Source: Bacteroidales bacterium (GTDB lineage Bacteria; Bacteroidota; Bacteroidia; Bacteroidales; CAIWKO01). From it: DNA of 64,000 bases. Below the pieces are notes generated by a model that was not told where the DNA came from, did not search any database, and was given only the letters and a program-made list of their open reading frames with translations. Positions 1 through 64,000 of the stretch are shown piece after piece; position 1 is the first letter of the stretch, and each line of letters begins with the position of its first letter. The stretch spans positions 1 through 64,000 of the forward strand of contig DAOORA010000019.1 in NCBI GenBank assembly GCA_035389045.1, read 5' to 3'. The translations under genes and the position numbers were made by a program.

Positions 1-55
1 TTGCAGCAAAAAAGACGCATAAAGATATGAAAAGATAAAATCAAAACAATTTCTA
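1..55 (+). repeat. 55-bp dispersed repeat, copy 1 (may extend left of window)
   Basis: ttgcagcaaaaaagacgcataaagatatgaaaagataaaatcaaaacaatttcta is the exact reverse complement of 23050-23104. Confidence 0.9.
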
Positions 56-91
56 TACTTTACATTACATATAACCTTAAAAACCAAGATT

Positions 92-2896
92 ATGAAAATC
101 CGTAAAATTACCAAACTCATTTTTAAGATTTTAGGCATTTTAATTTTGCTTATTATCGTGTCGGCCATTGTACTGCCTGTAATTTTCAGAAAACAGATCG
201 TGGAAAAGGTGAAAACGGAAATAAATAAGAGTCTTAATGCCACCGTTGATTTCAAAGATTATCATCTTTCAATTTTCAGGAATTTTCCTGATTTTACTTT
301 GGGACTGGATGATCTGACCGTGGCCGGGAAAAATGAATTTAAAGGCGATACCCTCGCCGATATTGAGAAATTACGGGTTAGTGTCGGATTATTCTGCGTT
401 ATAAAAGGTGATCAATATAAGATAAACACCATATCGATTGAAAAACCCGAGGTGCACCTGATTGTGCAGAAAGGGGGAAGGGCTAACTGGGATATCTTGA
501 AGCCTTCTGCTGATACGGGAACAACAAAGCCCGAAGAGCCTTCTGCCTTCAGGCTTGCCATCGACAAACTCGCTATCAGCGATGGAATGCTTACCTATGA
601 TGATGAAGAGGATAACATTCACGTAAGGGCTGTTGCTCTGAACCATACGCTGAAAGGCGACCTGACGGCTGATTTTACCACACTGCGCACGCAAACAAGT
701 ATTGATACGCTTGACTTTTCTTCCGGGGGAGTCGGATACCTCAGGAATGCCAGTATTGACCTTCATGCAGATATTGATGCAGACCTGAAAAACTACAAAT
801 ATTCTTTTATGAAAAATGAGTTGCGTCTTAATAACCTGTTTCTTGGTTTCGACGGTTGGGTGGCCATGCCCGGAGATGACATAAACATGGATATTAAAAT
901 GAACACAAAAAAGACTGATTTCAGCAATATACTGTCGCTGGTACCCGCCTTATACATGAAGGATTTTGATAATATCGAAACCAAAGGAAGCCTGGCGTTG
1001 GATGGTTTTGCCAAAGGCACGTACAGCGAGAAATCCTTGCCTGCTTTTGCACTGAACCTGCTGGTTGAAAATGCCATGTTCAAATATCCTGATCTGCCCA
1101 AAGCGGTGAGCAATATCAGCCTGAATGTCAGGGTAAGCAATAACAACGGGCAACCTGACCATACGGTCATTGATGTGAAAAAACTCCATTTTGAAACGGG
1201 AACAAACCGTGCGGATATTGTGCTGCGTGTTACTACGCCTGTTTCAGATCCCAATATAGACGGGACATTGAAAGCCAATGTGAACCTTGGTGAAGTGAAA
1301 GATTTTTATCCGCTTGAAAAGGGCGATGAACTGAATGGGAAGCTAAAAGCCGATGTCAGTGTGAAAGGAAGATTATCATCCATTGAAAAGGAAAAATACC
1401 AGGATTTTCAGGCTAAGGGTGAGATTTCCATTGCCGGAATGACCTATAAAGGCAGTGATATCAGGCAGACTGTGATCATCAATGATCTGAAACTGCTTTT
1501 TTCACCGCAATTTGTTGATATGCCATTGTGCAACCTGAAAATTGGCCGTTCCGACCTAGACGCCAGAGGCCGCCTCGACAATTTGCTTTCCTATATCTTT
1601 AAAGATGAATTGCTCAGAGGCAGTTTTGAAAGTAAGTCCAGGCTATTGGATGTCAATGAGTTTATGTCGGAAGAAACCACTCCGGCGACGGAAAATGAAA
1701 CCGGAGAAAGTTCATCGTCAGTGATCGAAATACCTGCCAATATTGATTTTACTTTGCAGTCTTCTTTTGGCAGGGTGTTGTACGATAAAATGGATATGAC
1801 CAATGTTTCGGGGGTTGTAAAAGTTGCTGGCCGGAAACTGACCCTGGAAAACCTGAAGATGAATGTGCTCGACGGCGCACTGTCGGTCAACGGCTCATAC
1901 AGCACGCAGAAGCCCGACCCCGAAATTGACCTTGATCTGGATGCCGGCAATTTTAACATCCCCAAGACCTTTAAGACATTTGTTACGGTGCAGAAACTGG
2001 CGCCGGTAGCCGAAAAGTGTGAGGGAAGGGTTTCGGCAAAAATTAATCTTAAATCCTCCCTGGATAAGACCATGACGCCACTATACAACACCCTGACCGG
2101 TACGGGAAAGCTAACATTGAACACAGTTGAATTAAAAGGTTTTGAACCGGTAAATAAAATTGCTGAAGCATTGAAGATCGACAAGTTCAAACGCATAGGA
2201 ATAGATAATACATCTGTTGAAATCAGTATTGTTGACGGCAAAGTATATTTTAAACCCCATTCCTTTACTTTCGAAAAGATAAAGATGACGTTGAGCGGAT
2301 GGAATTCCATAGATCAGACCATAAGTTATGATGCTGTGATGGAAATTCCACGCGAACTGTTTGGCGGCGCTGCTAACGGAGTGCTGAACAATCTGGTGAG
2401 TAAGGCCAACAGCAAGGGTTTGAACATTCAACCCGGGAATACGATTGTTGTTGCTGCTAAGATTGGCGGTACATATACCAAGCCTACCATTACTACGGAT
2501 ATTAAAAGCAGCGTGGGCGATGCCGTAAGCGATTTGAAAGACCAGGTGATAGAAACTGTAAAGGATAAAGTGCAGGAAACGGTAGGCGATATCAAGGCCG
2601 AAGTGAGCGCCCAGGCACAGAAAATACTGGATGATGCTCAGAAACAAGCCCAGTTGTTGCGTGATGAAGCCAAACGTGCAGGAGATAAACTGATCAGCGA
2701 AGCCGAAAAACAGGGTCAAGCGCTGGTGGATAAAGCGACAAATCCAATTACTAAGGCTGCCGCCAGGGAAACCACAAAACAACTGGTTAAAACAGCTAAG
2801 GATAAAGCAGCACAACTAAACCAGGAGGCTGAAGTTAAAGCGAACAAGATTTTGGCCGATGCGCAGAAACAGGCGGATAAGTTGAAGAATCAATAG
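92..2896 (+). CDS. AsmA family protein (AsmA-like bridge lipid-transfer superfamily)
   Basis: 934 aa. N-terminal TM anchor, long beta-rich body with AsmA-like segments (SIFRNFPDFTLGL, GRANWDIL, GSYST), C-terminal coiled-coil tail typical of Bacteroidota AsmA proteins. Confidence 0.8.
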   Translation: MKIRKITKLIFKILGILILLIIVSAIVLPVIFRKQIVEKVKTEINKSLNATVDFKDYHLSIFRNFPDFTLGLDDLTVAGKNEFKGDTLADIEKLRVSVGLFCVIKGDQYKINTISIEKPEVHLIVQKGGRANWDILKPSADTGTTKPEEPSAFRLAIDKLAISDGMLTYDDEEDNIHVRAVALNHTLKGDLTADFTTLRTQTSIDTLDFSSGGVGYLRNASIDLHADIDADLKNYKYSFMKNELRLNNLFLGFDGWVAMPGDDINMDIKMNTKKTDFSNILSLVPALYMKDFDNIETKGSLALDGFAKGTYSEKSLPAFALNLLVENAMFKYPDLPKAVSNISLNVRVSNNNGQPDHTVIDVKKLHFETGTNRADIVLRVTTPVSDPNIDGTLKANVNLGEVKDFYPLEKGDELNGKLKADVSVKGRLSSIEKEKYQDFQAKGEISIAGMTYKGSDIRQTVIINDLKLLFSPQFVDMPLCNLKIGRSDLDARGRLDNLLSYIFKDELLRGSFESKSRLLDVNEFMSEETTPATENETGESSSSVIEIPANIDFTLQSSFGRVLYDKMDMTNVSGVVKVAGRKLTLENLKMNVLDGALSVNGSYSTQKPDPEIDLDLDAGNFNIPKTFKTFVTVQKLAPVAEKCEGRVSAKINLKSSLDKTMTPLYNTLTGTGKLTLNTVELKGFEPVNKIAEALKIDKFKRIGIDNTSVEISIVDGKVYFKPHSFTFEKIKMTLSGWNSIDQTISYDAVMEIPRELFGGAANGVLNNLVSKANSKGLNIQPGNTIVVAAKIGGTYTKPTITTDIKSSVGDAVSDLKDQVIETVKDKVQETVGDIKAEVSAQAQKILDDAQKQAQLLRDEAKRAGDKLISEAEKQGQALVDKATNPITKAAARETTKQLVKTAKDKAAQLNQEAEVKANKILADAQKQADKLKNQ

Positions 2897-2929
2897 GGGC
2901 AAGGCAATAACCGGTAGCCTATCGCTAAG

Positions 2930-3050
2930 ACAATAGCCAGTAGCCAATTGCTAATAGCCAATAGCCAATAGCCAGTGACCACTGGTCAATAGTCAATAGT
3001 CAATGACTGATGACTGATCACTGATGACCAATAATCAATAGTCAATAGCA
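2930..3050. repeat. degenerate heptamer tandem repeat (caatagc / caatagt / ctgatga)
   Basis: Read directly: ...ctaatagccaatagccaatagccagtgacc...gtcaatagtcaatagtcaatgactgatgactgatcactgatga... Confidence 0.8.
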
Positions 3051-3082
3051 CAACGCTAAAAACATCTTCGTGTTTCTCCGTG

Positions 3083-3096
3083 TCCGCCGCGGCGGA
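3083..3096. repeat. REP-like perfect 14-bp palindrome TCCGCCGCGGCGGA
   Basis: Perfect palindrome. Variants at ~8827, ~8934 and 23462-23477. Confidence 0.7.
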
Positions 3097-3164
3097 TCCG
3101 TGCCTCCGTGGTTTTCCTTCCCCGTCACTATCCATAAAAAAGAATTTCACATCCCAAAGTTTTG

Positions 3165-3172
3165 TAATTTTG
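3165..3172 (+). promoter_or_regulatory. Bacteroidota sigma70 -7 element (TAnnTTTG) upstream of moeA
   Basis: TAATTTTG about 18 nt before ATG 3190. Confidence 0.6.
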
Positions 3173-3189
3173 TGCGAAACCCCGGAAAG

Positions 3190-4365
3190 ATGATACCTTT
3201 TGAGATTGCACTGGAAACTGTTTTATCGTGTAAATATGCTACCGGTACCGAAAAAGTACCTCTGACTTCTGCATTGGGCCGTGTACTTGCAGAAGATATC
3301 CGTTCGGATATTGACATGCCTCCTTTCAACAAATCGGCGGTTGATGGTTATGCTTGTTGCCGGCGGGATATTTTTAATGAACTTGAAATAATTGAGGTTA
3401 TTGCTGCCGGTAAAGCGCCGGAGAAGATAATTTCGGATAACCAGTGTGCCAAAATTATGACAGGAGCCATGATACCTCAGGGTGCCGACTGCGTGCTGAT
3501 GGTGGAACATACTGAAAAATCAGGCGAAAACAGTATAAAATTTATAAAGGCCGACACTGCGGCAAATATTGCCTATGCGGCTGAAGATGTGAAAAAAGGC
3601 AGCCTCGTTCTTGAAAAAGGAATCTTAATCAAACCTGAACACATAGCCATTCTGGCTGCTGTGGGTTGCTATGAGACTGAAGTTAGCCTTCAGCCGAAGG
3701 TCAGCATAATTTCCACCGGTGATGAATTAGTGGAACCTTACCAGATTCCGGGAGCTTCGCAGATACGCAACAGCAATTCATGGCAATTGTTGGCTCAGGC
3801 GCAACAGATGCATGTGAAAGTAAAATATGAAGGCATTGCCAGAGATGATGAAGAAATCACCCGCCATATGCTTGAGGATGCCTCTGAAACCAGTGATGTT
3901 GTCCTGCTTACCGGTGGCGTTTCCATGGGCGATTTCGATTTTGTTCCGGAAATGATGATGAAAACCGGCTTTGAGATATTGTTCCGCACCATTGCGATAC
4001 AACCCGGAAAACCTACTGTGTGTGGAAGAAAAGATAATAAAATCTGCTTTGGCCTGCCCGGGAACCCGGTGGCGTCCTTTGTCATTTTTGAATTGTTGGT
4101 CAAGCCCTTGCTTTATAAAATGATGGGCTGTGAATTTTCACCACGGTTACTCCGTATGCCATTTGCACATGAATATAAACGCAGAATATCGGAACGGCTT
4201 TCGGTAATTCCTGTTGTGATCAACAGCGATGGAACGGTTGAATCTGTAAGTTATCATGGTTCCGCACATATACATGCGCTTGCTTATGCAAACGGAATGG
4301 CTTTTATACCCATCGGCAAGGCTGTTGTTGAAAAAGGAGAGTTTATTGATGTTAGATTCATATAA
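3190..4365 (+). CDS. moeA: molybdopterin molybdotransferase MoeA
   Basis: Motifs GRVLAEDI, PPFNKSAVDGYA, IMTGAMIPQGADCV, STGDEL, TGGVSMGDFD, PGKP, GLPGNP. Start moved from 3070 to ATG 3190 because the extension translates repeat DNA. Confidence 0.93.
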   Translation: MIPFEIALETVLSCKYATGTEKVPLTSALGRVLAEDIRSDIDMPPFNKSAVDGYACCRRDIFNELEIIEVIAAGKAPEKIISDNQCAKIMTGAMIPQGADCVLMVEHTEKSGENSIKFIKADTAANIAYAAEDVKKGSLVLEKGILIKPEHIAILAAVGCYETEVSLQPKVSIISTGDELVEPYQIPGASQIRNSNSWQLLAQAQQMHVKVKYEGIARDDEEITRHMLEDASETSDVVLLTGGVSMGDFDFVPEMMMKTGFEILFRTIAIQPGKPTVCGRKDNKICFGLPGNPVASFVIFELLVKPLLYKMMGCEFSPRLLRMPFAHEYKRRISERLSVIPVVINSDGTVESVSYHGSAHIHALAYANGMAFIPIGKAVVEKGEFIDVRFI

Positions 4366-5149
4366 CCGTGAAATAAATTACCTTCGGGTTTCGGTAACCG
4401 ACCGTTGCAACCTGCGATGTATCTATTGCATGCCTGCAGAAGGTATTTCGTTGCAGGATCATAAGGATATATTGTCTTTTGAAGAAATCCTTCAAGTTAT
4501 TGAAATGGCGGTCTCCAAAGGAATCACCAAGGTACGTATTACCGGAGGGGAGCCATTGGTGCGCAGGGGAATTATTTCGCTTATTGAACAGATTTCCATA
4601 ATTCCGGGAATTATTGATTTATCCATGACTACCAACGGTATTCTGCTTGAAGAATATGCCGGACAGCTTGCCAAAGCCGGAATTCAGCGGATTAACATCA
4701 GTCTTGATACGGTGGATCCGCATAAATATGCTGAAATTACCCGTGGAGGTGATATTAAGAGGGTGGTTAGTGGCATTATCGCGGCAAAAAATGCAGGTTT
4801 AAACCCTATAAAAATTAACTGTGTGGTAAAATATTCTTCAAAGGAGCCGGATGCTTTGGGTGTGAAAGATTTTTGCGAAAGAAACGGTTTGCAGGTTCGT
4901 TTTATCCAGATGATGGATCTTCAAAAAGGGCATTTTTCCGTTGTGGACGGTGGTACAGGAGGTGATTGTTCCATTTGCAACCGTCTGCGGTTGACAGCCG
5001 ATGGAAAAATAAAACCCTGCCTGTTCAACGATTTAGAGTTTGATGTGAGGACAATAGGCGCTGAAAATGCTATTTTAGAAGCCATCAAAATCAAACCTGA
5101 ATGTGGGACATTAAGCAAAAATGGTCATTTTAATAATATCGGCGGATGA
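4349..5149 (+). CDS. moaA: GTP 3',8-cyclase MoaA (short, 266 aa)
   Basis: LDSYNREINYLRVSVTDRCNLRCIYC (CxxxCxxC), RITGGEPL, C-terminal CX2CX13C (CSICNRLRLTADGKIKPC), terminal IGG. Start at ATG 4349 overlaps the moeA end. Confidence 0.92.
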   Translation: MLDSYNREINYLRVSVTDRCNLRCIYCMPAEGISLQDHKDILSFEEILQVIEMAVSKGITKVRITGGEPLVRRGIISLIEQISIIPGIIDLSMTTNGILLEEYAGQLAKAGIQRINISLDTVDPHKYAEITRGGDIKRVVSGIIAAKNAGLNPIKINCVVKYSSKEPDALGVKDFCERNGLQVRFIQMMDLQKGHFSVVDGGTGGDCSICNRLRLTADGKIKPCLFNDLEFDVRTIGAENAILEAIKIKPECGTLSKNGHFNNIGG

Positions 5150-5248
5150 AAATAGTGGTATCTGTTTATTCCCTACGCTAAAAAACTTACCTTTATTTGG
5201 TTTTTTATTGTTATTTATGCCCTACGGGCAAACAGTGTTTCTTGAAAT

Positions 5249-5290
5249 ACATTTAACAAAAACGGGCACTTTAGTAATATCGGCGGATAA
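5249..5290 (+). pseudogene. displaced duplicate of moaA 3' end (TFNKNGHFSNIGG*)
   Basis: 10/13 aa identical to the moaA tail TLSKNGHFNNIGG* (5108-5149). Its TAA overlaps the NRAMP ATG (TAATG). Confidence 0.8.
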
Positions 5291-6546
5291 TGTGGAAAAA
5301 GCTTTTTGATAAAAAAAATCACAAACCACGTCTTGGCGGATTAGAAATCTTCAAATATATCGGCCCGGGCTTGTTGGTAACCGCCGGATTTATTGATCCG
5401 GGCAACTGGGCTACCAATATTGCCGCAGGCTCCGGATTTGGTTATTCCTTGTTATGGGTGGTTACTCTTTCCACAATTATGTTGATTATCCTTCAGCATA
5501 ATGTGGCGCATCTGGGTATTGCCACCGGCTTATGTCTTTCCGAAGCTACCTCAAAATATACCCCGGGCTGGGTGTCGCGTCCTTCGCTGGTGCTGGCTAT
5601 GCTGGCCTCAGTGAGCACCTCTCTGGCAGTGATATTGGGTGCGGCCATAGCTTTAAAAATGCTTTTTGGTATGCCGATACAGGCCGGAGCCATTATCAGC
5701 GCCGTATTTATCCTGATATTGTTGTTTTCCAACTCGTATAAAAAAATCGAAAAATGGATCATTGCTTTTGTCTCTGTTGTTGGACTTTCGTTTATTTATG
5801 AATTATACCTTATTGATATCGATTGGCAAAATGTTGCTCTAAACTTTGTTAAGCCTGAAATACCCGACCATTCTATTGTATTTATCATGGGGGTGCTGGG
5901 AGCTGTAATTATGCCTCACAATCTGTACCTGCATTCCGAGGTCATTCAAAGCCGGCAGTGGAACCTCCAGGACGATAAGGTTATCAGGAAACAACTGAAA
6001 TATGAGTTTGCGGACACCTTGCTCTCTATGATTATTGGCTGGGCTATCAATTGTGCAATTATTTTGCTTGCCGCATCCACTTTTTTTAAAAACGGAATAG
6101 CGGTCGATGAGCTTGAGCAGGCAAAAAGCATTATGGAGCCTTTGCTGGGCAGCAGTTCTGCTGTAATTTTTGCCATCGCCCTGTTGTTTTCGGGTATTGC
6201 TTCGGGCATCACTTCGGGAATGGCCGGCGGCACTATATTTTCCGGCATCTTTCAGGAGCCTTATGATAGCAAAGACAACCATTCCCGTTTGGGAGTGCTT
6301 ATTTCAATAGTGCTTGCCGTGATTATCATCATGTTTGTGGCCAATCCTTTTATGGCGCTGATCTACTCTCAGATGGCCCTAAGCATTGCCCTGCCGTTCA
6401 CTATTTTTATACAGATTTATCTTACCTCGTCCAAAAAAGTGATGGGGAAATATGCAAACGGATTATTACTGAAAGTGGTGTTGTTTGCCTTAGCGGCTGT
6501 TGTCTCAGGACTGAATGTGTATTTGTTGGTTGAAACCTTATTTTAG
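5290..6546 (+). CDS. mntH: NRAMP family divalent metal transporter (MntH-like)
   Basis: GPGLLVTAGFIDPGNWATN (DPGN motif), GAVIMPHNLYLHS (TM6 motif), about 11 hydrophobic segments. Confidence 0.88.
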   Translation: MWKKLFDKKNHKPRLGGLEIFKYIGPGLLVTAGFIDPGNWATNIAAGSGFGYSLLWVVTLSTIMLIILQHNVAHLGIATGLCLSEATSKYTPGWVSRPSLVLAMLASVSTSLAVILGAAIALKMLFGMPIQAGAIISAVFILILLFSNSYKKIEKWIIAFVSVVGLSFIYELYLIDIDWQNVALNFVKPEIPDHSIVFIMGVLGAVIMPHNLYLHSEVIQSRQWNLQDDKVIRKQLKYEFADTLLSMIIGWAINCAIILLAASTFFKNGIAVDELEQAKSIMEPLLGSSSAVIFAIALLFSGIASGITSGMAGGTIFSGIFQEPYDSKDNHSRLGVLISIVLAVIIIMFVANPFMALIYSQMALSIALPFTIFIQIYLTSSKKVMGKYANGLLLKVVLFALAAVVSGLNVYLLVETLF

Positions 6547-6600
6547 TGAAATAGTGAAGCCAGAGTTGCTAATTTATATTGCACTCCGGCTTGTTTAGGG

Positions 6601-6622
6601 TGCGAAGTCCGGAGACTTCGCA
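6601..6622. repeat. REP-like hairpin TGCGAAGTC-CGGA-GACTTCGCA
   Basis: Perfect 9-bp stem with 4-nt loop. A degenerate second copy lies near 6784-6805 (tgcgtagtccggagatttgact). Confidence 0.65.
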
Positions 6623-6628
6623 CAACTG

Positions 6629-6730
6629 GGAAAATATGCCAATGGTCAATTCCTGAAAATCTTGTTGTTTGCCTTGGCGGCTGTTGTTTCAGGATTGAAT
6701 ATTTATTTGCTAGTGGATACTATGCTTTAG
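6629..6730 (+). pseudogene. displaced duplicate of NRAMP gene 3' end (33 codons + stop)
   Basis: Translates GKYANGQFLKILLFALAAVVSGLNIYLLVDTML*, 25/33 aa identical to the gene tail at 6445-6546, no indels. Confidence 0.88.
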
Positions 6731-6929
6731 TATTGCACTGAAATCTGGTGCTTCAACATGATGTGTATCAGATTGTTTGATGTTGCGTAGTCCGGAGATT
6801 TGACTCAGCCGGGGTTAATACAAATATCGTAATTCTTTTTCGTCCTTCGCTTAAATTCTTTACACCCTTCGAGGTTAAAAAGAGATGGTAATATTAAAAA
6901 TGCTAATTTTGAATATCCAAATTCAAATT

Positions 6930-7376
6930 ATGCCAAAACTTTCCCATACCGATTCCACCGGCAGGGCCAACATGGTGGATGTAGGTCACAAACCCCAGCA
7001 AACCCGTATTGCCAAGGCAAGCGGAATGATTATTTTACATAAGGAAACCCTTAGGCTGATAAAAGACAACGAACTGAAAAAAGGCGATGTCCTCACCGTG
7101 GCAGAAGTTGCCGGCATTCAGGCCGCCAAACAGAATGCCATGCTTATACCACTCTGTCATCCTTTGCTATTGACCAAAATTGATGTAAAATGCACACTGA
7201 AAAAAAATGGCGTTATGGCCGAAAGTCTGGTGAAATGCATCGGGCAGACCGGTGTGGAAATGGAAGCCCTTACAGCCGTGAGTGTGGCTTTGCTGACGGT
7301 GTATGATATGTGCAAAGCCGTGGATAAGACCATGGTAATTTCGGAAGTGCGACTTGTGTGCAAAGAGAAAATTTAA
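6930..7376 (+). CDS. moaC: cyclic pyranopterin monophosphate synthase MoaC
   Basis: LSHTDSTGRANMVDVGHK, KKGDVL, LIPLCHP, TGVEMEALT, YDMCKAVD. TAATTTTG at ~6904 supports start 6930. Confidence 0.95.
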   Translation: MPKLSHTDSTGRANMVDVGHKPQQTRIAKASGMIILHKETLRLIKDNELKKGDVLTVAEVAGIQAAKQNAMLIPLCHPLLLTKIDVKCTLKKNGVMAESLVKCIGQTGVEMEALTAVSVALLTVYDMCKAVDKTMVISEVRLVCKEKI

Positions 7377-7406
7377 TTATGTACAAACAGAATTTAAAAT
7401 AAGAAT

Positions 7407-8339
7407 GTGATGAATATTAAGATAGAATCGGTCAATATTTCTGAAAAAACAGGAGTGATAAAACATCCGGTTGAGAAAATAGTAATTAATAAAACCGGTA
7501 TTGAAAATGATGCCCATTCCGGCGACTGGCACAGGCAGGTGAGTTTGTTGTCGACCGAAAGTATTGCCCAATCAGAGCAAAAAGCAAAGCGAAAGATTAA
7601 CTATGGTGAGTTTGCCGAAAACCTGACCATCTCGGGCATGAACCTGATAGATACCGCTCCTCTCGACAGGTTTATGATTAATGATGTTGAACTGGAGGTT
7701 ACACAGATAGGAAAGAAATGTCACGGTAGTACGTGTGCAATCTTTAATGAAGTGGGCGAGTGCGTGATGCCTAAAGAAGGCATATTTTGTCGGGTGCTGC
7801 GCGGCGGAACCATCATGCCTGGAGACGAAGGCATTTATTACCCCCGTATATTCAGGGTTTGTGTAATCACCCTTAGCGACCGGGCCAGTCAGGGAGTTTA
7901 TGAAGATTTGAGCGGAAAACATATAGCTGATCTTTGTGAACATTTTTTTACTTCCAAAAAACGTAAATATGAAGTTCATAAAACCCTCATCCCTGACAAT
8001 GTTGAACAACTCAGGCAGCTGATCACAGATTCGGTGAATACATACGATATTGTCATTACCACAGGGGGTACGGGTATCGGCCCGAGAGATTTTACGCCCG
8101 ATGTTGTAAAACCCATGCTGGAAAAAGAAATTCCGGGCATTATGGAAATGATTCGGATAAAATATGGACAACAAAAACCAAATGCCTTGGTTAGCAGGGC
8201 TGTGGCAGGAGTTATCGGCAATACACTGGTGTTTACACTGCCCGGCAGCGTTAAAGCCGTGGAAGAATACATGACAGAAATATTCACCATGCTGGAGCAC
8301 CTGATTTATATGCTGCATAGTTTGGATTTTCATGGATAG
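7407..8339 (+). CDS. MOSC domain - MogA/MoaB molybdopterin adenylyltransferase fusion
   Basis: N-half SVNISEKTG, NDAHSG, RQVSLLS, GEFAENL, TQIGKKCH, CVMPKEGIF (MOSC). C-half ITLSDRASQGVYEDLSG, TTGGTGIGPRDFTPD, LPGSVKAV (MogA). Confidence 0.88.
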   Translation: MMNIKIESVNISEKTGVIKHPVEKIVINKTGIENDAHSGDWHRQVSLLSTESIAQSEQKAKRKINYGEFAENLTISGMNLIDTAPLDRFMINDVELEVTQIGKKCHGSTCAIFNEVGECVMPKEGIFCRVLRGGTIMPGDEGIYYPRIFRVCVITLSDRASQGVYEDLSGKHIADLCEHFFTSKKRKYEVHKTLIPDNVEQLRQLITDSVNTYDIVITTGGTGIGPRDFTPDVVKPMLEKEIPGIMEMIRIKYGQQKPNALVSRAVAGVIGNTLVFTLPGSVKAVEEYMTEIFTMLEHLIYMLHSLDFHG

Positions 8340-8730
8340 AGATTAGGAGATTGGGCGACTGGGCGATTAGGCGATTAGGCGACTGGGCGATTAGGCGACT
8401 GGGAGAATGAGCGACTGGGCGACTGGGCGACTGAGAGAATGAGTGACNNNNNNNNNNNNNNNNNNNNNNNNNNNNNNNNNNNNNNNNNNNNNNNNNNNNN
8501 NNNNNNNNNNNNNNNNNNNNNNNNNNNNNNNNNNNNNNNNNNNNNNNTGAGCGATTGGGAGACTGAGCGACTGAGCGATTAGGCGACTGGGAGAATGAGC
8601 GACTGGGCGACTGGGCGACTGAGAGACTGAGCGACTGAGCGATTGGGAGACTGAGCGACTGAGCGATTAGGCGACTGGGAGAATGAGCGATTGGAAGGCT
8701 GGGAGAATAGGAGATTACGAGAATAGGATA
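8340..8730. repeat. octamer tandem array (gactgggc / gattaggc / gactgagc / gaatgagc), interrupted by the assembly gap
   Basis: 8-nt periodicity read directly on both sides of the N run, same orientation. Confidence 0.9.
8448..8547. other. assembly gap (100 N)
   Basis: Run of N; true length unknown. Confidence 0.99.
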
Positions 8731-8796
8731 TTTTTCTAAATAGCATACTAAGCAAAATAGCCAATTAGCAATTTGATTTTTAACAATTTGACCGAT

Positions 8797-9025
8797 TAAC
8801 TAATGACTAATGACTCCCGACTCCTACGCCGCGGCAGACTCCTGACTTCCGAATTCCGACTTCTGACTTCTGACTCCCGACTCCCGACTCCCGACTCCCG
8901 ACTCCCAACTCCCAACTCCCAACTCCCGACTCCTCCGCCGCGGCAGACTCCTGACTTCCGACTTCCGACTTCTGACTATTTGACCATTTGACTAATCACT
9001 ATTTGACCAAGGACTATAAACTATT
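8797..9025. repeat. heptamer array (gactccc / aactccc / gacttct / gacttcc) with two embedded CGCCGCGGCAG units, followed by gac(t/c)attt octamers
   Basis: Read directly. The unit cgccgcggcagactcctgacttccga occurs at ~8827 and ~8936. Confidence 0.88.
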
Positions 9026-9043
9026 CACATAACAACACTAAAA

Positions 9044-9610
9044 ATGACCTCAGGAATAACAAGAGAAAAAGCATTAGAACTGCTTAATGAATACATAAAA
9101 AAAGAAAACATGATCAACCACTGTCTGGCCTCGGAGGCCGTGATGAAAGCGCTGGCACGCATGCTCGGGCAGGATGAGGAAAAATGGGGGGTTGCAGGAC
9201 TGCTCCATGATATTGATGTGGAAATTACCAATGCCGATCCGAAGACACACGGCTATGTGGCAATAAAAATCCTCAGGGAACACGGTGTTGATGAAGAAAT
9301 AGTTGATGCGATAAGTATGCATAATGAGGAATCAACAGATCAGCCAAGGTCTACCGTCTTTCACCATGCCCTGGCGGCTGGAGAAACCATTACCGGATTG
9401 ATCATCGCAACCACACTGGTATATCCCGAAAAGAAACTCTTTGCCGTTAAATCCAAATCCGTGGTGAAACGCATGAAAGAAAAGGCATTCGCAGCTTCGG
9501 TGAAACGTGAGACCATTTTGGAATGTGAAATGATTGGCCTGCCTATTGCGGAATTTGCCGAAATATCAGTTGGTGCCATGAAAGAAATTGCCGACCGGAT
9601 AGGATTATAA
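9044..9610 (+). CDS. HD/HDIG-domain metal-dependent phosphohydrolase
   Basis: HCLASEAVMKALA, WGVAGLLHDID, HG, AISMHN, SVVKRMKEKAFAASVKRE. Confidence 0.82.
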   Translation: MTSGITREKALELLNEYIKKENMINHCLASEAVMKALARMLGQDEEKWGVAGLLHDIDVEITNADPKTHGYVAIKILREHGVDEEIVDAISMHNEESTDQPRSTVFHHALAAGETITGLIIATTLVYPEKKLFAVKSKSVVKRMKEKAFAASVKRETILECEMIGLPIAEFAEISVGAMKEIADRIGL

Positions 9611-9673
9611 ACGAATAGTTACATTTGAAATAAATTTTGTATATTCGTTGCTATTCAAACATCTAAAATTCCG

Positions 9674-11896
9674 TTGAGTAAGGCTTTTTATTTTGTGGTG
9701 TTTTTGTTTTGTATTCAGAGTATCTGTGCCCAGAACCACCTACAGTTTTTAGGGGCTAATACCGGCGCTGCCTGTCAATCCATTAAATATTACCAGGACC
9801 ATGTTTTCACAGCTACAGGCTCTACCCTGCGGTCGTATTATGTGGGCAGCGGATCGTCTATACCCTACACTTATGGTTTTGAATGTCGCTATAAATCTGA
9901 GATCATCCGCATGAGGATATGTGGACATTTTTTATATGTGTGCGCCAATTACGACGGGCTGACCAAATGGGATATTTCAGACCCTGCCCATCCGGTGCGG
10001 ATTTTTGACATTCTACCCGACAGTGCGGGCATGGCTACGCAGGCAGTTGCTTTCAAAGGGGATACTATTTATCTTGCACAATACAGTAAAATGTGTGCTT
10101 ACAAAGATCATGGCAACACCTATACGAAAATTGCAAATTTTGCTATTCCTCAGTTTGGCAGCACAGTGGTCGGTGTGGATGTTAAAGATAACCTGTGTGC
10201 GGTTTCACAACAACATTGGGGCAGTCAGAACGGTGTGTGGCTTTATGATGCGAACACCTTTGCCTTTATTTCATTTTATCAGCAGGGGACTTTTTTATCC
10301 GAAAATGTCATCTTTGGCAAAAACAATGATTTACTTCATGTGATGAGCGGCACCAGCATCAATCAGTTTGCACCGAACGGCCTTTTTTATACCCTTGATG
10401 TAAGCAATCCTGCTTCTCCGCAAAAGTTTTTTTCAGATACTGTCGATGGAATCTATCTTGCCGCCATTGCTCTTCCTTATAATGCAGAAAATATCAATGA
10501 CACCATTTATGTGGCAAACTGGGGGGCTGTAAAATCCGGCGGACCGCTGGATACCTGTTATATCCGGGCCTATGATGCCACCAATCCTGCTAATGTGCAT
10601 CTGATCAATTACCTTCCCGGAGGTTTATGGAATTTTGATATGTCGTTACATGGAAAAATAATGTATGTTGCTTCGGAATGGTACGGCATACTTTCTGTTG
10701 ATCTTCATGATTTTCAGCATCCACAGGTATTAGGAAAAACCACAACAGGCGGCTGGAATTGTGATGCAGATGTTTGTGGTGATAAAATGGCTGTCGCTAA
10801 TGAGGGCTTTGGATACAAGCTTTATGATATTTCCGATCCGGCATTTCCGGTGCTGGTCCGACAAAATGAAGACCCCGGATTTTGTGTACATATTAAGTTT
10901 TCGTCCGATGGAGAATACATTTATACCGGCAACATTTCCTATCAGGGATTCAGGGTTTACAGGGCCGATTCGCTGATACAGACCGGATACATACAGCAGG
11001 CCGTATGCGACGGAAGGTTTGTGGTTGTCAACCAACAGGTTTTTTCTGAATTGAACAACAGTCTCGTGGTCATTGATGTCAGCAATCCTAATATCCCGGT
11101 TGTGGATACAACGATCAGTATGAGTATCAACGATATGGTGGCATGGGATGAAAAACTTTTTGTCTCCGGTAACGATAGCATTGTTGTTATTGATGTCAGC
11201 GACAGCAATTTTCAGCAGATCGCCTCTGTTGCGCTGGGTGGAAATCAGGATGCACAACGTATGGCTGTATATAATAATTTTTGTTACGTTTATGTGGCAA
11301 ATAAAGGATTGGTAAAATATTCCCTGGATTTTATGAGCCCCTTATATGAGTTGAATGAGATAATTACAAGCCCTTTGTTATATGGCGCTCCTACATACAT
11401 GGCTGCCGATAGTTTCGGATGGTATGCTGCCTACCGGCTTTACGGCTTGCTTGCTTATGGCCATACCACACTGGCGCAAACAGGCTGGTATCGCGGAGGC
11501 CTTGATTATAGAAGGCTTCCGAACCAATATGGCGTGCAAAACCTGTTTTGTAAAAACAACATGATTTTTCTGGTGGAATATTTTTGCCAGACCTCGGTAC
11601 TCACCAATGATGATAATTTCAACAGTATCGATATTGTTACTGACGACGACAATGTTATTTTAGTATATCCCAACCCGGCAGATGATCATATTATGATAAG
11701 ATATGCAGGCCCGCCGCCGGGGACAGGCGCCACCTTAAGTGTTGTAAATCTTCTGGGGCAGGTGCTTATGACACGGGATGTTCCGGATTACAGGGATATT
11801 CTGATCAATACCCATGAACTTCGTCCGGGAATATATGTTGTTGTCCTGACAAAAGACAAACGGCAGGTTGCGGTGAAAAAAATCTCTATCGAATAA
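9674..11896 (+). CDS. secreted LVIVD-repeat beta-propeller protein with T9SS C-terminal sorting domain
   Basis: Signal peptide; repeats WDISDPAHP, LDVSNPASP, YDISDPAFP, VIDVSNPNIP; CTD VYPNPADD...VNLLGQ...LRPGIYVV...KKISIE. TTG start. Confidence 0.78.
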   Translation: MSKAFYFVVFLFCIQSICAQNHLQFLGANTGAACQSIKYYQDHVFTATGSTLRSYYVGSGSSIPYTYGFECRYKSEIIRMRICGHFLYVCANYDGLTKWDISDPAHPVRIFDILPDSAGMATQAVAFKGDTIYLAQYSKMCAYKDHGNTYTKIANFAIPQFGSTVVGVDVKDNLCAVSQQHWGSQNGVWLYDANTFAFISFYQQGTFLSENVIFGKNNDLLHVMSGTSINQFAPNGLFYTLDVSNPASPQKFFSDTVDGIYLAAIALPYNAENINDTIYVANWGAVKSGGPLDTCYIRAYDATNPANVHLINYLPGGLWNFDMSLHGKIMYVASEWYGILSVDLHDFQHPQVLGKTTTGGWNCDADVCGDKMAVANEGFGYKLYDISDPAFPVLVRQNEDPGFCVHIKFSSDGEYIYTGNISYQGFRVYRADSLIQTGYIQQAVCDGRFVVVNQQVFSELNNSLVVIDVSNPNIPVVDTTISMSINDMVAWDEKLFVSGNDSIVVIDVSDSNFQQIASVALGGNQDAQRMAVYNNFCYVYVANKGLVKYSLDFMSPLYELNEIITSPLLYGAPTYMAADSFGWYAAYRLYGLLAYGHTTLAQTGWYRGGLDYRRLPNQYGVQNLFCKNNMIFLVEYFCQTSVLTNDDNFNSIDIVTDDDNVILVYPNPADDHIMIRYAGPPPGTGATLSVVNLLGQVLMTRDVPDYRDILINTHELRPGIYVVVLTKDKRQVAVKKISIE

Positions 11897-11907
11897 AAAC
11901 ATTTATT

Positions 11908-13458
11908 ATGGTTAAAAAAAATATCCTATTATGTCTGTGTATCTTTTTATTGGTTCCCGGGAGGAGTCCGGCCCAATGGATCACGAATCACGATGCGCTT
12001 TTTATGCCTGATGTAGCCAAACCGGTTGTTTTCGGCACATACGTTGATCCTGTTTTCGGCACTACGGTTGAAAGAATTACCGATGGCATCGCCGGGGGAT
12101 TGAACGGCATTGTCCCGCAATACTCCAAGCGGCAGGCCTGGAATGCCGATGAATCGAAACTATTGCTTTTCAGCGGTGATGGTGTGGCCATGTTATGTGA
12201 TGGAAATAATTTTTCATACATAAAAACCCTTAGTGGGGTGGGTGGCGAAGATGTATTCTGGCATCCTTACGATCCTGATATCATTTATTACAATGCCGAC
12301 AGCATTTTATTTTCCTATGATATTGTCAGTGAAGTGACTTCCGTCGTCCATGTTTTTTCACAGTATACCTGGGCAAATACGCGCGGTGAGGGAAACTTGT
12401 CGCAGGATGGCCGTTACTATGCTGTTGCCGGACAACAATATGACAATGGCACGGGTGACGTGATCTTTAAAGACCTTGTCCTGTTTAACCTTCAGACATC
12501 AGCAGAAGTGAGCATCATGGCCCTGCCTCAGGATTCGTTATCCGGTTTTGACTGGGTGTCGGTATCTCCTTTGGGAAGTTATGTGGTGGTTGATTATGCG
12601 GATGAAATTACCGGCCGGTATCACGGGGTGGAAGTTTATGACAGTAATTTTACTTTTAAATGGCAGAAACCCCTGGGGGCAGGACACAGCGATCTTGGAA
12701 TTGATAACAACGGAGATGAGATACTCGTGATGGATTGTTATAATGCGGATTCCAACAAAACCTATATAAAAAAATTCCGTCTGTCGGACGGGCACGAAAC
12801 TACTTTACTTGAGGTTTCGGAACTTTTCGACCTGCATATTTCCATGCGTAATGAAACCCGGAAAGCATGGTGTTTTATCAGTACTTTTGATTATACCGGA
12901 AGGCTGACCGATGACAGCCTATCATGGCTTCCTTTCGAAGATGAAGTGTTTGCCCTGAAACTTGACGGCAGCGGTGATGTGCAGCGAATCGCCCACCATC
13001 ACAGCCGAAGGTACTCTCCTTTGACCTATGATTCCGACCACAGTGTCTATTGGGCTGAGCCTCATGCAACAGTCAGCAGGTATGGAAAAAGGATCATCTG
13101 GGGAAGCAACTGGCGGCAGAATATGGATATGCAAAACAGTGTTGATACCTACATTGCAGATTTCAGCAGTTTCCTTGGAATGAACAACCCGGAAGAAAAG
13201 GCAGTTAAAATATCGGTATATCCCAATCCTGCCTCTGAAAAGCTGGTCATTGAAATTGAAAATGTCCGCGGACAAACTGTTGATATAATACTGACCGCTA
13301 TTGACGGAAGGATCATCAACAGGCTGCACCAGCCAGTTTCAGGTAGTGGGATACATTCTGTAGAGGTAAATATTGCAGATCTTTCAGCAGGAATTTATTG
13401 GTGCAGAATTTTGGCCGGCCAGTCTTTCAATACAATAAAGATTATAAAGATCAATTAA
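11908..13458 (+). CDS. secreted TolB-like beta-propeller protein with T9SS C-terminal sorting domain
   Basis: Signal peptide; AWNADESKLL, LSQDGRYYAV, VSPLGSYVV, VSRYGKRIIWGSNW; CTD VYPNPASE...LSAGIYWC...KIIKIN. Confidence 0.75.
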   Translation: MVKKNILLCLCIFLLVPGRSPAQWITNHDALFMPDVAKPVVFGTYVDPVFGTTVERITDGIAGGLNGIVPQYSKRQAWNADESKLLLFSGDGVAMLCDGNNFSYIKTLSGVGGEDVFWHPYDPDIIYYNADSILFSYDIVSEVTSVVHVFSQYTWANTRGEGNLSQDGRYYAVAGQQYDNGTGDVIFKDLVLFNLQTSAEVSIMALPQDSLSGFDWVSVSPLGSYVVVDYADEITGRYHGVEVYDSNFTFKWQKPLGAGHSDLGIDNNGDEILVMDCYNADSNKTYIKKFRLSDGHETTLLEVSELFDLHISMRNETRKAWCFISTFDYTGRLTDDSLSWLPFEDEVFALKLDGSGDVQRIAHHHSRRYSPLTYDSDHSVYWAEPHATVSRYGKRIIWGSNWRQNMDMQNSVDTYIADFSSFLGMNNPEEKAVKISVYPNPASEKLVIEIENVRGQTVDIILTAIDGRIINRLHQPVSGSGIHSVEVNIADLSAGIYWCRILAGQSFNTIKIIKIN

Positions 13459-13479
13459 AAACATAAAAATATATTTGAA

Positions 13480-13959
13480 ATGAAAATTTCGTTGCGCCAA
13501 GCCGAAAAAAATGACATTCCTGAAATCATTTCGCTGATCAAAGAACTGGCAGCATATGAACGCGCTCCAAAAGAGGTCACCGTGACAGCAGAAGATATGG
13601 AAAAGGATGGTTTTGGCGATCAACCCATTTTTGAAGTGATACTGGCATATCATGAAAAACAGCTGCTGGGGATGGCGTTTTATTATTTCAGCTATTCCAC
13701 ATGGAAAGGTAAGTGTCTTTACCTGGAGGACATCATTGTAAAAGAACAATATCGTGGGCAAAATATCGGGAAAACCCTGCTGGATGCCGTGATAAAAAAA
13801 GCAAAAGAGGTAAATGCAAAACGCTTGCACTGGCAGGTACTCGATTGGAATGAGCCTGCCATAAATTTTTATAAAAAATACGATGCAGTAATGGATAATA
13901 CATGGATCAATTGCAAACTCACCGAACAGCAGATTAAGAATTTTAATGGTGGAGAATAG
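13480..13959 (+). CDS. GNAT N-acetyltransferase (diamine/SSAT-like)
   Basis: LIKELAAYE, YSTWKGKCLYLEDIIV, YRGQNIGK, WQVLDWNEPAINFY. Confidence 0.88.
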   Translation: MKISLRQAEKNDIPEIISLIKELAAYERAPKEVTVTAEDMEKDGFGDQPIFEVILAYHEKQLLGMAFYYFSYSTWKGKCLYLEDIIVKEQYRGQNIGKTLLDAVIKKAKEVNAKRLHWQVLDWNEPAINFYKKYDAVMDNTWINCKLTEQQIKNFNGGE

Positions 13960-14001
13960 AGAAAAAATATGAGTAATTATTTTTTCTTTCAGTAAAAAAA
14001 G

Positions 14002-14009
14002 TATATTTG
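14002..14009 (+). promoter_or_regulatory. -7 element TAnnTTTG
   Basis: TATATTTG just upstream of ATG 14018. Confidence 0.5.
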
Positions 14010-14017
14010 TATCTCAT

Positions 14018-14332
14018 ATGAAAAAGGCATTATTAAAAATCTTGCGCATCCTGAAAAACTATTATGTGCTGGCTACTCTGTTTTTTGTGGTTTGGGTTGG
14101 TTTTATTGATACGGACAACCTTGTCGGCCAATATAAGCAGCAAAAGGAAATGAACCAACTGCTTGATCAACAGGAATTTTATACCGACTCTATCGAAAAG
14201 ATGAAAAAACTTTCGGCAGAGCTCACCACCAATATGGAAGCCATAGAACGTTACGGCAGGGAAACGTATCAGATGAAAAAGGATTATGAAGATGTTTTTC
14301 TGATCGAAATGCCGGCCACGGTCAAAGAATGA
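14018..14332 (+). CDS. septum formation initiator (FtsB/DivIC family)
   Basis: KNYYVLATLFFVVWVGFIDTDN TM segment, coiled coil, IERYGRETYQMKKDYEDVF. Confidence 0.8.
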   Translation: MKKALLKILRILKNYYVLATLFFVVWVGFIDTDNLVGQYKQQKEMNQLLDQQEFYTDSIEKMKKLSAELTTNMEAIERYGRETYQMKKDYEDVFLIEMPATVKE

Positions 14333-14475
14333 CATTTCTGCCGTTTGTTTTTGCATGATAATCCATAATCTGAAACTGATATTTCCGAACACCTTATTTA
14401 AATGGTTGATTTTTTTGCCGGGCCTAATCCACGTGAATGTATCATTGTGAGATGTGTTGCAGGGAGCGCTTGCTT

Positions 14476-16401
14476 ATGAAATTAATAAACACCTTACTAT
14501 TCATCTTAATTTTGTTAACGGCAACAGTCCTGCGATTTAATAATTTATTTGAAATTCCATACACTCATGATGAATTCAGCGCCTTGTTCAGGACCGGTTT
14601 TGATACCTTCCATGAATTAATTGAAAAAGGGGTAATCGTTGATACCTTGCCGGCCGGGGTGCAGGTATTTCTTTTTTACTGGATCAAATTATTCGGAGAT
14701 GCCGAATGGGTTGTGAAACTGCCCTTTATCCTTTTCGGGATCTTTTCTGTTTACCTTATTTACCTGATTGCACGGAAATGGTATAACGAATCCGTTGCTT
14801 TGATTTCTGCTTCCTACCTGGCCAGCGTTCAGTTTGCTGTTATATACAGCCAGATTGCCAGGCCTTACATTTCCGGACTGTTCTTTTCATTATTGATGGT
14901 ATATGCATTGACCAATATCATAAAGACACCGGAGCGACGGTTTTATCTGAACAGCATTGTTTTTATTTTGGCGGCTTCAATATGTTCCTATAATCACCAC
15001 TTTAGTTTGGTATTTGCCGCTATTACCGGCATCAGTGGTTTGTTTCTGATCCAAAGAAAGTACCTGCTGAAATATTTATGCTGTTGTCTTATTATTATGC
15101 TGTTATATGTCCCGCATATCGGCATTATCCTGTCACAGCTTAAGATGGGAGGTAATGAGAACTGGCTGGGAAAGTTGCCCGATGACTTCTTTGTGAAATA
15201 CATTGAATATATTTTTCAATTTTCGTCAGTTGTTTATATACTTACGGTCCTTCTTGTATTATTTGGCTTTATTAAAATTAAAAAACAAGACATCCAGATC
15301 AGGCAGTTGATATTATTTGCCTGCTGGTTTATTCTGCCTTATGTTATCGGCTTTTTATATTCAAAATATGTAAATAACGTGATGCAGTATTCCGTGCTGA
15401 TCTTCAGTTTTCCGTTTCTATACTTTATTCTTTTCGGTCACATTAAACAGCAGAAAGCAATAATTAACGCCTTGTTGGTGGTGATCATACTCTCGGTAAA
15501 TATTTATGCCCTTGTTTCAGAAAGAAAACACTATGTGTTATTCTATAAATCGATCTACGAAAGCGTTTTAACAGACTACCAGGATGCAAAAAAGAATTAT
15601 AATAACATAGCTTCGCTTGTTGATTCCGACAGAGATATATCAAAATATTATATTCAAAAACACAAGATTGATACAGGTTTTGTATGGTTTGATTCTTTTG
15701 CAGATCATAGAAAAGAGTTTGTCACCTTTTTGCAAAATCAGAGTCAGTCTTCTGAATACCTATATTTCGGATGTTTGTCAAGTAATAATCCGGTGACGGT
15801 ATCTGTAATTCAGGATTATTATCCTACGATTGAACTGCAGAAAAACTATTTTGGAGGCACAACTTATATTTTTTCCAAAGCGCCCTGCAAGGAATCCCGT
15901 ATTATTGATTGTTTGGATTTTGAATCCAAAGAAAGTAAGGGATGGTCTTCGGTGGATACTAGTAAATTTGTGGATACGGTTAGCTTTTCAGGGAAGTATT
16001 CCTACGTTATTGATAGTAATTCAGAATGGTCGTTTACATACACCAGTCCGTTAATTAAAATCATCAGAAATAAAAATAATTTTATTGATATCTCTGTCAG
16101 GGGTTTGTTGCCAGTGGATTTGAGAGACGCTTTGCTTGTTGCGTCTATCGGGGAAGGGGATTCCGTAATCTATTGGGGCGCTTCTTCATTTTCAGATTTT
16201 TCTGAAAACAAGACAACCAAAAATGATTGGGTCAACATTCATCATTCCATCAAACTCTCTGATATTCCTGTGAATAACAAAGACGCCCTTCTGAAAATTT
16301 ATATATGGAACAAAGGGAAAAATAGGTTATTGATTGATGATTTTACAATACGGTTAAGGTATGGAAACCCATTGATTTATAGTCAGTTTCAAAAAATATA
16401 A
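14476..16401 (+). CDS. GT-C fold glycosyltransferase (GT39/PMT_2-like) with C-terminal soluble domain
   Basis: LRFNNL...THDEFS (DE motif), FGDAEWVVKLPF, YSQIARPY, multiple TMs, C-terminal beta-sandwich-like region. Start taken at ATG 14476. Confidence 0.72.
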   Translation: MKLINTLLFILILLTATVLRFNNLFEIPYTHDEFSALFRTGFDTFHELIEKGVIVDTLPAGVQVFLFYWIKLFGDAEWVVKLPFILFGIFSVYLIYLIARKWYNESVALISASYLASVQFAVIYSQIARPYISGLFFSLLMVYALTNIIKTPERRFYLNSIVFILAASICSYNHHFSLVFAAITGISGLFLIQRKYLLKYLCCCLIIMLLYVPHIGIILSQLKMGGNENWLGKLPDDFFVKYIEYIFQFSSVVYILTVLLVLFGFIKIKKQDIQIRQLILFACWFILPYVIGFLYSKYVNNVMQYSVLIFSFPFLYFILFGHIKQQKAIINALLVVIILSVNIYALVSERKHYVLFYKSIYESVLTDYQDAKKNYNNIASLVDSDRDISKYYIQKHKIDTGFVWFDSFADHRKEFVTFLQNQSQSSEYLYFGCLSSNNPVTVSVIQDYYPTIELQKNYFGGTTYIFSKAPCKESRIIDCLDFESKESKGWSSVDTSKFVDTVSFSGKYSYVIDSNSEWSFTYTSPLIKIIRNKNNFIDISVRGLLPVDLRDALLVASIGEGDSVIYWGASSFSDFSENKTTKNDWVNIHHSIKLSDIPVNNKDALLKIYIWNKGKNRLLIDDFTIRLRYGNPLIYSQFQKI

Positions 16402-16457
16402 TGGTCCCGTCGGATATTCGTATTTGCCACTTGGCTTAATTGGGGTTTTCGGAACTA

Positions 16458-17084
16458 TTATGATAAATTATATAAATAAACTATTTTCTTGGTTAAAAAA
16501 TAGTCTTCAGGAAAATAATTGTAAATATCAAAAATAAACTTTCCGGTTTTTAGTTTTTTTATTTCATTGAGGGCATCATCGCCTTTGAGGTACAAAATCC
16601 CGTTGGTAAGGCTGTTGAAACTTTCCGGGCTGATATTTTTCTTTACGAGTTTTATAAACTCCGGGATACCGGTTACGGCGCGTGATACAATAAAGTCAAA
16701 AGTGAAATCAATATCTTCGGCACGTTTTTGCTCCGCAGTCACATTGGTTAGGCCGAGGGAATTTACGATCTCGTTTACGACCATAATTTTTTTTCCTGTG
16801 GCATCGATCAGATAGAAATCAGTTTCAGGAAACATAATCGCCAGCGGGATGCCCGGAAACCCACCGCCGGTGCCAACATCCATGACTGTGGTTCCCGGCT
16901 CAAACTGAATAAGCCTGGCAATACTCAGCGAGTGCAGGATATGATGCTGATAGAGATTGTCAATATCCTGCCGTGAGATCAGATTGATCTTTTCGTTCCA
17001 TCCGGCGTACAAGGTGCCGAGTTGTTCAAAGCGTGCTGTTTGCTGCCCACTCAGGCCGGGGAAATATTTTTTCAGCATTTCCAT
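16458..17084 (-). CDS. rsmG: 16S rRNA (guanine527-N7)-methyltransferase
   Basis: WNEKINLISRQD, HILHSL, DVGTGGGFPGIPLAI, FDFIVSRAV, LYLKG. Confidence 0.95.
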   Translation of the reverse strand: MEMLKKYFPGLSGQQTARFEQLGTLYAGWNEKINLISRQDIDNLYQHHILHSLSIARLIQFEPGTTVMDVGTGGGFPGIPLAIMFPETDFYLIDATGKKIMVVNEIVNSLGLTNVTAEQKRAEDIDFTFDFIVSRAVTGIPEFIKLVKKNISPESFNSLTNGILYLKGDDALNEIKKLKTGKFIFDIYNYFPEDYFLTKKIVYLYNLS

Positions 17085-17153
17085 ATGTTTTAACAAATTG
17101 TTGTGGAAAATTACTAAAAACCTGTGTTCAGGGCAGCATAATCTTTAATAATT

Positions 17154-18179
17154 TTGAACAAATCATTGTCAGTGAAAAAATTTCTTATTCTGAATGTGTT
17201 GTTAGCTGTTGTTTTGGATGTTTTTGCCCAATCGAAAATGACGGTAACAGCATACATTCAAAAGTATGAGCAACTTGCGCGGGAGGAAATGCAAAAAAAT
17301 AAGATCCCTGCCAGCATCACCATGGCACAGGGAATTCTGGAATCTTCCAGTGGCAACAGCGAATTGGCCCGTAATGCCAACAACCATTTCGGCATTAAGT
17401 GCAAAACGGAATGGAAGGGCGAAAAATATTTTTATGATGATGATGAAAAAAACGAATGTTTCCGGAAGTATCCTAACGCTGTAGAATCATACCGGGACCA
17501 TTCGGTATTTCTTACCACACGGGAGTATTACAGGTCGTTGTTTCAGCTTGATATCATGGATTACAAGGCCTGGGCCTATGGACTGAAAAAAGCCGGATAT
17601 GCTACCGAGCCGTTGTATGCCGAAATGCTTATCAAAATCATTGAGGATAATAAGCTGTATAAGCTCGATTCCGGCGGAGCGATTATTCCCGGAGAGGTTA
17701 TTGTTGCAAATACTGTGGAGACTCCGCATGGGATAGTGAGAAAGCCTGACAGCCTGAAAAAAGTCGAAAAGATCAACGAAATAAAAGACAATACAACCGA
17801 TTTTCCGGATATCAACATTTTTCAAAAGAACAGTAAGGTTTTAGAAAATAATGGCGTAAAGTATGTCATTGCTGGTGGGAATGATACCTATAATTCCATT
17901 GCAGAGCAATTTGGCCTTGCGGTTTTTGATCTCTGGCGGTATAATGATATTAAAAATAACAAGTCATTATCGGCAGGTGAAAAGGTATATATCGAACCTA
18001 AAAAGAAAACTTCGACGATGGAATTTCATACCGTCACAGCCGGTGAAACCATGCGCAGCATTTCACAATTATATGCCGTACAGCTCAAGGAGCTATACAA
18101 AAAAAACCGGATGAGACAAGGCTCTGAACCCAGAAAGGGGCAGCAGATCTGGCTGAAAAAGTATATGCCTGTTTATTAG
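17154..18179 (+). CDS. GH73 glucosaminidase with two LysM domains (peptidoglycan hydrolase)
   Basis: IPASITMAQGILES, NNHFGIKC, ECFRKY, GLKKAGYAT; C-terminal LysM repeats (DTYNSIAEQFG, HTVTAGETMRSISQLY). Start position uncertain. Confidence 0.88.
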   Translation: MNKSLSVKKFLILNVLLAVVLDVFAQSKMTVTAYIQKYEQLAREEMQKNKIPASITMAQGILESSSGNSELARNANNHFGIKCKTEWKGEKYFYDDDEKNECFRKYPNAVESYRDHSVFLTTREYYRSLFQLDIMDYKAWAYGLKKAGYATEPLYAEMLIKIIEDNKLYKLDSGGAIIPGEVIVANTVETPHGIVRKPDSLKKVEKINEIKDNTTDFPDINIFQKNSKVLENNGVKYVIAGGNDTYNSIAEQFGLAVFDLWRYNDIKNNKSLSAGEKVYIEPKKKTSTMEFHTVTAGETMRSISQLYAVQLKELYKKNRMRQGSEPRKGQQIWLKKYMPVY

Positions 18180-18268
18180 GTCCCGGTTGAATTCTTGGCA
18201 ATTTCTTTTTTTGATGTGCTGGTATATAAAATCCGAAAAGATTCTTGTAACACTAATACTTTTCTGTA

Positions 18269-18646
18269 TTACTTTTTTGCTTGTCCCCACGCCTTTGGCG
18301 GGGCAGGCAAGACAATCAAACCTGCCTGCGTGACGAACACTTCGGCATGCAGGAAAGGACCTCCTGGCGAAAGCTTCAGCCCGCTCTCAGAAAACATTGA
18401 AAATCTATGCAAAGTAGTCCTGAGCAGCTATGCTGCGTCAGGAAGAGGCTGTCTCAAAAATAGCCCTTGCTGAAAACTATCATTACCCCGTCCCTGAAGG
18501 GTGTGCTGATTTTCAGCGACTTCCACCCTTTAGGGGAGGGTAAGAAGGCGGTGAAAATCATTTAAAGAATATTTTGAGACACCCTCCTTTTGCAGATTTT
18601 CAAATGTTTTCTGATTCATGCCACCGCCGGCTCGCATGCCAGGAAT
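18269..18646. repeat. nested palindromic dispersed element, copy A (carries extra insertions)
   Basis: Shares aaaggacctcctggcgaa, cccgctctcagaaaacattgaaaatctatgcaaagtagtcctga and ttgcagattttcaaatgttttctgattca...gccaggaat with 23201-23402. Confidence 0.88.
18445..18586. mobile_element. 142-bp MITE-like element with 15-bp terminal inverted repeats
   Basis: Left GAGGCTGTCTCAAAA; right TTTTGAGACACCCTC (14/15 match as inverted repeat). Absent from copy B. Internal REP-like pair ccctgaagggtg / caccctttaggg. Confidence 0.72.
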
Positions 18647-18647
18647 T

Positions 18648-18768
18648 TTTCAAAAATCCCGTTCAACAATCAATGAACATATTCTGAATATTTACGAAGA
18701 AAAAGAGCTTGATACTGAACAATCTATGAGAAAAATCGGAATTCCGATTTTTCTACAAAACCAACAAA
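18648..18768 (+). pseudogene. frameshifted fragment of a RhuM-family (virulence RhuM / Fic-associated) gene
   Basis: Translates FQKSRSTINEHILNIYEEKELDTEQSMRKIG, then after a 1-nt shift SDFSTKPT, matching the RhuM N-terminal signature as recalled. No start codon, truncated. Confidence 0.7.
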
Positions 18769-18819
18769 GCGCTTAAAGAAGCGAGTGAAGAAATTGAGAA
18801 AATATTAATTGGATAATTT

Positions 18820-20520
18820 ATGCAAATACCACTTAAGCAATTCGAACAATATATTGACGAAACCATACTAAAACGAGGTTTATCGTATTTTAAAAACGGA
18901 CATGTTCACGAACCCGAAGAAATTAGTCCGGGCGAGTACGATGCCATTGTTGAAGGAACCGAAGATTATACTGTGCAAATTACTCTTAAAAATGGGATTA
19001 TAACTGAGCACGTGTGCGATTGCCCTTATGATTTTGGACCAGTTTGTAAACATGTGGCTGCCGTGATTTTTTATCTGCAACAAGACGAGTTGGAACTGAA
19101 TAAAAAAACTAAGAGAGCAAAAACAGACCAAACCGCTAAACCGGCAAAACGAAAAACAGTAGCCCGGCAGGTTGATGAATTACTGGAAAAAGCAACCCAT
19201 GATGAACTTAAACAATTTATACGTGACAAAGCTTCTGCAAACGCACCGTTTAGAAATCTGTTCCTTTCTTCGTTTGCCCAGTACAATTCCGATGAATCGA
19301 AAGAACTGTATGTAAAGCAGGTAAAATCAATCCTTCAAACGGCTTCCGACAGGCATGGTTTTATCGACTGGTCGGCTTCAAGGATTGTAGGCAATGCCGT
19401 TGACAACCTTTTGGAATCGGCGCAAAAACAGATAAACAACCGCAATTATAAAAGCGCTGTTTTTATTTGTACTGCCGTAATGGAACAAATGTCCGAAGCC
19501 TTGCAATATTCAGATGACAGCAATGGCGATATTGGCGGAAGTGTTCATGCTGCTTATGAAATGCTTTTTGCTATTGCACAGGAACAATTACCTGAAGAGA
19601 TCAGGAAACTAATCATTGAATATTGTTTCACTTCTTTTGACAAACAAATTTATTCGGGCTGGGATTGGCATATAGGTGTTTTGCGTTTTGCCGCTTTTCT
19701 TTTAAAAACAGAAGATGAAATTGATCGTATTTTTAAACAAATTGATAAAGCGCAAAGGTCAGATTACGAGAGAGAAGAAGCACAAAGTATTAAGTACGAT
19801 ATATTGCTAAAAACCAAAGGAGAAAATGCTGCAGAAAAATATCTGGAGCAAAACATTACAAATTCCAACCTGAGACGGGAAGCTATTCAAAAAGAATTGA
19901 AAAAGAGAAATTTTGAAAAAGCGATTTCATTAGCTGAAGACGGTGTAAGTTATGATTTGAAAGACAGACCAGGATTGGCAAAAGAATGGTATGACTGGTT
20001 GTTAAAAATAGCACAAGCCCAAAACGATTCTGAAAAAATTATTGAGTACGCTCGTATGCTATTTATTGACAATTTCAGGAATGAGCAGGATTATTACCAA
20101 ATACTGAAACAGCATGTAAAACCTGATAAATGGAATGCATTTGTTGAAGCAGTTATACAGGATATTACAACTAAAAAAAGATGGCCTGACACAGGATTAA
20201 TTGCAAGTATTTTAATAAACGAAGAATGGTGGGACAGACTTTTAGAATTGGTAAAAAAATCACCAGATTTAAACACAATTGACCATTACGAGAAATATCT
20301 TTCTAAGAATTATTCAGATGAGATAGTCGAATTATATACAAATGGAATTATTAAATACATGAAAAACAGCATGGGTAGAGACCATTACCAAAATGCGTGC
20401 AGATATATCCGTAAGATTATTAAGATTGGAGCAAGAAACAAAGCAAATGAAATTATTTCATACTTGAGAACCGAATATCCTAAAAGGAAAGCATTAATGG
20501 AAGAACTGGCCAGGATATAA
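18820..20520 (+). CDS. SWIM zinc-finger protein with helical C-terminal region
   Basis: ILKRGLSYF, VEGTEDYTV, CDCPYDFGPVCKHVAAV (CxC...CxH), DDSNGDIG, YPKRKALMEEL. Confidence 0.85.
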   Translation: MQIPLKQFEQYIDETILKRGLSYFKNGHVHEPEEISPGEYDAIVEGTEDYTVQITLKNGIITEHVCDCPYDFGPVCKHVAAVIFYLQQDELELNKKTKRAKTDQTAKPAKRKTVARQVDELLEKATHDELKQFIRDKASANAPFRNLFLSSFAQYNSDESKELYVKQVKSILQTASDRHGFIDWSASRIVGNAVDNLLESAQKQINNRNYKSAVFICTAVMEQMSEALQYSDDSNGDIGGSVHAAYEMLFAIAQEQLPEEIRKLIIEYCFTSFDKQIYSGWDWHIGVLRFAAFLLKTEDEIDRIFKQIDKAQRSDYEREEAQSIKYDILLKTKGENAAEKYLEQNITNSNLRREAIQKELKKRNFEKAISLAEDGVSYDLKDRPGLAKEWYDWLLKIAQAQNDSEKIIEYARMLFIDNFRNEQDYYQILKQHVKPDKWNAFVEAVIQDITTKKRWPDTGLIASILINEEWWDRLLELVKKSPDLNTIDHYEKYLSKNYSDEIVELYTNGIIKYMKNSMGRDHYQNACRYIRKIIKIGARNKANEIISYLRTEYPKRKALMEELARI

Positions 20521-20657
20521 ATCGCAAAACTTATGCCCACGCATTTGTTTGCAAATATGTAATACGCACGAGCCGGGAGTAAAACCATAAATTGCAAAAG
20601 AGCCACCAAAGTAACGCATGGTAGACAGAAACAAAGCAGCAAAACGATCAATTTAAT

Positions 20658-21428
20658 TTACATTAGTTTGAAACTGATCGGCATATTGAACTGCACCCTT
20701 ACTTCTTTGCCGTTCTGACGTCCGGGTTTCCACTTTGGCATGGAGCCGATCACCCTCGTAGCTTCTTCATCACAGCCACCGCCTATGCCCCGTAAAATGG
20801 CCACATTGGAAATATTGCCGTCTTTTTCAACGACAAAAGTAAGATGGACGGTTCCCTGTATGCCGCTTTCTTTTGCAACTTTGGGATATTTGATGCTCTC
20901 GCTCAGAAATCTGACCCTGGCTTCGTTACCTCCCGGAAATTCAGGCCATTCTTCCACGAACGTGTGAATTTTTAATTCATCACCTTCGTCAATTATTTTT
21001 GTATCGGGTGTATTGTCAGGGATGTCAACAATATCACCGGCAGTGTCCGCAGGATTTGTATTCTGTACATGGTCAATCAGGTCCGAAAGATCATCGGGCA
21101 CATCAACATCTGTATCGATCACCACAGGAGCTTTAAATGCAGGGATCCTCTTTTTTTCGACAGGGATTTCCGGAAGTTTATCTGGTATTTTATCCTTTGT
21201 CATAGTATTTAGTACAACAGTAGGATCAACGTACGAAACAACAGTTTTGTCATTATTGAAAAAGCCGGCTAACAGTGGTACCGAAACGCCGAGAAGGAAA
21301 ATTACTATGGCAATGATTATCGCCGACATCATATTTTTATTGTAATTTTTACGGAGTGCGTATGCCCCGTAATCCTTGTTCCTGTGTTCAAAGATGATGT
21401 CATCCAGGTTTTTTTCTAAGTTTTTCAT
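20658..21428 (-). CDS. tonB: energy transducer TonB
   Basis: DIIFEHRNKDYGAYALRKNY, TM segment, PEFPGG, IKYPKVAKESGIQGTV, WKPGRQNGKEVRV. Confidence 0.9.
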   Translation of the reverse strand: MKNLEKNLDDIIFEHRNKDYGAYALRKNYNKNMMSAIIIAIVIFLLGVSVPLLAGFFNNDKTVVSYVDPTVVLNTMTKDKIPDKLPEIPVEKKRIPAFKAPVVIDTDVDVPDDLSDLIDHVQNTNPADTAGDIVDIPDNTPDTKIIDEGDELKIHTFVEEWPEFPGGNEARVRFLSESIKYPKVAKESGIQGTVHLTFVVEKDGNISNVAILRGIGGGCDEEATRVIGSMPKWKPGRQNGKEVRVQFNMPISFKLM

Positions 21429-21568
21429 GGCTTTGCATTTTATATGGGTTAAACACTTTGTTGTTTTCTATTACAATAGTACAACATGCAAAGGCCTGCT
21501 GAAGTCATAAAGCAGTATTACTGCAATTTGAAACAGTTAATGGAACGTAATGACAAGAAAAAGGAATG

Positions 21569-22333
21569 TTATTTTTGAGCTGCGACAAAAAAATCGAAAC
21601 ATTTTTCAGTGGCTTTTTCGATGTAAAAATCGTCGGTAAGTACCTTTTGTACCAGTGATGTATTAGATTTCATCAGCTTGTTGCGGTTCATACGGTTGGC
21701 CAGGTCGTAAGGTATCCGGAGCAGCCATCGGGGAAGGATATACTGAAGTTTTAATATGTCAAAACGGGTAAATTTTTCTACGGAACGGCGGTTTTCTTCA
21801 TAATATGACATGACTTTTTCGTTGCCGTACACCCCATTGATTTCAAAGGAAGAAAATGCTTTTTCAAGAAGGTCATTCATCTGTTTAAGATTGTATTCCC
21901 TGACATGCCAGGGGTTTCGTGTCAGTGACATGGTAATGTTGGGTGTGGTAAGCAGCAATCTGCCTCCGGGTTTGAGTACGCGTTTTATTTCTGATAAAAA
22001 CAAAAGGTCGTTTTTGATATGTTCAATAACCTGGAAGGTGACGACGGTATCAAAATAATTATCATCGAAACCGGAGAGTGGGGGCACGTTCATCTGTCTG
22101 AACACTATTTTGGAATCATCAGAAGAAACAGGCGTGGCATGTTTGTCAACGGCGTAATACTCTGAGGAACAGGGTGCCAGAATTTTTATACCATATCCCT
22201 CGCCGCTGCCAATCTCAAGGACTTTGCCCTTACAAAGCTTTGCGGCCTCGCGGTAAGCGATCAGATGTCTGTGATGTATCACATTATCTTCGGGAAGAAT
22301 ACCCGAGTTGCGTTCGGCGGTTTTAATACTCAT
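21569..22333 (-). CDS. class I SAM-dependent methyltransferase
   Basis: VLEIGSGEGYG, FDTVVTFQVIEHI, RVLKPGG, TTPN, NPWHVREY. Confidence 0.88.
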   Translation of the reverse strand: MSIKTAERNSGILPEDNVIHHRHLIAYREAAKLCKGKVLEIGSGEGYGIKILAPCSSEYYAVDKHATPVSSDDSKIVFRQMNVPPLSGFDDNYFDTVVTFQVIEHIKNDLLFLSEIKRVLKPGGRLLLTTPNITMSLTRNPWHVREYNLKQMNDLLEKAFSSFEINGVYGNEKVMSYYEENRRSVEKFTRFDILKLQYILPRWLLRIPYDLANRMNRNKLMKSNTSLVQKVLTDDFYIEKATEKCFDFFVAAQK

Positions 22334-22341
22334 AGGTTTGC

Positions 22342-22998
22342 TTAATTTGTGAAAAGTGCTGAATTATCTGAACCTTTCAGATCGCAGGGGATAGCTTTAA
22401 AATAATATCCCTTCCTGTGAAAATGGTCTAAGAAACCGGGCAGGACGGCTTTGAGGTTTTTCTGAGCTTTAATACTGTCGTGAAAGACCACAATAGAGCC
22501 TTTTTTGGTTGAGGAGATGGTTTTTTCCAAGCATGTTTCGGGAGTGATCGCAGGGTCGAAATCGCCACTGAGAACAGTCCAATAGATCAGTTTAAAGTGT
22601 TTTTTTATCAGGTTACGCTGAATAAATGAAATCTTGCCGTAAGGAGGCCTGAATAAATCGGTATGGAAATGTTTTCTGCATTTCAGGATATTGAACACAT
22701 AGTCAATCCGGTTCGATTTCCATCCGTTAAGATGGTTAAAGGTGTGATTTCCAATACTGTGTCCGCGTTTTTTTATTTCGCTGAAAATATCCTTGTTTTT
22801 GCGAACATTATCCCCGACACAAAAAAATGTCGCCTTGGCATTATATTTATCCAATTGTTCAAGAACCCAGGGAGTAACTTCAGGAACCGGACCGTCATCG
22901 AAAGTAACATAGATGTCATCACCCTCGCCTTCGATACACCACAGATCGTTGGGGCGGTAAAGTTTTGAAAGTAAAAAAGGCGTCTTCGTCAGGTACAT
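22342..22998 (-). CDS. polysaccharide deacetylase (CE4/NodB)
   Basis: TFDDGP, ATFFCVG, GNHTFNH, FRPPYG, GSIVVFHDS. Confidence 0.92.
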   Translation of the reverse strand: MYLTKTPFLLSKLYRPNDLWCIEGEGDDIYVTFDDGPVPEVTPWVLEQLDKYNAKATFFCVGDNVRKNKDIFSEIKKRGHSIGNHTFNHLNGWKSNRIDYVFNILKCRKHFHTDLFRPPYGKISFIQRNLIKKHFKLIYWTVLSGDFDPAITPETCLEKTISSTKKGSIVVFHDSIKAQKNLKAVLPGFLDHFHRKGYYFKAIPCDLKGSDNSALFTN

Positions 22999-23049
22999 GT
23001 CAGGCGTAATATTATTTACAAAGAAAATAATAATTTTTCAAAATGGACT

Positions 23050-23104
23050 TAGAAATTGTTTTGATTTTATCTTTTCATATCTTTATGCGTCTTTTTTGCT
23101 GCAA
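23050..23104 (-). repeat. 55-bp dispersed repeat, copy 2
   Basis: Exact reverse complement of positions 1-55. Confidence 0.9.
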
Positions 23105-23200
23105 CTTCGTTATACCGATTGCCAATAGTTTAAAAATTAGAAAAGCGTTTATAACTTAATATTACGCATTTGTTTCTGTTGAAAACATGAGATTTTTCTC

Positions 23201-23402
23201 TTACTTTTTTGCGTGTCCAAAAAAGTAAGCAAAAAAGGACCTCCTGGCGAATGCTTCCTCCCGCTCTCAGAAAACATTGAAAATCTATGCAAAGTAGTCC
23301 TGACGCAGCATAGCTGGTCAGGAAACCCCGCCTGTGGCGGGGCCTTTGCAGATTTTCAAATGTTTTCTGATTCACGCCACCGCCAGCTCGCACGCCAGGA
23401 AT
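23201..23402. repeat. nested palindromic dispersed element, copy B
   Basis: Hairpin ttacttttttg-N6-caaaaaagtaa; outer IR tcctggcg/cgccagga; long IR tcagaaaacattgaaaatctatgcaaag / ctttgcagattttcaaatgttttctga; inner hairpins tcctga..tcagga and ccccgcc-tgt-ggcgggg. Confidence 0.88.
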
Positions 23403-23510
23403 AGCCCGCGCGCCAAATATCGGCTAGCCTATCCCTAAAAAAACCGAATTGTTTCGTAGAAATCCGCCGCAGCGGATCAAAAAAGTTTCTTAAAAAACTG
23501 AAATTCGCGT

Positions 23511-26500
23511 TTACCGTGATGAAGTGTGAATATCGCTGAGCTGTTTTTCAAGGGCAGGCTGGTTAAATGTTTTTGAGATCTGACGTAACTTCTCCAGCAG
23601 ATCGAGTGATTCGTTTCTTTCTGTATCAGTATAAATGGCATTGATACCCGTAAACTGGTCCAGGTATTTAAGTTCCTGCCGGCAATATTCTCCGAGCCGG
23701 CTGGCAATTTGATATGCTTTGTCATTTTTTCCGCACTGATAATACACATTTATTACCGGCAGAAGCATGTGGTTGTATGGAACGGTATGGTCGGGCATTA
23801 CTTCGATGCACTTGTCGCAGACACTAAGGGCCATTTCGGATTTACCTTCATATTGCAAGGCGGTTGCCAGGCGGCCAAAGAGATTGCGCAGCGTATTTGT
23901 CATGCGCATATTAGTTTCGTCAAGATAGATACCCGGATGGTTCATTTGGCCATATCTGAATTTATTCATCATATTTTCATACATGATGGCCGTGTTGACC
24001 CTTCCGGTCTGTTTGTCGATGGAATGGCAGCGATAAGGTACAAGCCGGTATGCAAGGCCTTCAAGCTGGAGATAATCAACCAGGCTCATATAGGCATCAT
24101 CACCCGTGGTAGTAGCAAAATATACCGGACGTTTCCAATTCAGTTCAGATAAAATACTCAGTGCTATGAGGTTGTTTTTCTGAACGATATAATCAGAATA
24201 TTTCCAAAATATCTGGGGGTTCACCGAATCCTTAAATTCGGGAGGAACACTACCATTATTTAATACGAATGCGGTGTCGACCGGCAATAAAAACTTTGAT
24301 GTCGGAAAATAATTCAACATTCCTTTATATGTGTTTACCATTAATGATTCATCGTCGCTGGTGGCAAAATCGATAAGGGCTTTTACGTTTAAATAGGTAT
24401 CTGCCTTTACCACGGCGGTATCGTCATACATCAGGGTAAGATCACGTTTTGATGCAATGTATTTTTTCTTATCCAGTGTAACCGGCAAAGGTTCTGAATC
24501 ATAAAATTTATATTTCATCTGATCGATGTACCAGTCCATATTCAGAAGACTCAGGTTTACCACGCGGACATCTTTACGAACCCCTTCCACTTCCTGTGCG
24601 TACCAAAGGGGAAAGGTGTCATTATCGCCCAGGGTGAATAAAATGGCATCTGGAGCACATGAATTCAGGTAATCAGAGGCTATATCTATCGTGGTATACC
24701 GGCCGGAACGATCATGATCATCCCAGCCTTGTTTGGCCATGATTACCGGCACGAGCAAAAAACACAAAAAAACTGCCAGGGATGATAAGATTTTTGGATT
24801 GATATATTTTTTTAATTTCAATAAAAGTTGGGTCAGCCCCAGAACACCAAAGCCTATCCAGACAGCAAAGGCGTAAAACGATGCAGCATAGGCATAATCC
24901 CTTTCGCGGGGTTGATAAGGCACCGGATTGAGGTACACATTAATGGCCAGTCCGGTAAAAATGAACAACAACATGACAACGATAAAACCTTTTACATCCT
25001 TGTTGAGTTGTATAAAAAAACCAATCAGTCCCAGAAGCAGGGGCAACATGTAGAAATAATTACGGCCTTTGTTGCCTGCATACGTTTCGGGCAAATGATC
25101 CTGGGTGCCAAGCCTTACTTTATCAAGAAATTTTATTCCTGTCATCCAGTTGCCGTTCAGCAGCCCGCCATAACCCTGTTGATCATTCTGTCTTCCAGAA
25201 AAGTTCCACATAAAATAACGGAGATACATATGTCCAACCTGGTAAGTAAAAAAGAAACGAAGGTTTTCCAAAAATGTCGGTTTGTTGATTATTTCACGTG
25301 TGCCATCCCTGTTGGCAACCATAACCGGTGTGCCGTCCATTTCACTCCACGACTGATACCCTCTGGCATGTAAGTCGGACTGATTGCTCCACATACGCGG
25401 AAAAAACGTATAGAATTGTTTGTCGTAATTGGGTTCTGAAAATTTTCGTTCATCCACAACGACATATTTTTTTGCTTTGTCATCGCGGGCGTATAAAGGC
25501 TTCCCGGCAATATAAGGCTCTTTATTGTCGAGAGGTGCGTTGAAATAAGGCCCATATAACAATGGCCAGTCGCCATATTGTTCACGGTTCAGATAACCTA
25601 AAAGACTAATCGCATCTTTGGGGGAGTTTTCATTTATTGGCGTATTGGCATTGGAACGAATCACCAGAACCAAAAAAGAGGAATATCCGATTAGAATAAA
25701 TGCAACTGATAAAAATACTGTGTTCAAAACCGTTTTTCCGTTTTTACGTGAAAATATCAATCCCCCGGTAATCAGCCCTGCCAGGACAATGAAATAAATG
25801 ACTGTACCGGAATTAAAAGGTAAACCGATGATGTTTACAAAGAATAGTTCGAAATATCCGGCCAGTTTTACAGTCCAGGGTATGATGCCGGATTGTACGA
25901 ACCCCAGGATCAATATGGACAATACCAAGGTGAGTATCAGGTTTTTTTTCGATTGTTTGCCTTTTCTGAAATAATAAACCATGGTCATGGCAGGTATACA
26001 CAACAGGTTCAGAAGATGAACGCCTATGGACAAACCCGTCATAAAAGCTATAAAAACGATCCACCTGTTGGCATAAGGTTCATCGGCAACTTCTTCCCAC
26101 TTCAGGATTGCCCAGAATACTATAGCCGTAAAAAAAGAGGATGTGGCGTATACTTCACCTTCAACAGCCGAAAACCAGAACGAGTCGGAGAACGTATAAG
26201 CCATGGCGCCGACAAATCCTGCACCCAGCACGGTAATCATTTCATGGGTTTTTATTTCATCTGAGAGGAAAGTAATTTTTTTTACAAGCGCCGTAATTGT
26301 CCAGAACAGGAAAAGTATCGTAAAACCGCTTGCCAGTGCCGACATGGTATTGATCATACGGGCAACAAGAGTTACATCACCGAAAGCAAATAATGAAAAA
26401 AACCGGCCCAGGAGTTGAAATAACGGTGCGCCGGGAGGGTGGCCGACCTGTAGTTTATAGGCAGTGGAGATATATTCACCGCAATCCCAATAACTTGCGG

Positions 26501-26588
26501 CAGGTTCAGCAGTGAGGATGTAAACCGTAGAAGCAATCAGAAAAATGATCCATCCGGAAACAGTATTCAGAAATTTATATTGCTTCAT
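23511..26588 (-). CDS. DUF2723 / TMEM260-like GT-C membrane glycosyltransferase
   Basis: SYWDCGEYI, QVGHPPGAPLF, FWFSAVEGEVYA, GVHLLNLL, PRERDYAY, WDDHDRSGRY, GDNDTFPLWYAQEVEG. Confidence 0.9.
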   Translation of the reverse strand: MKQYKFLNTVSGWIIFLIASTVYILTAEPAASYWDCGEYISTAYKLQVGHPPGAPLFQLLGRFFSLFAFGDVTLVARMINTMSALASGFTILFLFWTITALVKKITFLSDEIKTHEMITVLGAGFVGAMAYTFSDSFWFSAVEGEVYATSSFFTAIVFWAILKWEEVADEPYANRWIVFIAFMTGLSIGVHLLNLLCIPAMTMVYYFRKGKQSKKNLILTLVLSILILGFVQSGIIPWTVKLAGYFELFFVNIIGLPFNSGTVIYFIVLAGLITGGLIFSRKNGKTVLNTVFLSVAFILIGYSSFLVLVIRSNANTPINENSPKDAISLLGYLNREQYGDWPLLYGPYFNAPLDNKEPYIAGKPLYARDDKAKKYVVVDERKFSEPNYDKQFYTFFPRMWSNQSDLHARGYQSWSEMDGTPVMVANRDGTREIINKPTFLENLRFFFTYQVGHMYLRYFMWNFSGRQNDQQGYGGLLNGNWMTGIKFLDKVRLGTQDHLPETYAGNKGRNYFYMLPLLLGLIGFFIQLNKDVKGFIVVMLLFIFTGLAINVYLNPVPYQPRERDYAYAASFYAFAVWIGFGVLGLTQLLLKLKKYINPKILSSLAVFLCFLLVPVIMAKQGWDDHDRSGRYTTIDIASDYLNSCAPDAILFTLGDNDTFPLWYAQEVEGVRKDVRVVNLSLLNMDWYIDQMKYKFYDSEPLPVTLDKKKYIASKRDLTLMYDDTAVVKADTYLNVKALIDFATSDDESLMVNTYKGMLNYFPTSKFLLPVDTAFVLNNGSVPPEFKDSVNPQIFWKYSDYIVQKNNLIALSILSELNWKRPVYFATTTGDDAYMSLVDYLQLEGLAYRLVPYRCHSIDKQTGRVNTAIMYENMMNKFRYGQMNHPGIYLDETNMRMTNTLRNLFGRLATALQYEGKSEMALSVCDKCIEVMPDHTVPYNHMLLPVINVYYQCGKNDKAYQIASRLGEYCRQELKYLDQFTGINAIYTDTERNESLDLLEKLRQISKTFNQPALEKQLSDIHTSSR

Positions 26589-26962
26589 AAAAGGTTTTTT
26601 GCAGAGCGAAATTAACTAAAAAAACCGTCAGCGATGCTTTACTCCGAAAAAATATATGTTTAACAGGTTGATATAAGGCGACTTTTCAAGCTTTTTGCAA
26701 ACACGCGTTTTCTTTCCGACGAACTAATAAAACATTTCATTAAATATGATTGCCGGAGGAGTTAACTTCATTATTTTTTTTTGAATAATAGCTCAATCGA
26801 TATATCTTACAAATGATATTAATGATCAGAGTCGTGTGCAAGGGCTGTTGTCATTACAACAGGATATCAGGCTTAAACAAGGCCACGATTATGCTCATGC
26901 AGGAAAAAACTTCTTTTGCCGGCAGATTTCACTAATTTTGCATTTCATATTATGTTTCCTTT

Positions 26963-28717
26963 ATGAAAATAAAATTCAGATTGTTCATTGTTCTGTCCAT
27001 CTTAACATACAATTCATTTGCACAGAGCTATGATATATGTTCACATATAAAAATTCTTGCTTCGGATTCTCTTACAGGACGCAAACCGGGAACTCCTGGA
27101 ATTGATATGTCTGCAGCGTATATAAGGTCGGTATTTCAGGCTGTAGGGCTGAAATTATATGGAGACAACGGATTTCAGAAATTTGACGTGGTAACCGATG
27201 TTGAGCTGGGAGCAGGAAATAGTTTTGTTTATAACAATCACTCTTTTGTGCCGGGGAAGGATTATATCCCCTATTCATTCAGTATTGATACAACGATCAG
27301 CGCATCATGTGTTTTTGCCGGCTATGGCTTCAGCATCAAAAATGACAGTATCAACTGGGACGATTATGAAAATACTGATGTGAAAAACAAATGGGTTATT
27401 GTACTGCGGGGCCTTCCTGAATTGAAAAAAGCAAAAAACCGTTTTGAAGATTACAGTTCCGACCGCAGTAAGGCGCTGACGGCAAAAGACCATGGGGCGG
27501 CTGGTATCCTTCTGGTCACAGGAGAGAAGATGAGCAAGACCGATGAACTGATCCCGCTCAGCTATGAGAAAAGCAAAGCGCGGTCGGACATTGCTGTGAT
27601 AAACATCACCCGAAATGCAACCGATAAAATACTGGTATCATCTCATAAAACTCTTGGCCAGTTGGAATACACCATCGACAGCACATTGAAGCCGCTGAAA
27701 ATGGAATTGCCTGTTACTGTCAAAGCAAAGATAAAGATTGATCAGAAAACAGAAGTAACTTCAAATGTTGTTGCAATGTGTATGAACCGGCAAAAAAGTG
27801 ATGATTATATTATAATCGGAGCGCATTACGATCATCTTGGCATGGGTGGCAAGAATTCGGGATCACGAAGCCCGGATACCAATGCGGTGCATAACGGAGC
27901 CGACGATAATGCCTCGGGAACCGCGCTTTTACTGGAAATGGCTAACTACTATGCAAAATCCGGGCATAAAACAAAGTATAATATTATATTTGTTGCATTC
28001 AGCGCCGAGGAAATGGGCTTGCTGGGATCTTCCTGGTTTGTTAAGCATTTGCCCGTTGAAAAGGAGAAAATAAAATTGATGTTGAATTTTGATATGGTCG
28101 GCAGATTGAATGTCTTAAAAACTTTATCGGTCGGGGGAACAGGTACTTTTCCTGACGCTGAAAAAATAGTAAACCAGAATGTGGATACTGCCATACTGAA
28201 AATAGTATTCAGCAAAGAGGGATACGGGCCATCAGACCATGCTTCTTTTTATGCCGATAGTATTCCTGTCCTTTATTTTAACACGGGAGTTCATCAGGAT
28301 TACCACATGCCCTCTGATGATGCAGATAAGGTCAATTGCAACGGATTACAGTCGATAGCCGGCTTTGTTATAAAAATTATTGATGATATTGGCAAAAACG
28401 ATTATGATCTTTCCTATCATGAAGCAGGTCCTAAAGACAGAAGCAGCCAGCGTATGGGACTGAAGGTAACGCTTGGCATCATGCCTGATTTTACCAGGCA
28501 GGATATTAAGGGTGTTCCGGTGGGTGCTGTGAACGAGGAAGGCCCCGCACATAAGGGTGGAATGAAAAAAAACGATGTGATTATTGCCATTGATGGCAAA
28601 ACCGTAAACGACATTTATGAATACATGGCACGGCTGAAAACCTTAACTGCCGGCCAGATCATAAGCGTTGATATTATCAGGGACGGGAAGAAAGAAGCGC
28701 TTTTTATTCAACTTTAA
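26963..28717 (+). CDS. M28 family peptidase with PA and PDZ domains
   Basis: LASDSLTGR, VFAGYG (PA), IGAHYDHLG, NGADDNASG, FSAEEMGLLGS, NFDMVGR, SDHASF, DYH; C-terminal LGIMPD...GPAHKGG (PDZ). Confidence 0.92.
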   Translation: MKIKFRLFIVLSILTYNSFAQSYDICSHIKILASDSLTGRKPGTPGIDMSAAYIRSVFQAVGLKLYGDNGFQKFDVVTDVELGAGNSFVYNNHSFVPGKDYIPYSFSIDTTISASCVFAGYGFSIKNDSINWDDYENTDVKNKWVIVLRGLPELKKAKNRFEDYSSDRSKALTAKDHGAAGILLVTGEKMSKTDELIPLSYEKSKARSDIAVINITRNATDKILVSSHKTLGQLEYTIDSTLKPLKMELPVTVKAKIKIDQKTEVTSNVVAMCMNRQKSDDYIIIGAHYDHLGMGGKNSGSRSPDTNAVHNGADDNASGTALLLEMANYYAKSGHKTKYNIIFVAFSAEEMGLLGSSWFVKHLPVEKEKIKLMLNFDMVGRLNVLKTLSVGGTGTFPDAEKIVNQNVDTAILKIVFSKEGYGPSDHASFYADSIPVLYFNTGVHQDYHMPSDDADKVNCNGLQSIAGFVIKIIDDIGKNDYDLSYHEAGPKDRSSQRMGLKVTLGIMPDFTRQDIKGVPVGAVNEEGPAHKGGMKKNDVIIAIDGKTVNDIYEYMARLKTLTAGQIISVDIIRDGKKEALFIQL

Positions 28718-28731
28718 TACCGGACAGTACG

Positions 28732-29565
28732 ATGGAAAAGCAAAAAAACAGGTCCAGAAAACGACTTATACTGGCATGGCTGCTGGCGGTGGTTATCACT
28801 CTGGCGGCAGCCTATTATCAGCGTATAACGGGGCCGACCTATCCTAAAAAAGTGAGCTCTGAAATTAACGGGAACACATATAGGTTTTCTTTTATAAGGA
28901 GCGGTAGCAGTATGTCTGATTGTGAAATATCTGTTCCAGTGCATGAAAAAGATATTGAAGGATTTATGATTTATAGAAAATATCCTTCCAATGATAGCTG
29001 GGATACATTGACATTCAGCAGGGCAGATGGGGGGATGACTGCCTTCCTGCCGAAACAGCCGGCAGCCGGGAAGCTGGAATATTACCTGGTGTTCAGGAGT
29101 GGGGTTGAAACCATAGCTTTGATACCTTACGAGCCTGTCGTAATTAGGTTTAAAGGTGATGTGCCTGCTGTATTTTTGTTACCGCATGTTATATTTATGT
29201 TTTTTGCCATGATGTTCTCCAATGTGGCAGGAATACTGGCGGCCTTTAAGATAAATAAGGCGCGGCTATATTCATTTATTACATTGCTTTTGATTGTACT
29301 TGGGGGAATGATTATGGGGCCTGTGGTTCAGAAGTTTGCATTTGGAGAATTTTGGACAGGTGTCCCTTTTGGCTGGGACCTGACCGATAATAAGACCCTG
29401 ATAGCTTTTTTGGCATGGATCATAGCTGTTGTTGCCAATCGTAAAACATACAGACCGGGATATGTTATTGCTGCCGCGCTGGTGACATTGATAATCTTTT
29501 CAATACCTCACAGTTTGTTTGGCTCGGAATTAAACCCGGTTACCGGAGTGGTGACACAAGGGTAG
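28732..29565 (+). CDS. conserved hypothetical membrane protein
   Basis: 277 aa. N-terminal TM, periplasmic beta domain, about 4 C-terminal TMs (GPVVQKFAFGEFWTGVPFGWDLTDNKTL). Confidence 0.7.
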   Translation: MEKQKNRSRKRLILAWLLAVVITLAAAYYQRITGPTYPKKVSSEINGNTYRFSFIRSGSSMSDCEISVPVHEKDIEGFMIYRKYPSNDSWDTLTFSRADGGMTAFLPKQPAAGKLEYYLVFRSGVETIALIPYEPVVIRFKGDVPAVFLLPHVIFMFFAMMFSNVAGILAAFKINKARLYSFITLLLIVLGGMIMGPVVQKFAFGEFWTGVPFGWDLTDNKTLIAFLAWIIAVVANRKTYRPGYVIAAALVTLIIFSIPHSLFGSELNPVTGVVTQG

Positions 29566-29636
29566 GAGGGTGTCAACCATGAAGCGATGAGATTGAGGTT
29601 TTTTCTTATTGCAGGTCTGTTAAGAAGTGGTGATCT

Positions 29637-30047
29637 TTACCTGAATCTTTTCTTGTGATAGTCATAATTATCGCGGCGTTGTTGTTCAAGAACATCATAG
29701 ATTTTTTTTGAAAGATGAACAAACACCTCCAGATCATTGGCTTTCAGCCATTCTATGGCTTTAGGCTTGTTGCGGCAGGCATCGGCAAAAACAATATAAA
29801 ACATAAATTTGTTTTCTTTCAGCCATTTGTAAGCATCTTCATAGCCATCCATGGCATTGCTTAGTATCGCCAGGTGAGGATAACCGTTTTTAAGCAGCCA
29901 GAAAAAAGCTTCGTTATCCGAATTGATACAATTAGCCAGAGAGGCCAGCTCAAAATACCCGTTATCGGCAAGCCAATGAAATATTTTATTATTTCCGCTC
30001 ACCGCTTCGCCAAAAGCGACCAGAATTTTGGGCTCATAATGCAGCAT
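29637..30047 (-). CDS. hypothetical protein with short helical repeats
   Basis: 136 aa with repeated WL..NG(Y/F) units; closely spaced with upstream minus-strand genes. Confidence 0.65.
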   Translation of the reverse strand: MLHYEPKILVAFGEAVSGNNKIFHWLADNGYFELASLANCINSDNEAFFWLLKNGYPHLAILSNAMDGYEDAYKWLKENKFMFYIVFADACRNKPKAIEWLKANDLEVFVHLSKKIYDVLEQQRRDNYDYHKKRFR

Positions 30048-30052
30048 AATGA

Positions 30053-30292
30053 TTAAATATGACTAAATATGTTTTCTATTTTTTCAATTAGTTTTTTTTC
30101 ATCTAAAGATATGGCTCCATCAGCGTTCTTGGTCTTTATTGAAATTGTGACAAGATGCCGGTTTTCTTCCCAAAAAGGAATATGTTGGATTACGATCTTT
30201 AACAATGCTATCGTGTTGATAAATTCAACAGCTTTGACAAAATTATTGAATTCAAAAGTTTGGATCAGGTGATTTCTTTTGTATTCCCACAT
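30053..30292 (-). CDS. divergent pterin-4a-carbinolamine dehydratase-like protein
   Basis: MWEYKRNHLIQTFEFNNFVKAVEFIN resembles PCD/PhhB, but HHP and THD are replaced by QHIP and TKN. Confidence 0.55.
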   Translation of the reverse strand: MWEYKRNHLIQTFEFNNFVKAVEFINTIALLKIVIQHIPFWEENRHLVTISIKTKNADGAISLDEKKLIEKIENIFSHI

Positions 30293-30295
30293 GAG

Positions 30296-31066
30296 TTAAT
30301 AAACGCTGCATTTTAAATTCAGTTGTCTTATTTTGTCTGCAATTTTTTCCAATTCTTCTTTATCTATTTTTTCCAATTGCGCCATAGGAGGAAGGCGGTC
30401 GATAGAATAGATCATCACTTCTTTGGGATTGATAGCCGCGATATGTTTTAACAATTCTTTAAGTTCATCGCCGGTAGTGTTGTCAATATTTTTATCACCG
30501 ATTTGCCCCCGGAGGAACATAGTTTGAATAATAAGGTTGCCGTTGAACTTCTTCAGCCCGTCTATGATTTCATTCAGCGAGGTTTTAATTCTGGGCTTGT
30601 TCATCAGACGGAATGTGCTTTCGGTGCCTGCATCCAGTTTCATGATGTTATGAACTCTCATCAGAGCATTCAATACTTTGTCATTCGATACCAAGGTTGA
30701 GTTTGAAAGTACGACAACTCTGGCATGAGGAAAATATTTATCTCGAAGCTCAATAGTGTCATCAACAATGCTGTCAAACTGTGGGTGTATGGTCGGTTCT
30801 CCATTCCCTGCAAAGGTTATGGCATCCGGGATAAAATTTTCTTCTGTGAGCTGAATAAGCCTTTTTTCGAGCGATTCATGTATCAGTTCGGGAGAGTAAA
30901 ACTCAGCATTTTCGGTATCGCTGGCTTCGGTCCATCCACATTCGCAATAAATACAATTAAATGAACAGAATTTAATGTGAGGAGGGACAATATTCATGCC
31001 GAGTGAAATCCCCAGACGGCGGCTTTTTACCGGCCCGAATACAACAGAATCAAATAAAAAACTCAT
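30296..31066 (-). CDS. radical SAM protein (TYW1-like bacterial family)
   Basis: FGPVKSRRLGISLGMN, CSFNCIYCECG, ITFAGNGEPTIHP, KLDAG. Confidence 0.85.
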   Translation of the reverse strand: MSFLFDSVVFGPVKSRRLGISLGMNIVPPHIKFCSFNCIYCECGWTEASDTENAEFYSPELIHESLEKRLIQLTEENFIPDAITFAGNGEPTIHPQFDSIVDDTIELRDKYFPHARVVVLSNSTLVSNDKVLNALMRVHNIMKLDAGTESTFRLMNKPRIKTSLNEIIDGLKKFNGNLIIQTMFLRGQIGDKNIDNTTGDELKELLKHIAAINPKEVMIYSIDRLPPMAQLEKIDKEELEKIADKIRQLNLKCSVY

Positions 31067-31070
31067 GGTC

Positions 31071-33530
31071 TTACCTTATTGTAGCTTTAATTCTGTGTTT
31101 GAATGCATCGATAAGTTTGTTCATGGTATCATCAATGCGCTGGTCGGTAAGGGTTTTTTCTTCATCCTGAAGAATAAAACTGACGGCATAGGATTTTTTG
31201 TTTTTTCCAATGTTTTCTCCTTCATATATATCGAACAGCTCTACTTTCTTGACCAGGCGGGGCTCTGTTTCAAATGCAATATGCTCAATTTCAGAATATT
31301 TTACTGTACTGTCAATCAGTAAGGCAAGGTCTCTGCGAACTTCCGGAAAACGACTTACTTCCTGGTATTTTATGATTTGTTTTTCAACATGATAAACCAG
31401 GTAATCCCAGTCCAGGACTGCAAAATAAACATCATCTTTGATGTCCGATTGTTTTAAAAGTGCCGGATATAATTTCCCCAGATCACACAGCAAATGATCG
31501 TTATGATAATAAGATATCTGTGATGTGAACAATGCCGGCATCGTATTTTCCTTGATTTTCAGGCTGCTGATGTTTATACCTAACCGACGTAAAATATTGG
31601 TAGCAATTGCTTTGATAAAATACAGGTCAGCAGGTTGTTCTTTGCTGTACCAGTCCGGGTTTATTACATTACCGCTGGCGAATAATGCAAGCTGTTTGCC
31701 CTCGGTGTATTTGTCAAGGTGATTATCCGGGGTTGTCTGGTTACAGAGATAAATTCTTCCAAACTCATAGAAGAAGGTATCGTTATTTTTATGATTTTTG
31801 TTGAAAGCAATAGCCTCCAATCCGCCAAAAAGCAATGTTTGTCGCATGACATTCAGTTCCTTACTGAGTGGATTCACCAGATGTACAAGGCGTTCCGGGG
31901 AAAAAATATTAAGATTGCTGATATAGTAGTCCTGCTTGGTAAGAGAGTTGGACATAATCTCGTAAAAGCCGTTGGCTGTGAGATAATCCGAAATGATATG
32001 CTGCATTTTTTCTGCATCGGGTTTCTGAGTATAGCTGAGTGAGGCGTGCAAAGTTTCGTCACATTCAATATTATTATAACCGTAAATCCGGAGAATTTCT
32101 TCAATCACATCAATTTCGCGTGTAACATCAGTTTTGAAAACCGGTACAGATAATGTAAAATTGCTTTCATTTCTATTCAGTATATCAATATCCAACGACT
32201 TGAGAATATTTAGTACGATGCTCTCTTCGATATTTTTTCCTGCAATAATATTAAGTTTTTTCAATGAAAAATCAAAAATACGATTTGAAATTTTTTCAGG
32301 ATATACATCAATAATTTCTGACGATATTTCGCCGCCGGCTATTTCTTTTATAAGCACGGCGGCTCGTTTGATAGCAAAATCGGTGATATTCGGATCGGCT
32401 CCCCGTTCGAAACGGAATGATGCATCTGTTTTAAGTCCGTGATGCTTTGAGGTTTTGCGTATTGAAACAGGATTGAAATACGCACTTTCGAGGAAAATAT
32501 TTCTCGTTTCAGCTGTTACACCTGATTTTTCACCGCCGAAAACACCTGCTATGCACATACCCTCTTCACTGTTGCATATCATAAGATCGTCTGCTGTAAG
32601 AACTCTGCCGACACCATCCAATGTCTTAAAAATTGTACCTTCTGCAAGTTTTTTTACGATAACGGTATTACCTGTGATATAATCAGCATCAAAGGCATGT
32701 AACGGTTGTCCTGTTTCAAAAAGTACGAAATTGGTTATGTCCACTATGTTGTTTATTGGGCGTAAACCGATGATTTTCAATTTTTGTTGTAACCAGGCAG
32801 GAGAGTCTTTTACCTGAACCCCGCTGATGGTAAGCCCGGTATATCGGGGGCACGCCTTTTTATCTTCAATAATGATGTTTACCGTAAGGTTATTATTATC
32901 GGGTTTAAAACTACTGATGTCAGGAATTTTGAGTTTAATTTCCGTATTATTTTTACAATTTAATACGGCGATAACGTCGCGTGCAACGCCGATATGCGAA
33001 GTAGCATCGGAACGGTTGGGGGTGAGACCGATTTCATAGGTGTAATCTTCTTCCAGAGTAAGGTATTCTTTAGCGGCAAGGCCAACAGGAGCATTTACAT
33101 CAAGTACCATTATTCCTTCATGTGACTCGCCAAGCCCCAATTCATCTTCAGCACAGATCATCCCTTCTGATAGTTCTCCGCGCAATTTTGTTTTCTGAAT
33201 AGTAAATTCACCCTTGGGAGTTATCATTTTGGTGCCTATAGTTGCGACAAGTACTTTTTGACCTTGTGCCACATTGGGTGCCCCGCATACAATGGAAAGA
33301 GGTTCGTTGGTGCCGATATCTACTTTTGTAAGGCTGAGTTTGTCAGCATTCGGATGCTTTTGTTTTTCCACGACACAACCAACAACAACACCTTCCAAAC
33401 GACTCCTGTCAACGCCTGAATATTCCATGGCTTCTACTTCCAAACCGCAATTGGTAAGGATCAGCGAGAGTTCCTCGGGAGCAATACTAAGGCCGGTGTA
33501 TTGTTTAAGCCAGTTATATGAAATTTTCAT
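31071..33530 (-). CDS. pheT: phenylalanine-tRNA ligase beta subunit
   Basis: MKISYNWLK, HPNADKL, IVCGAPNV, LTPNRSD, DASFRFERG, FPEVRRDLAL. Start at ATG 33530. Confidence 0.97.
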   Translation of the reverse strand: MKISYNWLKQYTGLSIAPEELSLILTNCGLEVEAMEYSGVDRSRLEGVVVGCVVEKQKHPNADKLSLTKVDIGTNEPLSIVCGAPNVAQGQKVLVATIGTKMITPKGEFTIQKTKLRGELSEGMICAEDELGLGESHEGIMVLDVNAPVGLAAKEYLTLEEDYTYEIGLTPNRSDATSHIGVARDVIAVLNCKNNTEIKLKIPDISSFKPDNNNLTVNIIIEDKKACPRYTGLTISGVQVKDSPAWLQQKLKIIGLRPINNIVDITNFVLFETGQPLHAFDADYITGNTVIVKKLAEGTIFKTLDGVGRVLTADDLMICNSEEGMCIAGVFGGEKSGVTAETRNIFLESAYFNPVSIRKTSKHHGLKTDASFRFERGADPNITDFAIKRAAVLIKEIAGGEISSEIIDVYPEKISNRIFDFSLKKLNIIAGKNIEESIVLNILKSLDIDILNRNESNFTLSVPVFKTDVTREIDVIEEILRIYGYNNIECDETLHASLSYTQKPDAEKMQHIISDYLTANGFYEIMSNSLTKQDYYISNLNIFSPERLVHLVNPLSKELNVMRQTLLFGGLEAIAFNKNHKNNDTFFYEFGRIYLCNQTTPDNHLDKYTEGKQLALFASGNVINPDWYSKEQPADLYFIKAIATNILRRLGINISSLKIKENTMPALFTSQISYYHNDHLLCDLGKLYPALLKQSDIKDDVYFAVLDWDYLVYHVEKQIIKYQEVSRFPEVRRDLALLIDSTVKYSEIEHIAFETEPRLVKKVELFDIYEGENIGKNKKSYAVSFILQDEEKTLTDQRIDDTMNKLIDAFKHRIKATIR

Positions 33531-33632
33531 TTGTATATTTTTTGCAAAAATAAACAATGAAATTGAGACAAGGATTAAAAATTCAATGACGGAATAATTG
33601 GCCCCGACTTCATTAGGAAAGAAACCTGTGTC

Positions 33633-34058
33633 TTATGAAATTTTTTTTAATTTTATTAGAATTAATTTTTTGATGTCATCCCACAATATGTCTGAGTTTA
33701 CCCTGATCTGGATACCTCGCCCTTCGGCATACACTCTGGCATCCCGGATCATTTGTTTTATTTCTTCTGAGATATCACTCTGCAGAGCATCCTGTGAGGC
33801 TTTTTCTCCGAAAACGATTGAAAAAAGGAAATATTTGTCAGCAGGAGTGAGATAAACTATTGCACGTTTTTTATCTTTTAACCTAAATCCCCAGCCATAG
33901 TTGTTTCCTGAATGTTTCCATTCTTCAATGGCAAGTGGGTACTGCTGAATGACGAAATCTTTAATTTCTTTCCACCAAAGGATATTATCCTGCAATGCTT
34001 CAGTGAGCATTTTTTCAGTGGGTTTTACAAATTTATCCTCAAAAATACTCAATGCCAT
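33633..34058 (-). CDS. DUF3788-like protein
   Basis: EEWKHSGNNYGWGFRLKDKKRAIVYLTP, ARVYAEGRGI. Confidence 0.7.
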   Translation of the reverse strand: MALSIFEDKFVKPTEKMLTEALQDNILWWKEIKDFVIQQYPLAIEEWKHSGNNYGWGFRLKDKKRAIVYLTPADKYFLFSIVFGEKASQDALQSDISEEIKQMIRDARVYAEGRGIQIRVNSDILWDDIKKLILIKLKKIS

Positions 34059-34109
34059 ATGACTATTGTATGTTTTTATTGTTAGGAAGAAATCAATAGG
34101 ATGCAGGTA

Positions 34110-36743
34110 TTATGGTTTCAATGATCGTATTTGCTCTTCAATAATATGTATCTTGCTTTCGGCATCTGCCTTCTTTTTCTTTTCTGCTGTGACTACCTGT
34201 TCGGGCGCATTATTGACAAATCGCTCGTTGCTGAGCTTTTTATTTACGGATTCAAGAAATCCCTGGTGATAATTCAGTTCTTCACAGAGTTTTTTTAGCT
34301 CACTTTCAACATTAATGCTGCTGCTGACCGGGATGTAAAATTCGGTAGACTGTACCATGAAAGTAATTGAGTTTTCAGGCTTTGCAGTAACGTAAATGAT
34401 TTCGCTTATATTGCAGAGTTTGGATACTATACCATCGAAAGTCGTATCGGCCTGTTCATTGTTGTTTTTGCGTATACTAAGTGCAATAGTTTCTTTATTT
34501 GGGATGTTTTTTTCTTTTCGTATCATACGAACCTGTGAAATCACTTCCCGAACATAATCAAAATTTTTGATGAGGTTAATGTCGTACATCTGAGATTCTG
34601 GCATTTTTGAGATCATAATTGACTCACCATCATTTCTTTCCCGAAGTTGCTGCCACAGTTCTTCTGTGATGAAGGGCATGAAAGGATGTAAAATCAGCAT
34701 TAATTTTTCAAACATGTCAATTGTCGCTTCCAGTGTGACTTTGTCTATTGGCATCTGGTAAGCAGGTTTAATCATTTCAAGATACCAGGAACAGAAATCG
34801 TCCCAGATGAGTTTGTAAACTGTCATCAGGGCATCTGACATCCGATATTTATTGTAATGATCATTTAATTCTTCAAAAGCCTGATTAAAGCGGTTGTTGA
34901 ACCATTTAACAGATACTTGATTTTCTTGAGTTTGAGTTTGTGTGTTATCAACCTGCCAGCCATTAACAAGGCGGAAGGCATTCCATATTTTATTGCTGAA
35001 GTTTCGTCCCTGTTCGCAAAGTGTTTCATCGAAAAGGATGTCGTTGCCTGCCGGAGAGGCAAGTAACATTCCCATACGGACACCGTCGGCGCCGTATTTA
35101 GTTATTAGATCCATCGGTTCGGGAGAATTGCCAAGCGATTTGGACATTTTTCGGCCAAGCTTGTCCCTGACCATGCCGGTTAAATAAACGTTTTTAAATG
35201 GAATTTCCTTTTTGTATTCTAATCCTGCCATGATCATGCGCGCCACCCAAAAGAATAAAATATCCGGAGCAGTGATCAGGTCTTGTGTCGGATAATAATA
35301 TTTAATGTCTGCGTTATCCGGATTCCGAATCCCGTCAAAAACGGAGATGGGCCATAGCCATGAAGAGAACCATGTGTCAAGCACATCTTCGTCCTGAGTG
35401 ATCTCGGAAATTTGTACAGTTCTGTTTAATAAATCCTGAGCTTTTTTTGCCGCTTCTTCAATAGTTTTAGCAACAACAACTTTTCCTCCCGGCAGATAAA
35501 ATGCAGGTATACGCTGCCCCCACCATAACTGGCGTGAAATACACCAGTCTTTCACATTCTCCATCCAGTGCCTGTATGTATTGATGAATTTTGGAGGATA
35601 GAATTTTACTTTTTCTTCTAATACAATATCCAGGGCGGGTTTTGCGAGTTCGGCCATTTTCATGAACCATTGTAATGATAATTTGGGTTCAATTGCCACA
35701 TCAGTGCGTTCGGAATAACCGACTTTATTAATGATGGCTTCAGTTTTAATCAGATGTCCCTTGCTGTTCAGCTCATCAATGATTTTCTCCCGGACCACAA
35801 AGCGATCTTCTCCAACGAAGAGGATAGCTTTTTCATTTAAGGTTCCGTTGTCATTGAAAATATCAATAGACTCAAGGTCATGCTTTATACCAAGATTATA
35901 GTCATTGATGTCATGCGCAGGAGTTACTTTCAAAGCTCCTGTTCCAAATTCCCGGTCAACATATTCATCAAAGATTAGCGGAACGGAACGGTTGATAAGA
36001 GGAATGATGATATTTTTGCCTTTAAGGTGAGCGTAACGTACATCTTCGGGATGAACGCATATGGCAGTATCGCCTAAAATTGTTTCAGGTCTTGTTGTGG
36101 CAATTGTAATCCAGTCATCACTGGTATCTTCTACTTTATAGCGAATGTAATATAGTTTCGAATTAACTTCTTTGTAAATGACTTCTTCATCAGAAACTGC
36201 AGTTAACGCTTTAGGATCCCAGTTGACCATGCGGACACCGCGGTATATCAACCCCTTATTGAATAAATCGATAAAAACATCAATAACAGATTCATACATT
36301 ATTGGATCCATTGTAAAGCGGGTTCTGTCCCAGTCGCATGAAGCTCCCAGTTTTTTCAGTTGTTCAAGAATAATTCCTCCGTGTTTTTCTTTCCAATCCC
36401 ATGCATGATTCATAAAATCTGAACGGTTGATATCTTTTTTTTGAATACCCTCATTGCTGAGTTTAGCCACAACTTTTGCCTCTGTTGCGATTGACGCATG
36501 GTCGGTACCGGGTACCCAACATGCATTTAATCCGATCATTCTGGCATGGCGAATAATAATATCCTGAATAGTATTGTTCAGAATGTGTCCCATGTGCAGT
36601 ACGCCAGTAACATTCGGTGGTGGTATTACAATTGTATAGGGTTGACGGTCATCAGGTTCTGAATGAAAAAATTTGTTTTTCAACCAATAGGCATACCATT
36701 TATGTTCTGTGAGTTTAGGATCGTATTTTGTTGGCAGTTCCAT
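34110..36743 (-). CDS. valS: valine-tRNA ligase
   Basis: [37 protein letters not shown]-terminal coiled coil. Start at ATG 36743. Confidence 0.97.
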
Positions 36744-36764
36744 AACAATTAATAAAATAGAGTG

Positions 36765-36772
36765 CAAAAGTA
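36765..36772 (-). promoter_or_regulatory. -7 element upstream of valS
   Basis: TACTTTTG on the minus strand about 22 nt before the ATG. Confidence 0.6.
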
Positions 36773-36947
36773 CGATTTTGATTTTATTAGACAGAGTTCT
36801 GACTTCGGAAATTTTACCATTTTGAATTCCAATGGCTATTTTTCAGGATAATATATATTATAATACAGTGATAGTTTTAGAAAGGACGAATTATTAATGG
36901 ATTGTTTAAAGGATGTGTTGCAAGAAAGTGTAATTATTCTAAACAAA

Positions 36948-37940
36948 TCAAATGTTTATTAGTTCAGCAATTTTTTCCGCGTCAATATCCATCATACAGC
37001 GGAAATGTTTTTTTGGGCACTGTTTATAACCAAGTTTGCTGCAAGGACGGCATTTAAGATTTTTTACTTCAATGACATGATAATTGTCCATACCTTTCGG
37101 ATAATAGGGAAACATTCCCAAATCATTTACGGTATTTCCCCACACTGATATAATTTTTTTTCGAAGAGCTGCAGCAATATGCATAAGTCCGGTGTCAGTA
37201 GTAATAACAGCCTGTGCTTGTTCAATAAAGGAAGCCGATTGATTGATGTTGAAGTTTCCACATGCGTTAAATACGTGGTTATGTAATTCTGCGGAAACCA
37301 AATTGGCCTTTTCCCTGTCTCCATTATCGCCAAGAAGTATAACGGGGAATTTGACTGCCCTGCATATTTCAATCATTTTTTCAACAGGTATTTGTTTGGT
37401 AACTTGTTTACTGCCTGCCACGAGGGTTATATATCCGTCCTGAAATAGTTTCGGAAGAAATTCTTTTATGTTAATCCGATCTATTGCAGGAATAAAATAA
37501 TCCAGTCCTTGATAATCATTGTGAACATTTAGCTTTTTTACTGCAAGGAAGTATCTGTCTACAATTGATATATTAGGAAGAAGATTAATTTTAAAATTTG
37601 TGAGCAGCCATTTTTTCTTGTTTAGTTTGTTGAAGGTTCCAAATGGTAAACAAAGCCTCATTCTTACATGCAATGATCGTCTGTTTTTCTGAAGATCAAC
37701 AATAAAATTGAAATTCTCTTTTTTTAGTTCATGGATGATTTCATTAATTTTTTTTTCAAAGGAGTAGATTTTCTTGATATGTGGATTATGGGCCAGTAAG
37801 GGAATATATTGTTTTTTTGTTAAAAAGTGCAGTTCAACTTCAGGCAGTTGTACTTTTAGACAGCGAATTACCGGGGTTGTCAAAACAATATCCCCAATGG
37901 AGCTAAAACGGATAATAAGAATTTTGTAAGTAGTTGACAT
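36948..37940 (-). CDS. glycosyltransferase family 9 (heptosyltransferase-like)
   Basis: KILIIRFSSIGDIVLTTP, DTGLMHIAAA, CRPCSKLGYKQCPKKHFRCM. Confidence 0.9.
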   Translation of the reverse strand: MSTTYKILIIRFSSIGDIVLTTPVIRCLKVQLPEVELHFLTKKQYIPLLAHNPHIKKIYSFEKKINEIIHELKKENFNFIVDLQKNRRSLHVRMRLCLPFGTFNKLNKKKWLLTNFKINLLPNISIVDRYFLAVKKLNVHNDYQGLDYFIPAIDRINIKEFLPKLFQDGYITLVAGSKQVTKQIPVEKMIEICRAVKFPVILLGDNGDREKANLVSAELHNHVFNACGNFNINQSASFIEQAQAVITTDTGLMHIAAALRKKIISVWGNTVNDLGMFPYYPKGMDNYHVIEVKNLKCRPCSKLGYKQCPKKHFRCMMDIDAEKIAELINI

Positions 37941-38152
37941 CAATCAATATTAATTATCATCCAGTAAAATTAGGAATTATTTTCAAACACTGATATGAAA
38001 TGCATTAAACCATAACAACACATACTATTAAATTAGATTAATATATTTTGAATTATTCAATTTAAGACATTATCCACTTTTTATTGTTATGAAAGATGTA
38101 ACTTTTTTTATATTTTTGGAACTTGGAATATTTTGTTTTGATATATATTGCC

Positions 38153-39544
38153 ATGACGAAATTTGTAATGTTGAGTTTTATTATATTTAATATTTTTTAT
38201 TGTTGTATTAAATATAATTTTGCCCAGGAACCAATAACTGATAGTTTACATTGTTGTTTAGAAAAAGCCGGGAGGGTTACAAAACTTGAATTTCTTCATG
38301 ATCTTACCCGGCAGCAATGGAACACAGATCCTGATAAGGCTATGAAATATGCCAGGATGGCATACGAGATATCTATAAAGGCTCATGATTCATTGAATTT
38401 GGCCATGGCATATAAAAATATGGGAATAATCTATTATCTTACTGGTGAAAATGAAAAAGCACTGGAGTATTATAATAAAGCATTAAATGTTTATACTCTG
38501 CTCTCGGATATGAGGGGAATATCTAGTTGTATTAATAATATCGGGATTATTTTTAAATGCTTTGGTGAATATGATAAAGCACTCGTTCTTTATAAAAAGA
38601 GTTTACTAATTGATTATAAACTTGATGATAATAAAGCTTTAGCGAGCACACTTAATAATATTGGTGAAATATATCATTTGCAAGGTTTTTATGATAAGGC
38701 AATTTTTTTTTATAAACAGTCATTATTCTTAGAAATGAAATTTAATAATTATGATGGGATAGGAGAAAGTTTTCTTAATATTGGTTCAATTTATCAGGAA
38801 AATGGCATGTACAAAGAAAGTATGGAAAACTATAAAAAAGCTTTGATGCTTTTTATTAAAACGGGGAATGCAAATCGGATAGCACTTGTATGCCACGACA
38901 TTGGCGAACTGTTTTATTCTGAGAAAGTTTTTTTCTATTCATATTTGTATGCAAAAAAATCAATGAACCTTAGACAAAAGTTAGGAGACAAACAAGGCAT
39001 AGCCTCTACTTCTATTTTGTTAGCATTAATATATGAAGCTTTGGGCTATAATGATTTAGCGGACGAATATTTATTCAAAGGCCTTCTTATGGAGCTTGAA
39101 CTTAAAAATAAAAAAAAGATTTCCATTGCTTTAACTAATAAAGGAAAAATGCTGTATAAATCAGATGAATATGATCAAGCAATAAAATATTTTCTTAATA
39201 GTTTGGAATTAGCCCTCGAGATGAATGCCTGGCCTGAAATTCTTGACAATTATGAGTACCTATCAGAATCGTATTTTTACCTTCATGATACAAGCAAAGG
39301 TCTTTATTATAATGATCTTTATAAAATTTTGTATGATTCTATAAAAAAAGAATCATCTGAGATTAAAAGAACAAATTATGAAACAAATAATACTTTAATA
39401 GCAGTAGGAGATCATGAAAAAACAAGTATCATTGACAAGTTGGGCACAAAAAACATAAAGCCATTGATTTTTTTGTCTACTATTATTATAACTTTTTTAA
39501 TAATTTTCTTATTTTTACTGAATCAAAAAAATAAACGTAACTAA
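38153..39544 (+). CDS. tetratricopeptide repeat protein with C-terminal membrane anchor
   Basis: Multiple TPRs (NMGIIYYLTGENEKALEYYNKAL, NNIGEIYHLQGFYDKAIFFYKQSL), C-terminal hydrophobic helix then short basic tail; visibly AT-rich. Confidence 0.82.
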   Translation: MTKFVMLSFIIFNIFYCCIKYNFAQEPITDSLHCCLEKAGRVTKLEFLHDLTRQQWNTDPDKAMKYARMAYEISIKAHDSLNLAMAYKNMGIIYYLTGENEKALEYYNKALNVYTLLSDMRGISSCINNIGIIFKCFGEYDKALVLYKKSLLIDYKLDDNKALASTLNNIGEIYHLQGFYDKAIFFYKQSLFLEMKFNNYDGIGESFLNIGSIYQENGMYKESMENYKKALMLFIKTGNANRIALVCHDIGELFYSEKVFFYSYLYAKKSMNLRQKLGDKQGIASTSILLALIYEALGYNDLADEYLFKGLLMELELKNKKKISIALTNKGKMLYKSDEYDQAIKYFLNSLELALEMNAWPEILDNYEYLSESYFYLHDTSKGLYYNDLYKILYDSIKKESSEIKRTNYETNNTLIAVGDHEKTSIIDKLGTKNIKPLIFLSTIIITFLIIFLFLLNQKNKRN

Positions 39545-39566
39545 AAGAATAATTAAAGGAGGATTT

Positions 39567-41579
39567 ATGTCTCAACAGGAGCAAACAACAAAGAGTTTAC
39601 CCGAAAATGCATACAGGGAACTTAAACCCGGTGAGGATTATCAACCAGTAATGTCACCCAAAAGAAGTTTTCCTGAAGTAACTTGGTGGTCTATATTTAT
39701 GGGATTACTTATGGCCGTTATATTTTCTGCTGCTGCAGCTTATTCAGGATTGAAAATTGGCCAGGTATTCGAAGCCGCAATTCCTATTTCTATTATTGCA
39801 GTTGGAGCTTCTGCTGCTGCTAAAAGGAAAGACGCACTCGGACAAAATGTTATTATTCAATCAATTGGCGCAAGTTCAGGTGTTATTGTAGCAGGAGCTG
39901 TATTTACTATACCTGGCCTTTATATACTTCAAGCAAAATATCCAGATATTCAGGTTAATTTCTGGCAGATATTTTTTTCATCATTGCTTGGAGGTTTTCT
40001 GGGAATACTATTTCTAATACCTTTTCGCAAGTATTTTGTTAAAGATATGCATGGAAAACTACCTTTTCCTGAAGCTACAGCCACAACTGAAATACTTATG
40101 ACCGGAGAAAAAGGGGGAAAGCAGGCAAAATTGCTCATTTTAAGTGGCTTAATTGGTGGTTTATTCGATTTTTGTTTTTCAGCGCTCAGGTTGTGGAGTG
40201 AAGAATTTACAACAAGAATAATTCCTCTTGGAGAAACACTTGCAACCAAAGTTAAAATGGTCTTTAAATTTAATGTTAGTGCTCTTATTTTTAGTTTTGG
40301 GTACCTTATTGGATTGCGTTATGCCCTGATCATAACCATGGGTTCACTCTTGTCTTGGTTTGTCTTTATTCCGCTAGTGAACGAAATAGGTTCTTTGGTC
40401 GCTCAAACCGGAGGGGGAATCAATCCTTTTGAATCAATGACTGCTGAGGATATTTTTAAAGCCTATGTTCGCCCAATTGGCATTGGTGCCATAGCAATGG
40501 CTGGTATCATTGGAATTATTAAATCTTCCGGTGTTATCGGCAGTGCATTCAAACTGGCATTTGGCATTGGAAAAAAGACTCATGCTGAGGTAAAAGTAGA
40601 ACGTACACAGAAAGACCTGAAAATGTCTTTCGTAATGTTGTTCATTTTGCTCACGCTTATTGCGGTTTTTATCTTCCTGATTTTTGGAGTAAAAATAACT
40701 TTTGTTCAGGCTGTTGTAGCCCTGCTAACGGTGCTTGTAATCTCTTTTTTGTTTACAACCGTTGCAGCAAATGCTATTGCAATCGTCGGTACCAATCCCG
40801 TTTCGGGTATGACACTCATGACATTGATATTGTCTTCAGTGGTTCTGGTTTCTGTCGGATTGAAAGGTTGGCAGGGCATGGTAAGTTCACTTGTGATCGG
40901 TGGAATTGTTTGTACTGCACTATCAATGGCCGGTGGTTTCATTACTGACCTTAAGGTCGGTTATTGGTTGGGCACCACTCCTGTTAAGCAGCAATCATTC
41001 AAATTTCTCGGAACTTTGCTTTCAGCTGCCACAGTAGGTATAGTAATTTTTATTCTCAATGATGCTTATGGTTTTGTCGAAACAGCAAAACATACAAAGC
41101 CTATGGTAGCTCCTCAGGCAAATGCTATGGCCGCCATCATTGAACCTTTAATGTCGGGTTCGGGCGTCAGTTGGGCTCTGTTGGCAACAGGTGCGATAAT
41201 TTCGTTGATTGTTAACTGGCTCAAAGTGTCGCCGCTTGCATTTGCATTGGGTATGTTTATTCCATTACCGCTAAATACACCTTTAGTAGTTGGTGGATTG
41301 CTAAACCACTGGTTTACAAAGTCCACTAAAGATGAAAAGCTTGCCAATGCACGTATTCAAAGAGGTATTCTTATATCTTCCGGTTTTATTGCCGGTGCCG
41401 CGATTTTTGGTGTTATCGGAGCCTTGATAATTTTCTTTACCGATAACCCTGATGCTGTAAATCTCAAAGTCTGGGATAATGATACAGGTGTGGGTGCCCA
41501 GGCTGCAGCATTGCTTGCTTTTCTCGTACTTATTGCTTATTTTGTCTGGGAATCCTTCAGAGCAAAAAAGGAAGATTAA
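39567..41579 (+). CDS. oligopeptide transporter, OPT family
   Basis: LPENAYREL, GLKIGQVFEAAIPI, LPFPEATAT, GTNPVSGMTL, DLKVGYWLG, APQANAMA. Confidence 0.92.
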   Translation: MSQQEQTTKSLPENAYRELKPGEDYQPVMSPKRSFPEVTWWSIFMGLLMAVIFSAAAAYSGLKIGQVFEAAIPISIIAVGASAAAKRKDALGQNVIIQSIGASSGVIVAGAVFTIPGLYILQAKYPDIQVNFWQIFFSSLLGGFLGILFLIPFRKYFVKDMHGKLPFPEATATTEILMTGEKGGKQAKLLILSGLIGGLFDFCFSALRLWSEEFTTRIIPLGETLATKVKMVFKFNVSALIFSFGYLIGLRYALIITMGSLLSWFVFIPLVNEIGSLVAQTGGGINPFESMTAEDIFKAYVRPIGIGAIAMAGIIGIIKSSGVIGSAFKLAFGIGKKTHAEVKVERTQKDLKMSFVMLFILLTLIAVFIFLIFGVKITFVQAVVALLTVLVISFLFTTVAANAIAIVGTNPVSGMTLMTLILSSVVLVSVGLKGWQGMVSSLVIGGIVCTALSMAGGFITDLKVGYWLGTTPVKQQSFKFLGTLLSAATVGIVIFILNDAYGFVETAKHTKPMVAPQANAMAAIIEPLMSGSGVSWALLATGAIISLIVNWLKVSPLAFALGMFIPLPLNTPLVVGGLLNHWFTKSTKDEKLANARIQRGILISSGFIAGAAIFGVIGALIIFFTDNPDAVNLKVWDNDTGVGAQAAALLAFLVLIAYFVWESFRAKKED

Positions 41580-41644
41580 CCTGACATGTGCCGCATTTTT
41601 TTTACAATGTAACTGGAAAATCATAAATATTAAACTAATTGTAA

Positions 41645-42880
41645 ATGAAAGAAAAAGTTCTTGAGCGTTTTTTACGATATATAAGAATCGATACGCAGTC
41701 GAATGAAGACTCTGAAACAACACCCAGTACTGAAAAACAATTCAATCTTGCCAGAGTGATAAAAAAGGAATTGGAAGATATGGGACTTCAGGATATCTCA
41801 CTTGATGAGAAATGTTATCTGATGGCGACATTACCGTCAAATGCAGGCGAGCCTTTGCCAACCATCGGATTTATAGCACATATGGACACAAGTCCCGATA
41901 TGCCGGGAGGTGTCGAAGTGCCCAAATTTGTTTATGGTTACAATGGTGATGATGTTGTAATTAATAAAGAAAAAAACCTGATACTTTCTGTAAAAGAATT
42001 CCCGGAACTTAATGAATATATCGGGCAGACAATTATTACTACTGATGGCACTACATTGCTTGGCGCCGATGATAAAGCCGGTATCGCCGAGATATTGACA
42101 GCAATTGATTTTCTGGTAAACAATCCTCAGATCAAACATGGATGCATTAAGATCGGTTTTACTCCTGATGAGGAAATCGGACGTGGTGTTGATCATTTTG
42201 ATGTAAGGAAATTCAATGCTGATTTTGCCTATACCATGGATGGTGGCGGAATTGGAGAGCTTGAATACGAGAATTTTAATGCTGCAGGAGCTAAGGTTTT
42301 TATTCAGGGTCGTAATATACATCCCGGGTATGCAAAGGATAAAATGATAAATGCCATGCTGGTAGCTATGGAATTTAATGCCATGCTTCCTGTAAACCAG
42401 CGGCCTGAATGTACTGCTGATTATGATGGTTTTTTTCATATGGTAAAAATGGAAGGGACTGTCGAAAATGCAATGTTACAGTACATCATACGCGATCATG
42501 ATAAGATCAAATTTGAAAGCAAGAAAAAACTTTTTGCTGATTGTGCAGATTTTCTGAAAAATCGTTATGGCTCAGATGTGCTGCGGTTTGAATTGAAGGA
42601 TCAGTATTTCAATATGAAAGAAAAGGTAGTTCCGGTCTTCCATGTTGTGGAAACAGCGCAAAAGGCCATGGAACTGCTGGGAATTAAGCCAAAGGTAGTT
42701 CCTATACGTGGCGGTACTGATGGTGCGCGTCTTTCATACATGGGCCTGCCTTGCCCGAACATTTTTGCCGGAGGCCATAATTTTCATGGAAAATTTGAGT
42801 ATGTTCCTGTTGAATCAATGGAAAAAGCTACAGAGGTGATTTTAAAAATCATTGAATTATACTCCAATAAAAACGCATAA
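41645..42880 (+). CDS. pepT: peptidase T (tripeptide aminopeptidase)
   Basis: FLRYIRIDTQS, GFIAHMDTSPD, TLLGADDKAG, FTPDEEIGRG, PIRGGTDG, GGHNFHG. Confidence 0.96.
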   Translation: MKEKVLERFLRYIRIDTQSNEDSETTPSTEKQFNLARVIKKELEDMGLQDISLDEKCYLMATLPSNAGEPLPTIGFIAHMDTSPDMPGGVEVPKFVYGYNGDDVVINKEKNLILSVKEFPELNEYIGQTIITTDGTTLLGADDKAGIAEILTAIDFLVNNPQIKHGCIKIGFTPDEEIGRGVDHFDVRKFNADFAYTMDGGGIGELEYENFNAAGAKVFIQGRNIHPGYAKDKMINAMLVAMEFNAMLPVNQRPECTADYDGFFHMVKMEGTVENAMLQYIIRDHDKIKFESKKKLFADCADFLKNRYGSDVLRFELKDQYFNMKEKVVPVFHVVETAQKAMELLGIKPKVVPIRGGTDGARLSYMGLPCPNIFAGGHNFHGKFEYVPVESMEKATEVILKIIELYSNKNA

Positions 42881-42931
42881 GGAGTTTATTGATCATACTG
42901 ATTCATATTCAAAGCCATAAAGCCTTGATTG

Positions 42932-43867
42932 CTAAAACATTCGTTCCCGTTTCAGCAAATATGATAAGAGTACATGGTGGAATCCTTGATTTATATCAGC
43001 GTCGACAAGATCAATACGGTATTGTCCGCATCGCAGTTTAAGTTCATTACGAAAATCATTTATAGCCTCAAGGTATTTTGATTTTATTTCATAAGGATTC
43101 AGTTTTATCTCATCACCATTCTCCATATCAATAAACTTGTACGGACGGTTATCAAAATTAAAATCAATTTCTTTGCTTTTATCGGTAACATGGAAAAGGA
43201 TGATCTCATGTTTATTGTGTTTCATATGTTGTAAAGCAGAAAAAAGTTCATCAGTGCGGGCATTGCTTTCCATCATATCACTGAAGATTATTACCAGGGA
43301 ACGTTTATGTAATACTTCTGCGATTTTGTGTAAAGCTTCGGATGCAAAAGTTTTTCTCGGTGATCCTTCTTCGTATGTATGAAGCATTTTTTCGAGTGAT
43401 TGAAAAATCAATTTCTGATGAGCGATGCTGGAGCGTGTTGTTCTGTGTTCCTCGATAGTATCCGAAAAAACGCTTAGCCCAAAAGCATCCCGCTGCTGAC
43501 GGAAAAGATAAATCAGGGCTGCGGCAGCATAAATCGAAAAAATGATCTTATTGGGATGATTGAGTAAAATGTCTTTTGTAACAGGATAATACATTGAAGA
43601 AGAGTTGTCGATGATGATCTGGCATCGGAGATTGGTTTCTTCTTCAAAACGCTTGACAAAAAGCTTATCGGATCTGCCGTATAGTTTCCAGTCGATATGC
43701 CGGATAGACTCTCCCTGATTGTATGGCCGGTGTTCGGAGAACTCAACCGAAAAACCATGAAAAGGGCTTTTATGCAAACCCGTAATAAATCCCTCTACAA
43801 CCTGTTTTGCAATAAATTCAAGGCTCCCAAAAGATTGTATGAGTTTCTGGTCAATAGGCACAGACAT
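42932..43867 (-). CDS. DUF58 domain (VWA-associated) protein
   Basis: VEGFITGLHKSPFHGFSVEFSEHR, IDWKLYGR, KRFEEETNL, DNSSSM. Confidence 0.9.
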   Translation of the reverse strand: MSVPIDQKLIQSFGSLEFIAKQVVEGFITGLHKSPFHGFSVEFSEHRPYNQGESIRHIDWKLYGRSDKLFVKRFEEETNLRCQIIIDNSSSMYYPVTKDILLNHPNKIIFSIYAAAALIYLFRQQRDAFGLSVFSDTIEEHRTTRSSIAHQKLIFQSLEKMLHTYEEGSPRKTFASEALHKIAEVLHKRSLVIIFSDMMESNARTDELFSALQHMKHNKHEIILFHVTDKSKEIDFNFDNRPYKFIDMENGDEIKLNPYEIKSKYLEAINDFRNELKLRCGQYRIDLVDADINQGFHHVLLSYLLKRERMF

Positions 43868-43885
43868 AAGACTTGCCTCTAATAA

Positions 43886-44203
43886 TTATAATAAGCTGTT
43901 AAGCTTGCTTACGATGGTAGATTTGGAAGTTGAACCAACAATTTTATCAACTTCTTTCCCGTTTTTGTAAAACAAAAGTGTTGGAATATTACGTATTTTT
44001 AATTTAGTCGTGATTCCCGGATTTTCATCTACATTAACTTTTCCAATGATCGCCTTACCATCAAATTCTGTACTTACTTCATCAACAATAGGAGTTATTG
44101 ATCTGCATGGGCCGCACCATTCAGCCCAAAAGTCAATCATTACTACTTTTCCTGAGTTGGCAACAAGCTCATCAAAGTTTTTGTCCGTAATTTCGTGTGC
44201 CAT
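43886..44203 (-). CDS. trxA: thioredoxin
   Basis: DFWAEWCGPCR, IRNIPTLL. Confidence 0.96.
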   Translation of the reverse strand: MAHEITDKNFDELVANSGKVVMIDFWAEWCGPCRSITPIVDEVSTEFDGKAIIGKVNVDENPGITTKLKIRNIPTLLFYKNGKEVDKIVGSTSKSTIVSKLNSLL

Positions 44204-44242
44204 GTATTCGATAATTAAATTTGTACAAAAATAGTCACTTTA

Positions 44243-47200
44243 TCAATTCAATTTGTATTTTATTCCGTTAATTGTTTCAATTTCTTTGAGAAAACCTTCG
44301 CAGCTTATTTTACGTTTTCGGGATAACATGTCCACTGTAATATTCTCTTCTTCGTCGACAACCTGCATTTTTAACTGGACATTCCCAGGATAATCCTTTA
44401 GCAACTGCTTGATTCGTTCAATATATTCAGTATTAACCATTTCGAGGTTGATAAATAATGTCAATTCTTTAGTCCTTTTTTCTAACAAACTGTATAAGGG
44501 TTCGATGGAATGGATTTTAATTTCGTATTCAATTACATAATTAGGATCTTTTTCTTTATCTCCCCATCCTCTTCGGTCAACTTTTCCGGAGACGAATATG
44601 CACTTGCCTATTTCGAGTAGATGCTTGAATTTGTCATAGTTTTCAGACCACAGGTTCAGCCGGGTTGCACCTGAATAATCTTCCAGTTTGAAATAACCGA
44701 ACGGTTTATTGTTCTTATTTATCTTATGTTCTGCCTGGATAATCATGCCGGCAAAACGTATATCTCTACCTGCAAATAAACTGAGGTTTTCGCATTTGTC
44801 CAGTGTGAAATTGGTAAAATGCCGTATTTCAATTCTGAAGTTGTCCAATGGATGTCCCGACATATAAAATCCGATGACTTCTTTTTCATGGTTCAGCATT
44901 TCTATAGTGGACCATGGTTCGCAAACAGGTAATTCGGGATCGGGAATTTCAGTTTCTGAGCTTTCTCCGAATAATGATTGCTGCATTGAATTTTGCTTGT
45001 TTTGAGTAAGCGCAATATGTCTGATAATTTTTTCAAGAAAAGTAATATCTTCATTGGGTAGTTTATAGAAAAATTGTGCACGGTGAATATCCATACTGTC
45101 AAAAGCGCCCGCCATAGCAAGGGCTTCGATGCTTTTCTTATTTACGGTCCGCAGGTTGACCCTGTTCAGAAAATCAAAAATATTTTTGTAAGTTCCGTTT
45201 TTTTCACGTTCGGAGATAATAACATCAACAGCAGCATTTCCCAATCCTTTAATAGCAGCCAATCCGAATCGTATTTCTCCTTTAGTGTTTACTACAAAAC
45301 GTATCTGACTTTCGTTGATATCGGGGCCAAGGACGCGTATGTTCAGTTTTTTACATTCATCAATCAGAAAGGTGATTTCATCAATATCAGATACATTCCG
45401 GCTCAGTACGGCAGCCATGAATTCATTCTGGAAATGCGCTTTCAGGTAGGCCATACGGTAAGCTGTAATGGCATAACAGGCTGCGTGTGATTTGTTGAAA
45501 GCATATTCGGCAAAGGCCAGCCAATCCTTCCATACTTTATTAACAATCGTTTCCGAAATTCCGTTTGTTGCGCAACCCTCGATAAATTTGGGGTGCAACT
45601 CATTCATCAGAACAATGTTTTTCTTTCCCATGGCCTTGCGGAGCCCATCGGCTTGTCCGCGGGAAAAATTGCCCATCCTGCGCGAAAGTTCCATGACTTG
45701 TTCCTGGTATACCGGGATTCCGTATGTATCCTTCAGACTTTCTTCCATTAGCGGATGGTCATACGTAATTTGTTCTTTACCGTGTTTACGCCGGACATAG
45801 TTGGGGATGTTATCCATTGGCCCCGGGCGGTAGAGGGCGTTCATGGCGATAAGGTCCTCGAAATGGTTGGGTTTAAGCTCGCGGAGGTGTTTTTTCATGC
45901 CATCCGATTCAAACTGGAAAATGGCAGTTGTATTTCCGTTGCTGAACAACTCGTAAGACGCCTTATCGTCAAGAGGAATATTGTTGAGGTCAATATCGAT
46001 ACCTTTTGAGAATTTGATGTTTTCGAGGGCATCTTTGATGATTGAAAGGGTTTTCAGTCCCAGAAAATCCATTTTCAGCAACCCGACCGATTCAACGTGA
46101 GACCCTTCGTACTGTGTTACTGTGAGGTCAGAGTCTTTTGATGTACATAATGGAATATGTTCTATCAGGTCATCCTTGCCAATGATGATGCCGCAGGCAT
46201 GAATTCCCGTGTGTCTGATAGAGCCTTCGAGATCTACTGCATATTTTATAGTTCTGGCAATAAGCGGATTGGCAGACTGCTTTGCTTGTTTTAATTCGTT
46301 GGAAGCAACAATAGCTTCTTCAAGATTCTTCACTTTCGGGGGAACAAGTTTGGCCAGTTTGTCGGCTTCTGACAGCGGGAGATTTTCAACCCGGGCCACG
46401 TCACGTATGGCCATTTTTGAAGCCATAGTTCCAAAAGTGATAATTTGTGCCACTCTTGAACTTCCATATTTATTAACCACCCAATTGATCACTTTTTCAC
46501 GTCCGTCCTCATCAAAGTCAATGTCCATATCAGGCATAGAAACACGGTCCGGATTGAGGAATCTTTCGAAAAGCAAACCATATTTCATGGGTTCTATATC
46601 GGTAATAAACAAACAATATGCGACCACTGAACCGGCTGCGGAACCACGTCCCGGACCGACTGAAACACCCATATCGCGCGCTGCCTTTATGAAATCATTT
46701 ACAATCAGGAAATACCCCGGGAAATTCATTTTTTTAATCACGGCCAGTTCAAATTCTATTCGTTCTTTGAGTACTTCCGTAATTTCAGGATAACGTTTTT
46801 TTGCTCCGTCATAGGTAAGATATTCAAGGTATTCATAAGCGTCGGAGAACCCTTCCGGTAAAGGAAAATCCGGTAAAATCGGTTTTTTATTAAGGTTAAA
46901 AGACTCTATTTTTTCAGCAATTAAATTGGTGTTTTCAATGGCTTCAGGGATATCTGCAAATAAATCCATCATCTCGTCAGGAGATTTCAGGTATTCCATG
47001 CGCGTATATTTCAACCTGTTGGTATCGGTGAGAAGTTTACCGGTATTGATACACAGTAAATGATCATGGGCTTCAGCATCCTGGACGTTGATGAAATGAA
47101 CGTCGTTTGAGGCGATAAGCTTTACATCATATTTGGTTGATAGTCTGATAAGTTCCTTGTTTACAATTTGTTGCTGTGCAAAAACATCTTCATCTATTTC

Positions 47201-47746
47201 AGGGATGTCGGTTTTGTGCCGCATCAGTTCAAGGTAGAAATCTTCACCAAAAAGATTTTTGAAATCCTGTATTTTCTGCTCTGCTTTTTCAATATCGTTT
47301 TTAAGAATATAATAAGGTATTTCTCCTGCTATGCATGCCGAGGATGCGATCAGTCCTTCGTGATACAGCGACAGTAGTTCCCAGTCGATACGCGGCTTGT
47401 AATAAAAGCCTTCAAGCCATGCCAGCGAAACAAGTCTGCACAGGTTTTTATACCCGGTTTCGTTTTTTGCCAGTAATATCAGGTGAAACCCCGACCTGTC
47501 ATCGGTATCCGATTTGTCTGTACGGCCTTTGGCTGCTACATAAGTCTCACAGCCAAGTATGGGCTTGATTCCAATTGAAGTGGCTTTATTAAAAAATTCT
47601 TTTACGCCGAACATATTTCCATGGTCTGTAATGGCAAGCGACGTCATTCCGAGTTCCTTTGCTTTTGTGATCAGTTTAGTAATATCTGAAGCCCCGTCAA
47701 GAACAGAGTATTGGGTATGGACATGTAAGTGGGTGAAATTTACCAT
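44243..47746 (-). CDS. dnaE: DNA polymerase III alpha subunit
   Basis: HLHVHTQYSVLDG (PHP), GPGRGSAAGS, FERFLNPDRVSMPDMDIDF, KMDFLGL, YAFNKSH. No intein evident. Confidence 0.97.
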   Translation of the reverse strand: MVNFTHLHVHTQYSVLDGASDITKLITKAKELGMTSLAITDHGNMFGVKEFFNKATSIGIKPILGCETYVAAKGRTDKSDTDDRSGFHLILLAKNETGYKNLCRLVSLAWLEGFYYKPRIDWELLSLYHEGLIASSACIAGEIPYYILKNDIEKAEQKIQDFKNLFGEDFYLELMRHKTDIPEIDEDVFAQQQIVNKELIRLSTKYDVKLIASNDVHFINVQDAEAHDHLLCINTGKLLTDTNRLKYTRMEYLKSPDEMMDLFADIPEAIENTNLIAEKIESFNLNKKPILPDFPLPEGFSDAYEYLEYLTYDGAKKRYPEITEVLKERIEFELAVIKKMNFPGYFLIVNDFIKAARDMGVSVGPGRGSAAGSVVAYCLFITDIEPMKYGLLFERFLNPDRVSMPDMDIDFDEDGREKVINWVVNKYGSSRVAQIITFGTMASKMAIRDVARVENLPLSEADKLAKLVPPKVKNLEEAIVASNELKQAKQSANPLIARTIKYAVDLEGSIRHTGIHACGIIIGKDDLIEHIPLCTSKDSDLTVTQYEGSHVESVGLLKMDFLGLKTLSIIKDALENIKFSKGIDIDLNNIPLDDKASYELFSNGNTTAIFQFESDGMKKHLRELKPNHFEDLIAMNALYRPGPMDNIPNYVRRKHGKEQITYDHPLMEESLKDTYGIPVYQEQVMELSRRMGNFSRGQADGLRKAMGKKNIVLMNELHPKFIEGCATNGISETIVNKVWKDWLAFAEYAFNKSHAACYAITAYRMAYLKAHFQNEFMAAVLSRNVSDIDEITFLIDECKKLNIRVLGPDINESQIRFVVNTKGEIRFGLAAIKGLGNAAVDVIISEREKNGTYKNIFDFLNRVNLRTVNKKSIEALAMAGAFDSMDIHRAQFFYKLPNEDITFLEKIIRHIALTQNKQNSMQQSLFGESSETEIPDPELPVCEPWSTIEMLNHEKEVIGFYMSGHPLDNFRIEIRHFTNFTLDKCENLSLFAGRDIRFAGMIIQAEHKINKNNKPFGYFKLEDYSGATRLNLWSENYDKFKHLLEIGKCIFVSGKVDRRGWGDKEKDPNYVIEYEIKIHSIEPLYSLLEKRTKELTLFINLEMVNTEYIERIKQLLKDYPGNVQLKMQVVDEEENITVDMLSRKRKISCEGFLKEIETINGIKYKLN

Positions 47747-47789
47747 GATATGTGGAAATTGAATTGCATGATATGTGGAAATTGAATTG
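47744..47789. repeat. exact 23-bp tandem duplication spanning the dnaE start codon
   Basis: catgatatgtggaaattgaattg x2 (47744-47766 and 47767-47789). Confidence 0.92.
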
Positions 47790-48198
47790 ATTTTTTTCTT
47801 TTGTAAAATTACTGATTTTGACGGTCAAAAATGGCATTGTTCATAAATTTTAAATCTATTGATATCATGTAAGTTGTAAGTTAAAAACAGCACACATATG
47901 TTGATGACAGTTTTTATGATTAAATACTGAACAATTTGAAAGAACCTATGTGTCATGTTCAAATAATAAATTATAGTTATCTCATGGTCAGTTTATTAAA
48001 TGTTCATCTACGGCTTATATATTAGACTTATAAACAATGTGTAATTATGATTTATAAAATATTAGGCTGTACTGGGGTTTCATTCATCCGCTCATTGATA
48101 ATAAAACCTTCATTATAGCTGAATTGTGCTGAAAATCAAAGTTTTTAAACTTGTTTAAGGTAATAAAAAATTCCTTCTTGTTGTAATAATATTTTGTC

Positions 48199-48206
48199 TA
48201 TTTTTG
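48199..48206 (+). promoter_or_regulatory. -7 element upstream of efp
   Basis: TATTTTTG about 28 nt before ATG 48234. Confidence 0.6.
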
Positions 48207-48233
48207 CACGAAATTTTGAAAAAAGGAATGCTT

Positions 48234-48800
48234 ATGGCAACTACGGCAGATATAAGAAATGGTTTATGCATAGAGTTTAACAACGATTTATTTGTTGTTG
48301 TTGAATTTCAGCATGTTAAACCAGGAAAAGGCGGGGCTTTCGTCAGGACCAAACTCAAAAGTCTTACAACAGGAAAAGTAATCAGCAATACCTTCAACTC
48401 GGGTACAAAGATTGATGTTACCCGTGTGGAAAGACGTCCTTACCAGTTTCTGTATAAGGATGATAGTGGGTATAACTTTATGCATGTCGAAACTTTCGAA
48501 CAGGTATTGATCATGGAAGAAATGATTGATGCGCATGATTTATTGAAAGAGGGACAAATGGTGGAGATCATGTTCCATGCCGATACCGAACGTCCGCTAT
48601 CATGCGAACTCCCTGCCTTTGTAGAACTCGAAGTTGTTTACACGGAACCCGGCATAAGAGGTGATACAGCAACCAATGCACTGAAACATGCGACCATGGA
48701 AACAGGTGCAATTGTAGATGTGCCGTTATTTATTAATATCGGCGAAAAAATCAGAATTGACACAAGAAATCATTCTTATTACGAACGTGTTAAATCATAA
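48234..48800 (+). CDS. efp: elongation factor P
   Basis: [48 protein letters not shown]. Confidence 0.97.
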
Positions 48801-48826
48801 GCCGGTATTCACAGATAACTTTAATT

Positions 48827-49747
48827 ATGAAATTTCAAGATACTTACACATTAAAAGATTTTGCTGAGTTTTTAAACGCAAAGTATATTGGTTGCGATGA
48901 CCATAAAATTACCGGTATTAACGAAGTTCATATGGTCGAGGAAGGCGACATTACCTTTGTCGATTTTTATAAGTATTATGATAAGGCATTAAACTCAAAA
49001 GCCTCTACCGTCATAATAAATAAAAAGGTAACACCACCGGATGGCAAAGCGCTAATAATTTCTGAGGATCCTTTCCGGGACTTCAACAAAATCGCCACCC
49101 GTTTCCGGAAGTTTGAACCCTGTGCGAATCCTATCAGCGATTCGGCGGAAATAGGGGAAGGCACAATTTTGCAGCCAGGCGTGTTTATCGGGAACCATGT
49201 TAAAATTGGTAAAAACTGCATTATTCATTCCAACGTCAGCATTTACGATTATTCCGTTATTGGCGACAATGTCATCATCCAGTCGAATGCGGTTATCGGA
49301 GGAGATGCCTATTATTTCAAACGTCGCCCCGATCATTACGATAAAATGGAATCATGCGGAAGGACCATCATACATGACGACGTAGAGATAGGCGCTCTGT
49401 GTGCTGTGGACAAGGGTGTATCCGGAGATACTATCGTTGGCCAGGGCACAAAGATCGACAACCATGTTCAGATCGGACATGATACACATATTGGTAAAAA
49501 TTGTCTCATTGGTGCACATTCAGCCATAGCAGGAGTTACTGTCATTGAAGATGATGTTTGTATATGGGCACAGGTTATGATAAATAAAGACATAACAATT
49601 GGTAAAGGAGCTGTGCTTCTTGCAACGTCCGCCGTAGACAAATCTATGGAAGGCGGTAAGGTTTATTTTGGATCCCCGGCCATTGAAGCACGAAAAAAAT
49701 GGCGTGAGATAATAGCTTTGAAAAAATTAGCTGAAAATTATAAGTGA
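48827..49747 (+). CDS. LpxD-like UDP-3-O-acyl-glucosamine N-acyltransferase (hexapeptide repeats)
   Basis: LpxD N-terminal domain, left-handed beta-helix repeats, GTKIDNHVQIGHD; follows efp as is common in Bacteroidota. Confidence 0.82.
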   Translation: MKFQDTYTLKDFAEFLNAKYIGCDDHKITGINEVHMVEEGDITFVDFYKYYDKALNSKASTVIINKKVTPPDGKALIISEDPFRDFNKIATRFRKFEPCANPISDSAEIGEGTILQPGVFIGNHVKIGKNCIIHSNVSIYDYSVIGDNVIIQSNAVIGGDAYYFKRRPDHYDKMESCGRTIIHDDVEIGALCAVDKGVSGDTIVGQGTKIDNHVQIGHDTHIGKNCLIGAHSAIAGVTVIEDDVCIWAQVMINKDITIGKGAVLLATSAVDKSMEGGKVYFGSPAIEARKKWREIIALKKLAENYK

Positions 49748-49804
49748 TTTTCAGCAAAAACTACCGTTTATTTTTCGTATTGTCGTTCAGAAACATTGTA
49801 AAGC

Positions 49805-50185
49805 ATGGGGGATAAAACATTTGATAAATATTCCAATATCCGCATAAATTACAAATTGTGGATGTCTTCTCAAACCGGTGATGCTATCATTGACGATGAT
49901 AAATGGAAAATGCTCATTTCTATACAGGAACTTGGTTCACTGATGGCAGCTGCCAATAATGAAAAGATAAGTTACCGCAAAGCCTGGGGTGATATTCGTA
50001 AAATGGAAGCTATACTTGGGTTCCGGCTGGTCGAAAAACACCGCGGGGGCAAGTCTGGTGGTATTACCATACTTACAAATGAGGGCGTCAGGCTTATTAA
50101 CTCGTATGTGAGATTTCGCGCTGAATTTCAGCAAAATGTTGATGAAACCATAAAAAAATTTAAAAAAGAGCTGAAACAAGTTTAG
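49805..50185 (+). CDS. ModE N-terminal-type winged-HTH regulator (no TOBE/molybdate-binding domain)
   Basis: KLWM, ISIQELGSLMAAA...ISYRKAWGDIRKME...LVEKHRGGKSGGITILTNEG; only 126 aa. Confidence 0.82.
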   Translation: MGDKTFDKYSNIRINYKLWMSSQTGDAIIDDDKWKMLISIQELGSLMAAANNEKISYRKAWGDIRKMEAILGFRLVEKHRGGKSGGITILTNEGVRLINSYVRFRAEFQQNVDETIKKFKKELKQV

Positions 50186-50192
50186 TTTCCCA

Positions 50193-50930
50193 ATGAGGAT
50201 TTTTGTGGCCATCGACGATACAGATAATTCCGAAAGCAAGGGTACGGGTTTCAGGGCCAGAGAACTGGCAGTCCTTATTCAAAAAAAAAATCTGGGATTG
50301 CTTTATGGAGTAACACGCCACCAGCTTTTTGTACATGAGAAGATTCCATATACATCTCATAACAGTTCAGCATGTATAGTTTTGATTGCTGATGAAAAAA
50401 ACCTTCGGAGCATTATTGATGTTTCAGCACAATATCTTATTGAAAATGCTGCCGATGGTTCTGATGCCGGATTATGTGTCTGTTCCGAAAAAAATATCAC
50501 GGCGGAACTGATCTCCTATGCAAAAAAAGCCAAAACAGAAGTCTTGACTATGGATACAGCCATAGAATTGGCTCAGAAACATCAGATTTTTCTGGAGGGT
50601 TTTACGGGAACCAGACAGGGCGTTATAGGATCATTAGCGGCGATCGGACTGCATGCGGAAGGCAACGACGGCCGTTTTCTGCAGGTAAGGGGTATGAGAG
50701 AACTTTTTGGTGTACACACGGTTAAATACATCCTTGAATACACCGGCGTGGAAAAAATCATGTCCACAGAAAACAAAATATTGTTTAATTTCGAAAAAAT
50801 TTTTCTTACCGAATGGTGGCGGCCTGTGCTTAATAATAAACAGGCAGTACTATATGTTGAAACAAAAAATGCATGTAATTATGAATACAGGGTTATCTCA
50901 AAAGAGCATATCAAAAACATATCCGACTAA
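50193..50930 (+). CDS. TiaS N-terminal-domain-like protein (DDTD motif; no OB-fold or Zn ribbon)
   Basis: MRIFVAIDDTDNSESKGTG, RHQL..HEKIPYTSHNSSAC, GSDAGLC, GTRQGVIGSLAAIG; 245 aa. Confidence 0.72.
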   Translation: MRIFVAIDDTDNSESKGTGFRARELAVLIQKKNLGLLYGVTRHQLFVHEKIPYTSHNSSACIVLIADEKNLRSIIDVSAQYLIENAADGSDAGLCVCSEKNITAELISYAKKAKTEVLTMDTAIELAQKHQIFLEGFTGTRQGVIGSLAAIGLHAEGNDGRFLQVRGMRELFGVHTVKYILEYTGVEKIMSTENKILFNFEKIFLTEWWRPVLNNKQAVLYVETKNACNYEYRVISKEHIKNISD

Positions 50931-51447
50931 GGCTTTATTAACCTTACTTGAGGTGTTGCTCCTGATAAGTATAGGAGCCATCGGGGTTCTGATTCACGCT
51001 AAATTCCGTTTTCCACTGAGATTGCCCGGGCACTGGGGATTGGTTTACATGGCGTTGATTTTTTCCGGGCGTTTGTTTTCAAAAAAACCTTATGCATCAA
51101 GCCTGTCAAGCCTGGGCGCTGTTGCTATGTTATTACTGCCCCTTGGATTTAAAGACCCTTTTATGCCTGTCCTGTATATCTTTCCGGGGTTTATTACGGA
51201 CGTTTTCTATAATATCTTTAAAAACGGAAAAAAACAGATAATTCTTATTGCCCTTATTTCCGGAGTGGCTTATATGTCTATACCTTTGTCGCGTTTATTT
51301 TTAACTTTGTTTACAGGAGTCATATATGGATCTTTCAGTACCGGATATATTTATCCTTTCATTATGCATTTTTTGTTCGGTGCATGTGGCGGCCTGACCG
51401 GTCTTGGGATATACTCCGTCATTAGGAAAATTCTTAAACGATTATAA
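50881..51447 (+). CDS. putative ECF-type S-component-like membrane protein
   Basis: About 188 aa, about 6 hydrophobic helices, PLRLPGHWGLVYMA after TM1, HFLFGACGGLTG in the last TM. Start at 50881 assumed; 50707 would overlap the upstream gene too far. Confidence 0.55.
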   Translation: MNTGLSQKSISKTYPTKALLTLLEVLLLISIGAIGVLIHAKFRFPLRLPGHWGLVYMALIFSGRLFSKKPYASSLSSLGAVAMLLLPLGFKDPFMPVLYIFPGFITDVFYNIFKNGKKQIILIALISGVAYMSIPLSRLFLTLFTGVIYGSFSTGYIYPFIMHFLFGACGGLTGLGIYSVIRKILKRL

Positions 51448-51450
51448 TTA

Positions 51451-52341
51451 ATGATAAACCAATCGTTTTTTTTCAAATTAGAGATACTCGTTTTCATTGT
51501 TGTTTTTTTCTCTTCATGTACCAAAAAAGATACAGACCCGCCTGTTATTACATTTGATGCTTCTGGCGGGCTGGTTTTCAAAGACACGGTATTTCCGGCC
51601 GGAACAAACTTCAAGGTGAGCCTTATTGCCGAAATGGGAGGGTCAAACATTACCAATTTTGTCATCAAAAATTATCACGACGGACAGGTCACCGATTATT
51701 TTGATACAGGCGTGAATAGCGAAACTATTAATATTACAAAGATACTGACCAAAAATGTTTTTGATACAGAAAAGTGGACTTTTATGGTCATCGATAAAAA
51801 TGGTAAAAATGCGTCTGTTTCATTTAATGTATATCGGGATACAAGCGCTGGATATCAATTGGTGAAAGTTTTTCCGGGCGTGATTCTTGGTGCACAGAAA
51901 AACCCTGCAAAAGGAAGCTTTATGAGCCTGAAAAGTGGCAACACATGGTTTCAGCCTGATGCATTCAACATCCAGGATTCAATAGAATTGCTGTATTATT
52001 TTGACTCAACCGGCGATGCCAATACTATTGCTTCTGCCGGTGCTAACATTGCCACGTTTATTTACCCTGGAAGTACAAGCCCTTTATACTGGTCAATCCG
52101 GCATGAAACCCGCTTTTATAAGACTGCATATTCAAATGTTGATTTTAATAATGTACAAAACGACAGCCTGTTGCTTGTTGCTTATGATGAAATCAATGGT
52201 AAGCGTAAGGCCAAAAATCTTGCCGCCGGCGATGTGTATTCATTTAAGACAGCTCATGCACGGTACGGTATGTTTTTAGTGGAACAGGTTCTTGGCGCCG
52301 ACTCCGGAATGGTGCAATTCACCATAAAAATCCAGAAATGA
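51451..52341 (+). CDS. outer-membrane lipoprotein, likely surface exposed
   Basis: Lipobox FFSS-C followed by TKKDTD (charged, export-signal-like), beta-rich. Stop overlaps the receptor start (ATGA). Confidence 0.72.
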   Translation: MINQSFFFKLEILVFIVVFFSSCTKKDTDPPVITFDASGGLVFKDTVFPAGTNFKVSLIAEMGGSNITNFVIKNYHDGQVTDYFDTGVNSETINITKILTKNVFDTEKWTFMVIDKNGKNASVSFNVYRDTSAGYQLVKVFPGVILGAQKNPAKGSFMSLKSGNTWFQPDAFNIQDSIELLYYFDSTGDANTIASAGANIATFIYPGSTSPLYWSIRHETRFYKTAYSNVDFNNVQNDSLLLVAYDEINGKRKAKNLAAGDVYSFKTAHARYGMFLVEQVLGADSGMVQFTIKIQK

Positions 52342-54635
52342 TGAAAAAAATTATTGTTTTTAGCATCATTGTGTTGTGGATTATTCAGGTATCTGCCCAG
52401 GGTAAAATAAGCGGTCTTGTAATGGATGAACAGACCGGAAATATACTCCCGGTTGCTACCGTAAAAATCCTTGAGTTAAATATGGTGACTACCTCAGATA
52501 AAGAAGGCGCTTATGTATTTAAATATATCCAACCAGGGAAATATCATCTCGCCTTCACCTATGTGGGCTATAAAAACGATACCGTTCAGGTCACCATGGG
52601 GAAAAAAAGTGACCGATATATTATTACAAAACTTACTAAGGCGGTTATCGATATCTCTGAGGTGACTGTCATTGCATCAAGAACCGAAAAAGGGTTCCGG
52701 GTTCCTGCAAGTATGGATGTGATCACCAAAAAACAGTTGCAGGAGTTGCCTGTTGTTTCTGTGGACGATGCATTAGTTTTAGTTTCCGGATTGAATGCTT
52801 CAAGAAATTATGGGATTTATAATAAAACAGGTGATGTAACCTTGCGCGGGCTTAACCGCAACATTTACAGCCTGATACTGCTCGATGGCGTGCCTTACAG
52901 CCTTTTCGACGGCAGCGCCAACCTGTGGAATAAACTGTATACCGAAAAAATTGATGACATCCAAATCGTAAAAGGGGCAAATTCGGCCTTGTATGGTAGC
53001 AATGCCATGTCAGGTGTAATTTGCATAAATACATACAAACCCGAAAAATCATTTGAAGCCAGGGCTAAGGTTTTTTTCGGGACTTATAATACGCAGGGCG
53101 GGAATCTTGTTGTTGGTGGCAACAGATCCAAAAATGACAGAGGGTTTTACTGGAGTGTCAATGGTTTTTACAGGAAAAGCGGAGGCTATATTATGGCGCC
53201 TGATTCGCTCAGAACACCTTATGATGTGAAAACCTACGTGATGGAATACAACGCATTGGCAAAAACCGGTTATCAGTTTGGTAAAGGTCATAACATCGAA
53301 GTTGAATATGAGTACTCATCCGATAAACGCGGTACCGGTAGTAAATTTTTCGAAGAACAGGGAAGTTATAACCATTACAGAACTCACTTTACCAGATTAT
53401 CATACAATCGTGTGCATGACAACCACGAGATTCATGCCAATGTTTTTTTTAAAAAGGAAGGGTATATAAAACAAAATGAATCCATCAAGAAAAACACCGG
53501 ATTGTACACATTTTACAATACGGACACCGATACACATGACGAAGGGCTTTGGTTCAGTTATACCACCAGGACAATAAAAAATAATGTGCTTACTGTTGGA
53601 ACAGATGTTAAAAGCGGTGCTGTTTATTCAAATGATATTTATCATACTTCTGTTGATACCATTGAAAATAATGGGAAAATGGATTTTTTCGGCGTTTTTA
53701 TTCAGGACCAGTTATCCCTGCTGAAAGACAAATTTGTGATTTTGGCCGCACTGCGTGCCGATCTGGTACACTTCTACGGAGGGATTTTCCATATATATTC
53801 ACCAACGCTTGCTACATCTTTTTTGTATGATTACCAGGGAGATTTTAAAGCAAAATCGTGGTTTGCATTGAGTCCGAAAGCAGGGTTTAAATATATTTTT
53901 AACGAAAACTTTAATATCTATGCGTTGTATTCCTGGGGTTTCAGGCCGCCACAGATCAACGACCTTTCGCGAACCGGAGATGTAAACAAAGGTTTCAAAC
54001 TTGCCAATCCCGGCCTGAAACCTGAACGTATTCAGAGTGTGGAACTGGGTGCAGGATTACGTCCCGCAAAATGGTTGCTGATTCAGCCCATAGTGTTTTA
54101 TTCAAAAGGTATAGATTTTCAGTATTTTGTTGCAACTGGCGATTCGGTATATACTTCGGGGGTGAATATGAAACCTGTCATAAAAAGACAAAATGTCGGA
54201 AGAGTTAATATCGCAGGATTTGAACTTAAAACCAGTATCAGTTTTACAAAAAACATGAAACTAACAACTTGTTATTCCTATAATTATTCGGTTATCGGAA
54301 AATACCTGCCGGGCACGGTTGTTACAACCGATCTCACGGGCAGGGACCTGATCGAAGTTCCCAGAAACCTTTTCAGTGGCATTTATACCTGGAATAACAG
54401 AATTATAACGGCAACTCTTACAGCTAAGTTCATTGATAAAGAATGGGTCGACGATGAAAATACTATCAGACTTGACTCGTATTGGACTTTCGATGCCAGG
54501 ATACAGCGTATGTTTTATAACAAAATTAATTTTGCGCTGACCTGTCAGAATATTTTAAACAAACGCTTTGTGGACAGCAAGGGCTACCTTTCGCCAGGAA
54601 GATACTTTTTGTTTGAATTGTCTTTCAACTGGTAA
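52338..54635 (+). CDS. TonB-dependent receptor (non-SusC; BtuB/heme-receptor-like architecture)
   Basis: Signal peptide, CarboxypepD_reg-like N-domain (GKISGLVMDEQTG..YVGY), plug (EVTVIASR, LRGL, LLDGVP, IVKGANSALYGSNAMSGVI), ANPGLKPE, C-terminal PGRYFLFELSFNW. Confidence 0.9.
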   Translation: MMKKIIVFSIIVLWIIQVSAQGKISGLVMDEQTGNILPVATVKILELNMVTTSDKEGAYVFKYIQPGKYHLAFTYVGYKNDTVQVTMGKKSDRYIITKLTKAVIDISEVTVIASRTEKGFRVPASMDVITKKQLQELPVVSVDDALVLVSGLNASRNYGIYNKTGDVTLRGLNRNIYSLILLDGVPYSLFDGSANLWNKLYTEKIDDIQIVKGANSALYGSNAMSGVICINTYKPEKSFEARAKVFFGTYNTQGGNLVVGGNRSKNDRGFYWSVNGFYRKSGGYIMAPDSLRTPYDVKTYVMEYNALAKTGYQFGKGHNIEVEYEYSSDKRGTGSKFFEEQGSYNHYRTHFTRLSYNRVHDNHEIHANVFFKKEGYIKQNESIKKNTGLYTFYNTDTDTHDEGLWFSYTTRTIKNNVLTVGTDVKSGAVYSNDIYHTSVDTIENNGKMDFFGVFIQDQLSLLKDKFVILAALRADLVHFYGGIFHIYSPTLATSFLYDYQGDFKAKSWFALSPKAGFKYIFNENFNIYALYSWGFRPPQINDLSRTGDVNKGFKLANPGLKPERIQSVELGAGLRPAKWLLIQPIVFYSKGIDFQYFVATGDSVYTSGVNMKPVIKRQNVGRVNIAGFELKTSISFTKNMKLTTCYSYNYSVIGKYLPGTVVTTDLTGRDLIEVPRNLFSGIYTWNNRIITATLTAKFIDKEWVDDENTIRLDSYWTFDARIQRMFYNKINFALTCQNILNKRFVDSKGYLSPGRYFLFELSFNW

Positions 54636-54730
54636 GGAGTACATTCCAATCAATCATTTTTCAAATTCTTATATTTATTTTTCCTTATATTAATTAATGA
54701 GTTTTTATATGAAAATTGTCTATTTTTTAT

Positions 54731-54738
54731 TAATTTTG
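54731..54738 (+). promoter_or_regulatory. -7 element upstream of lpdA
   Basis: TAATTTTG about 26 nt before ATG 54764; suggests lpdA is transcribed separately from the upstream operon. Confidence 0.6.
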
Positions 54739-54763
54739 CACTACAAATAACAAGAAGTAGTAT

Positions 54764-56155
54764 ATGAATTTCGATATTATTATAATAGGTTCAGGACCGG
54801 GTGGTTATGTGGCTGGCATAAGAGCGTCGCAATTAGGTTTTTCCGTTGCTATGGTTGAACAGGCCGAGGTAGGCGGTATATGTCTAAATTGGGGCTGCAT
54901 TCCTACCAAAGCGCTTCTGAAATCTGCCCAGGTTTATAATTATGCAAAACATGCCGCTGAATATGGAATTACGCTTACAGGCGATGTTGCTTTTGATTTT
55001 CAGACTATCGTCAGACGCAGCCGTGATGTTGCGGAAAATATGAGCAAGGGTGTTCAGTTTTTGTTCAGAAAAAATAAAATCGAAGTAATTAAAGGCCATG
55101 GAAAGATTTTGCCGGGCGGAAAAGTGGAAGTTACCGGCGGTGAAGGCCAAATATCGGTTTATGAGGCAAGACATATTATTCTTGCTACAGGATCACGTGC
55201 ACGGGAACTTCCCAATCTGAAAATCGACGGCAAAAAAATTATTGGATACCGCCAGGCAATGACCTTGGAAAAACAACCACAATCATTGGTGGTAATAGGT
55301 TCCGGGGCTATCGGTTCGGAGTTTGCACACTTTTATAATACACTTGGCACCAAAGTGACACTGGTAGAGATGTTGCCCAATGTAGTTCCTGTCGAAGATG
55401 AGGATGTGTCAAAACAACTGGAACGTTCTTTCAAAAAAAGCGGAATGAAAGTTTATACTGCTTCTGTCGTTGAAAGTGTTGATACCAGTGGCGAAATTTG
55501 TAAGGTTTCGATAAAAACCCCAAAAAATGTTGAGGTGGTCGAAGCGGAAGTTGTTCTTTCTGCTGTTGGCGTAAGCACCAACCTTGAAAATTTAGGATTG
55601 GAAGAAACCGGCATACTGACCGAAAGAGGAAAAGTCCTGGTGGATGAGTACTACCGGACCAACCAGGAAGGGTATTATGCCATCGGCGATATTGTAAAGG
55701 GGCCTGCCCTGGCTCATGTGGCTTCGCGCGAAGGTATTGTCTGTGTTGAAAAAATTGCCGGGAAAGACGTGGCGCCTGTGGATTATAGTAATATTCCGGG
55801 CTGTACATATACACATCCGGAGGTTGCCTCAGTGGGATATACCGAAAAAGCAGCCATCGAAGCAGGGTTGACCATAAAAACCGGAAAGTTCCCTTTTACT
55901 GCCAGTGGAAAAGCCAATTCTTCGGGGTTCAGGGACGGTTTTATCAAAGTGATTTTTGATGCTGATTCCGGCAAATGGCTCGGAGCTCATTTTATCGGCG
56001 AGAATGTTACCGAAATGATAGCCGAAGTAGTAGTGGCGCGTAATATAGGCGCTACGGCTCACGATATTCTCACGGCAGTGCATCCGCACCCCACCATGTC
56101 CGAAGCCGTTATGGAAGCCGTGGCAGCGGCATACGGTGAGGTGATTCATATATAA
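54764..56155 (+). CDS. lpdA: dihydrolipoyl dehydrogenase
   Basis: IGSGPGGYVA, GGICLNWGCIPTKALL, GSGAIGSE, HPHPTMSE. Confidence 0.96.
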   Translation: MNFDIIIIGSGPGGYVAGIRASQLGFSVAMVEQAEVGGICLNWGCIPTKALLKSAQVYNYAKHAAEYGITLTGDVAFDFQTIVRRSRDVAENMSKGVQFLFRKNKIEVIKGHGKILPGGKVEVTGGEGQISVYEARHIILATGSRARELPNLKIDGKKIIGYRQAMTLEKQPQSLVVIGSGAIGSEFAHFYNTLGTKVTLVEMLPNVVPVEDEDVSKQLERSFKKSGMKVYTASVVESVDTSGEICKVSIKTPKNVEVVEAEVVLSAVGVSTNLENLGLEETGILTERGKVLVDEYYRTNQEGYYAIGDIVKGPALAHVASREGIVCVEKIAGKDVAPVDYSNIPGCTYTHPEVASVGYTEKAAIEAGLTIKTGKFPFTASGKANSSGFRDGFIKVIFDADSGKWLGAHFIGENVTEMIAEVVVARNIGATAHDILTAVHPHPTMSEAVMEAVAAAYGEVIHI

Positions 56156-56167
56156 TGGTAAACTGAA

Positions 56168-58060
56168 ATGTGCGGTATCTCAGGCATAATAGCTTTCAGC
56201 GAAACAGGAAGAAATTATCTGCAAAACATTCATGCTGCTGTTGCTGCTATGAAAACAAGGGGGCCTGATAATAATGGAGTTTATATCAACGGTAATGTAG
56301 CTTTCGGCCATAACAGACTTTCCGTTATTGATGTTTCCGATGCTGCATCACAACCCTTTACGGATGAATCAGGAAGATATACCATCGTTTTTAACGGAGA
56401 GTTTTTTAATTTCAAATCCCATCGTGATCAGCTCATTTCCCGGGGAATACAACTGAAGTCAACCAGCGATACGGAAGTGCTGTTGTATTTATATATGCTT
56501 GAAGGGACTGCCTGTCTTCAAAAAATAAACGGGTTCTTTGCCTTGGCTATTCATGATAAGCATGAAGATACTGTTTTTATTGCTCGCGACCGCATGGGCG
56601 TCAAACCTTTGTTAATATATAAAGATCGGGACAAACTGTGCTTTGCTTCCGAAATGAAAGCCCTGTTTGCAATGCAGATACCTAAGCAACTAGACAGGGT
56701 GTCATTGCATGCTTATATGCAAATGAATTACATACCCGCCAATTTCACAATGATTAGCCATGTCGTAAAACTGGAACCGGGAAATTATCTGATGGTGAGG
56801 AAAAATTCAGCGGAACAGAAACAATATTATGCGATGCCTTATTCTCCTGGCCAGACAGATGCAAAGGCCGATTATGATACCTCCTGTAAGCGTGTGAAAC
56901 AGCTGTTACTTGAATCCGTTGAAAAAAGAATGATTTCGGATGTTCCTCTTGGCGCTTTTCTCAGCGGAGGTGTCGACTCTTCTGTAATAGTGGCTCTTGC
57001 ATCGCAATTCACAAAACAGTTAAACACATTTTCTATCGGGTTCAGGGATGAACCTTTTTTTGATGAAACCCGTTATGCACAAATTGTTGCAAATAAATTT
57101 AACACCAGCCATACTGTTTTTTCTCTTACCCAGGATGATCTTTTGGCTGTTTTGTTTGATGTGCTTGATTATGTTGACGATCCTTTCGCTGATTCTTCAG
57201 CTATTGCAGTTTATTTGCTGAGCAGGGAAACCCGGAAGTTTGTTACTGTGGCCTTATCGGGAGATGGAGCCGATGAACTTTTCGGAGGATATCTGAAACA
57301 TACAGGTGAATATAAGATCAGGATGGCAGGACCACCGGAAAAACTTCTGAAATACTGTTTGCCATTGATTAACAGGCTTCCGCAGTCGCGAAATTCTGCT
57401 TTTTCCAATAAAGTACGGCAGATTGCAAAATATGCCAACGGACTGAAACTCTCAGATCGGGAACGTTACTGGCGGTGGTGTTCTTTTATTTCCGAAGAAG
57501 ATGCCGGGCACATCATTTTAAAAAAGATCGACATTGACGAATATCTGGAACGTAAGAATACTATTTTAAAAAATATTACCTGTAAGGGAAGTATGAATGA
57601 TGTTTTGTTTGCCGATATGAAACATGTGCTGGTAAATGATATGCTGACCAAAGTTGATCTGATGTCAATGGCCAGTTCACTCGAAGTCAGAACACCCTTC
57701 CTTGATGTTGAACTTGTAAATTATGTTTTTTCACTGCCTGATTCATTCAAAGTTCAGGGAAACCTCAGGAAACGTATTTTACAGGATGCTTTTAAAGACG
57801 ATTTGCCGGCTGAAATATTTCACAGGGCGAAACATGGTTTTGAAGTTCCCTTATTAAAATGGTTCAGGAATGAGTTGTTTTCCATGATAAATGACGACCT
57901 GCTTCACGATGACTTTATTGCCGGACAGGGCATATTCAGTGTTGCTGAAACAAAAAAACTCAAAACTCGTTTACAGTCTAATAATCCAGGCGATGTTCAT
58001 GCTCAGATATGGGGATTATTGGTTTTTCAATATTGGTGGAAAAAGTATTTTGCAAATTAA
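56168..58060 (+). CDS. asnB: asparagine synthase (glutamine-hydrolysing), polysaccharide-locus amidotransferase type
   Basis: MCGISG, RGPD, FNGE, SDTEV, RDRMGVKPL, FLSGGVDSS, LSGDGADELFGGY, SLEVRTPFLD. Confidence 0.92.
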   Translation: MCGISGIIAFSETGRNYLQNIHAAVAAMKTRGPDNNGVYINGNVAFGHNRLSVIDVSDAASQPFTDESGRYTIVFNGEFFNFKSHRDQLISRGIQLKSTSDTEVLLYLYMLEGTACLQKINGFFALAIHDKHEDTVFIARDRMGVKPLLIYKDRDKLCFASEMKALFAMQIPKQLDRVSLHAYMQMNYIPANFTMISHVVKLEPGNYLMVRKNSAEQKQYYAMPYSPGQTDAKADYDTSCKRVKQLLLESVEKRMISDVPLGAFLSGGVDSSVIVALASQFTKQLNTFSIGFRDEPFFDETRYAQIVANKFNTSHTVFSLTQDDLLAVLFDVLDYVDDPFADSSAIAVYLLSRETRKFVTVALSGDGADELFGGYLKHTGEYKIRMAGPPEKLLKYCLPLINRLPQSRNSAFSNKVRQIAKYANGLKLSDRERYWRWCSFISEEDAGHIILKKIDIDEYLERKNTILKNITCKGSMNDVLFADMKHVLVNDMLTKVDLMSMASSLEVRTPFLDVELVNYVFSLPDSFKVQGNLRKRILQDAFKDDLPAEIFHRAKHGFEVPLLKWFRNELFSMINDDLLHDDFIAGQGIFSVAETKKLKTRLQSNNPGDVHAQIWGLLVFQYWWKKYFAN

Positions 58061-58069
58061 ACTGATGTT

Positions 58070-59254
58070 ATGCCTAGAGTATTAAGGATCATCAACCGTT
58101 TTAACCTCGGCGGGCCGACATACAACGCTGCCTATCTTACACGATATATGTCGCCTGAATTTCAGACCTTGCTGGTTGGTGGCATGAAAGACGAAACGGA
58201 AGAAAACTCTGAATTTATTGTCCGTAATCTTGGAATTGTTCCTGTGATTATTCCTGAAATGCGCCGCTCCATAAACCCGGTTCAGGATGCTGTTGCATTA
58301 AAAAGATTAATTTCTATCATTGGGGATTTCAGGCCTGATATTGTACATACTCATGCTTCTAAGGCCGGAGCTTTGGGTCGCAGGGCGGCACACAGGATGA
58401 ACGTTCCGGTGATTATTCATACTTTTCACGGCCATGTTTTTGATGCTTACTTCAGTGGCATTAAATCCCATATCTACCAGCATATTGAGAGAGTGCTTGC
58501 TAAAAAATCAACAAAGATCATTGCTCTGAGCGAAATTCAAAAATTTGATCTTGTGCATAAATATAAGATTTGCCCCGAAGAAAAAGTAAGGGTGATACCG
58601 CTCGGATTTGACTTAAGTCGTTTCAGGGATAGTATGGACGAAAAAAGAATAAAGTTTCGTAAAGATCATTTGCTTGATGATGATGAAATAGCTGTCGGAA
58701 TTATCGGGCGTATAGTCCCGATAAAAAATCACACCCTTTTTCTGGAAGGAATTAAATATATCACAGAGCAATCAGGAAAAAAGATCAGGGCATTCATTGT
58801 GGGCGACGGCGAAGATAAAAATAAGGTGCGGGAAAAATGTCATGCCCTCGGCCTGAGTTGTGTTGATTTTACTGCTGAGAAAAGAAAAGCTGCCGTAACC
58901 TTTACTTCCTGGATAAAAGATGTTGATTGTGTCAATGCAGGATTGGACATCGTTTCTCTTACCTCATTAAATGAAGGTACTCCCGTGAGCCTTATCGAAG
59001 CCCAGGCATCTGGAAAACCAATAATAACTACAAATGTAGGGGGTATTGAGAATATTGTGATCCCGGGGCAGACGGCATTACTGTCGGATATTGGCATTGC
59101 AGATTATCGGAATAAGTTAATGAAACTTGTTTTGGACGAAACCATGAGGAGAAATTTCGGTAATGCCGGATGGAATTTTGTTAATCAAAAATTTTCATAT
59201 TTGCGTTTGGTCAATGATATGAAAAAATTATATTATGAATTATTGGCTATGTAA
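58070..59254 (+). CDS. glycosyltransferase family 4
   Basis: RFNLGGP, PDIVHTHASKAG, HTFHGH, NEGTPVSLIEAQASG. Confidence 0.9.
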   Translation: MPRVLRIINRFNLGGPTYNAAYLTRYMSPEFQTLLVGGMKDETEENSEFIVRNLGIVPVIIPEMRRSINPVQDAVALKRLISIIGDFRPDIVHTHASKAGALGRRAAHRMNVPVIIHTFHGHVFDAYFSGIKSHIYQHIERVLAKKSTKIIALSEIQKFDLVHKYKICPEEKVRVIPLGFDLSRFRDSMDEKRIKFRKDHLLDDDEIAVGIIGRIVPIKNHTLFLEGIKYITEQSGKKIRAFIVGDGEDKNKVREKCHALGLSCVDFTAEKRKAAVTFTSWIKDVDCVNAGLDIVSLTSLNEGTPVSLIEAQASGKPIITTNVGGIENIVIPGQTALLSDIGIADYRNKLMKLVLDETMRRNFGNAGWNFVNQKFSYLRLVNDMKKLYYELLAM

Positions 59255-59293
59255 CTTACGGGTGGAAATTATTAAATTTGTAAAAAATTTAAA

Positions 59294-60034
59294 ATGAAAC
59301 GCTTAATATATTTATTGGTTCTGGTAATATTTGTTTCGGGGTGCAGGGTTTTTACTCCTTATCAGATGCTGCGGCAGGGAGATTATCCTGTTTCAGAATT
59401 CCCCGACTCCTTAAAAACCCGGGAGTATATCATTGCCCCCAATGATGAGCTTCAGATAAATCTCTTCACCAAAAATGGGGAACAGATCATTGACCCGCTG
59501 CGTTCAACGAGTGCCAGCAGTGGCGCCGATATAAAATATACCGTTGAATTTGACGGGCAGATAAAACTGCCGATCCTTAACAGAAAACAAATAGCCGGGA
59601 ATACTATCCGTGAAGCGGAAAAATTGCTGGAAGACTTATATACCCCTTATTTCAACGAACCTTTTGTGCAGATTAAAGTTACCAATAACCGGGTTACCAT
59701 CTTTCCCGGCGGGCAGGGCAGTCAGGCAACGGTACTCACGCTGGATAATTCTAATACTACTCTTTTTGAAGCCCTGGCCAAAGCTGGCGGAATTACAGAT
59801 GGCAAAGCCCATAAAATCAAACTTATTAGAGGAGACCTGAAAAATCCTCAGGTTTATTTTATTGATCTCTCTACTATCGAAGGAATGACAAAGGCCAATC
59901 TTATATTACAGGCCAACGATATTATTTATGTTCAGCCACGCAACAAAATACCTCAGAAGATATTGGAAAATGTTGCTCCGTATTTGTCTTTGTTTGCAAC
60001 CTTTTTAACAATTTATGCACTTTTCGTAAAATAA
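59294..60034 (+). CDS. wza: polysaccharide export lipoprotein (Wza/OPX)
   Basis: Lipobox VSG-C, YIIAPNDEL, DGQIKLP, TLFEALAKAGG, LQANDIIYV; TAAATTTG at 59273. Confidence 0.85.
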   Translation: MKRLIYLLVLVIFVSGCRVFTPYQMLRQGDYPVSEFPDSLKTREYIIAPNDELQINLFTKNGEQIIDPLRSTSASSGADIKYTVEFDGQIKLPILNRKQIAGNTIREAEKLLEDLYTPYFNEPFVQIKVTNNRVTIFPGGQGSQATVLTLDNSNTTLFEALAKAGGITDGKAHKIKLIRGDLKNPQVYFIDLSTIEGMTKANLILQANDIIYVQPRNKIPQKILENVAPYLSLFATFLTIYALFVK

Positions 60035-60038
60035 AACA

Positions 60039-62537
60039 ATGGATAGAAAGAAAAAAATATCTCTGATAAATGATGAGATTGATTTAAAATTATTCTTTTA
60101 TATTTTTAAAAAAAACTTTTATTATCCTTTGATTTTTGTGTTACTTGCCCTGATAGGTGCATTCCTGTATATACGATATACCCTCCCGGTTTACGAATCA
60201 AAAAGCATTATTCAGATTGATAGAAATGAAGAAGCACGTAGTCTGTTTGCCAATCCTTTGATGCAAACGGATGAAGATAACTTCCTGACAAAAAAGATGG
60301 AAATTATCAAATCCTACACTTTTATTCAACGGATTGCTAATAAACTACCGCTTGCTGTTTCTTATTTCAGCAAAGGAACAGTACTTGATTATGAACATTA
60401 TAGAAATTCTCCTTTTAATGTTAGTATCAAAGTGAAGAATTCTGCTATATATGGTGTTCCGATAAATGTAAGTTTTTCCGACAACTCAAAAATTGCTATC
60501 TCCTACAAGCTGGATGGGTTACCTGAACAACAAAAGCTAATCAACATAAATGAGCAGGCTGTTTTGCCGGATTTCGACATTACTTTCGTTTCTGTCAATT
60601 ATAAACGTATCAAAGAAAAAGAGGATTTTCTCGCTGGAGATAAATATTTTTTTGTAGTCAACAACCCTCAGAGTATTGTTCCCGGAATAATATCAAAACT
60701 CCAGGTAAATATTCTCAATCAGGCTGCAAATACCATTCTTATTCAGTACAATGATAATTGTGCAGAGAAGGCAACCGACATAGTCAACACCATTGCCGAA
60801 GAATTTCAGAGCTACGACATCGAAAAACAGGCACAGAGCGCTGATAAAATGTTGAAGTATATTGATGACAGGATGGGAATCATTTATGATACTCTTGTAA
60901 AATCACAGAGTGATATTATAGGCTTCATGAGGGCCAACAATATTGATTCATCCGACAATAAACCCTTGCCATCCCTGACTTCTAGACTCAATGATTATCA
61001 AAACCAGATCGTGACTCTTGAACTGGAATCCAACAAGTTGCAGGAAATAGAAAATAATATCAAAGCCTCCGATAAATCTGATCTTACCCGGCTGATCGTG
61101 CTGACAGCTGGCAGTGAATTCAAAGGTTCCATATCCGGTATGCTCAACACCCTTCAGGATCTGATTATCAGCCGTGAAAAATTATTGTATAACCTTACCG
61201 AAAACAGCGGACAAATAAAAGAACTGGATTATCAGATCGGCGTGCAGAAAAAACTTATTATTGAAAGTATTAAATATCTGAATGATAATATTACTGATCG
61301 CAAGAAAGAAATAACTGAAAAAATTGATTTGTATGAAAATATGTTGCAGGTAAAAGACCAAAACTATAATTCAGTGGATTTGGCAAGCCTGCAGAGGATT
61401 TATTCCATTAATGAACGATACTATACTCAGTTGGTTGATAAAAAAGCAGAGTATTCCCTGGCTAAAGCAGGTTATGTGTCGCAGAATACCATCTTACAAC
61501 GGTCGGCGGTTGCTACTGAACCAATTTCTCCCCAAAAAAACAATGTATACTTATTCTCAGTATTGGTTTCTTTGTTATTGGGTTTAATAATCATTATTGC
61601 AAAGTATGTTGTGTTTGATAATATATTAAATCTTAATGATATTGTTAAACATACAGATATTCCGATTATCGGGCTGGTTCCCAAGTATGAATTAAAAATC
61701 CCTGTTTCTCAACTCATTGTTGATGACCATCCCAGATCCATTGTTGCTGAAGCATTACGTTCCATTCGAACCAATCTGCAGTTTCTGAACAATGAACCGG
61801 GCTCAAAAATTGTCGCTCTTTCATCTACGGTTTCCGGCGAGGGAAAAACATTTGTGGCTATTAATCTTGCCGGTGTTATTGCTTTTTCTAACAAGAAAGT
61901 GCTGGTGATAGACATGGATTTGCGAAAGCCTAAAATCCATATAGGCTTTGGTGTGGGTAACAACAAGGGAATGAGTACGATCCTCTCAAAAAAAACCGAT
62001 ATAAATAATTGTATCAACCATAGTTCTGTTGAAAACCTCGATTTTATCACTGCCGGACCGGTTCCTCCCAATCCTTCCGAATTGATATTCAGCCAGGAAA
62101 CAGATACTATCCTGGCCTTTCTTAAGACGAAATATGATTTCATTATTATTGATACTCCGCCGGTCGGCATGGTCACCGACGGAATTAAAGCAATGTCCGT
62201 TGCGGATTATCCCCTTTATATTATCAAGGCAAATTATTCAAAAAGGTATTATATTCTCGATCTTGAACGCATGGTGGAAGACAGCAAACTGAAACATATA
62301 TCAATAATTTTAAATGCTGCTATACCGTTGAGCATGGCATACCGGTACGGAAAAAAATATCATGGGATCAACAAAAGTTTCAGTTACGGCTATGGCTATG
62401 GATATGGTTATGGTTACGGTTATGGATATAACATTGATGAAGAGGATGATGGATCCGGTGATAGAAAAAACGGTCAAAAAGTTAAGAGGTCTTTTATTGG
62501 TAAAATTCTTGGTTTTTTTAGATTAAACAGTAAATAA
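60039..62537 (+). CDS. wzc: polysaccharide co-polymerase / BY-kinase (Wzc)
   Basis: Two TMs, EALRSIRTNL, Walker A SGEGKT, IDMDLRKP, IDTPP, C-terminal YGYG Tyr cluster. Confidence 0.92.
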   Translation: MDRKKKISLINDEIDLKLFFYIFKKNFYYPLIFVLLALIGAFLYIRYTLPVYESKSIIQIDRNEEARSLFANPLMQTDEDNFLTKKMEIIKSYTFIQRIANKLPLAVSYFSKGTVLDYEHYRNSPFNVSIKVKNSAIYGVPINVSFSDNSKIAISYKLDGLPEQQKLININEQAVLPDFDITFVSVNYKRIKEKEDFLAGDKYFFVVNNPQSIVPGIISKLQVNILNQAANTILIQYNDNCAEKATDIVNTIAEEFQSYDIEKQAQSADKMLKYIDDRMGIIYDTLVKSQSDIIGFMRANNIDSSDNKPLPSLTSRLNDYQNQIVTLELESNKLQEIENNIKASDKSDLTRLIVLTAGSEFKGSISGMLNTLQDLIISREKLLYNLTENSGQIKELDYQIGVQKKLIIESIKYLNDNITDRKKEITEKIDLYENMLQVKDQNYNSVDLASLQRIYSINERYYTQLVDKKAEYSLAKAGYVSQNTILQRSAVATEPISPQKNNVYLFSVLVSLLLGLIIIIAKYVVFDNILNLNDIVKHTDIPIIGLVPKYELKIPVSQLIVDDHPRSIVAEALRSIRTNLQFLNNEPGSKIVALSSTVSGEGKTFVAINLAGVIAFSNKKVLVIDMDLRKPKIHIGFGVGNNKGMSTILSKKTDINNCINHSSVENLDFITAGPVPPNPSELIFSQETDTILAFLKTKYDFIIIDTPPVGMVTDGIKAMSVADYPLYIIKANYSKRYYILDLERMVEDSKLKHISIILNAAIPLSMAYRYGKKYHGINKSFSYGYGYGYGYGYGYGYNIDEEDDGSGDRKNGQKVKRSFIGKILGFFRLNSK

Positions 62538-63088
62538 TGAAAAAAATACCGACAGCAATACCTGATGTTTTCGTTATAGAACCCGATGTTTTTGAAGATA
62601 ACAGAGGCTATTTTTTTGAAACCTATAATCAGCAGAAATATGCTGAACTTGGACTAAATGATAAATTTGTACAGGATAATGAATCGTTGTCTGCAAAAAA
62701 TGTACTTCGCGGACTGCATTTTCAGAAACCACCCTACGAGCAGGGTAAACTGGTAAGGGTGATTAGGGGAGGCGTTCTTGATGTTGCGGTGGATATACGG
62801 AAAAATTCTCCGTTTTTTGGTAAATGGGTTTCACAGGAACTTACTGAGCAAAATAAATTGCTGATGTGGATACCACCGGGTTTTGCTCATGGCTTCGTCA
62901 CGCTTTTTGATTGCACTGTTTTTTCTTATAAATGTACCGGCTTTTATAACCATGCTTCGGAACAGGTTCTGCTCTGGAACGATACAGATATTGGTGTCAA
63001 CTGGATGATTAATAACCCTGTCTTGTCTGAACGGGATAAATCAGGAATGCCTTTGAATAAATTTTGTACTCCATTCATTTACAAGTAA
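62537..63088 (+). CDS. rfbC: dTDP-4-dehydrorhamnose 3,5-epimerase
   Basis: DNRGYFFETY, FVQDNES, LRGLHFQ, DVAVDIR, GFAHGF, YKC. Confidence 0.95.
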   Translation: MKKIPTAIPDVFVIEPDVFEDNRGYFFETYNQQKYAELGLNDKFVQDNESLSAKNVLRGLHFQKPPYEQGKLVRVIRGGVLDVAVDIRKNSPFFGKWVSQELTEQNKLLMWIPPGFAHGFVTLFDCTVFSYKCTGFYNHASEQVLLWNDTDIGVNWMINNPVLSERDKSGMPLNKFCTPFIYK

Positions 63089-63124
63089 ATTATTTAGTAC
63101 TTTTGCGGGCTAAAATTTTTTAAT

Positions 63125-64000
63125 GTGGAAAAAGAAGAAATATATTCATTGATAGCCTATTTTTCTTTTTTTATTGTTTCGTTTTTTTTTGCTATCCTTA
63201 TCAACCGCATATTGGTTACTTTTTCCAGAAATTTAGGGGCAAGAAGCGATGCCGATAATCAGATCCGGTGGAATACCAGAGCAAAGCCTTCTTTCGGAGG
63301 CATGTCTTTTTATATTATTTTTTTACTTTCAGTAACGGCACTGGCTTTTTTTTTCCAGGAAAACAGTTTGTTCCATAACTATAAATTGCTTGGAATAATA
63401 AGCGCCACCACGCTGGGATTTGTGATGGGGCTATTTGACGATGCATATAATACAAGGGTATATATTAAACTAATTTCCCAGATTTTATGTGGTGTCATTT
63501 TAATTTATACAGATACATATATTTCTTTATTTGAAAATGACTACCTGAATTATGTTTTCACTGTTCTTTGGGTAGTTGGTATCATGAATTCAATTAATAT
63601 GCTGGACAATATGGATGCAATTTCGACCCTGGTAGCCATCTTTATTTTTTCAGGCATTTTTATTGAAAATATGCTTTCCGGTGGCCTCGGAAATAATATT
63701 AATATTATTATTATCGGCATTTATTCTGCTCTGGTAGGTTTCTTATTTTTTAACTGGCCGCCATCAAAAATGTACATGGGCGACACCGGAAGTCAGTTTT
63801 TAGGAGTTCTTCTGGCTGCGTTCGGCATTGTTTTTATTTGGAATTATAAGGAAAGTGACCTTAATGAAATACCAACCAAACAAGTATGTGCGGTTATTCT
63901 TTTCTTTGCTTTGCCAATCATTGATACAACTACCGTTTCCATAAAACGGATTCTCAGAGGCAAATCACCGTTCATCGGCGGTAAGGATCATACCACACAT
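63125..64000 (+). CDS. MraY/WecA-family undecaprenyl-phosphate sugar-1-phosphate transferase (partial; runs off window; not in ORF track)
   Basis: Manual translation from GTG 63125: KPSFGG, GLFDD, NSINMLDNMD, FNWPPSKMYMGDTGSQFLG, KSPFIGGKDHTTH; TACTTTTG at 63098. Confidence 0.88.
   Translation, partial: MEKEEIYSLIAYFSFFIVSFFFAILINRILVTFSRNLGARSDADNQIRWNTRAKPSFGGMSFYIIFLLSVTALAFFFQENSLFHNYKLLGIISATTLGFVMGLFDDAYNTRVYIKLISQILCGVILIYTDTYISLFENDYLNYVFTVLWVVGIMNSINMLDNMDAISTLVAIFIFSGIFIENMLSGGLGNNINIIIIGIYSALVGFLFFNWPPSKMYMGDTGSQFLGVLLAAFGIVFIWNYKESDLNEIPTKQVCAVILFFALPIIDTTTVSIKRILRGKSPFIGGKDHTTH

Follow-up and report, generated by a model that had tools for sequence, protein, structure and literature searches.

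The analysed window, a stretch of 64,000 nt from a Bacteroidales genome (96.3% complete), contains five co-oriented genes on the plus strand at positions 49805-54635, designated here REG, TCKD, MEM, LIPO and TBDR (Table 1). The ORF coordinates bear out the compact layout described in the initial annotation: REG and TCKD are separated by 7 nt and MEM and LIPO by 3 nt, the TCKD and MEM genes overlap by 50 nt (50881-50930), and LIPO and TBDR share an ATGA overlap (52338-52341). The ORF of MEM was listed as 50707-51447, and its start was set at the ATG at position 50881 on the basis of the conserved N-terminus (MNGxxSQK) of its homologues. The flanking genes are likewise those named in that annotation, i.e. 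an LpxD-like gene upstream and lpdA (TIGR01350, 550 bits) downstream.

Table 1. Genes of the cluster, its flanks and the cofactor genes of the same window.
Feature	Position	Strand	Description
LpxD-like gene	48827..49747		upstream flank
REG	49805..50185	+	126 aa, ModE-N-type winged-helix regulator, no Mop/TOBE sensing domain
TCKD	50193..50930	+	245 aa, TiaS-type kinase domain and family-specific C-terminal beta-rich domain
MEM	50881..51447	+	188 aa, multi-pass membrane protein, ECF S-component-like fold
LIPO	51451..52341	+	296 aa, lipoprotein, Bacteroidota-only family
TBDR	52338..54635	+	765 aa, TonB-dependent receptor with N-terminal CarboxypepD_reg domain
lpdA	54764..56155		downstream flank
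moeA, moaA, (Nramp), moaC, MOSC-MogA	3070..8339	+	Moco/Wco genes (Pfam); context, outside the operon

Profile and structure searches agreed with the domain assignments proposed earlier for the five proteins. TCKD is composed of a kinase domain (approx. residues 1-160) and a beta-rich domain (approx. residues 165-245). It scores 26.3 bits against PF22641 (cut-off 27), and its predicted structure (pLDDT 96.8) matches the kinase domain of TiaS, the archaeal tRNA(Ile2) agmatidine synthetase, with an rmsd of 1.7 Å over 154 residues (VIA Z 23.2, 27% identity). Across 82 sequences, residues T10, R42, N57 and G146 are invariant, while D8, D9, D11, T18, H43, the motif GxGxIGALAAxG and G157/D159/G160/R161 are conserved in at least 90%. 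Judged from these residues, TCKD retains the active-site and ATP/Mg motifs of TiaS, with which it shares the N-terminal kinase domain, the DDTD motif, GxGxIGALAAxG and Thr18 (the TiaS autophosphorylation site), and the likeness noticed in the initial annotation is upheld. TCKD is, however, a bacterial protein paired with a membrane protein and is much shorter than TiaS (approx. 420 aa), lacking its tRNA-binding domains; the TiaS model NF040849 gives 43 bits (cut-off 600). The same domain occurs in methanogenesis marker 11 (TIGR03280; 52.6 bits vs. 255.8), on which we found no paper. The TCKD family comprises 2937 word-index matches, or 839 representatives at 50% identity.

No match to MEM was obtained in Pfam or NCBIfam. 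In its Atlas model the fold is similar to those of ECF S-component clusters, with a TM of 0.78 to one that bears PF09819, and an alignment of 40 sequences contains the motif LPGHHG and the invariant residues G32, P49, G50, G53, D107, P135, G167 and G170. EcfT (PF02361) was not found in this genome, in keeping with the claim of a stand-alone S-component-like protein. LIPO carries a signal peptide with an invariant Cys23, and its model (pLDDT 94.6) has two parts, an Ig-like sandwich at the N-terminus and a C-terminal domain; among solved structures, 4ei0, a DUF4466 lipoprotein of Bacteroidetes, is closest in fold (Foldseek E 9e-12). TBDR contains the Pfam domains Plug, barrel and CarbopepD_reg_2, and no NCBIfam model reaches its cut-off.

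The arrangement was seen in the 80 loci retrieved, far past chance expectation, and the synteny anticipated in the initial annotation holds. Considering all phyla, MEM adjoins TCKD in 71 of the 76 loci with room for it. In the 54 loci labelled Bacteroidota this is true of 52/52 with sufficient sequence, LIPO lies downstream in 50/51, and TBDR follows on the same strand in 48/48. Other groups, among them Chloroflexota and Proteobacteria, also have the TCKD-MEM pair; the two genes adjoin in 6 of 10 Chloroflexota-type and 10 of 10 proteobacterial loci, and in Proteobacteria a TBDR lies no more than 6.5 kb away in 7/8 cases.

The gene context of the pair is that of tungsten metabolism. REG and TCKD are separated by a WtpA gene in 8 Bacteroidota loci (TIGR03730 301 bits, cut-off 242.75, for the one example scanned). 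On the complete MAG chromosome G407, the cluster forms an array of REG, WtpA, TCKD, MEM, LIPO and TBDR, followed by LIPO2, a T9SS protein, TBDR2, x357, and WtpB-like and WtpC-like genes. The second half of this array is also present in the genome studied here, at the end of contig C1, where a paralogous lipoprotein/receptor module is joined to WtpA and WtpBC-like genes; the LIPO paralogue adjoins WtpA (29% identity, E 6e-39), and the receptor of this locus is the best TBDR paralogue in the genome (30-31% identity, E 1e-104). The Chloroflexota operon encodes an HTH+PBP_like regulator, a small lipoprotein, TCKD, MEM, a TupA-like SBP (approx. 240 bits with its sole match, NF041772, which has a cut-off of 400), a TupB-like permease and an ABC ATPase. 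Genes flanking related loci include AOR (7 loci), MoeA (7), ThiF/MoeB-like (7) and radical-SAM MoaA-like (6) genes, MoeA and the MoaA-like genes being located directly 3' of the cluster. The cluster shares its metal context with WtpABC, TupABC and ModABC, and WtpA/TupA-like proteins and ModB-family permeases stand in arrays or operons with TCKD-MEM. Unlike these importers, the cluster of the window lacks ABC components that depend on a binding protein; it has an S-component-like membrane protein, and the presumed ATP-using partner shows the TiaS kinase fold, not that of an ABC ATPase.

The predicted correlation with Mo/W enzyme content was likewise found: AOR (PF02730) is encoded by 43 of the 50 genomes that carry the cluster, among them 31/31 labelled Bacteroidota, vs. 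4 of 400 sampled Bacteroidota genomes (this genome excluded). In this comparison carriers rich in MAGs are set against sampled genomes of high quality, and relatives are not independent. The 7 carriers without AOR are mostly Proteobacteria. The genome under study has two AOR genes, a TGA-containing FdhA and one ModB-like permease. The five carrier genomes checked also hold ModB/WtpB-like or other ModB-family permeases, with only weak matches in G417 (best E 1.7e-11).

REG, a single-copy gene in this genome (tblastn), scores 78 bits against the ModE N-domain model TIGR00637 (cut-off 98.5) and 30 bits against HTH_1 (PF00126; cut-off 26.6), and 29 of 52 loci labelled Bacteroidota have a homologue upstream of TCKD. 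As in the proteobacterial ModE regulon, a ModE-type N-terminal DNA-binding domain is accompanied by an AT-rich palindromic operator before Mo/W genes in related loci. This box, CGATATG-N10-CATATCG, presumably resembles the E. coli ModE box, and in relatives it is found at the cluster as well as at genes for AOR and aldehyde dehydrogenase. With up to 2 mismatches it occurs 53 times in 846 kb of loci, whereas the whole genome of 4.46 Mb has 19 occurrences; the 53 are located (i) upstream of REG (10), (ii) upstream of TCKD (5), (iii) between MEM and LIPO (23), (iv) upstream of other LIPO copies (2), (v) upstream of AOR (5) and aldehyde dehydrogenase (2) genes and (vi) elsewhere (6). In contrast to ModE, REG has no Mop/TOBE molybdate-binding half, and its apparent regulon takes in a TonB-dependent receptor, AOR and aldehyde dehydrogenases. 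In the genome studied here, two aldehyde dehydrogenase genes next to AOR1 are preceded by a perfect box, and AOR2 (at a distance of approx. 100 nt) and the LIPO paralogue by boxes with 2 mismatches. No box with up to 3 mismatches was found at the window's own cluster, so that its regulation by tungsten is conjectural; contigs from two RNA libraries span lpxD into REG and TCKD, hinting at read-through instead.

We favor, with a probability of roughly 55%, an explanation in which the cluster is one half of a tungsten (possibly tungsten/molybdenum) acquisition island of anaerobic Bacteroidota. TBDR and the surface-exposed LIPO would catch tungsten in a scarce form, most likely as tungstate, and pass it over the outer membrane with energy supplied by TonB. 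MEM would then carry it inward over the inner membrane, in a putative complex with TCKD as its obligate cytoplasmic partner, which would spend ATP on driving, gating or trapping the cargo. In related genomes, REG would bind the CGATATG-N10-CATATCG operator and repress the cluster, AOR and tungsten-independent aldehyde dehydrogenases. Tungstate or a close tungsten species is the likelier cargo because the partners of the module (WtpA and TupA) bind oxyanions. The assignment of the inner-membrane import step to MEM and TCKD specifically is somewhat less likely than not: the permeases in carrier genomes and TupABC beside TCKD-MEM in Chloroflexota indicate that an inner-membrane tungstate route is already present, and MEM may therefore have a role other than tungstate import. 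To our knowledge, the cargoes of S-components are organic micronutrients and Ni/Co, not oxyanions. TiaS chemistry has an organic carbonyl as its target, and we know of only one studied relative with a TiaS-type domain, which works on an organic substrate; that TCKD modifies its cargo at the expense of ATP is a matter for speculation.

The same architecture might serve a cargo unlike that of the WtpA-linked module, such as molybdate, a thiotungstate or thiomolybdate, or a metallophore complex. Two LIPO/TBDR modules diverged to 29-31% identity, which adjoin each other in G407 and both occur in this genome too, suggest two specificities; the carriers derive from metagenomes of sludge and digesters, habitats in which sulfidic metal species are to be expected, and the proteobacterial ones mostly lack AOR, one having a molybdopterin oxidoreductase nearby. 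Nothing at the sequence level separates tungsten from molybdenum species; the constant presence of AOR in Bacteroidota carriers and the WtpA/TupA-type neighbors favor tungsten. A different cargo is considered unlikely. We consider it distinctly unlikely that the pair signals instead of transporting, with MEM as a membrane sensor of tungsten and TCKD, which is related to a protein-and-RNA kinase, modifying or binding REG. Such a role would suit a regulator reduced to the DNA-binding half of ModE and encoded 7 nt from TCKD, in a genome where a genome-wide search for a TOBE domain (PF03459) found none, and also the conservation of Thr18. Yet the pair is kept without an adjacent REG in 23/52 Bacteroidota-labelled and 11/11 proteobacterial loci, the Chloroflexota regulator has its own PBP_like sensor domain, and the close linkage of pair and receptor in two phyla better suits a transport chain.

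Salvage of a pterin-type compound (molybdopterin, the W/Mo cofactor or cPMP), the guess preferred in the initial annotation, is very unlikely. The compound would be captured by TBDR/LIPO, imported by MEM in the way S-components take up vitamins, and trapped through phosphorylation or adenylation by TCKD. This reading draws on the S-component-like fold of MEM and the lack of an ECF module, on the organic substrate of the studied TiaS-type relative, and on a faint structural resemblance between the kinase domain and pterin pyrophosphokinases (Z 6-7, the common range of the tool and a lead only). MoaE (PF02391) was indeed missing, as claimed, from this genome (E up to 10) and was not found in 29/31 Bacteroidota-labelled carriers, though moaA, moaC, moeA and mogA-like genes are present. 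This loss is, however, untied to the module, as MoaE is equally often missing in AOR-bearing Bacteroidota without TCKD (3/4) and present in 17/19 non-Bacteroidota carriers; moaA and moaC, needless if molybdopterin were salvaged, are kept, the proteins beside TCKD-MEM are oxyanion binders, and neither the window nor 25 related loci yielded a Moco riboswitch. That the cluster is an ordinary uptake locus for haem, a siderophore or B12, lying near Mo/W genes by accident, is scarcely credible. The best NCBIfam rows of TBDR are the TonB-hemin (170 bits) and siderophore (133 bits) subfamilies, but both are under their cut-offs (316.85 and 223.5), haem or siderophore genes do not recur in the neighborhoods, and the conserved operator is ModE-like and common to the cluster and AOR. 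In Bacteroidetes, B12 is captured by a BtuB/BtuG-type receptor with a surface lipoprotein, and BtuM is a stand-alone S-component. The cluster likewise combines a receptor with a surface lipoprotein, and its S-component-like protein also stands alone, with no ECF module, but it differs in its DUF4466-like LIPO fold, its TonB-B12 score (86 bits, cut-off 599.7) and its tungsten, not corrinoid, context; searches of the window yielded no riboswitch at all, and those of the 25 related loci no cobalamin riboswitch. Of the interpretation given in the initial annotation, the conserved gene set and the Mo/W link, now stronger and pointing to tungsten through WtpA/TupA, AOR, MoeA and the ModE-like operator, stand, whereas corrinoid uptake is not supported and pterin salvage gained no specific support.

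For tungsten acquisition by the cluster, an analogy to the proposed inner-membrane step is PnuC-NadR uptake, in which a small membrane permease acts with a cytoplasmic ATP-using enzyme and the cargo is trapped by a kinase. As with MEM, the permease is encoded beside its enzyme; there is, however, no sequence or fold relation to MEM or TCKD, and the cargo here would be inorganic. We found no published description of the five-gene cluster, in line with the earlier remark that the gene set has no described counterpart. The cluster is real and widely conserved, its core is an unstudied pair of TCKD and MEM, and it probably serves the supply of tungsten or molybdenum.

The cluster consists of five co-oriented genes encoding a ModE-N-type HTH regulator (REG), a protein with a TiaS-type kinase domain (TCKD), an S-component-like membrane protein (MEM), a lipoprotein (LIPO) and a TonB-dependent receptor (TBDR). 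We consider it probable (roughly 0.8) that the cluster serves the supply of tungsten or molybdenum (W/Mo). The ORF coordinates agree with the spacings read in the initial annotation, i.e., 7 nt, a 50-nt overlap, 3 nt and an ATGA overlap.

Coordinates of the cluster, its flanks and related features (C, contig of this genome; L, locus)
Feature	Location	Strand	Remarks
REG	window 49805-50185	+	ORF list
TCKD	window 50193-50930	+	ORF list
MEM	window, start ATG 50881	+	ORF open from 50707; start fits the homologues' conserved N-terminus MNGxxSQK
LIPO	window 51451-52341	+	ORF list
TBDR	window 52338-54635	+	ORF list
LpxD-like gene	window 48827-49747		flank of cluster
lpdA	window 54764-56155		flank of cluster
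moeA, moaA, moaC, MOSC-MogA fusion	window 3070-8339		cofactor gene row
Nramp-family metal transporter gene	window 5290-6546		between moaA and moaC
Metatranscriptomic contigs identical to the window	window 49424-50268; 48764-50025		two libraries
Region bridged from efp/lpxD into REG and TCKD start	window 48100-50300		metatranscriptomic contigs
Paralogous tungstate uptake array	C1:144918-153483 (L091, L095)	-	at contig end
T9SS-tail protein of this array	C1:149957-151363		468 aa
FdhA, NuoE/F-like subunit, FocA, MobA fusion	C4:39044-45634 (L094)		FdhA split by one in-frame TGA
Perfect ModE-like box	C26:14309-14332 (L101)		
T9SS-sorted protein	L071:10311-11162		example
Lipoprotein of ~160 aa	L041:5492-6004; L058:5428-5919		plus 6 further loci
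PpnP-family gene	L075:5128-5409		example
SAM riboswitches	L041:1285-1385; L060:2225-2406		strand opposite to cluster

REG (126 aa) scores 78.2 bits with TIGR00637 (ModE N-domain; cut-off 98.5) and 30 bits with PF00126 (HTH_1; cut-off 26.6). It differs from ModE in that the C-terminal di-Mop/TOBE molybdate-binding domain is missing; the protein is too short for a Mop half, and a search for TOBE (PF03459) across the genome gave no match. TBDR is a TonB-dependent receptor with a plug (PF07715, 72.9 bits), a 22-strand barrel domain (PF00593, 113.3 bits) and a CarboxypepD_reg domain. It reached the cut-off of no curated NCBIfam model, and the SusC/RagA signature is lacking (TIGR04057, 27.2 bits vs. 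cut-off 46.2). LIPO, a member of an unnamed family confined to Bacteroidota, combines a signal peptide, in which the Cys is invariant, with a two-domain fold. Its nearest structure is 4ei0, an uncharacterised DUF4466 lipoprotein of Bacteroidetes (Foldseek E 9e-12, but TM 0.37-0.40 and 11% identity), and a Pfam scan of LIPO gave no match to PF14725 (DUF4466). The cluster differs from the WtpABC/TupABC systems, whose binding protein, permease and ABC ATPase were not matched by any of the five genes; in this genome these parts are located on contig C1, and in relatives beside the cluster.

The TiaS-like kinase call of the initial annotation is supported by the fold of TCKD (model pLDDT 96.8, 82 homologues used), although the Pfam TiaS_TCKD model gives 26.3 bits (cut-off 27). 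Residues 1-159 superimpose on the TiaS kinase domain 3amt_A with a VIA Z of 23.2 (rmsd 1.7 A over 154 residues) and a Foldseek E of 1e-11, and the profiles align in register over DDTD, Thr18, Arg and Asn residues belonging to the central motifs, and the GxGxIGALAAxG stretch, positions that are invariant or at least 90% conserved across the family. The NCBIfam models for TiaS and methanogenesis marker 11 are also matched in their TCKD-bearing portions, far under their cut-offs. In contrast to TiaS, TCKD (245 aa) does not have the full architecture with tRNA-binding domains, and its match to NF040849 (43.2 bits vs. cut-off 600) covers only model positions 1-157 of 422. The last 80 residues (~165-245) form a family-specific beta-rich domain, to which fold searches with the whole protein assigned no structure, residues 1-159 dominating both searches.

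MEM matched no family in Pfam or NCBIfam. Its Atlas model bears a likeness to clusters of ECF S-components, with TM values of 0.78 (a cluster with PF09819 in 31% of its members), 0.62 (a QueT cluster) and 0.60 (an MptD-like cluster). Unlike ECF S-components, MEM is not accompanied by an EcfT/EcfA energising module: a search of this genome (96.3% complete) for EcfT (PF02361, CbiQ/EcfT) gave no match at E up to 0.01. MEM thus appears to be a stand-alone S-component-like protein, as had been proposed from the DNA. A predicted TCKD-MEM complex scored 0.00, which is uninformative either way.

The TCKD family, large and without a name, comprises 2937 matches among proteins of similar length, nearly all annotated as 'hypothetical', with 839 representatives at 50% identity. 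The gene was absent from all 400 sampled Bacteroidota genomes other than this one (0/400), so that the sample does not lend itself to an association test of its own. Scanning species genomes confirmed at least 585 stretches, the best 80 of which were retained as loci, all from MAGs labelled Bacteroidota, Chloroflexota, Proteobacteria, Acidobacteria or Planctomycetota. The loci were grouped by record title (L007 being assigned to Bacteroidota by synteny), and only those with sufficient sequence on the relevant side were counted. The synteny on which the initial annotation had made its proposal depend is conserved: in the 54 Bacteroidota-labelled loci MEM is adjacent to TCKD in 52/52, LIPO follows downstream in 50/51, TBDR lies on the same strand in 48/48 and REG upstream in 29/52. 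The corresponding values are 10/10, 0/8, 7/8 (receptor within 6.5 kb) and 0/11 for Proteobacteria (11 loci), and 6/10, 0/10, 0/10 and 0/10 (REG by BLAST) for Chloroflexota-type loci (11 loci), which carry their own HTH+PBP_like regulator instead of REG. For the four other loci they are 3/4, 1/2, 1/2 and 0/4. These adjacencies identify the TCKD-MEM pair as a cross-phylum core, to which a receptor is added in diderm lineages; the lipoprotein is a Bacteroidota addition.

The neighbourhoods of this core are rich in tungsten-related genes. Four Chloroflexota loci encode an ArsR-type HTH+PBP_like regulator, a lipoprotein of ~160 aa, TCKD, MEM and a TupA-like binding protein and, behind it, a TupB-like permease, an ABC ATPase or both; L041, L058 and L060 have all three Tup-type parts, and L080 is without a called permease. 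In model PRK14498 the same PBP_like domain occurs as a fusion with archaeal MoeA. With NF041772 the TupA-like proteins reach ~240 bits, under the equivalog cut-off of 400, yet this is their sole match, and in one Thermoflexales locus a TupA-like protein fused to a sulfite-oxidase-type domain adjoins TCKD. In 8 loci of the Chloroflexota/Planctomycetota type, TCKD is immediately preceded by the ~160-aa lipoprotein, which has no named family; profile comparison with LIPO matched the signal peptides only and gave no sign of a relationship. SAM riboswitches near two Chloroflexota loci (Table) are probably unrelated to the cluster.

For Bacteroidota, all neighbours were clustered and one example per cluster was annotated. 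A WtpA-like gene separates REG and TCKD in 8 loci (example scanned: TIGR03730, 301 bits, cut-off 242.75), and further neighbours are (i) the tungsten enzyme AOR, (ii) MoeA and (iii) a ThiF/MoeB-like protein (7 loci each), (iv) a radical-SAM MoaA-like protein (6 loci) and (v) a T9SS-tail protein after the receptor (27 loci). A typical array reads ThiF<, AOR>, PpnP>, REG>, TCKD>, MEM>, LIPO>, TBDR>, T9SS>, MoeA>, rSAM>. The PpnP-family (PF06865) gene lies between AOR and REG in 9 loci. The T9SS-sorted protein, a possible binding protein of the system that is secreted or surface-exposed, shares homology with the repeat found in a 468-aa protein on contig C1 (39% identity, E 2e-61); the window's cluster is without one.

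This C1 protein, with its internal repeat, belongs to a paralogous tungstate uptake array encoding, in order, WtpA (TIGR03730, 297 bits), a LIPO paralogue (29% identity, E 6e-39), the T9SS-tail protein, a receptor that is the closest TBDR paralogue of the genome (30-31% identity, E 1e-104), a conserved 357-aa protein of no family, a ModB/WtpB-like permease (the only ModB-family permease match of the genome) and an ABC ATPase. In G407, a complete MAG chromosome that encodes a counterpart of the 357-aa protein (66% identity), both halves form a single co-oriented array (REG, WtpA, TCKD, MEM, LIPO, TBDR, LIPO2, T9SS, TBDR2, x357, WtpB-like, WtpC-like). The five genes of the window thus make up one half of a larger, putative tungstate uptake island; in its other module, a classical WtpABC importer is paired with a lipoprotein and a receptor. 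The W/Mo enzymes encoded by this genome include two AORs and a TGA-containing FdhA with NuoEF-like partners, accompanied by FocA and MobA; the in-frame TGA is likely to encode selenocysteine.

Genomes carrying TCKD were searched for W/Mo enzymes and cofactor genes (50 of the 80 loci taken). The AOR N-domain was found in 43/50, i.e., in 31/31 Bacteroidota-labelled carriers and 12/19 others, vs. 4/400 sampled Bacteroidota (this genome excluded). The contrast is large but no clean test, as it sets MAGs from anoxic habitats against a sample favouring high-quality genomes, with relatives that are non-independent. With this limit, it agrees with the correlation with Mo/W enzymes that had been named as a test. 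TCKD was found in none of the four AOR-bearing sample genomes (0/4), and AOR accordingly does not require the module. The suspected moaE-less cofactor gene set was borne out as well: moeA, moaA, moaC and the MOSC-MogA fusion are present, and MoaE (PF02391) was not found in this genome at E up to 10. The cofactor gene row also contains an Nramp-family gene (Table), and one ThiS-like ORF is located on contig C16. The initial annotation had linked the missing MoaE to salvage of a pterin cofactor or precursor by the module, and the absence recurs in 29/31 Bacteroidota-labelled carriers, including two complete chromosomes. However, MoaE is also missing in 3/4 AOR-bearing Bacteroidota without TCKD and is present in 17/19 non-Bacteroidota carriers, so the loss goes with these Bacteroidota rather than with the module, and pterin salvage is unlikely; on the same counts TCKD was rejected as a MoaE substitute.

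In many loci REG is preceded by a ModE-like palindrome, CGATATG-N10-CATATCG, which follows a TTTG promoter-like element and which we take to resemble the ModE box of E. coli. With up to 2 mismatches it was found 53 times in 846 kb of loci and 19 times in the 4.46-Mb genome, a ~15-fold higher density, and at fixed positions: 10 hits precede REG, 5 precede TCKD in loci without REG, 23 lie between MEM and LIPO, and 2, 5 and 2 lie upstream of other LIPO copies, AOR and aldehyde dehydrogenase genes, respectively; 6 are located elsewhere. Three of the 19 genomic hits adjoin tungsten-related genes: (i) the sole perfect box, which precedes by 34 nt two aldehyde dehydrogenase genes of the NAD type adjoining AOR1, (ii) a box ~100 nt upstream of AOR2, and (iii) a box upstream of the LIPO paralogue, a placement shared by G407. 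Aldehyde dehydrogenase genes lie near the cluster in 10 loci, 2 of which have the box there, and the arrangement beside AOR1 looks like a tungsten-sparing switch between tungsten-dependent and tungsten-independent aldehyde oxidation. REG, the only ModE-type protein found in the genome (tblastn), is the natural candidate for binding the box.

No box was found at the window's own cluster with up to 3 mismatches. Metatranscriptomic contigs bridge lpxD, REG and the start of TCKD, and patches also cover LIPO and TBDR. They give a weak hint that the cluster is expressed by read-through from the upstream housekeeping genes; such contigs prove no single transcript, and DNA may contaminate RNA libraries. 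A scan for sigma-70 promoters and terminators is uninformative for Bacteroidota.

We propose a two-membrane uptake route for a tungsten species, in which the receptor and LIPO would operate at the outer membrane and MEM at the inner membrane, with TCKD as its putative ATP-using partner. This route is suggested by the following: TCKD-MEM and the receptor travel together in two phyla; LIPO/TBDR pairs with WtpBC or with TCKD-MEM, like alternative inner-membrane partners; MEM has a transporter-like fold and no ECF module; the TCKD and MEM genes overlap and are inseparable; and TCKD retains its catalytic residues. Its weak points are that this genome and five checked carrier genomes have a ModB/WtpB-like or other ModB-family permease (genome G417 giving only weak ModB-family matches) and that TupABC lies beside TCKD-MEM in Chloroflexota operons; moreover, we know of no S-component that carries an oxyanion. 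The assignment of the inner-membrane import step to MEM and TCKD is accordingly tentative. A bolder proposal, less likely than not, is that the pair acts at the inner membrane as a new type of uptake device, in which a TiaS-type kinase domain, in place of an ABC or ECF module, would energise an S-component-like permease or make it one-way, and that with LIPO and TBDR it forms the first TonB-dependent tungsten uptake pathway.

An attractive alternative is that TCKD-MEM signals to REG, which has no sensor in a genome where no TOBE domain was found; against it, TCKD-MEM persists where REG is not adjacent and, in Chloroflexota, beside self-sensing regulators. We found no support for a haem, siderophore or B12 system, nor for the corrinoid option of the initial annotation: TBDR scores 86.5 bits with the BtuB equivalog TIGR01779 (cut-off 599.7), an Rfam search of the whole window gave no match, and no cobalamin riboswitch was found in 25 related loci. 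For the uptake route as proposed, other W/Mo species as cargo look the same, by sequence, as plain tungstate.

Enzymes that depend on tungsten (AOR, W-formate dehydrogenases) are important to anaerobic digestion, gut metabolism and CO2 reduction, and to our knowledge the described routes of tungsten uptake are the Tup, Wtp and Mod ABC systems only. In the literature searched, which lay outside subscription journals, we found no description of the TCKD family, of methanogenesis marker 11, of a TonB-dependent tungsten/molybdenum receptor, of the CGATATG-N10-CATATCG operator, or of the passage of tungsten across the outer membrane. The portions consulted of PMC13197769 and PMC11734730 do not mention such parts. 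Nutrient capture by a receptor plus lipoprotein and ModE-type control have precedents. What is new is the cargo, the make-up of the regulon and the TCKD-MEM pair, which has a fair chance of representing a novel transporter type.

The cluster thus supplies candidate parts for the crossing of the outer membrane by tungsten, a cross-phylum two-gene core with a kinase fold so far known only from archaeal tRNA modification, and a candidate operator tying together uptake, a tungsten enzyme and tungsten-independent backup dehydrogenases. All of these are accessible to ordinary genetics and biochemistry and could aid heterologous production of tungsten enzymes. If the bolder proposal is true, W/Mo supply may also be the role of methanogenesis marker 11, in which the same domain occurs, and tungsten, like iron or B12, would be a nutrient for which bacteria in several phyla invest in active capture at the outer membrane.

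Follow-up and report, generated by a model that had tools for sequence, protein, structure and literature searches.

A bacterial protein family with a TiaS-type kinase domain encoded beside an S-component-like membrane protein in tungsten/molybdenum uptake loci

Described relatives and analogues

The archaeal enzyme TiaS (tRNA(Ile2) 2-agmatinylcytidine synthetase; PDB 3amt, 3amu, 3au7, 4rvz, 5xob) turns ATP into AMP + PPi, phosphorylates the C2 oxygen of C34 and transfers agmatine to this base. D8, D9, D11 and T18 of its kinase domain have roles in this reaction, including autophosphorylation of T18, and the OB-fold and Zn-ribbon domains, which follow the kinase domain together with a ferredoxin-like domain, serve tRNA binding. 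So far, the kinase domain has been regarded as something peculiar to AUA decoding in archaea. A shorter protein of this type (252 aa) from Pyrococcus furiosus was deposited in the PDB (3u02) as "tRNA modifier TiaS" with the molecule name "putative transcription-associated protein TFIIS"; we know of no tested function for it. Methanogenesis marker protein 11 (TIGR03280) also contains a half that resembles the TiaS-type kinase domain (TCKD). A literature search for this marker by name returned no paper, and DUF1743 appeared only in an unrelated context.

Molybdate and tungstate are handled in the cytoplasm in an ATP-dependent manner by the molybdenum storage protein MoSto (2ogx and others). Its likeness to the protein described here would be one of function, namely ATP-driven oxyanion handling, whereas its fold is unrelated to the TCKD: it belongs to the amino-acid-kinase family and forms a cage that stores polyoxometalates. 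At the membrane, vitamins and chelates are the typical cargo of S components and of TonB receptors that work with surface lipoproteins; we know of no ECF S component that takes up an oxyanion.

Here we describe a bacterial TCKD-like gene in an operon of a Bacteroidales genome. The window, i.e. the whole stretch of DNA that was analysed, comprises 64,000 nucleotides and holds the following features:

49805..50185, + strand: ModE-N-terminal-type HTH regulator, 126 aa; first gene of the operon, without Mop/TOBE sensor domain
50193..50930, + strand: TCKD-like gene encoding P0001, 245 aa; the subject of this work
50193..50666, + strand: TiaS-type kinase domain (TCKD) of P0001, residues 1-158, with D8 D9 T10 D11, T18, R42-H43-Q44, IPYTSHNSS and GVIGSLAAIG
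50667..50927, + strand: family-specific C-terminal domain of P0001, residues 159-245; beta-rich, with conserved W208-x-R210-P211
50881..51447, + strand: ECF-S-component-like membrane protein (S-like protein), 188 aa; putative ATG start codon at 50881
51451..52341, + strand: putative surface/periplasmic lipoprotein, 296 aa; N-terminal hydrophobic stretch up to ...FFSSC; unnamed Bacteroidota family
52338..54635, + strand: TonB-dependent outer-membrane receptor, 765 aa, with CarboxypepD_reg, Plug and barrel domains

Kinase-domain fold and C-terminal domain of P0001

The open reading frame of P0001 starts with ATG and is open throughout. Its translation bears out the motifs listed in the earlier note on this DNA: D8, D9, T10, D11 and T18 are present, IPYTSHN occupies residues 51-57 and GVIGSLAAIG residues 143-152. 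A phmmer search against PDB chains matched residues 1-157 to TiaS (3au7, 4rvz and 3amt; E 6.5e-9 to 7.4e-9), with the DDTD motif and T18 falling on D8, D9, T10, D11 and T18 of TiaS, and a family profile built from 28 sequences recovered TiaS at E 3.5e-10. The NCBIfam model for TiaS (NF040849) was matched at E 1.9e-11 and 43.2 bits, compared to an equivalog cut-off of 600; this alignment was limited to residues 1-158 on model positions 1-157 of 422. Pfam TiaS_TCKD (PF22641) scored 26.3 bits against a gathering cut-off of 27, with model positions 1-59 of 156 matched, and the same label is precomputed on many close homologues of P0001. The best NCBIfam match was methanogenesis marker protein 11 (E 3.4e-14; 52.6 bits, below the cut-off of 255.8). 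Residues 2-156 aligned to positions 134-285 of its 292, leaving the N-terminal 133 positions without a counterpart. As judged from these alignments, the likeness of P0001 to TiaS lies far above chance.

The AlphaFold2 model had a mean pLDDT of 91.8, and its TCKD superposed on TiaS (3amt_A) with Z 21.4 and an rmsd of 1.9 Å over 150 residues at 27% identity. For 3u02_A, the values were Z 16.2 and 2.9 Å over 144 residues. Foldseek with P0001 returned nine matches at E <= 0.001, all of them TiaS or 3u02 chains (5xob: E 3.3e-11, probability 1.00). A weak likeness to the pterin pyrophosphokinase HPPK (Z 6.7-7.0) was at the noise level of the tool. The predicted fold of residues 1-158 is thus unambiguously that of the TiaS TCKD, in agreement with the relationship that the earlier note had proposed from the motif. 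The 3u02 protein, like P0001 a short TCKD protein (family-profile E 1.2e-7), differs in its archaeal origin and shares 23-24% identity in an alignment confined to residues 1-158.

P0001 and TiaS align at D8, D9, T10, D11, T18, R42, the IPY...N loop and the G-x-I-G-x-L-A-A-x-G helix. Beyond these positions, N12, G17, G19, H43, Q44, T54, S55, S58, G89-S90-D91 and G157-N158-D159-G160-R161 are invariant in the P0001 family. In a set of 135 full-length representatives (clusters at <=50% identity), R42 and N57 were kept throughout (135/135 each), D8 in 133, D9 in 129, T10 in 134 and D11 in 132; T18 was found in 132 of the 135 and replaced by Ser in the other three. K114 (88/135), C61 (112/135) and C95 (108/135) were less conserved. 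This pattern of conservation indicates that the DDTD/T18 motif is under selection.

P0001 is considerably shorter than TiaS (245 vs. about 420 aa). The ferredoxin-like, OB and Zn-ribbon domains were not detected in it; instead, the TCKD is followed by a different domain of 87 residues, which, when folded alone, reached a pLDDT of 88.0. The protein is therefore not the kinase-domain-only enzyme that the earlier note had assumed. W, R and P of the W208-x-R210-P211 motif are invariant in a 21-sequence alignment (A3). A VIA-align comparison of this domain with 48,161 chains gave no Z above 2.5, and we took the listed entries, including ubiquitin-like ones, as noise rather than as a fold assignment; Foldseek gave no match at E <= 0.001, although a fold may be present without showing up in such lists. 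Only one Cys occurs in residues 159-245, and the protein stops at residue 245. Neither the Cys count nor the fold searches revealed a Zn ribbon or an OB fold, which is in line with the predicted lack of tRNA-binding domains. The genome also encodes TilS, the enzyme said in the earlier note to take the place of TiaS in bacteria (TilS N-terminal domain model TIGR02432, 188.2 bits, cut-off 93.6; 444-aa ORF, G000:C6:362-904). P0001 is thus not needed for AUA decoding.

The TCKD-like family comprises 839 clusters at 50% identity (E <= 0.001), and relatives are encoded in at least 559 stretches of species genomes. In a class-level sample, one of 301 genomes carried the gene, namely that of the window. 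A search for longer forms among 1807 candidates revealed no fusion of TCKD-like and S-like proteins. It did return one protein of 1053 aa with HTH_1, Plug and TonB-dependent receptor labels, which probably reflects merged gene calls and was set aside as a fused form. Two longer near relatives, P0126 and P0262, carry N-terminal extensions that lack annotation and match nothing in Pfam.

Genomic context and the S-like partner

The operon order in the window is ModE-like regulator, TCKD-like gene, S-like gene, lipoprotein and TonB-dependent receptor. The genes are tightly packed, a receptor is present and ABC genes are absent; the position inside a transport operon noted earlier thus holds. The ModE-like regulator (TIGR00637 ModE_repress, 78.2 bits, cut-off 98.5, E 3.7e-22; Pfam HTH_1, 30 bits) stops 8 nt short of the TCKD-like gene, the last 50 nt of the TCKD-like gene are shared with the S-like gene, and the receptor and lipoprotein genes overlap by 4 nt. 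The receptor showed Pfam scores of 113.3 bits (TonB_dep_Rec_b-barrel), 72.9 (Plug) and 63.3 (CarbopepD_reg_2). An Atlas structure search with the lipoprotein matched only unnamed Bacteroidota clusters. Twelve loci scanned with Rfam models, including the Moco riboswitch, yielded no match at gathering scores, and window positions 47500-55000 yielded none at E <= 1. A sigma-70 promoter scan was uninformative (21 sites vs. 16.8 ± 3.7 in shuffles), and of nine terminator-like sites (4.6 ± 2.1 in shuffles) none lay convincingly between operon genes. Metatranscriptome contigs from two studies (X3 record 9, X6 record 23) were identical to parts of the operon and spanned the junction of the ModE-like and TCKD-like genes, with DNA carry-over possible in these libraries. 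The contigs covered 14 and 10 of 30 operon bins, and the gaps carry no meaning. Nearly identical DNA was found in anaerobic digesters and sludge.

The S-like protein had no match in Pfam or NCBIfam. Its predicted model resembled the likewise predicted model of a PF09819 (ABC_cobalt) cluster in the Atlas with a TM score of 0.78, followed by QueT (0.62) and MptD (0.60), indicating the membrane fold of an S component such as CbrT/PF09819, QueT or MptD. It differs from typical ECF S components by motifs of its own (R-x-P-L-x-L-P-G-H-H-G, L-G-F-K-D-P and an invariant D107) and by the missing EcfT: CbiQ/EcfT (PF02361) had no match in the genome of the window, which is 96.3% complete. Three of five other carrier genomes searched did contain EcfT; in the remaining two, both reached through loci with "chromosome" in the record title, it was not found. 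Complex predictions for the TCKD-like and S-like proteins (alignments A1 and A2) scored 0.00, which counts neither for nor against an interaction.

We compared the neighbourhoods of 81 main-family loci (80 fetched plus the window), assigned by their records to Bacteroidota, Chloroflexota, Gamma- and Alphaproteobacteria, Planctomycetota and Acidobacteriota. Greedy ORF selection kept the TCKD-like ORF in 74 of the 81, with seven lost to longer overlapping ORFs; neighbour clusters 9 and 36 were dropped as spurious Arg/Pro-rich antisense ORFs of high-GC loci. An S-like gene was present in 69/81 loci, so that the description of the enzyme as an orphan no longer applies. The maximal ORFs of the two genes overlapped in 57 of 68 pairs, by 50 nt in 17 of these. 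TonB-dependent receptors or ABC parts were present in 71/81 loci (receptor cluster, 60/81; lipoprotein cluster 3, 48/81). At least one Mo/W-linked cluster was found in 51/81: a ModE-N cluster upstream of the TCKD-like gene in 29, TupA-like proteins in 11 (236.6 bits, best match), HTH+PBP_like regulators in 10, WtpA in nine (375.8 bits, cut-off 355), AOR and MoeA in eight each, MoaA in seven, ThiF in six, and NarJ/TorD and a Mo-bisPGD enzyme in four each. TupABC also occurred among the neighbours. The other 30 loci had no Mo/W-annotated neighbour within 6 kb, and most of them keep the receptor-lipoprotein module. No metallophore biosynthesis genes appeared among the recurrent clusters. In one complete Bacteroidales chromosome (L164), the TCKD-like/S-like pair lies between wtpA and wtpBC, in a co-directional array of ModE-N, WtpA (360.2 bits, cut-off 355), TCKD-like, S-like, lipoprotein, receptor, lipoprotein, T9SS-tail protein, receptor, two unnamed ORFs, WtpB and WtpC; in this array, wtpA runs 4 nt into the TCKD-like gene.

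A second subfamily of TCKD-like proteins ends in a Cys4 tail. Among its 37 loci of at least 5 kb, nine had a Peripla_BP_2 gene directly upstream of the TCKD-like gene. The encoded protein matched 4ovk (E 8.8e-31) and HI_1472 (E 7.7e-23), which we take to be the molybdate/tungstate binder MolA. A BtuC/FecCD-type permease was present in seven of the loci and a MoSto homologue in five (E 6.8e-55 to 2ogx_B). In nine loci, the TCKD-like gene followed a MolBCA-like importer (type II ABC) without an adjacent S-like gene, and in four, all from metagenomes, genes for EcfA, CbiQ/EcfT (50.2 bits, cut-off 25), S-like and TCKD-like proteins were consecutive. Seven loci lacked an importer, a MoSto-like gene and an HTH+PBP_like gene. 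Importers of four classes thus accompany the TCKD-like genes, which argues for a role after import.

The genome of the window itself carries two AOR-family genes and, on contig C1, a second operon consisting of WtpA, a lipoprotein paralogue, a T9SS-tail protein, a receptor paralogue, an unnamed ORF, WtpB and WtpC; the window also encodes MoeA, MoaA, MoaC and MOSC-MoaB. A WtpB- or ModB-type permease was found in all five carrier genomes checked, sometimes within the same operon. This weakened the idea that the TCKD-like/S-like pair replaces an ABC importer.

Proposed function and alternatives

Given the TiaS-type fold, the presence of TilS, the failure to detect tRNA-binding domains and the position in a transport operon, an ATP-using enzyme acting on imported cargo is the best reading, as the earlier note had concluded. 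Its candidate nucleosides and corrinoids, however, do not agree with the gene context: WtpA, TupA, ModE, AOR, MoeA, MoSto-like and MolA-like neighbours point to tungsten or molybdenum. Since the TCKD-like gene occurs in W/Mo uptake clusters beside a small membrane transporter, P0001 probably handles imported metal and not tRNA. Specifically, we propose, with a probability of roughly 45%, that P0001 works in the cytoplasm as an ATP-dependent enzyme and captures or activates imported W/Mo species. TCKD-like and S-like proteins would be translated together as parts of a W (or Mo) acquisition operon. The W/Mo species would cross the outer membrane via the receptor and the inner membrane via the S-like protein or, in other lineages, via a MolBCA-like or ECF importer, and the TCKD-like enzyme would take it over on the cytoplasmic side. 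With ATP at the D8/D9/D11-Mg2+ and T18 site, the cargo, most likely tungstate or molybdate itself, could be activated or trapped on an oxygen atom, in analogy to the action of TiaS on C34. Trapping would render uptake irreversible and ready the metal for MoeA or a MoSto-type store. What the data show of this scheme is the predicted fold, the conserved ATP-site motif, the paired and overlapping genes and the W/Mo surroundings in several phyla; ATP use, cargo identity, chemistry and hand-over are inferred. The metatranscriptome junction contigs lend weak support to this mechanism. Counting against it, phosphoryl and adenylyl anhydrides of tungstate would be very labile, none of the ECF S components known to us takes up an oxyanion, 30/81 main and 7/37 Cys4 loci lack supporting neighbours, and K114, C61 and C95 are variable.

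Since WtpB/ModB permeases are present, a further entry route for plain tungstate would be redundant, and the cargo may instead be a different W/Mo species or something organic. Organic candidates are pterins and cofactor precursors (dephospho-molybdopterin, cPMP, Moco/Wco breakdown products) as well as W/Mo-metallophore complexes. Such a molecule would enter through the receptor and the S-like protein, with the TCKD-like protein acting as a salvage kinase or adenylyltransferase or as a ligand modifier that releases the metal. The usual cargo of S components and TonB receptors and the likeness of the S-like protein to the PF09819, MptD and QueT clusters fit such a role, and a different cargo would end the redundancy with WtpABC and TupABC, which are encoded in parallel and even in the same operon. 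We nevertheless consider an organic cargo unlikely, as the adjoining genes encode WtpA, TupA, MolA-like, MoSto-like and ModE proteins, not pterin enzymes, and metallophore biosynthesis genes do not recur. Moreover, with MoaA, MoaC, MoeA and MoaB encoded in the genome, salvage is not required. The weak fold likeness to HPPK, which might suggest a pterin substrate, has scores within the range of chance. It would also be conceivable that the TCKD-like protein is the ATP motor of a two-part importer, sitting on the cytoplasmic face of the S-like protein in place of EcfA/EcfT. The frequent gene overlap, the window operon with its receptor and no ABC genes, and the missing CbiQ/EcfT in this genome and in two of five other carriers are all consistent with a motor. 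This role appears improbable, however, in view of the four sister-subfamily loci in which the S-like gene follows its own EcfA/EcfT genes and the TCKD-like gene is still there, the nine in which this gene comes after a MolBCA-like importer and has no S-like neighbour, and the three carriers with EcfT; moreover, we know of no motor function for the TCKD fold.

A regulatory function has a slim chance at best. The TCKD-like protein would then gate the S-like protein as a switch that depends on ATP and W/Mo, or it would sense alongside the ModE-type regulator, an HTH-only protein of 126 aa without molybdate-binding domains whose gene ends just upstream; T18 autophosphorylation as in TiaS could act as the switch. 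In Chloroflexota loci, however, the regulator comes with a PBP-like sensor domain itself, yet the TCKD-like/S-like pair is retained. Moreover, 52/81 loci are without a ModE-N gene, and a catalytic motif that is nearly invariant as a whole suggests that the protein is catalytic. Finally, P0001 might modify C34 of tRNA-Ile2, another cytidine or another RNA like TiaS, with the transport context being incidental. Fold and catalytic motif are common to both proteins, and the Cys4 tail of the sister subfamily could be a zinc ribbon. Yet P0001 occurs together with TilS and matches TiaS only over residues 1-158, far below the equivalog cut-off; its C-terminal domain with one Cys showed neither OB fold nor Zn ribbon. 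Occurrence in 1/301 genomes of the class is a poor fit to a core translation function, and the W/Mo transport setting is maintained in different phyla, in contrast to the translation role of TiaS. We therefore regard RNA modification as highly improbable.

A farther-reaching version of the preferred reading, in which P0001 activates imported W/Mo species, is doubtful but deserves mention. The TCKD-like family would represent a new W/Mo enzyme that activates oxometalates via phosphoryl- or adenylyl-tungstate or a Thr18-linked intermediate, placed on the cytoplasmic side of an S-component-type tungstate channel between import and insertion by MoeA or deposition in MoSto. The "RNA kinase" domain of TiaS would be one branch of a wider family, with the bacterial members acting on metal oxyanions.

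A literature search found no paper linking the TCKD-like family to W/Mo. The hand-over of imported tungstate to the cofactor machinery and the intracellular discrimination of W and Mo are described as poorly understood in PMC13197769. Our analysis revealed a large bacterial family that has the catalytic core of TiaS and is consistently tied to genes for W/Mo uptake, storage and cofactors. If P0001 handles imported W/Mo, it would be a new, testable component of the tungstate hand-over pathway, and the S-like protein would be the first candidate for an ECF-S-type W/Mo transporter. The same assumption would suggest a function for TCKD-only proteins, including 3u02 and methanogenesis marker protein 11, and would be of relevance to tungsten-dependent AOR/FDH metabolism in anaerobic digesters and sludge.

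The TCKD-like protein and its family

Translation of the ORF at 50193–50930 (+ strand, ATG start) gave the 245-aa protein P0001, in which the motifs reported by the earlier note were all seen: D8, D9, T10, D11, T18, IPYTSHN (51–57) and GVIGSLAAIG (143–152). A search of PDB sequences returned three constructs of TiaS, the archaeal tRNA(Ile2) 2-agmatinylcytidine synthetase (E 6.5e-9 to 7.4e-9, residues 1–157), with the DDTD motif and T18 aligned to identical TiaS positions. A 28-homologue profile matched TiaS (E 3.5e-10) and 3u02, a 252-aa Pyrococcus furiosus protein containing the TiaS kinase domain, TCKD (E 1.2e-7). Pfam TiaS_TCKD scored slightly below its cut-off (26.3 versus 27 bits). The NCBIfam models for TiaS (E 1.9e-11, 43.2 bits versus a cut-off of 600; model positions 1–157 of 422) and methanogenesis marker 11 (E 3.4e-14, 52.6 bits versus 255.8; only model positions 134–285 of 292) were matched in part. 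The sequence resemblance to TiaS has firm statistical support.

An AlphaFold2 model computed from a 28-sequence alignment (md6e239d80f4c; mean pLDDT 91.8, pTM 0.89) was compared with the PDB. All nine Foldseek matches at E ≤ 0.001 were chains of TiaS or 3u02, headed by the TiaS structure 5xob (E 3.3e-11, 157 columns, rmsd 2.2 Å). Exhaustive VIA-align comparison with 48,161 chains ranked TiaS 3amt_A (Z 21.4, rmsd 1.9 Å, 150 residues) and 3u02_A (Z 16.2) ahead of a next chain at Z 8.2. Residues 1–158 also bore a weak likeness to 6-hydroxymethyl-dihydropterin pyrophosphokinase (HPPK; 7mpy_B Z 7.0, 3mcm_A Z 6.8, 1cbk_B Z 6.7), with scores within the chance range of the tool, which we retain as no more than a lead; this enzyme likewise yields AMP from ATP.

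The earlier description of P0001 as a kinase domain only proved inaccurate, as residues 159–245 form a distinct conserved domain with W208, R210 and P211. Modelled alone (pLDDT 88.0), this domain had no fold match above Z 2.5 in VIA-align and none at E ≤ 0.001 in Foldseek. Its single Cys rules out a zinc ribbon of the TiaS type. The statement that P0001 lacks a recognisable tRNA-binding domain thus stands on the single Cys and on fold searches whose negative outcome does not exclude such a fold. A lack of tilS, which the earlier note had named as speaking against its reading, was not found: the genome encodes TilS (444-aa ORF, TIGR02432 188.2 bits, cut-off 93.6). P0001 is not a TiaS orthologue, because three TiaS-defining features were tested and none was found.

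A word-indexed search yielded 2937 relatives at E ≤ 0.001 among 3284 candidates of 134–429 aa, the majority being proteins of about 245 aa from Bacteroidota MAGs named 'hypothetical'. Clustered at 50% identity, an exhaustive search gave 839, 559 and 131 clusters at E ≤ 0.001, 1e-10 and 1e-30, respectively, and a scan of species genomes found at least 559 stretches encoding a relative among at least 600 pattern matches. The distribution is patchy: of 301 genomes sampled evenly across the class to which the window belongs, one carried the gene, namely the window's own. Two homologues, P0026 and P0105 (64% and 49% identical to P0001), are named 'ABC transporter substrate-binding protein' at NCBI and two others 'TiaS' (JGI); neither name fits the evidence. 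The 1053-aa metagenome protein P0270 combines HTH_1, a TCKD-like part and Plug and TonB-receptor labels in one call, probably several operon genes merged by the gene caller or by frameshifts.

Across 135 full-length representatives, D8 (133), D9 (129), T10 (134), D11 (132) and T18 (132, plus three Ser) of the catalytic core were nearly invariant, as were R42 (135), H43 (132), Q44 (130), N57 (135) and G146 (135); C61 (112), C95 (108) and K114 (88) were less so. This residue pattern fits an active enzyme with an acceptor pocket that would be unlike that of TiaS.

Gene neighbourhoods

In the window, P0001 is encoded in an operon of five co-directional genes with successive gaps or overlaps of 8, −50, 3 and −4 nt:

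49805–50185, + strand, ModE-N-type HTH regulator (ModE_repress 78.2 bits)
50193–50930, + strand, TCKD-like protein P0001 (TiaS likeness)
50881–51447, + strand, S-like membrane protein (predicted structure resembles ECF S components)
51451–52341, + strand, lipoprotein
52338–54635, + strand, TonB-dependent receptor

The S-like protein had no match in Pfam or NCBIfam; its predicted structure resembled ECF S components (TM 0.78 to a PF09819 cluster, with QueT-like and MptD-like entries also found). Its first transmembrane helix starts at the end of the TCKD-like gene, so that its N-terminal tail must lie within the overlap. Near-identical DNA occurred in activated-sludge and digester runs. Metatranscriptomic contigs from two libraries of two studies matched parts of the operon at ≥ 99%, two of them bridging the junction of the ModE-like and TCKD-like genes (X3 record 9, 49700–50268; X6 record 23, 50133–50290), a weak hint of transcription, as libraries of this kind may contain DNA.

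For 80 related loci and the window, ORFs were called and clustered by BLAST, and cluster representatives were annotated; clusters 9 and 36 were dropped as spurious antisense ORFs. In 69 of the 81 loci the TCKD-like gene was followed by an S-like gene, and the maximal ORFs overlapped in 57 of 68 pairs (by 50 nt in 17). TonB receptor or ABC importer parts were present in 71 loci and at least one Mo/W-linked cluster in 51, while 30 had no Mo/W-annotated neighbour within 6 kb. Regulators comprised ModE-N (29) and ArsR-HTH+PBP_like proteins (10). WtpA (9 loci) scored 375.8 bits, above its cut-off of 355, and TupA-like proteins (11 loci) had TupA as their best hit at 236.6 bits, below its cut-off of 400. 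The other Mo/W-linked clusters were aldehyde:ferredoxin oxidoreductase (AOR, 8), MoeA (8), MoaA (7), ThiF/MoeB-like (6), NarJ/TorD-like (4) and Mo-bisPGD (4) genes.

The typical order in Bacteroidota was ModE-N, TCKD, S-like, lipoprotein, receptor, sometimes preceded by AOR and sometimes followed by a T9SS-tail protein, MoeA and MoaA; in Chloroflexota it was HTH-PBP, small lipoprotein, TCKD, S-like, TupA, permease, ATPase. In Gammaproteobacteria the TCKD-like/S-like pair adjoined a TonB receptor, a Mo-bisPGD enzyme, a NarJ-like chaperone and cytochrome b. The clearest case was a Bacteroidales 'chromosome' record (L164) with one co-directional array of ModE-N, WtpA (360.2 bits, cut-off 355), TCKD-like, S-like, lipoprotein, receptor, lipoprotein, T9SS-tail protein, receptor, two unnamed ORFs, WtpB (270.2 bits) and WtpC (264.3 bits), wtpA overlapping the TCKD-like gene by 4 nt. 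Two kinds of secreted protein are possible extracytoplasmic W/Mo binders: a 150–170-aa lipoprotein with the motif LDFNN-G, whose gene precedes the TCKD-like one in Chloroflexota and Planctomycetota (cluster 7; L040:5492-6004, L047:545-1009, L050:5373-5825), and an unnamed protein of ~350 aa beside the receptor in Bacteroidota (cluster 22; L024:11326-12381).

The window's genome holds a second tungstate operon (L083, G000:C1:142000-153806) without the pair, in which a receptor is embedded in wtpABC: WtpA (TIGR03730 297.4 bits, cut-off 242.75), lipoprotein paralogue, 468-aa T9SS-tail protein, receptor paralogue, unnamed 357-aa secreted protein, WtpB and WtpC. The link between the receptor–lipoprotein module and tungstate uptake therefore does not depend on the TCKD-like gene. 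Two AOR-family and two Mo/W-bisPGD genes were also found; one of the latter (G000:C4:39884-41164, 909-aa frame) contains one in-frame TGA and possibly encodes a selenocysteine formate-dehydrogenase-type enzyme. No CbiQ/EcfT gene was found in this genome; among five other carrier genomes searched it was absent from two and present in three. The window's genome and each of the four carriers tested alongside it encode a WtpB- or ModB-type permease. A cofactor biosynthesis cluster lies within the window at 3070–8339:

3070–4365, MoeA
4256–5149, MoaA
5290–6546, NRAMP/MntH-type metal transporter
6885–7376, MoaC
7407–8339, MOSC + MoaB/MogA fusion

A subfamily with a four-cysteine tail

A sister subfamily of about 290–316 aa (P0164, P0218, P0240, P0247, P0251, P0255, P0258; loci L084–L163) carries the added tail C..F..DV.EE...SC.NC.YRRWT...F.C, with C278, C297, C300, C312 and R303-R304 invariant (P0164 numbering); this tail could be a metal binder or zinc ribbon. 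We analysed 37 loci of ≥ 5 kb from metagenome contigs. In nine, the TCKD-like gene immediately followed a Peripla_BP_2 gene, the product of which matched 4ovk (E 8.8e-31) as well as HI_1472 (E 7.7e-23), the molybdate/tungstate binder MolA; seven loci had a BtuC/FecCD-type permease and 20 an ABC ATPase. Four loci had the order EcfA, CbiQ/EcfT (50.2 bits, cut-off 25), S-like, TCKD-like, and genes for ExbB, ExbD and TonB often came next. Five loci encoded a relative of MoSto, the molybdenum storage protein (E 6.8e-55 to beta, 2.8e-47 to alpha), and three encoded HTH+PBP_like regulators. These MoSto-like amino-acid-kinase genes (L120:2744-3553, − strand, and four other metagenome loci) adjoin the TCKD-like genes, and in most cases a conserved 95-aa ORF without a name accompanies them. 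Altogether, 17 of the 37 loci held a MolA-like, MoSto-like or HTH-PBP gene and 25 some importer part; seven had no importer, MoSto-like or HTH+PBP_like cluster.

Proposed role in tungsten and molybdenum import

Full-text searches found no paper that connects tungsten or molybdenum with TiaS-like, TCKD or DUF1743 proteins or with methanogenesis marker 11, and none on an outer-membrane receptor for tungstate. The TCKD-like family is unmentioned in the abstract or outline of the papers on the TOBE-type tungsten store Tub (PMC11980592) and the tungsten-specific MoeA1/MobB/FdhD maturation pathway (PMC13197769).

Importers of four classes accompany the TCKD-like gene: the TonB receptor with an S-like protein, type I ABC systems of the Tup/Wtp kind, type II ABC systems resembling MolBCA, and complete ECF modules. 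Genes for W/Mo sensors, for stores and for cofactor enzymes accompany it too. What stays constant is W/Mo import together with the TCKD-like protein, and not a single kind of motor. This argues for cytoplasmic action on the imported cargo and weakens the reading in which the TCKD-like protein is itself the motor energising the S-like protein. As many carriers also encode ABC importers for plain tungstate, the S-like/TCKD branch may carry tungstate or molybdate by a second route, another W/Mo species, or an organic partner, e.g., a pterin.

The most likely mechanism, to which we assign a probability of about 45%, is ATP-dependent capture or activation of an imported W/Mo oxyanion. We prefer it because the neighbouring genes encode proteins that bind, store or respond to oxyanions, and because the family-specific invariant loops are rich in Ser, Thr, Asn, His and Asp (YTSHNSS, GSD-G, GNDGR), a composition that might be expected around an oxyanion. 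TiaS phosphorylates the C2 oxygen of C34; by analogy, a phosphoryl or adenylyl group might be transferred to an oxo group of the W/Mo oxyanion. The earlier proposal of an ATP-dependent enzyme acting on an imported molecule was right in outline, and to it we add the C-terminal domain, the fixed membrane partner and the W/Mo context. In functional terms, P0001 represents a new version of the TCKD fold, with a putative role that we infer from sequence, fold and gene context.
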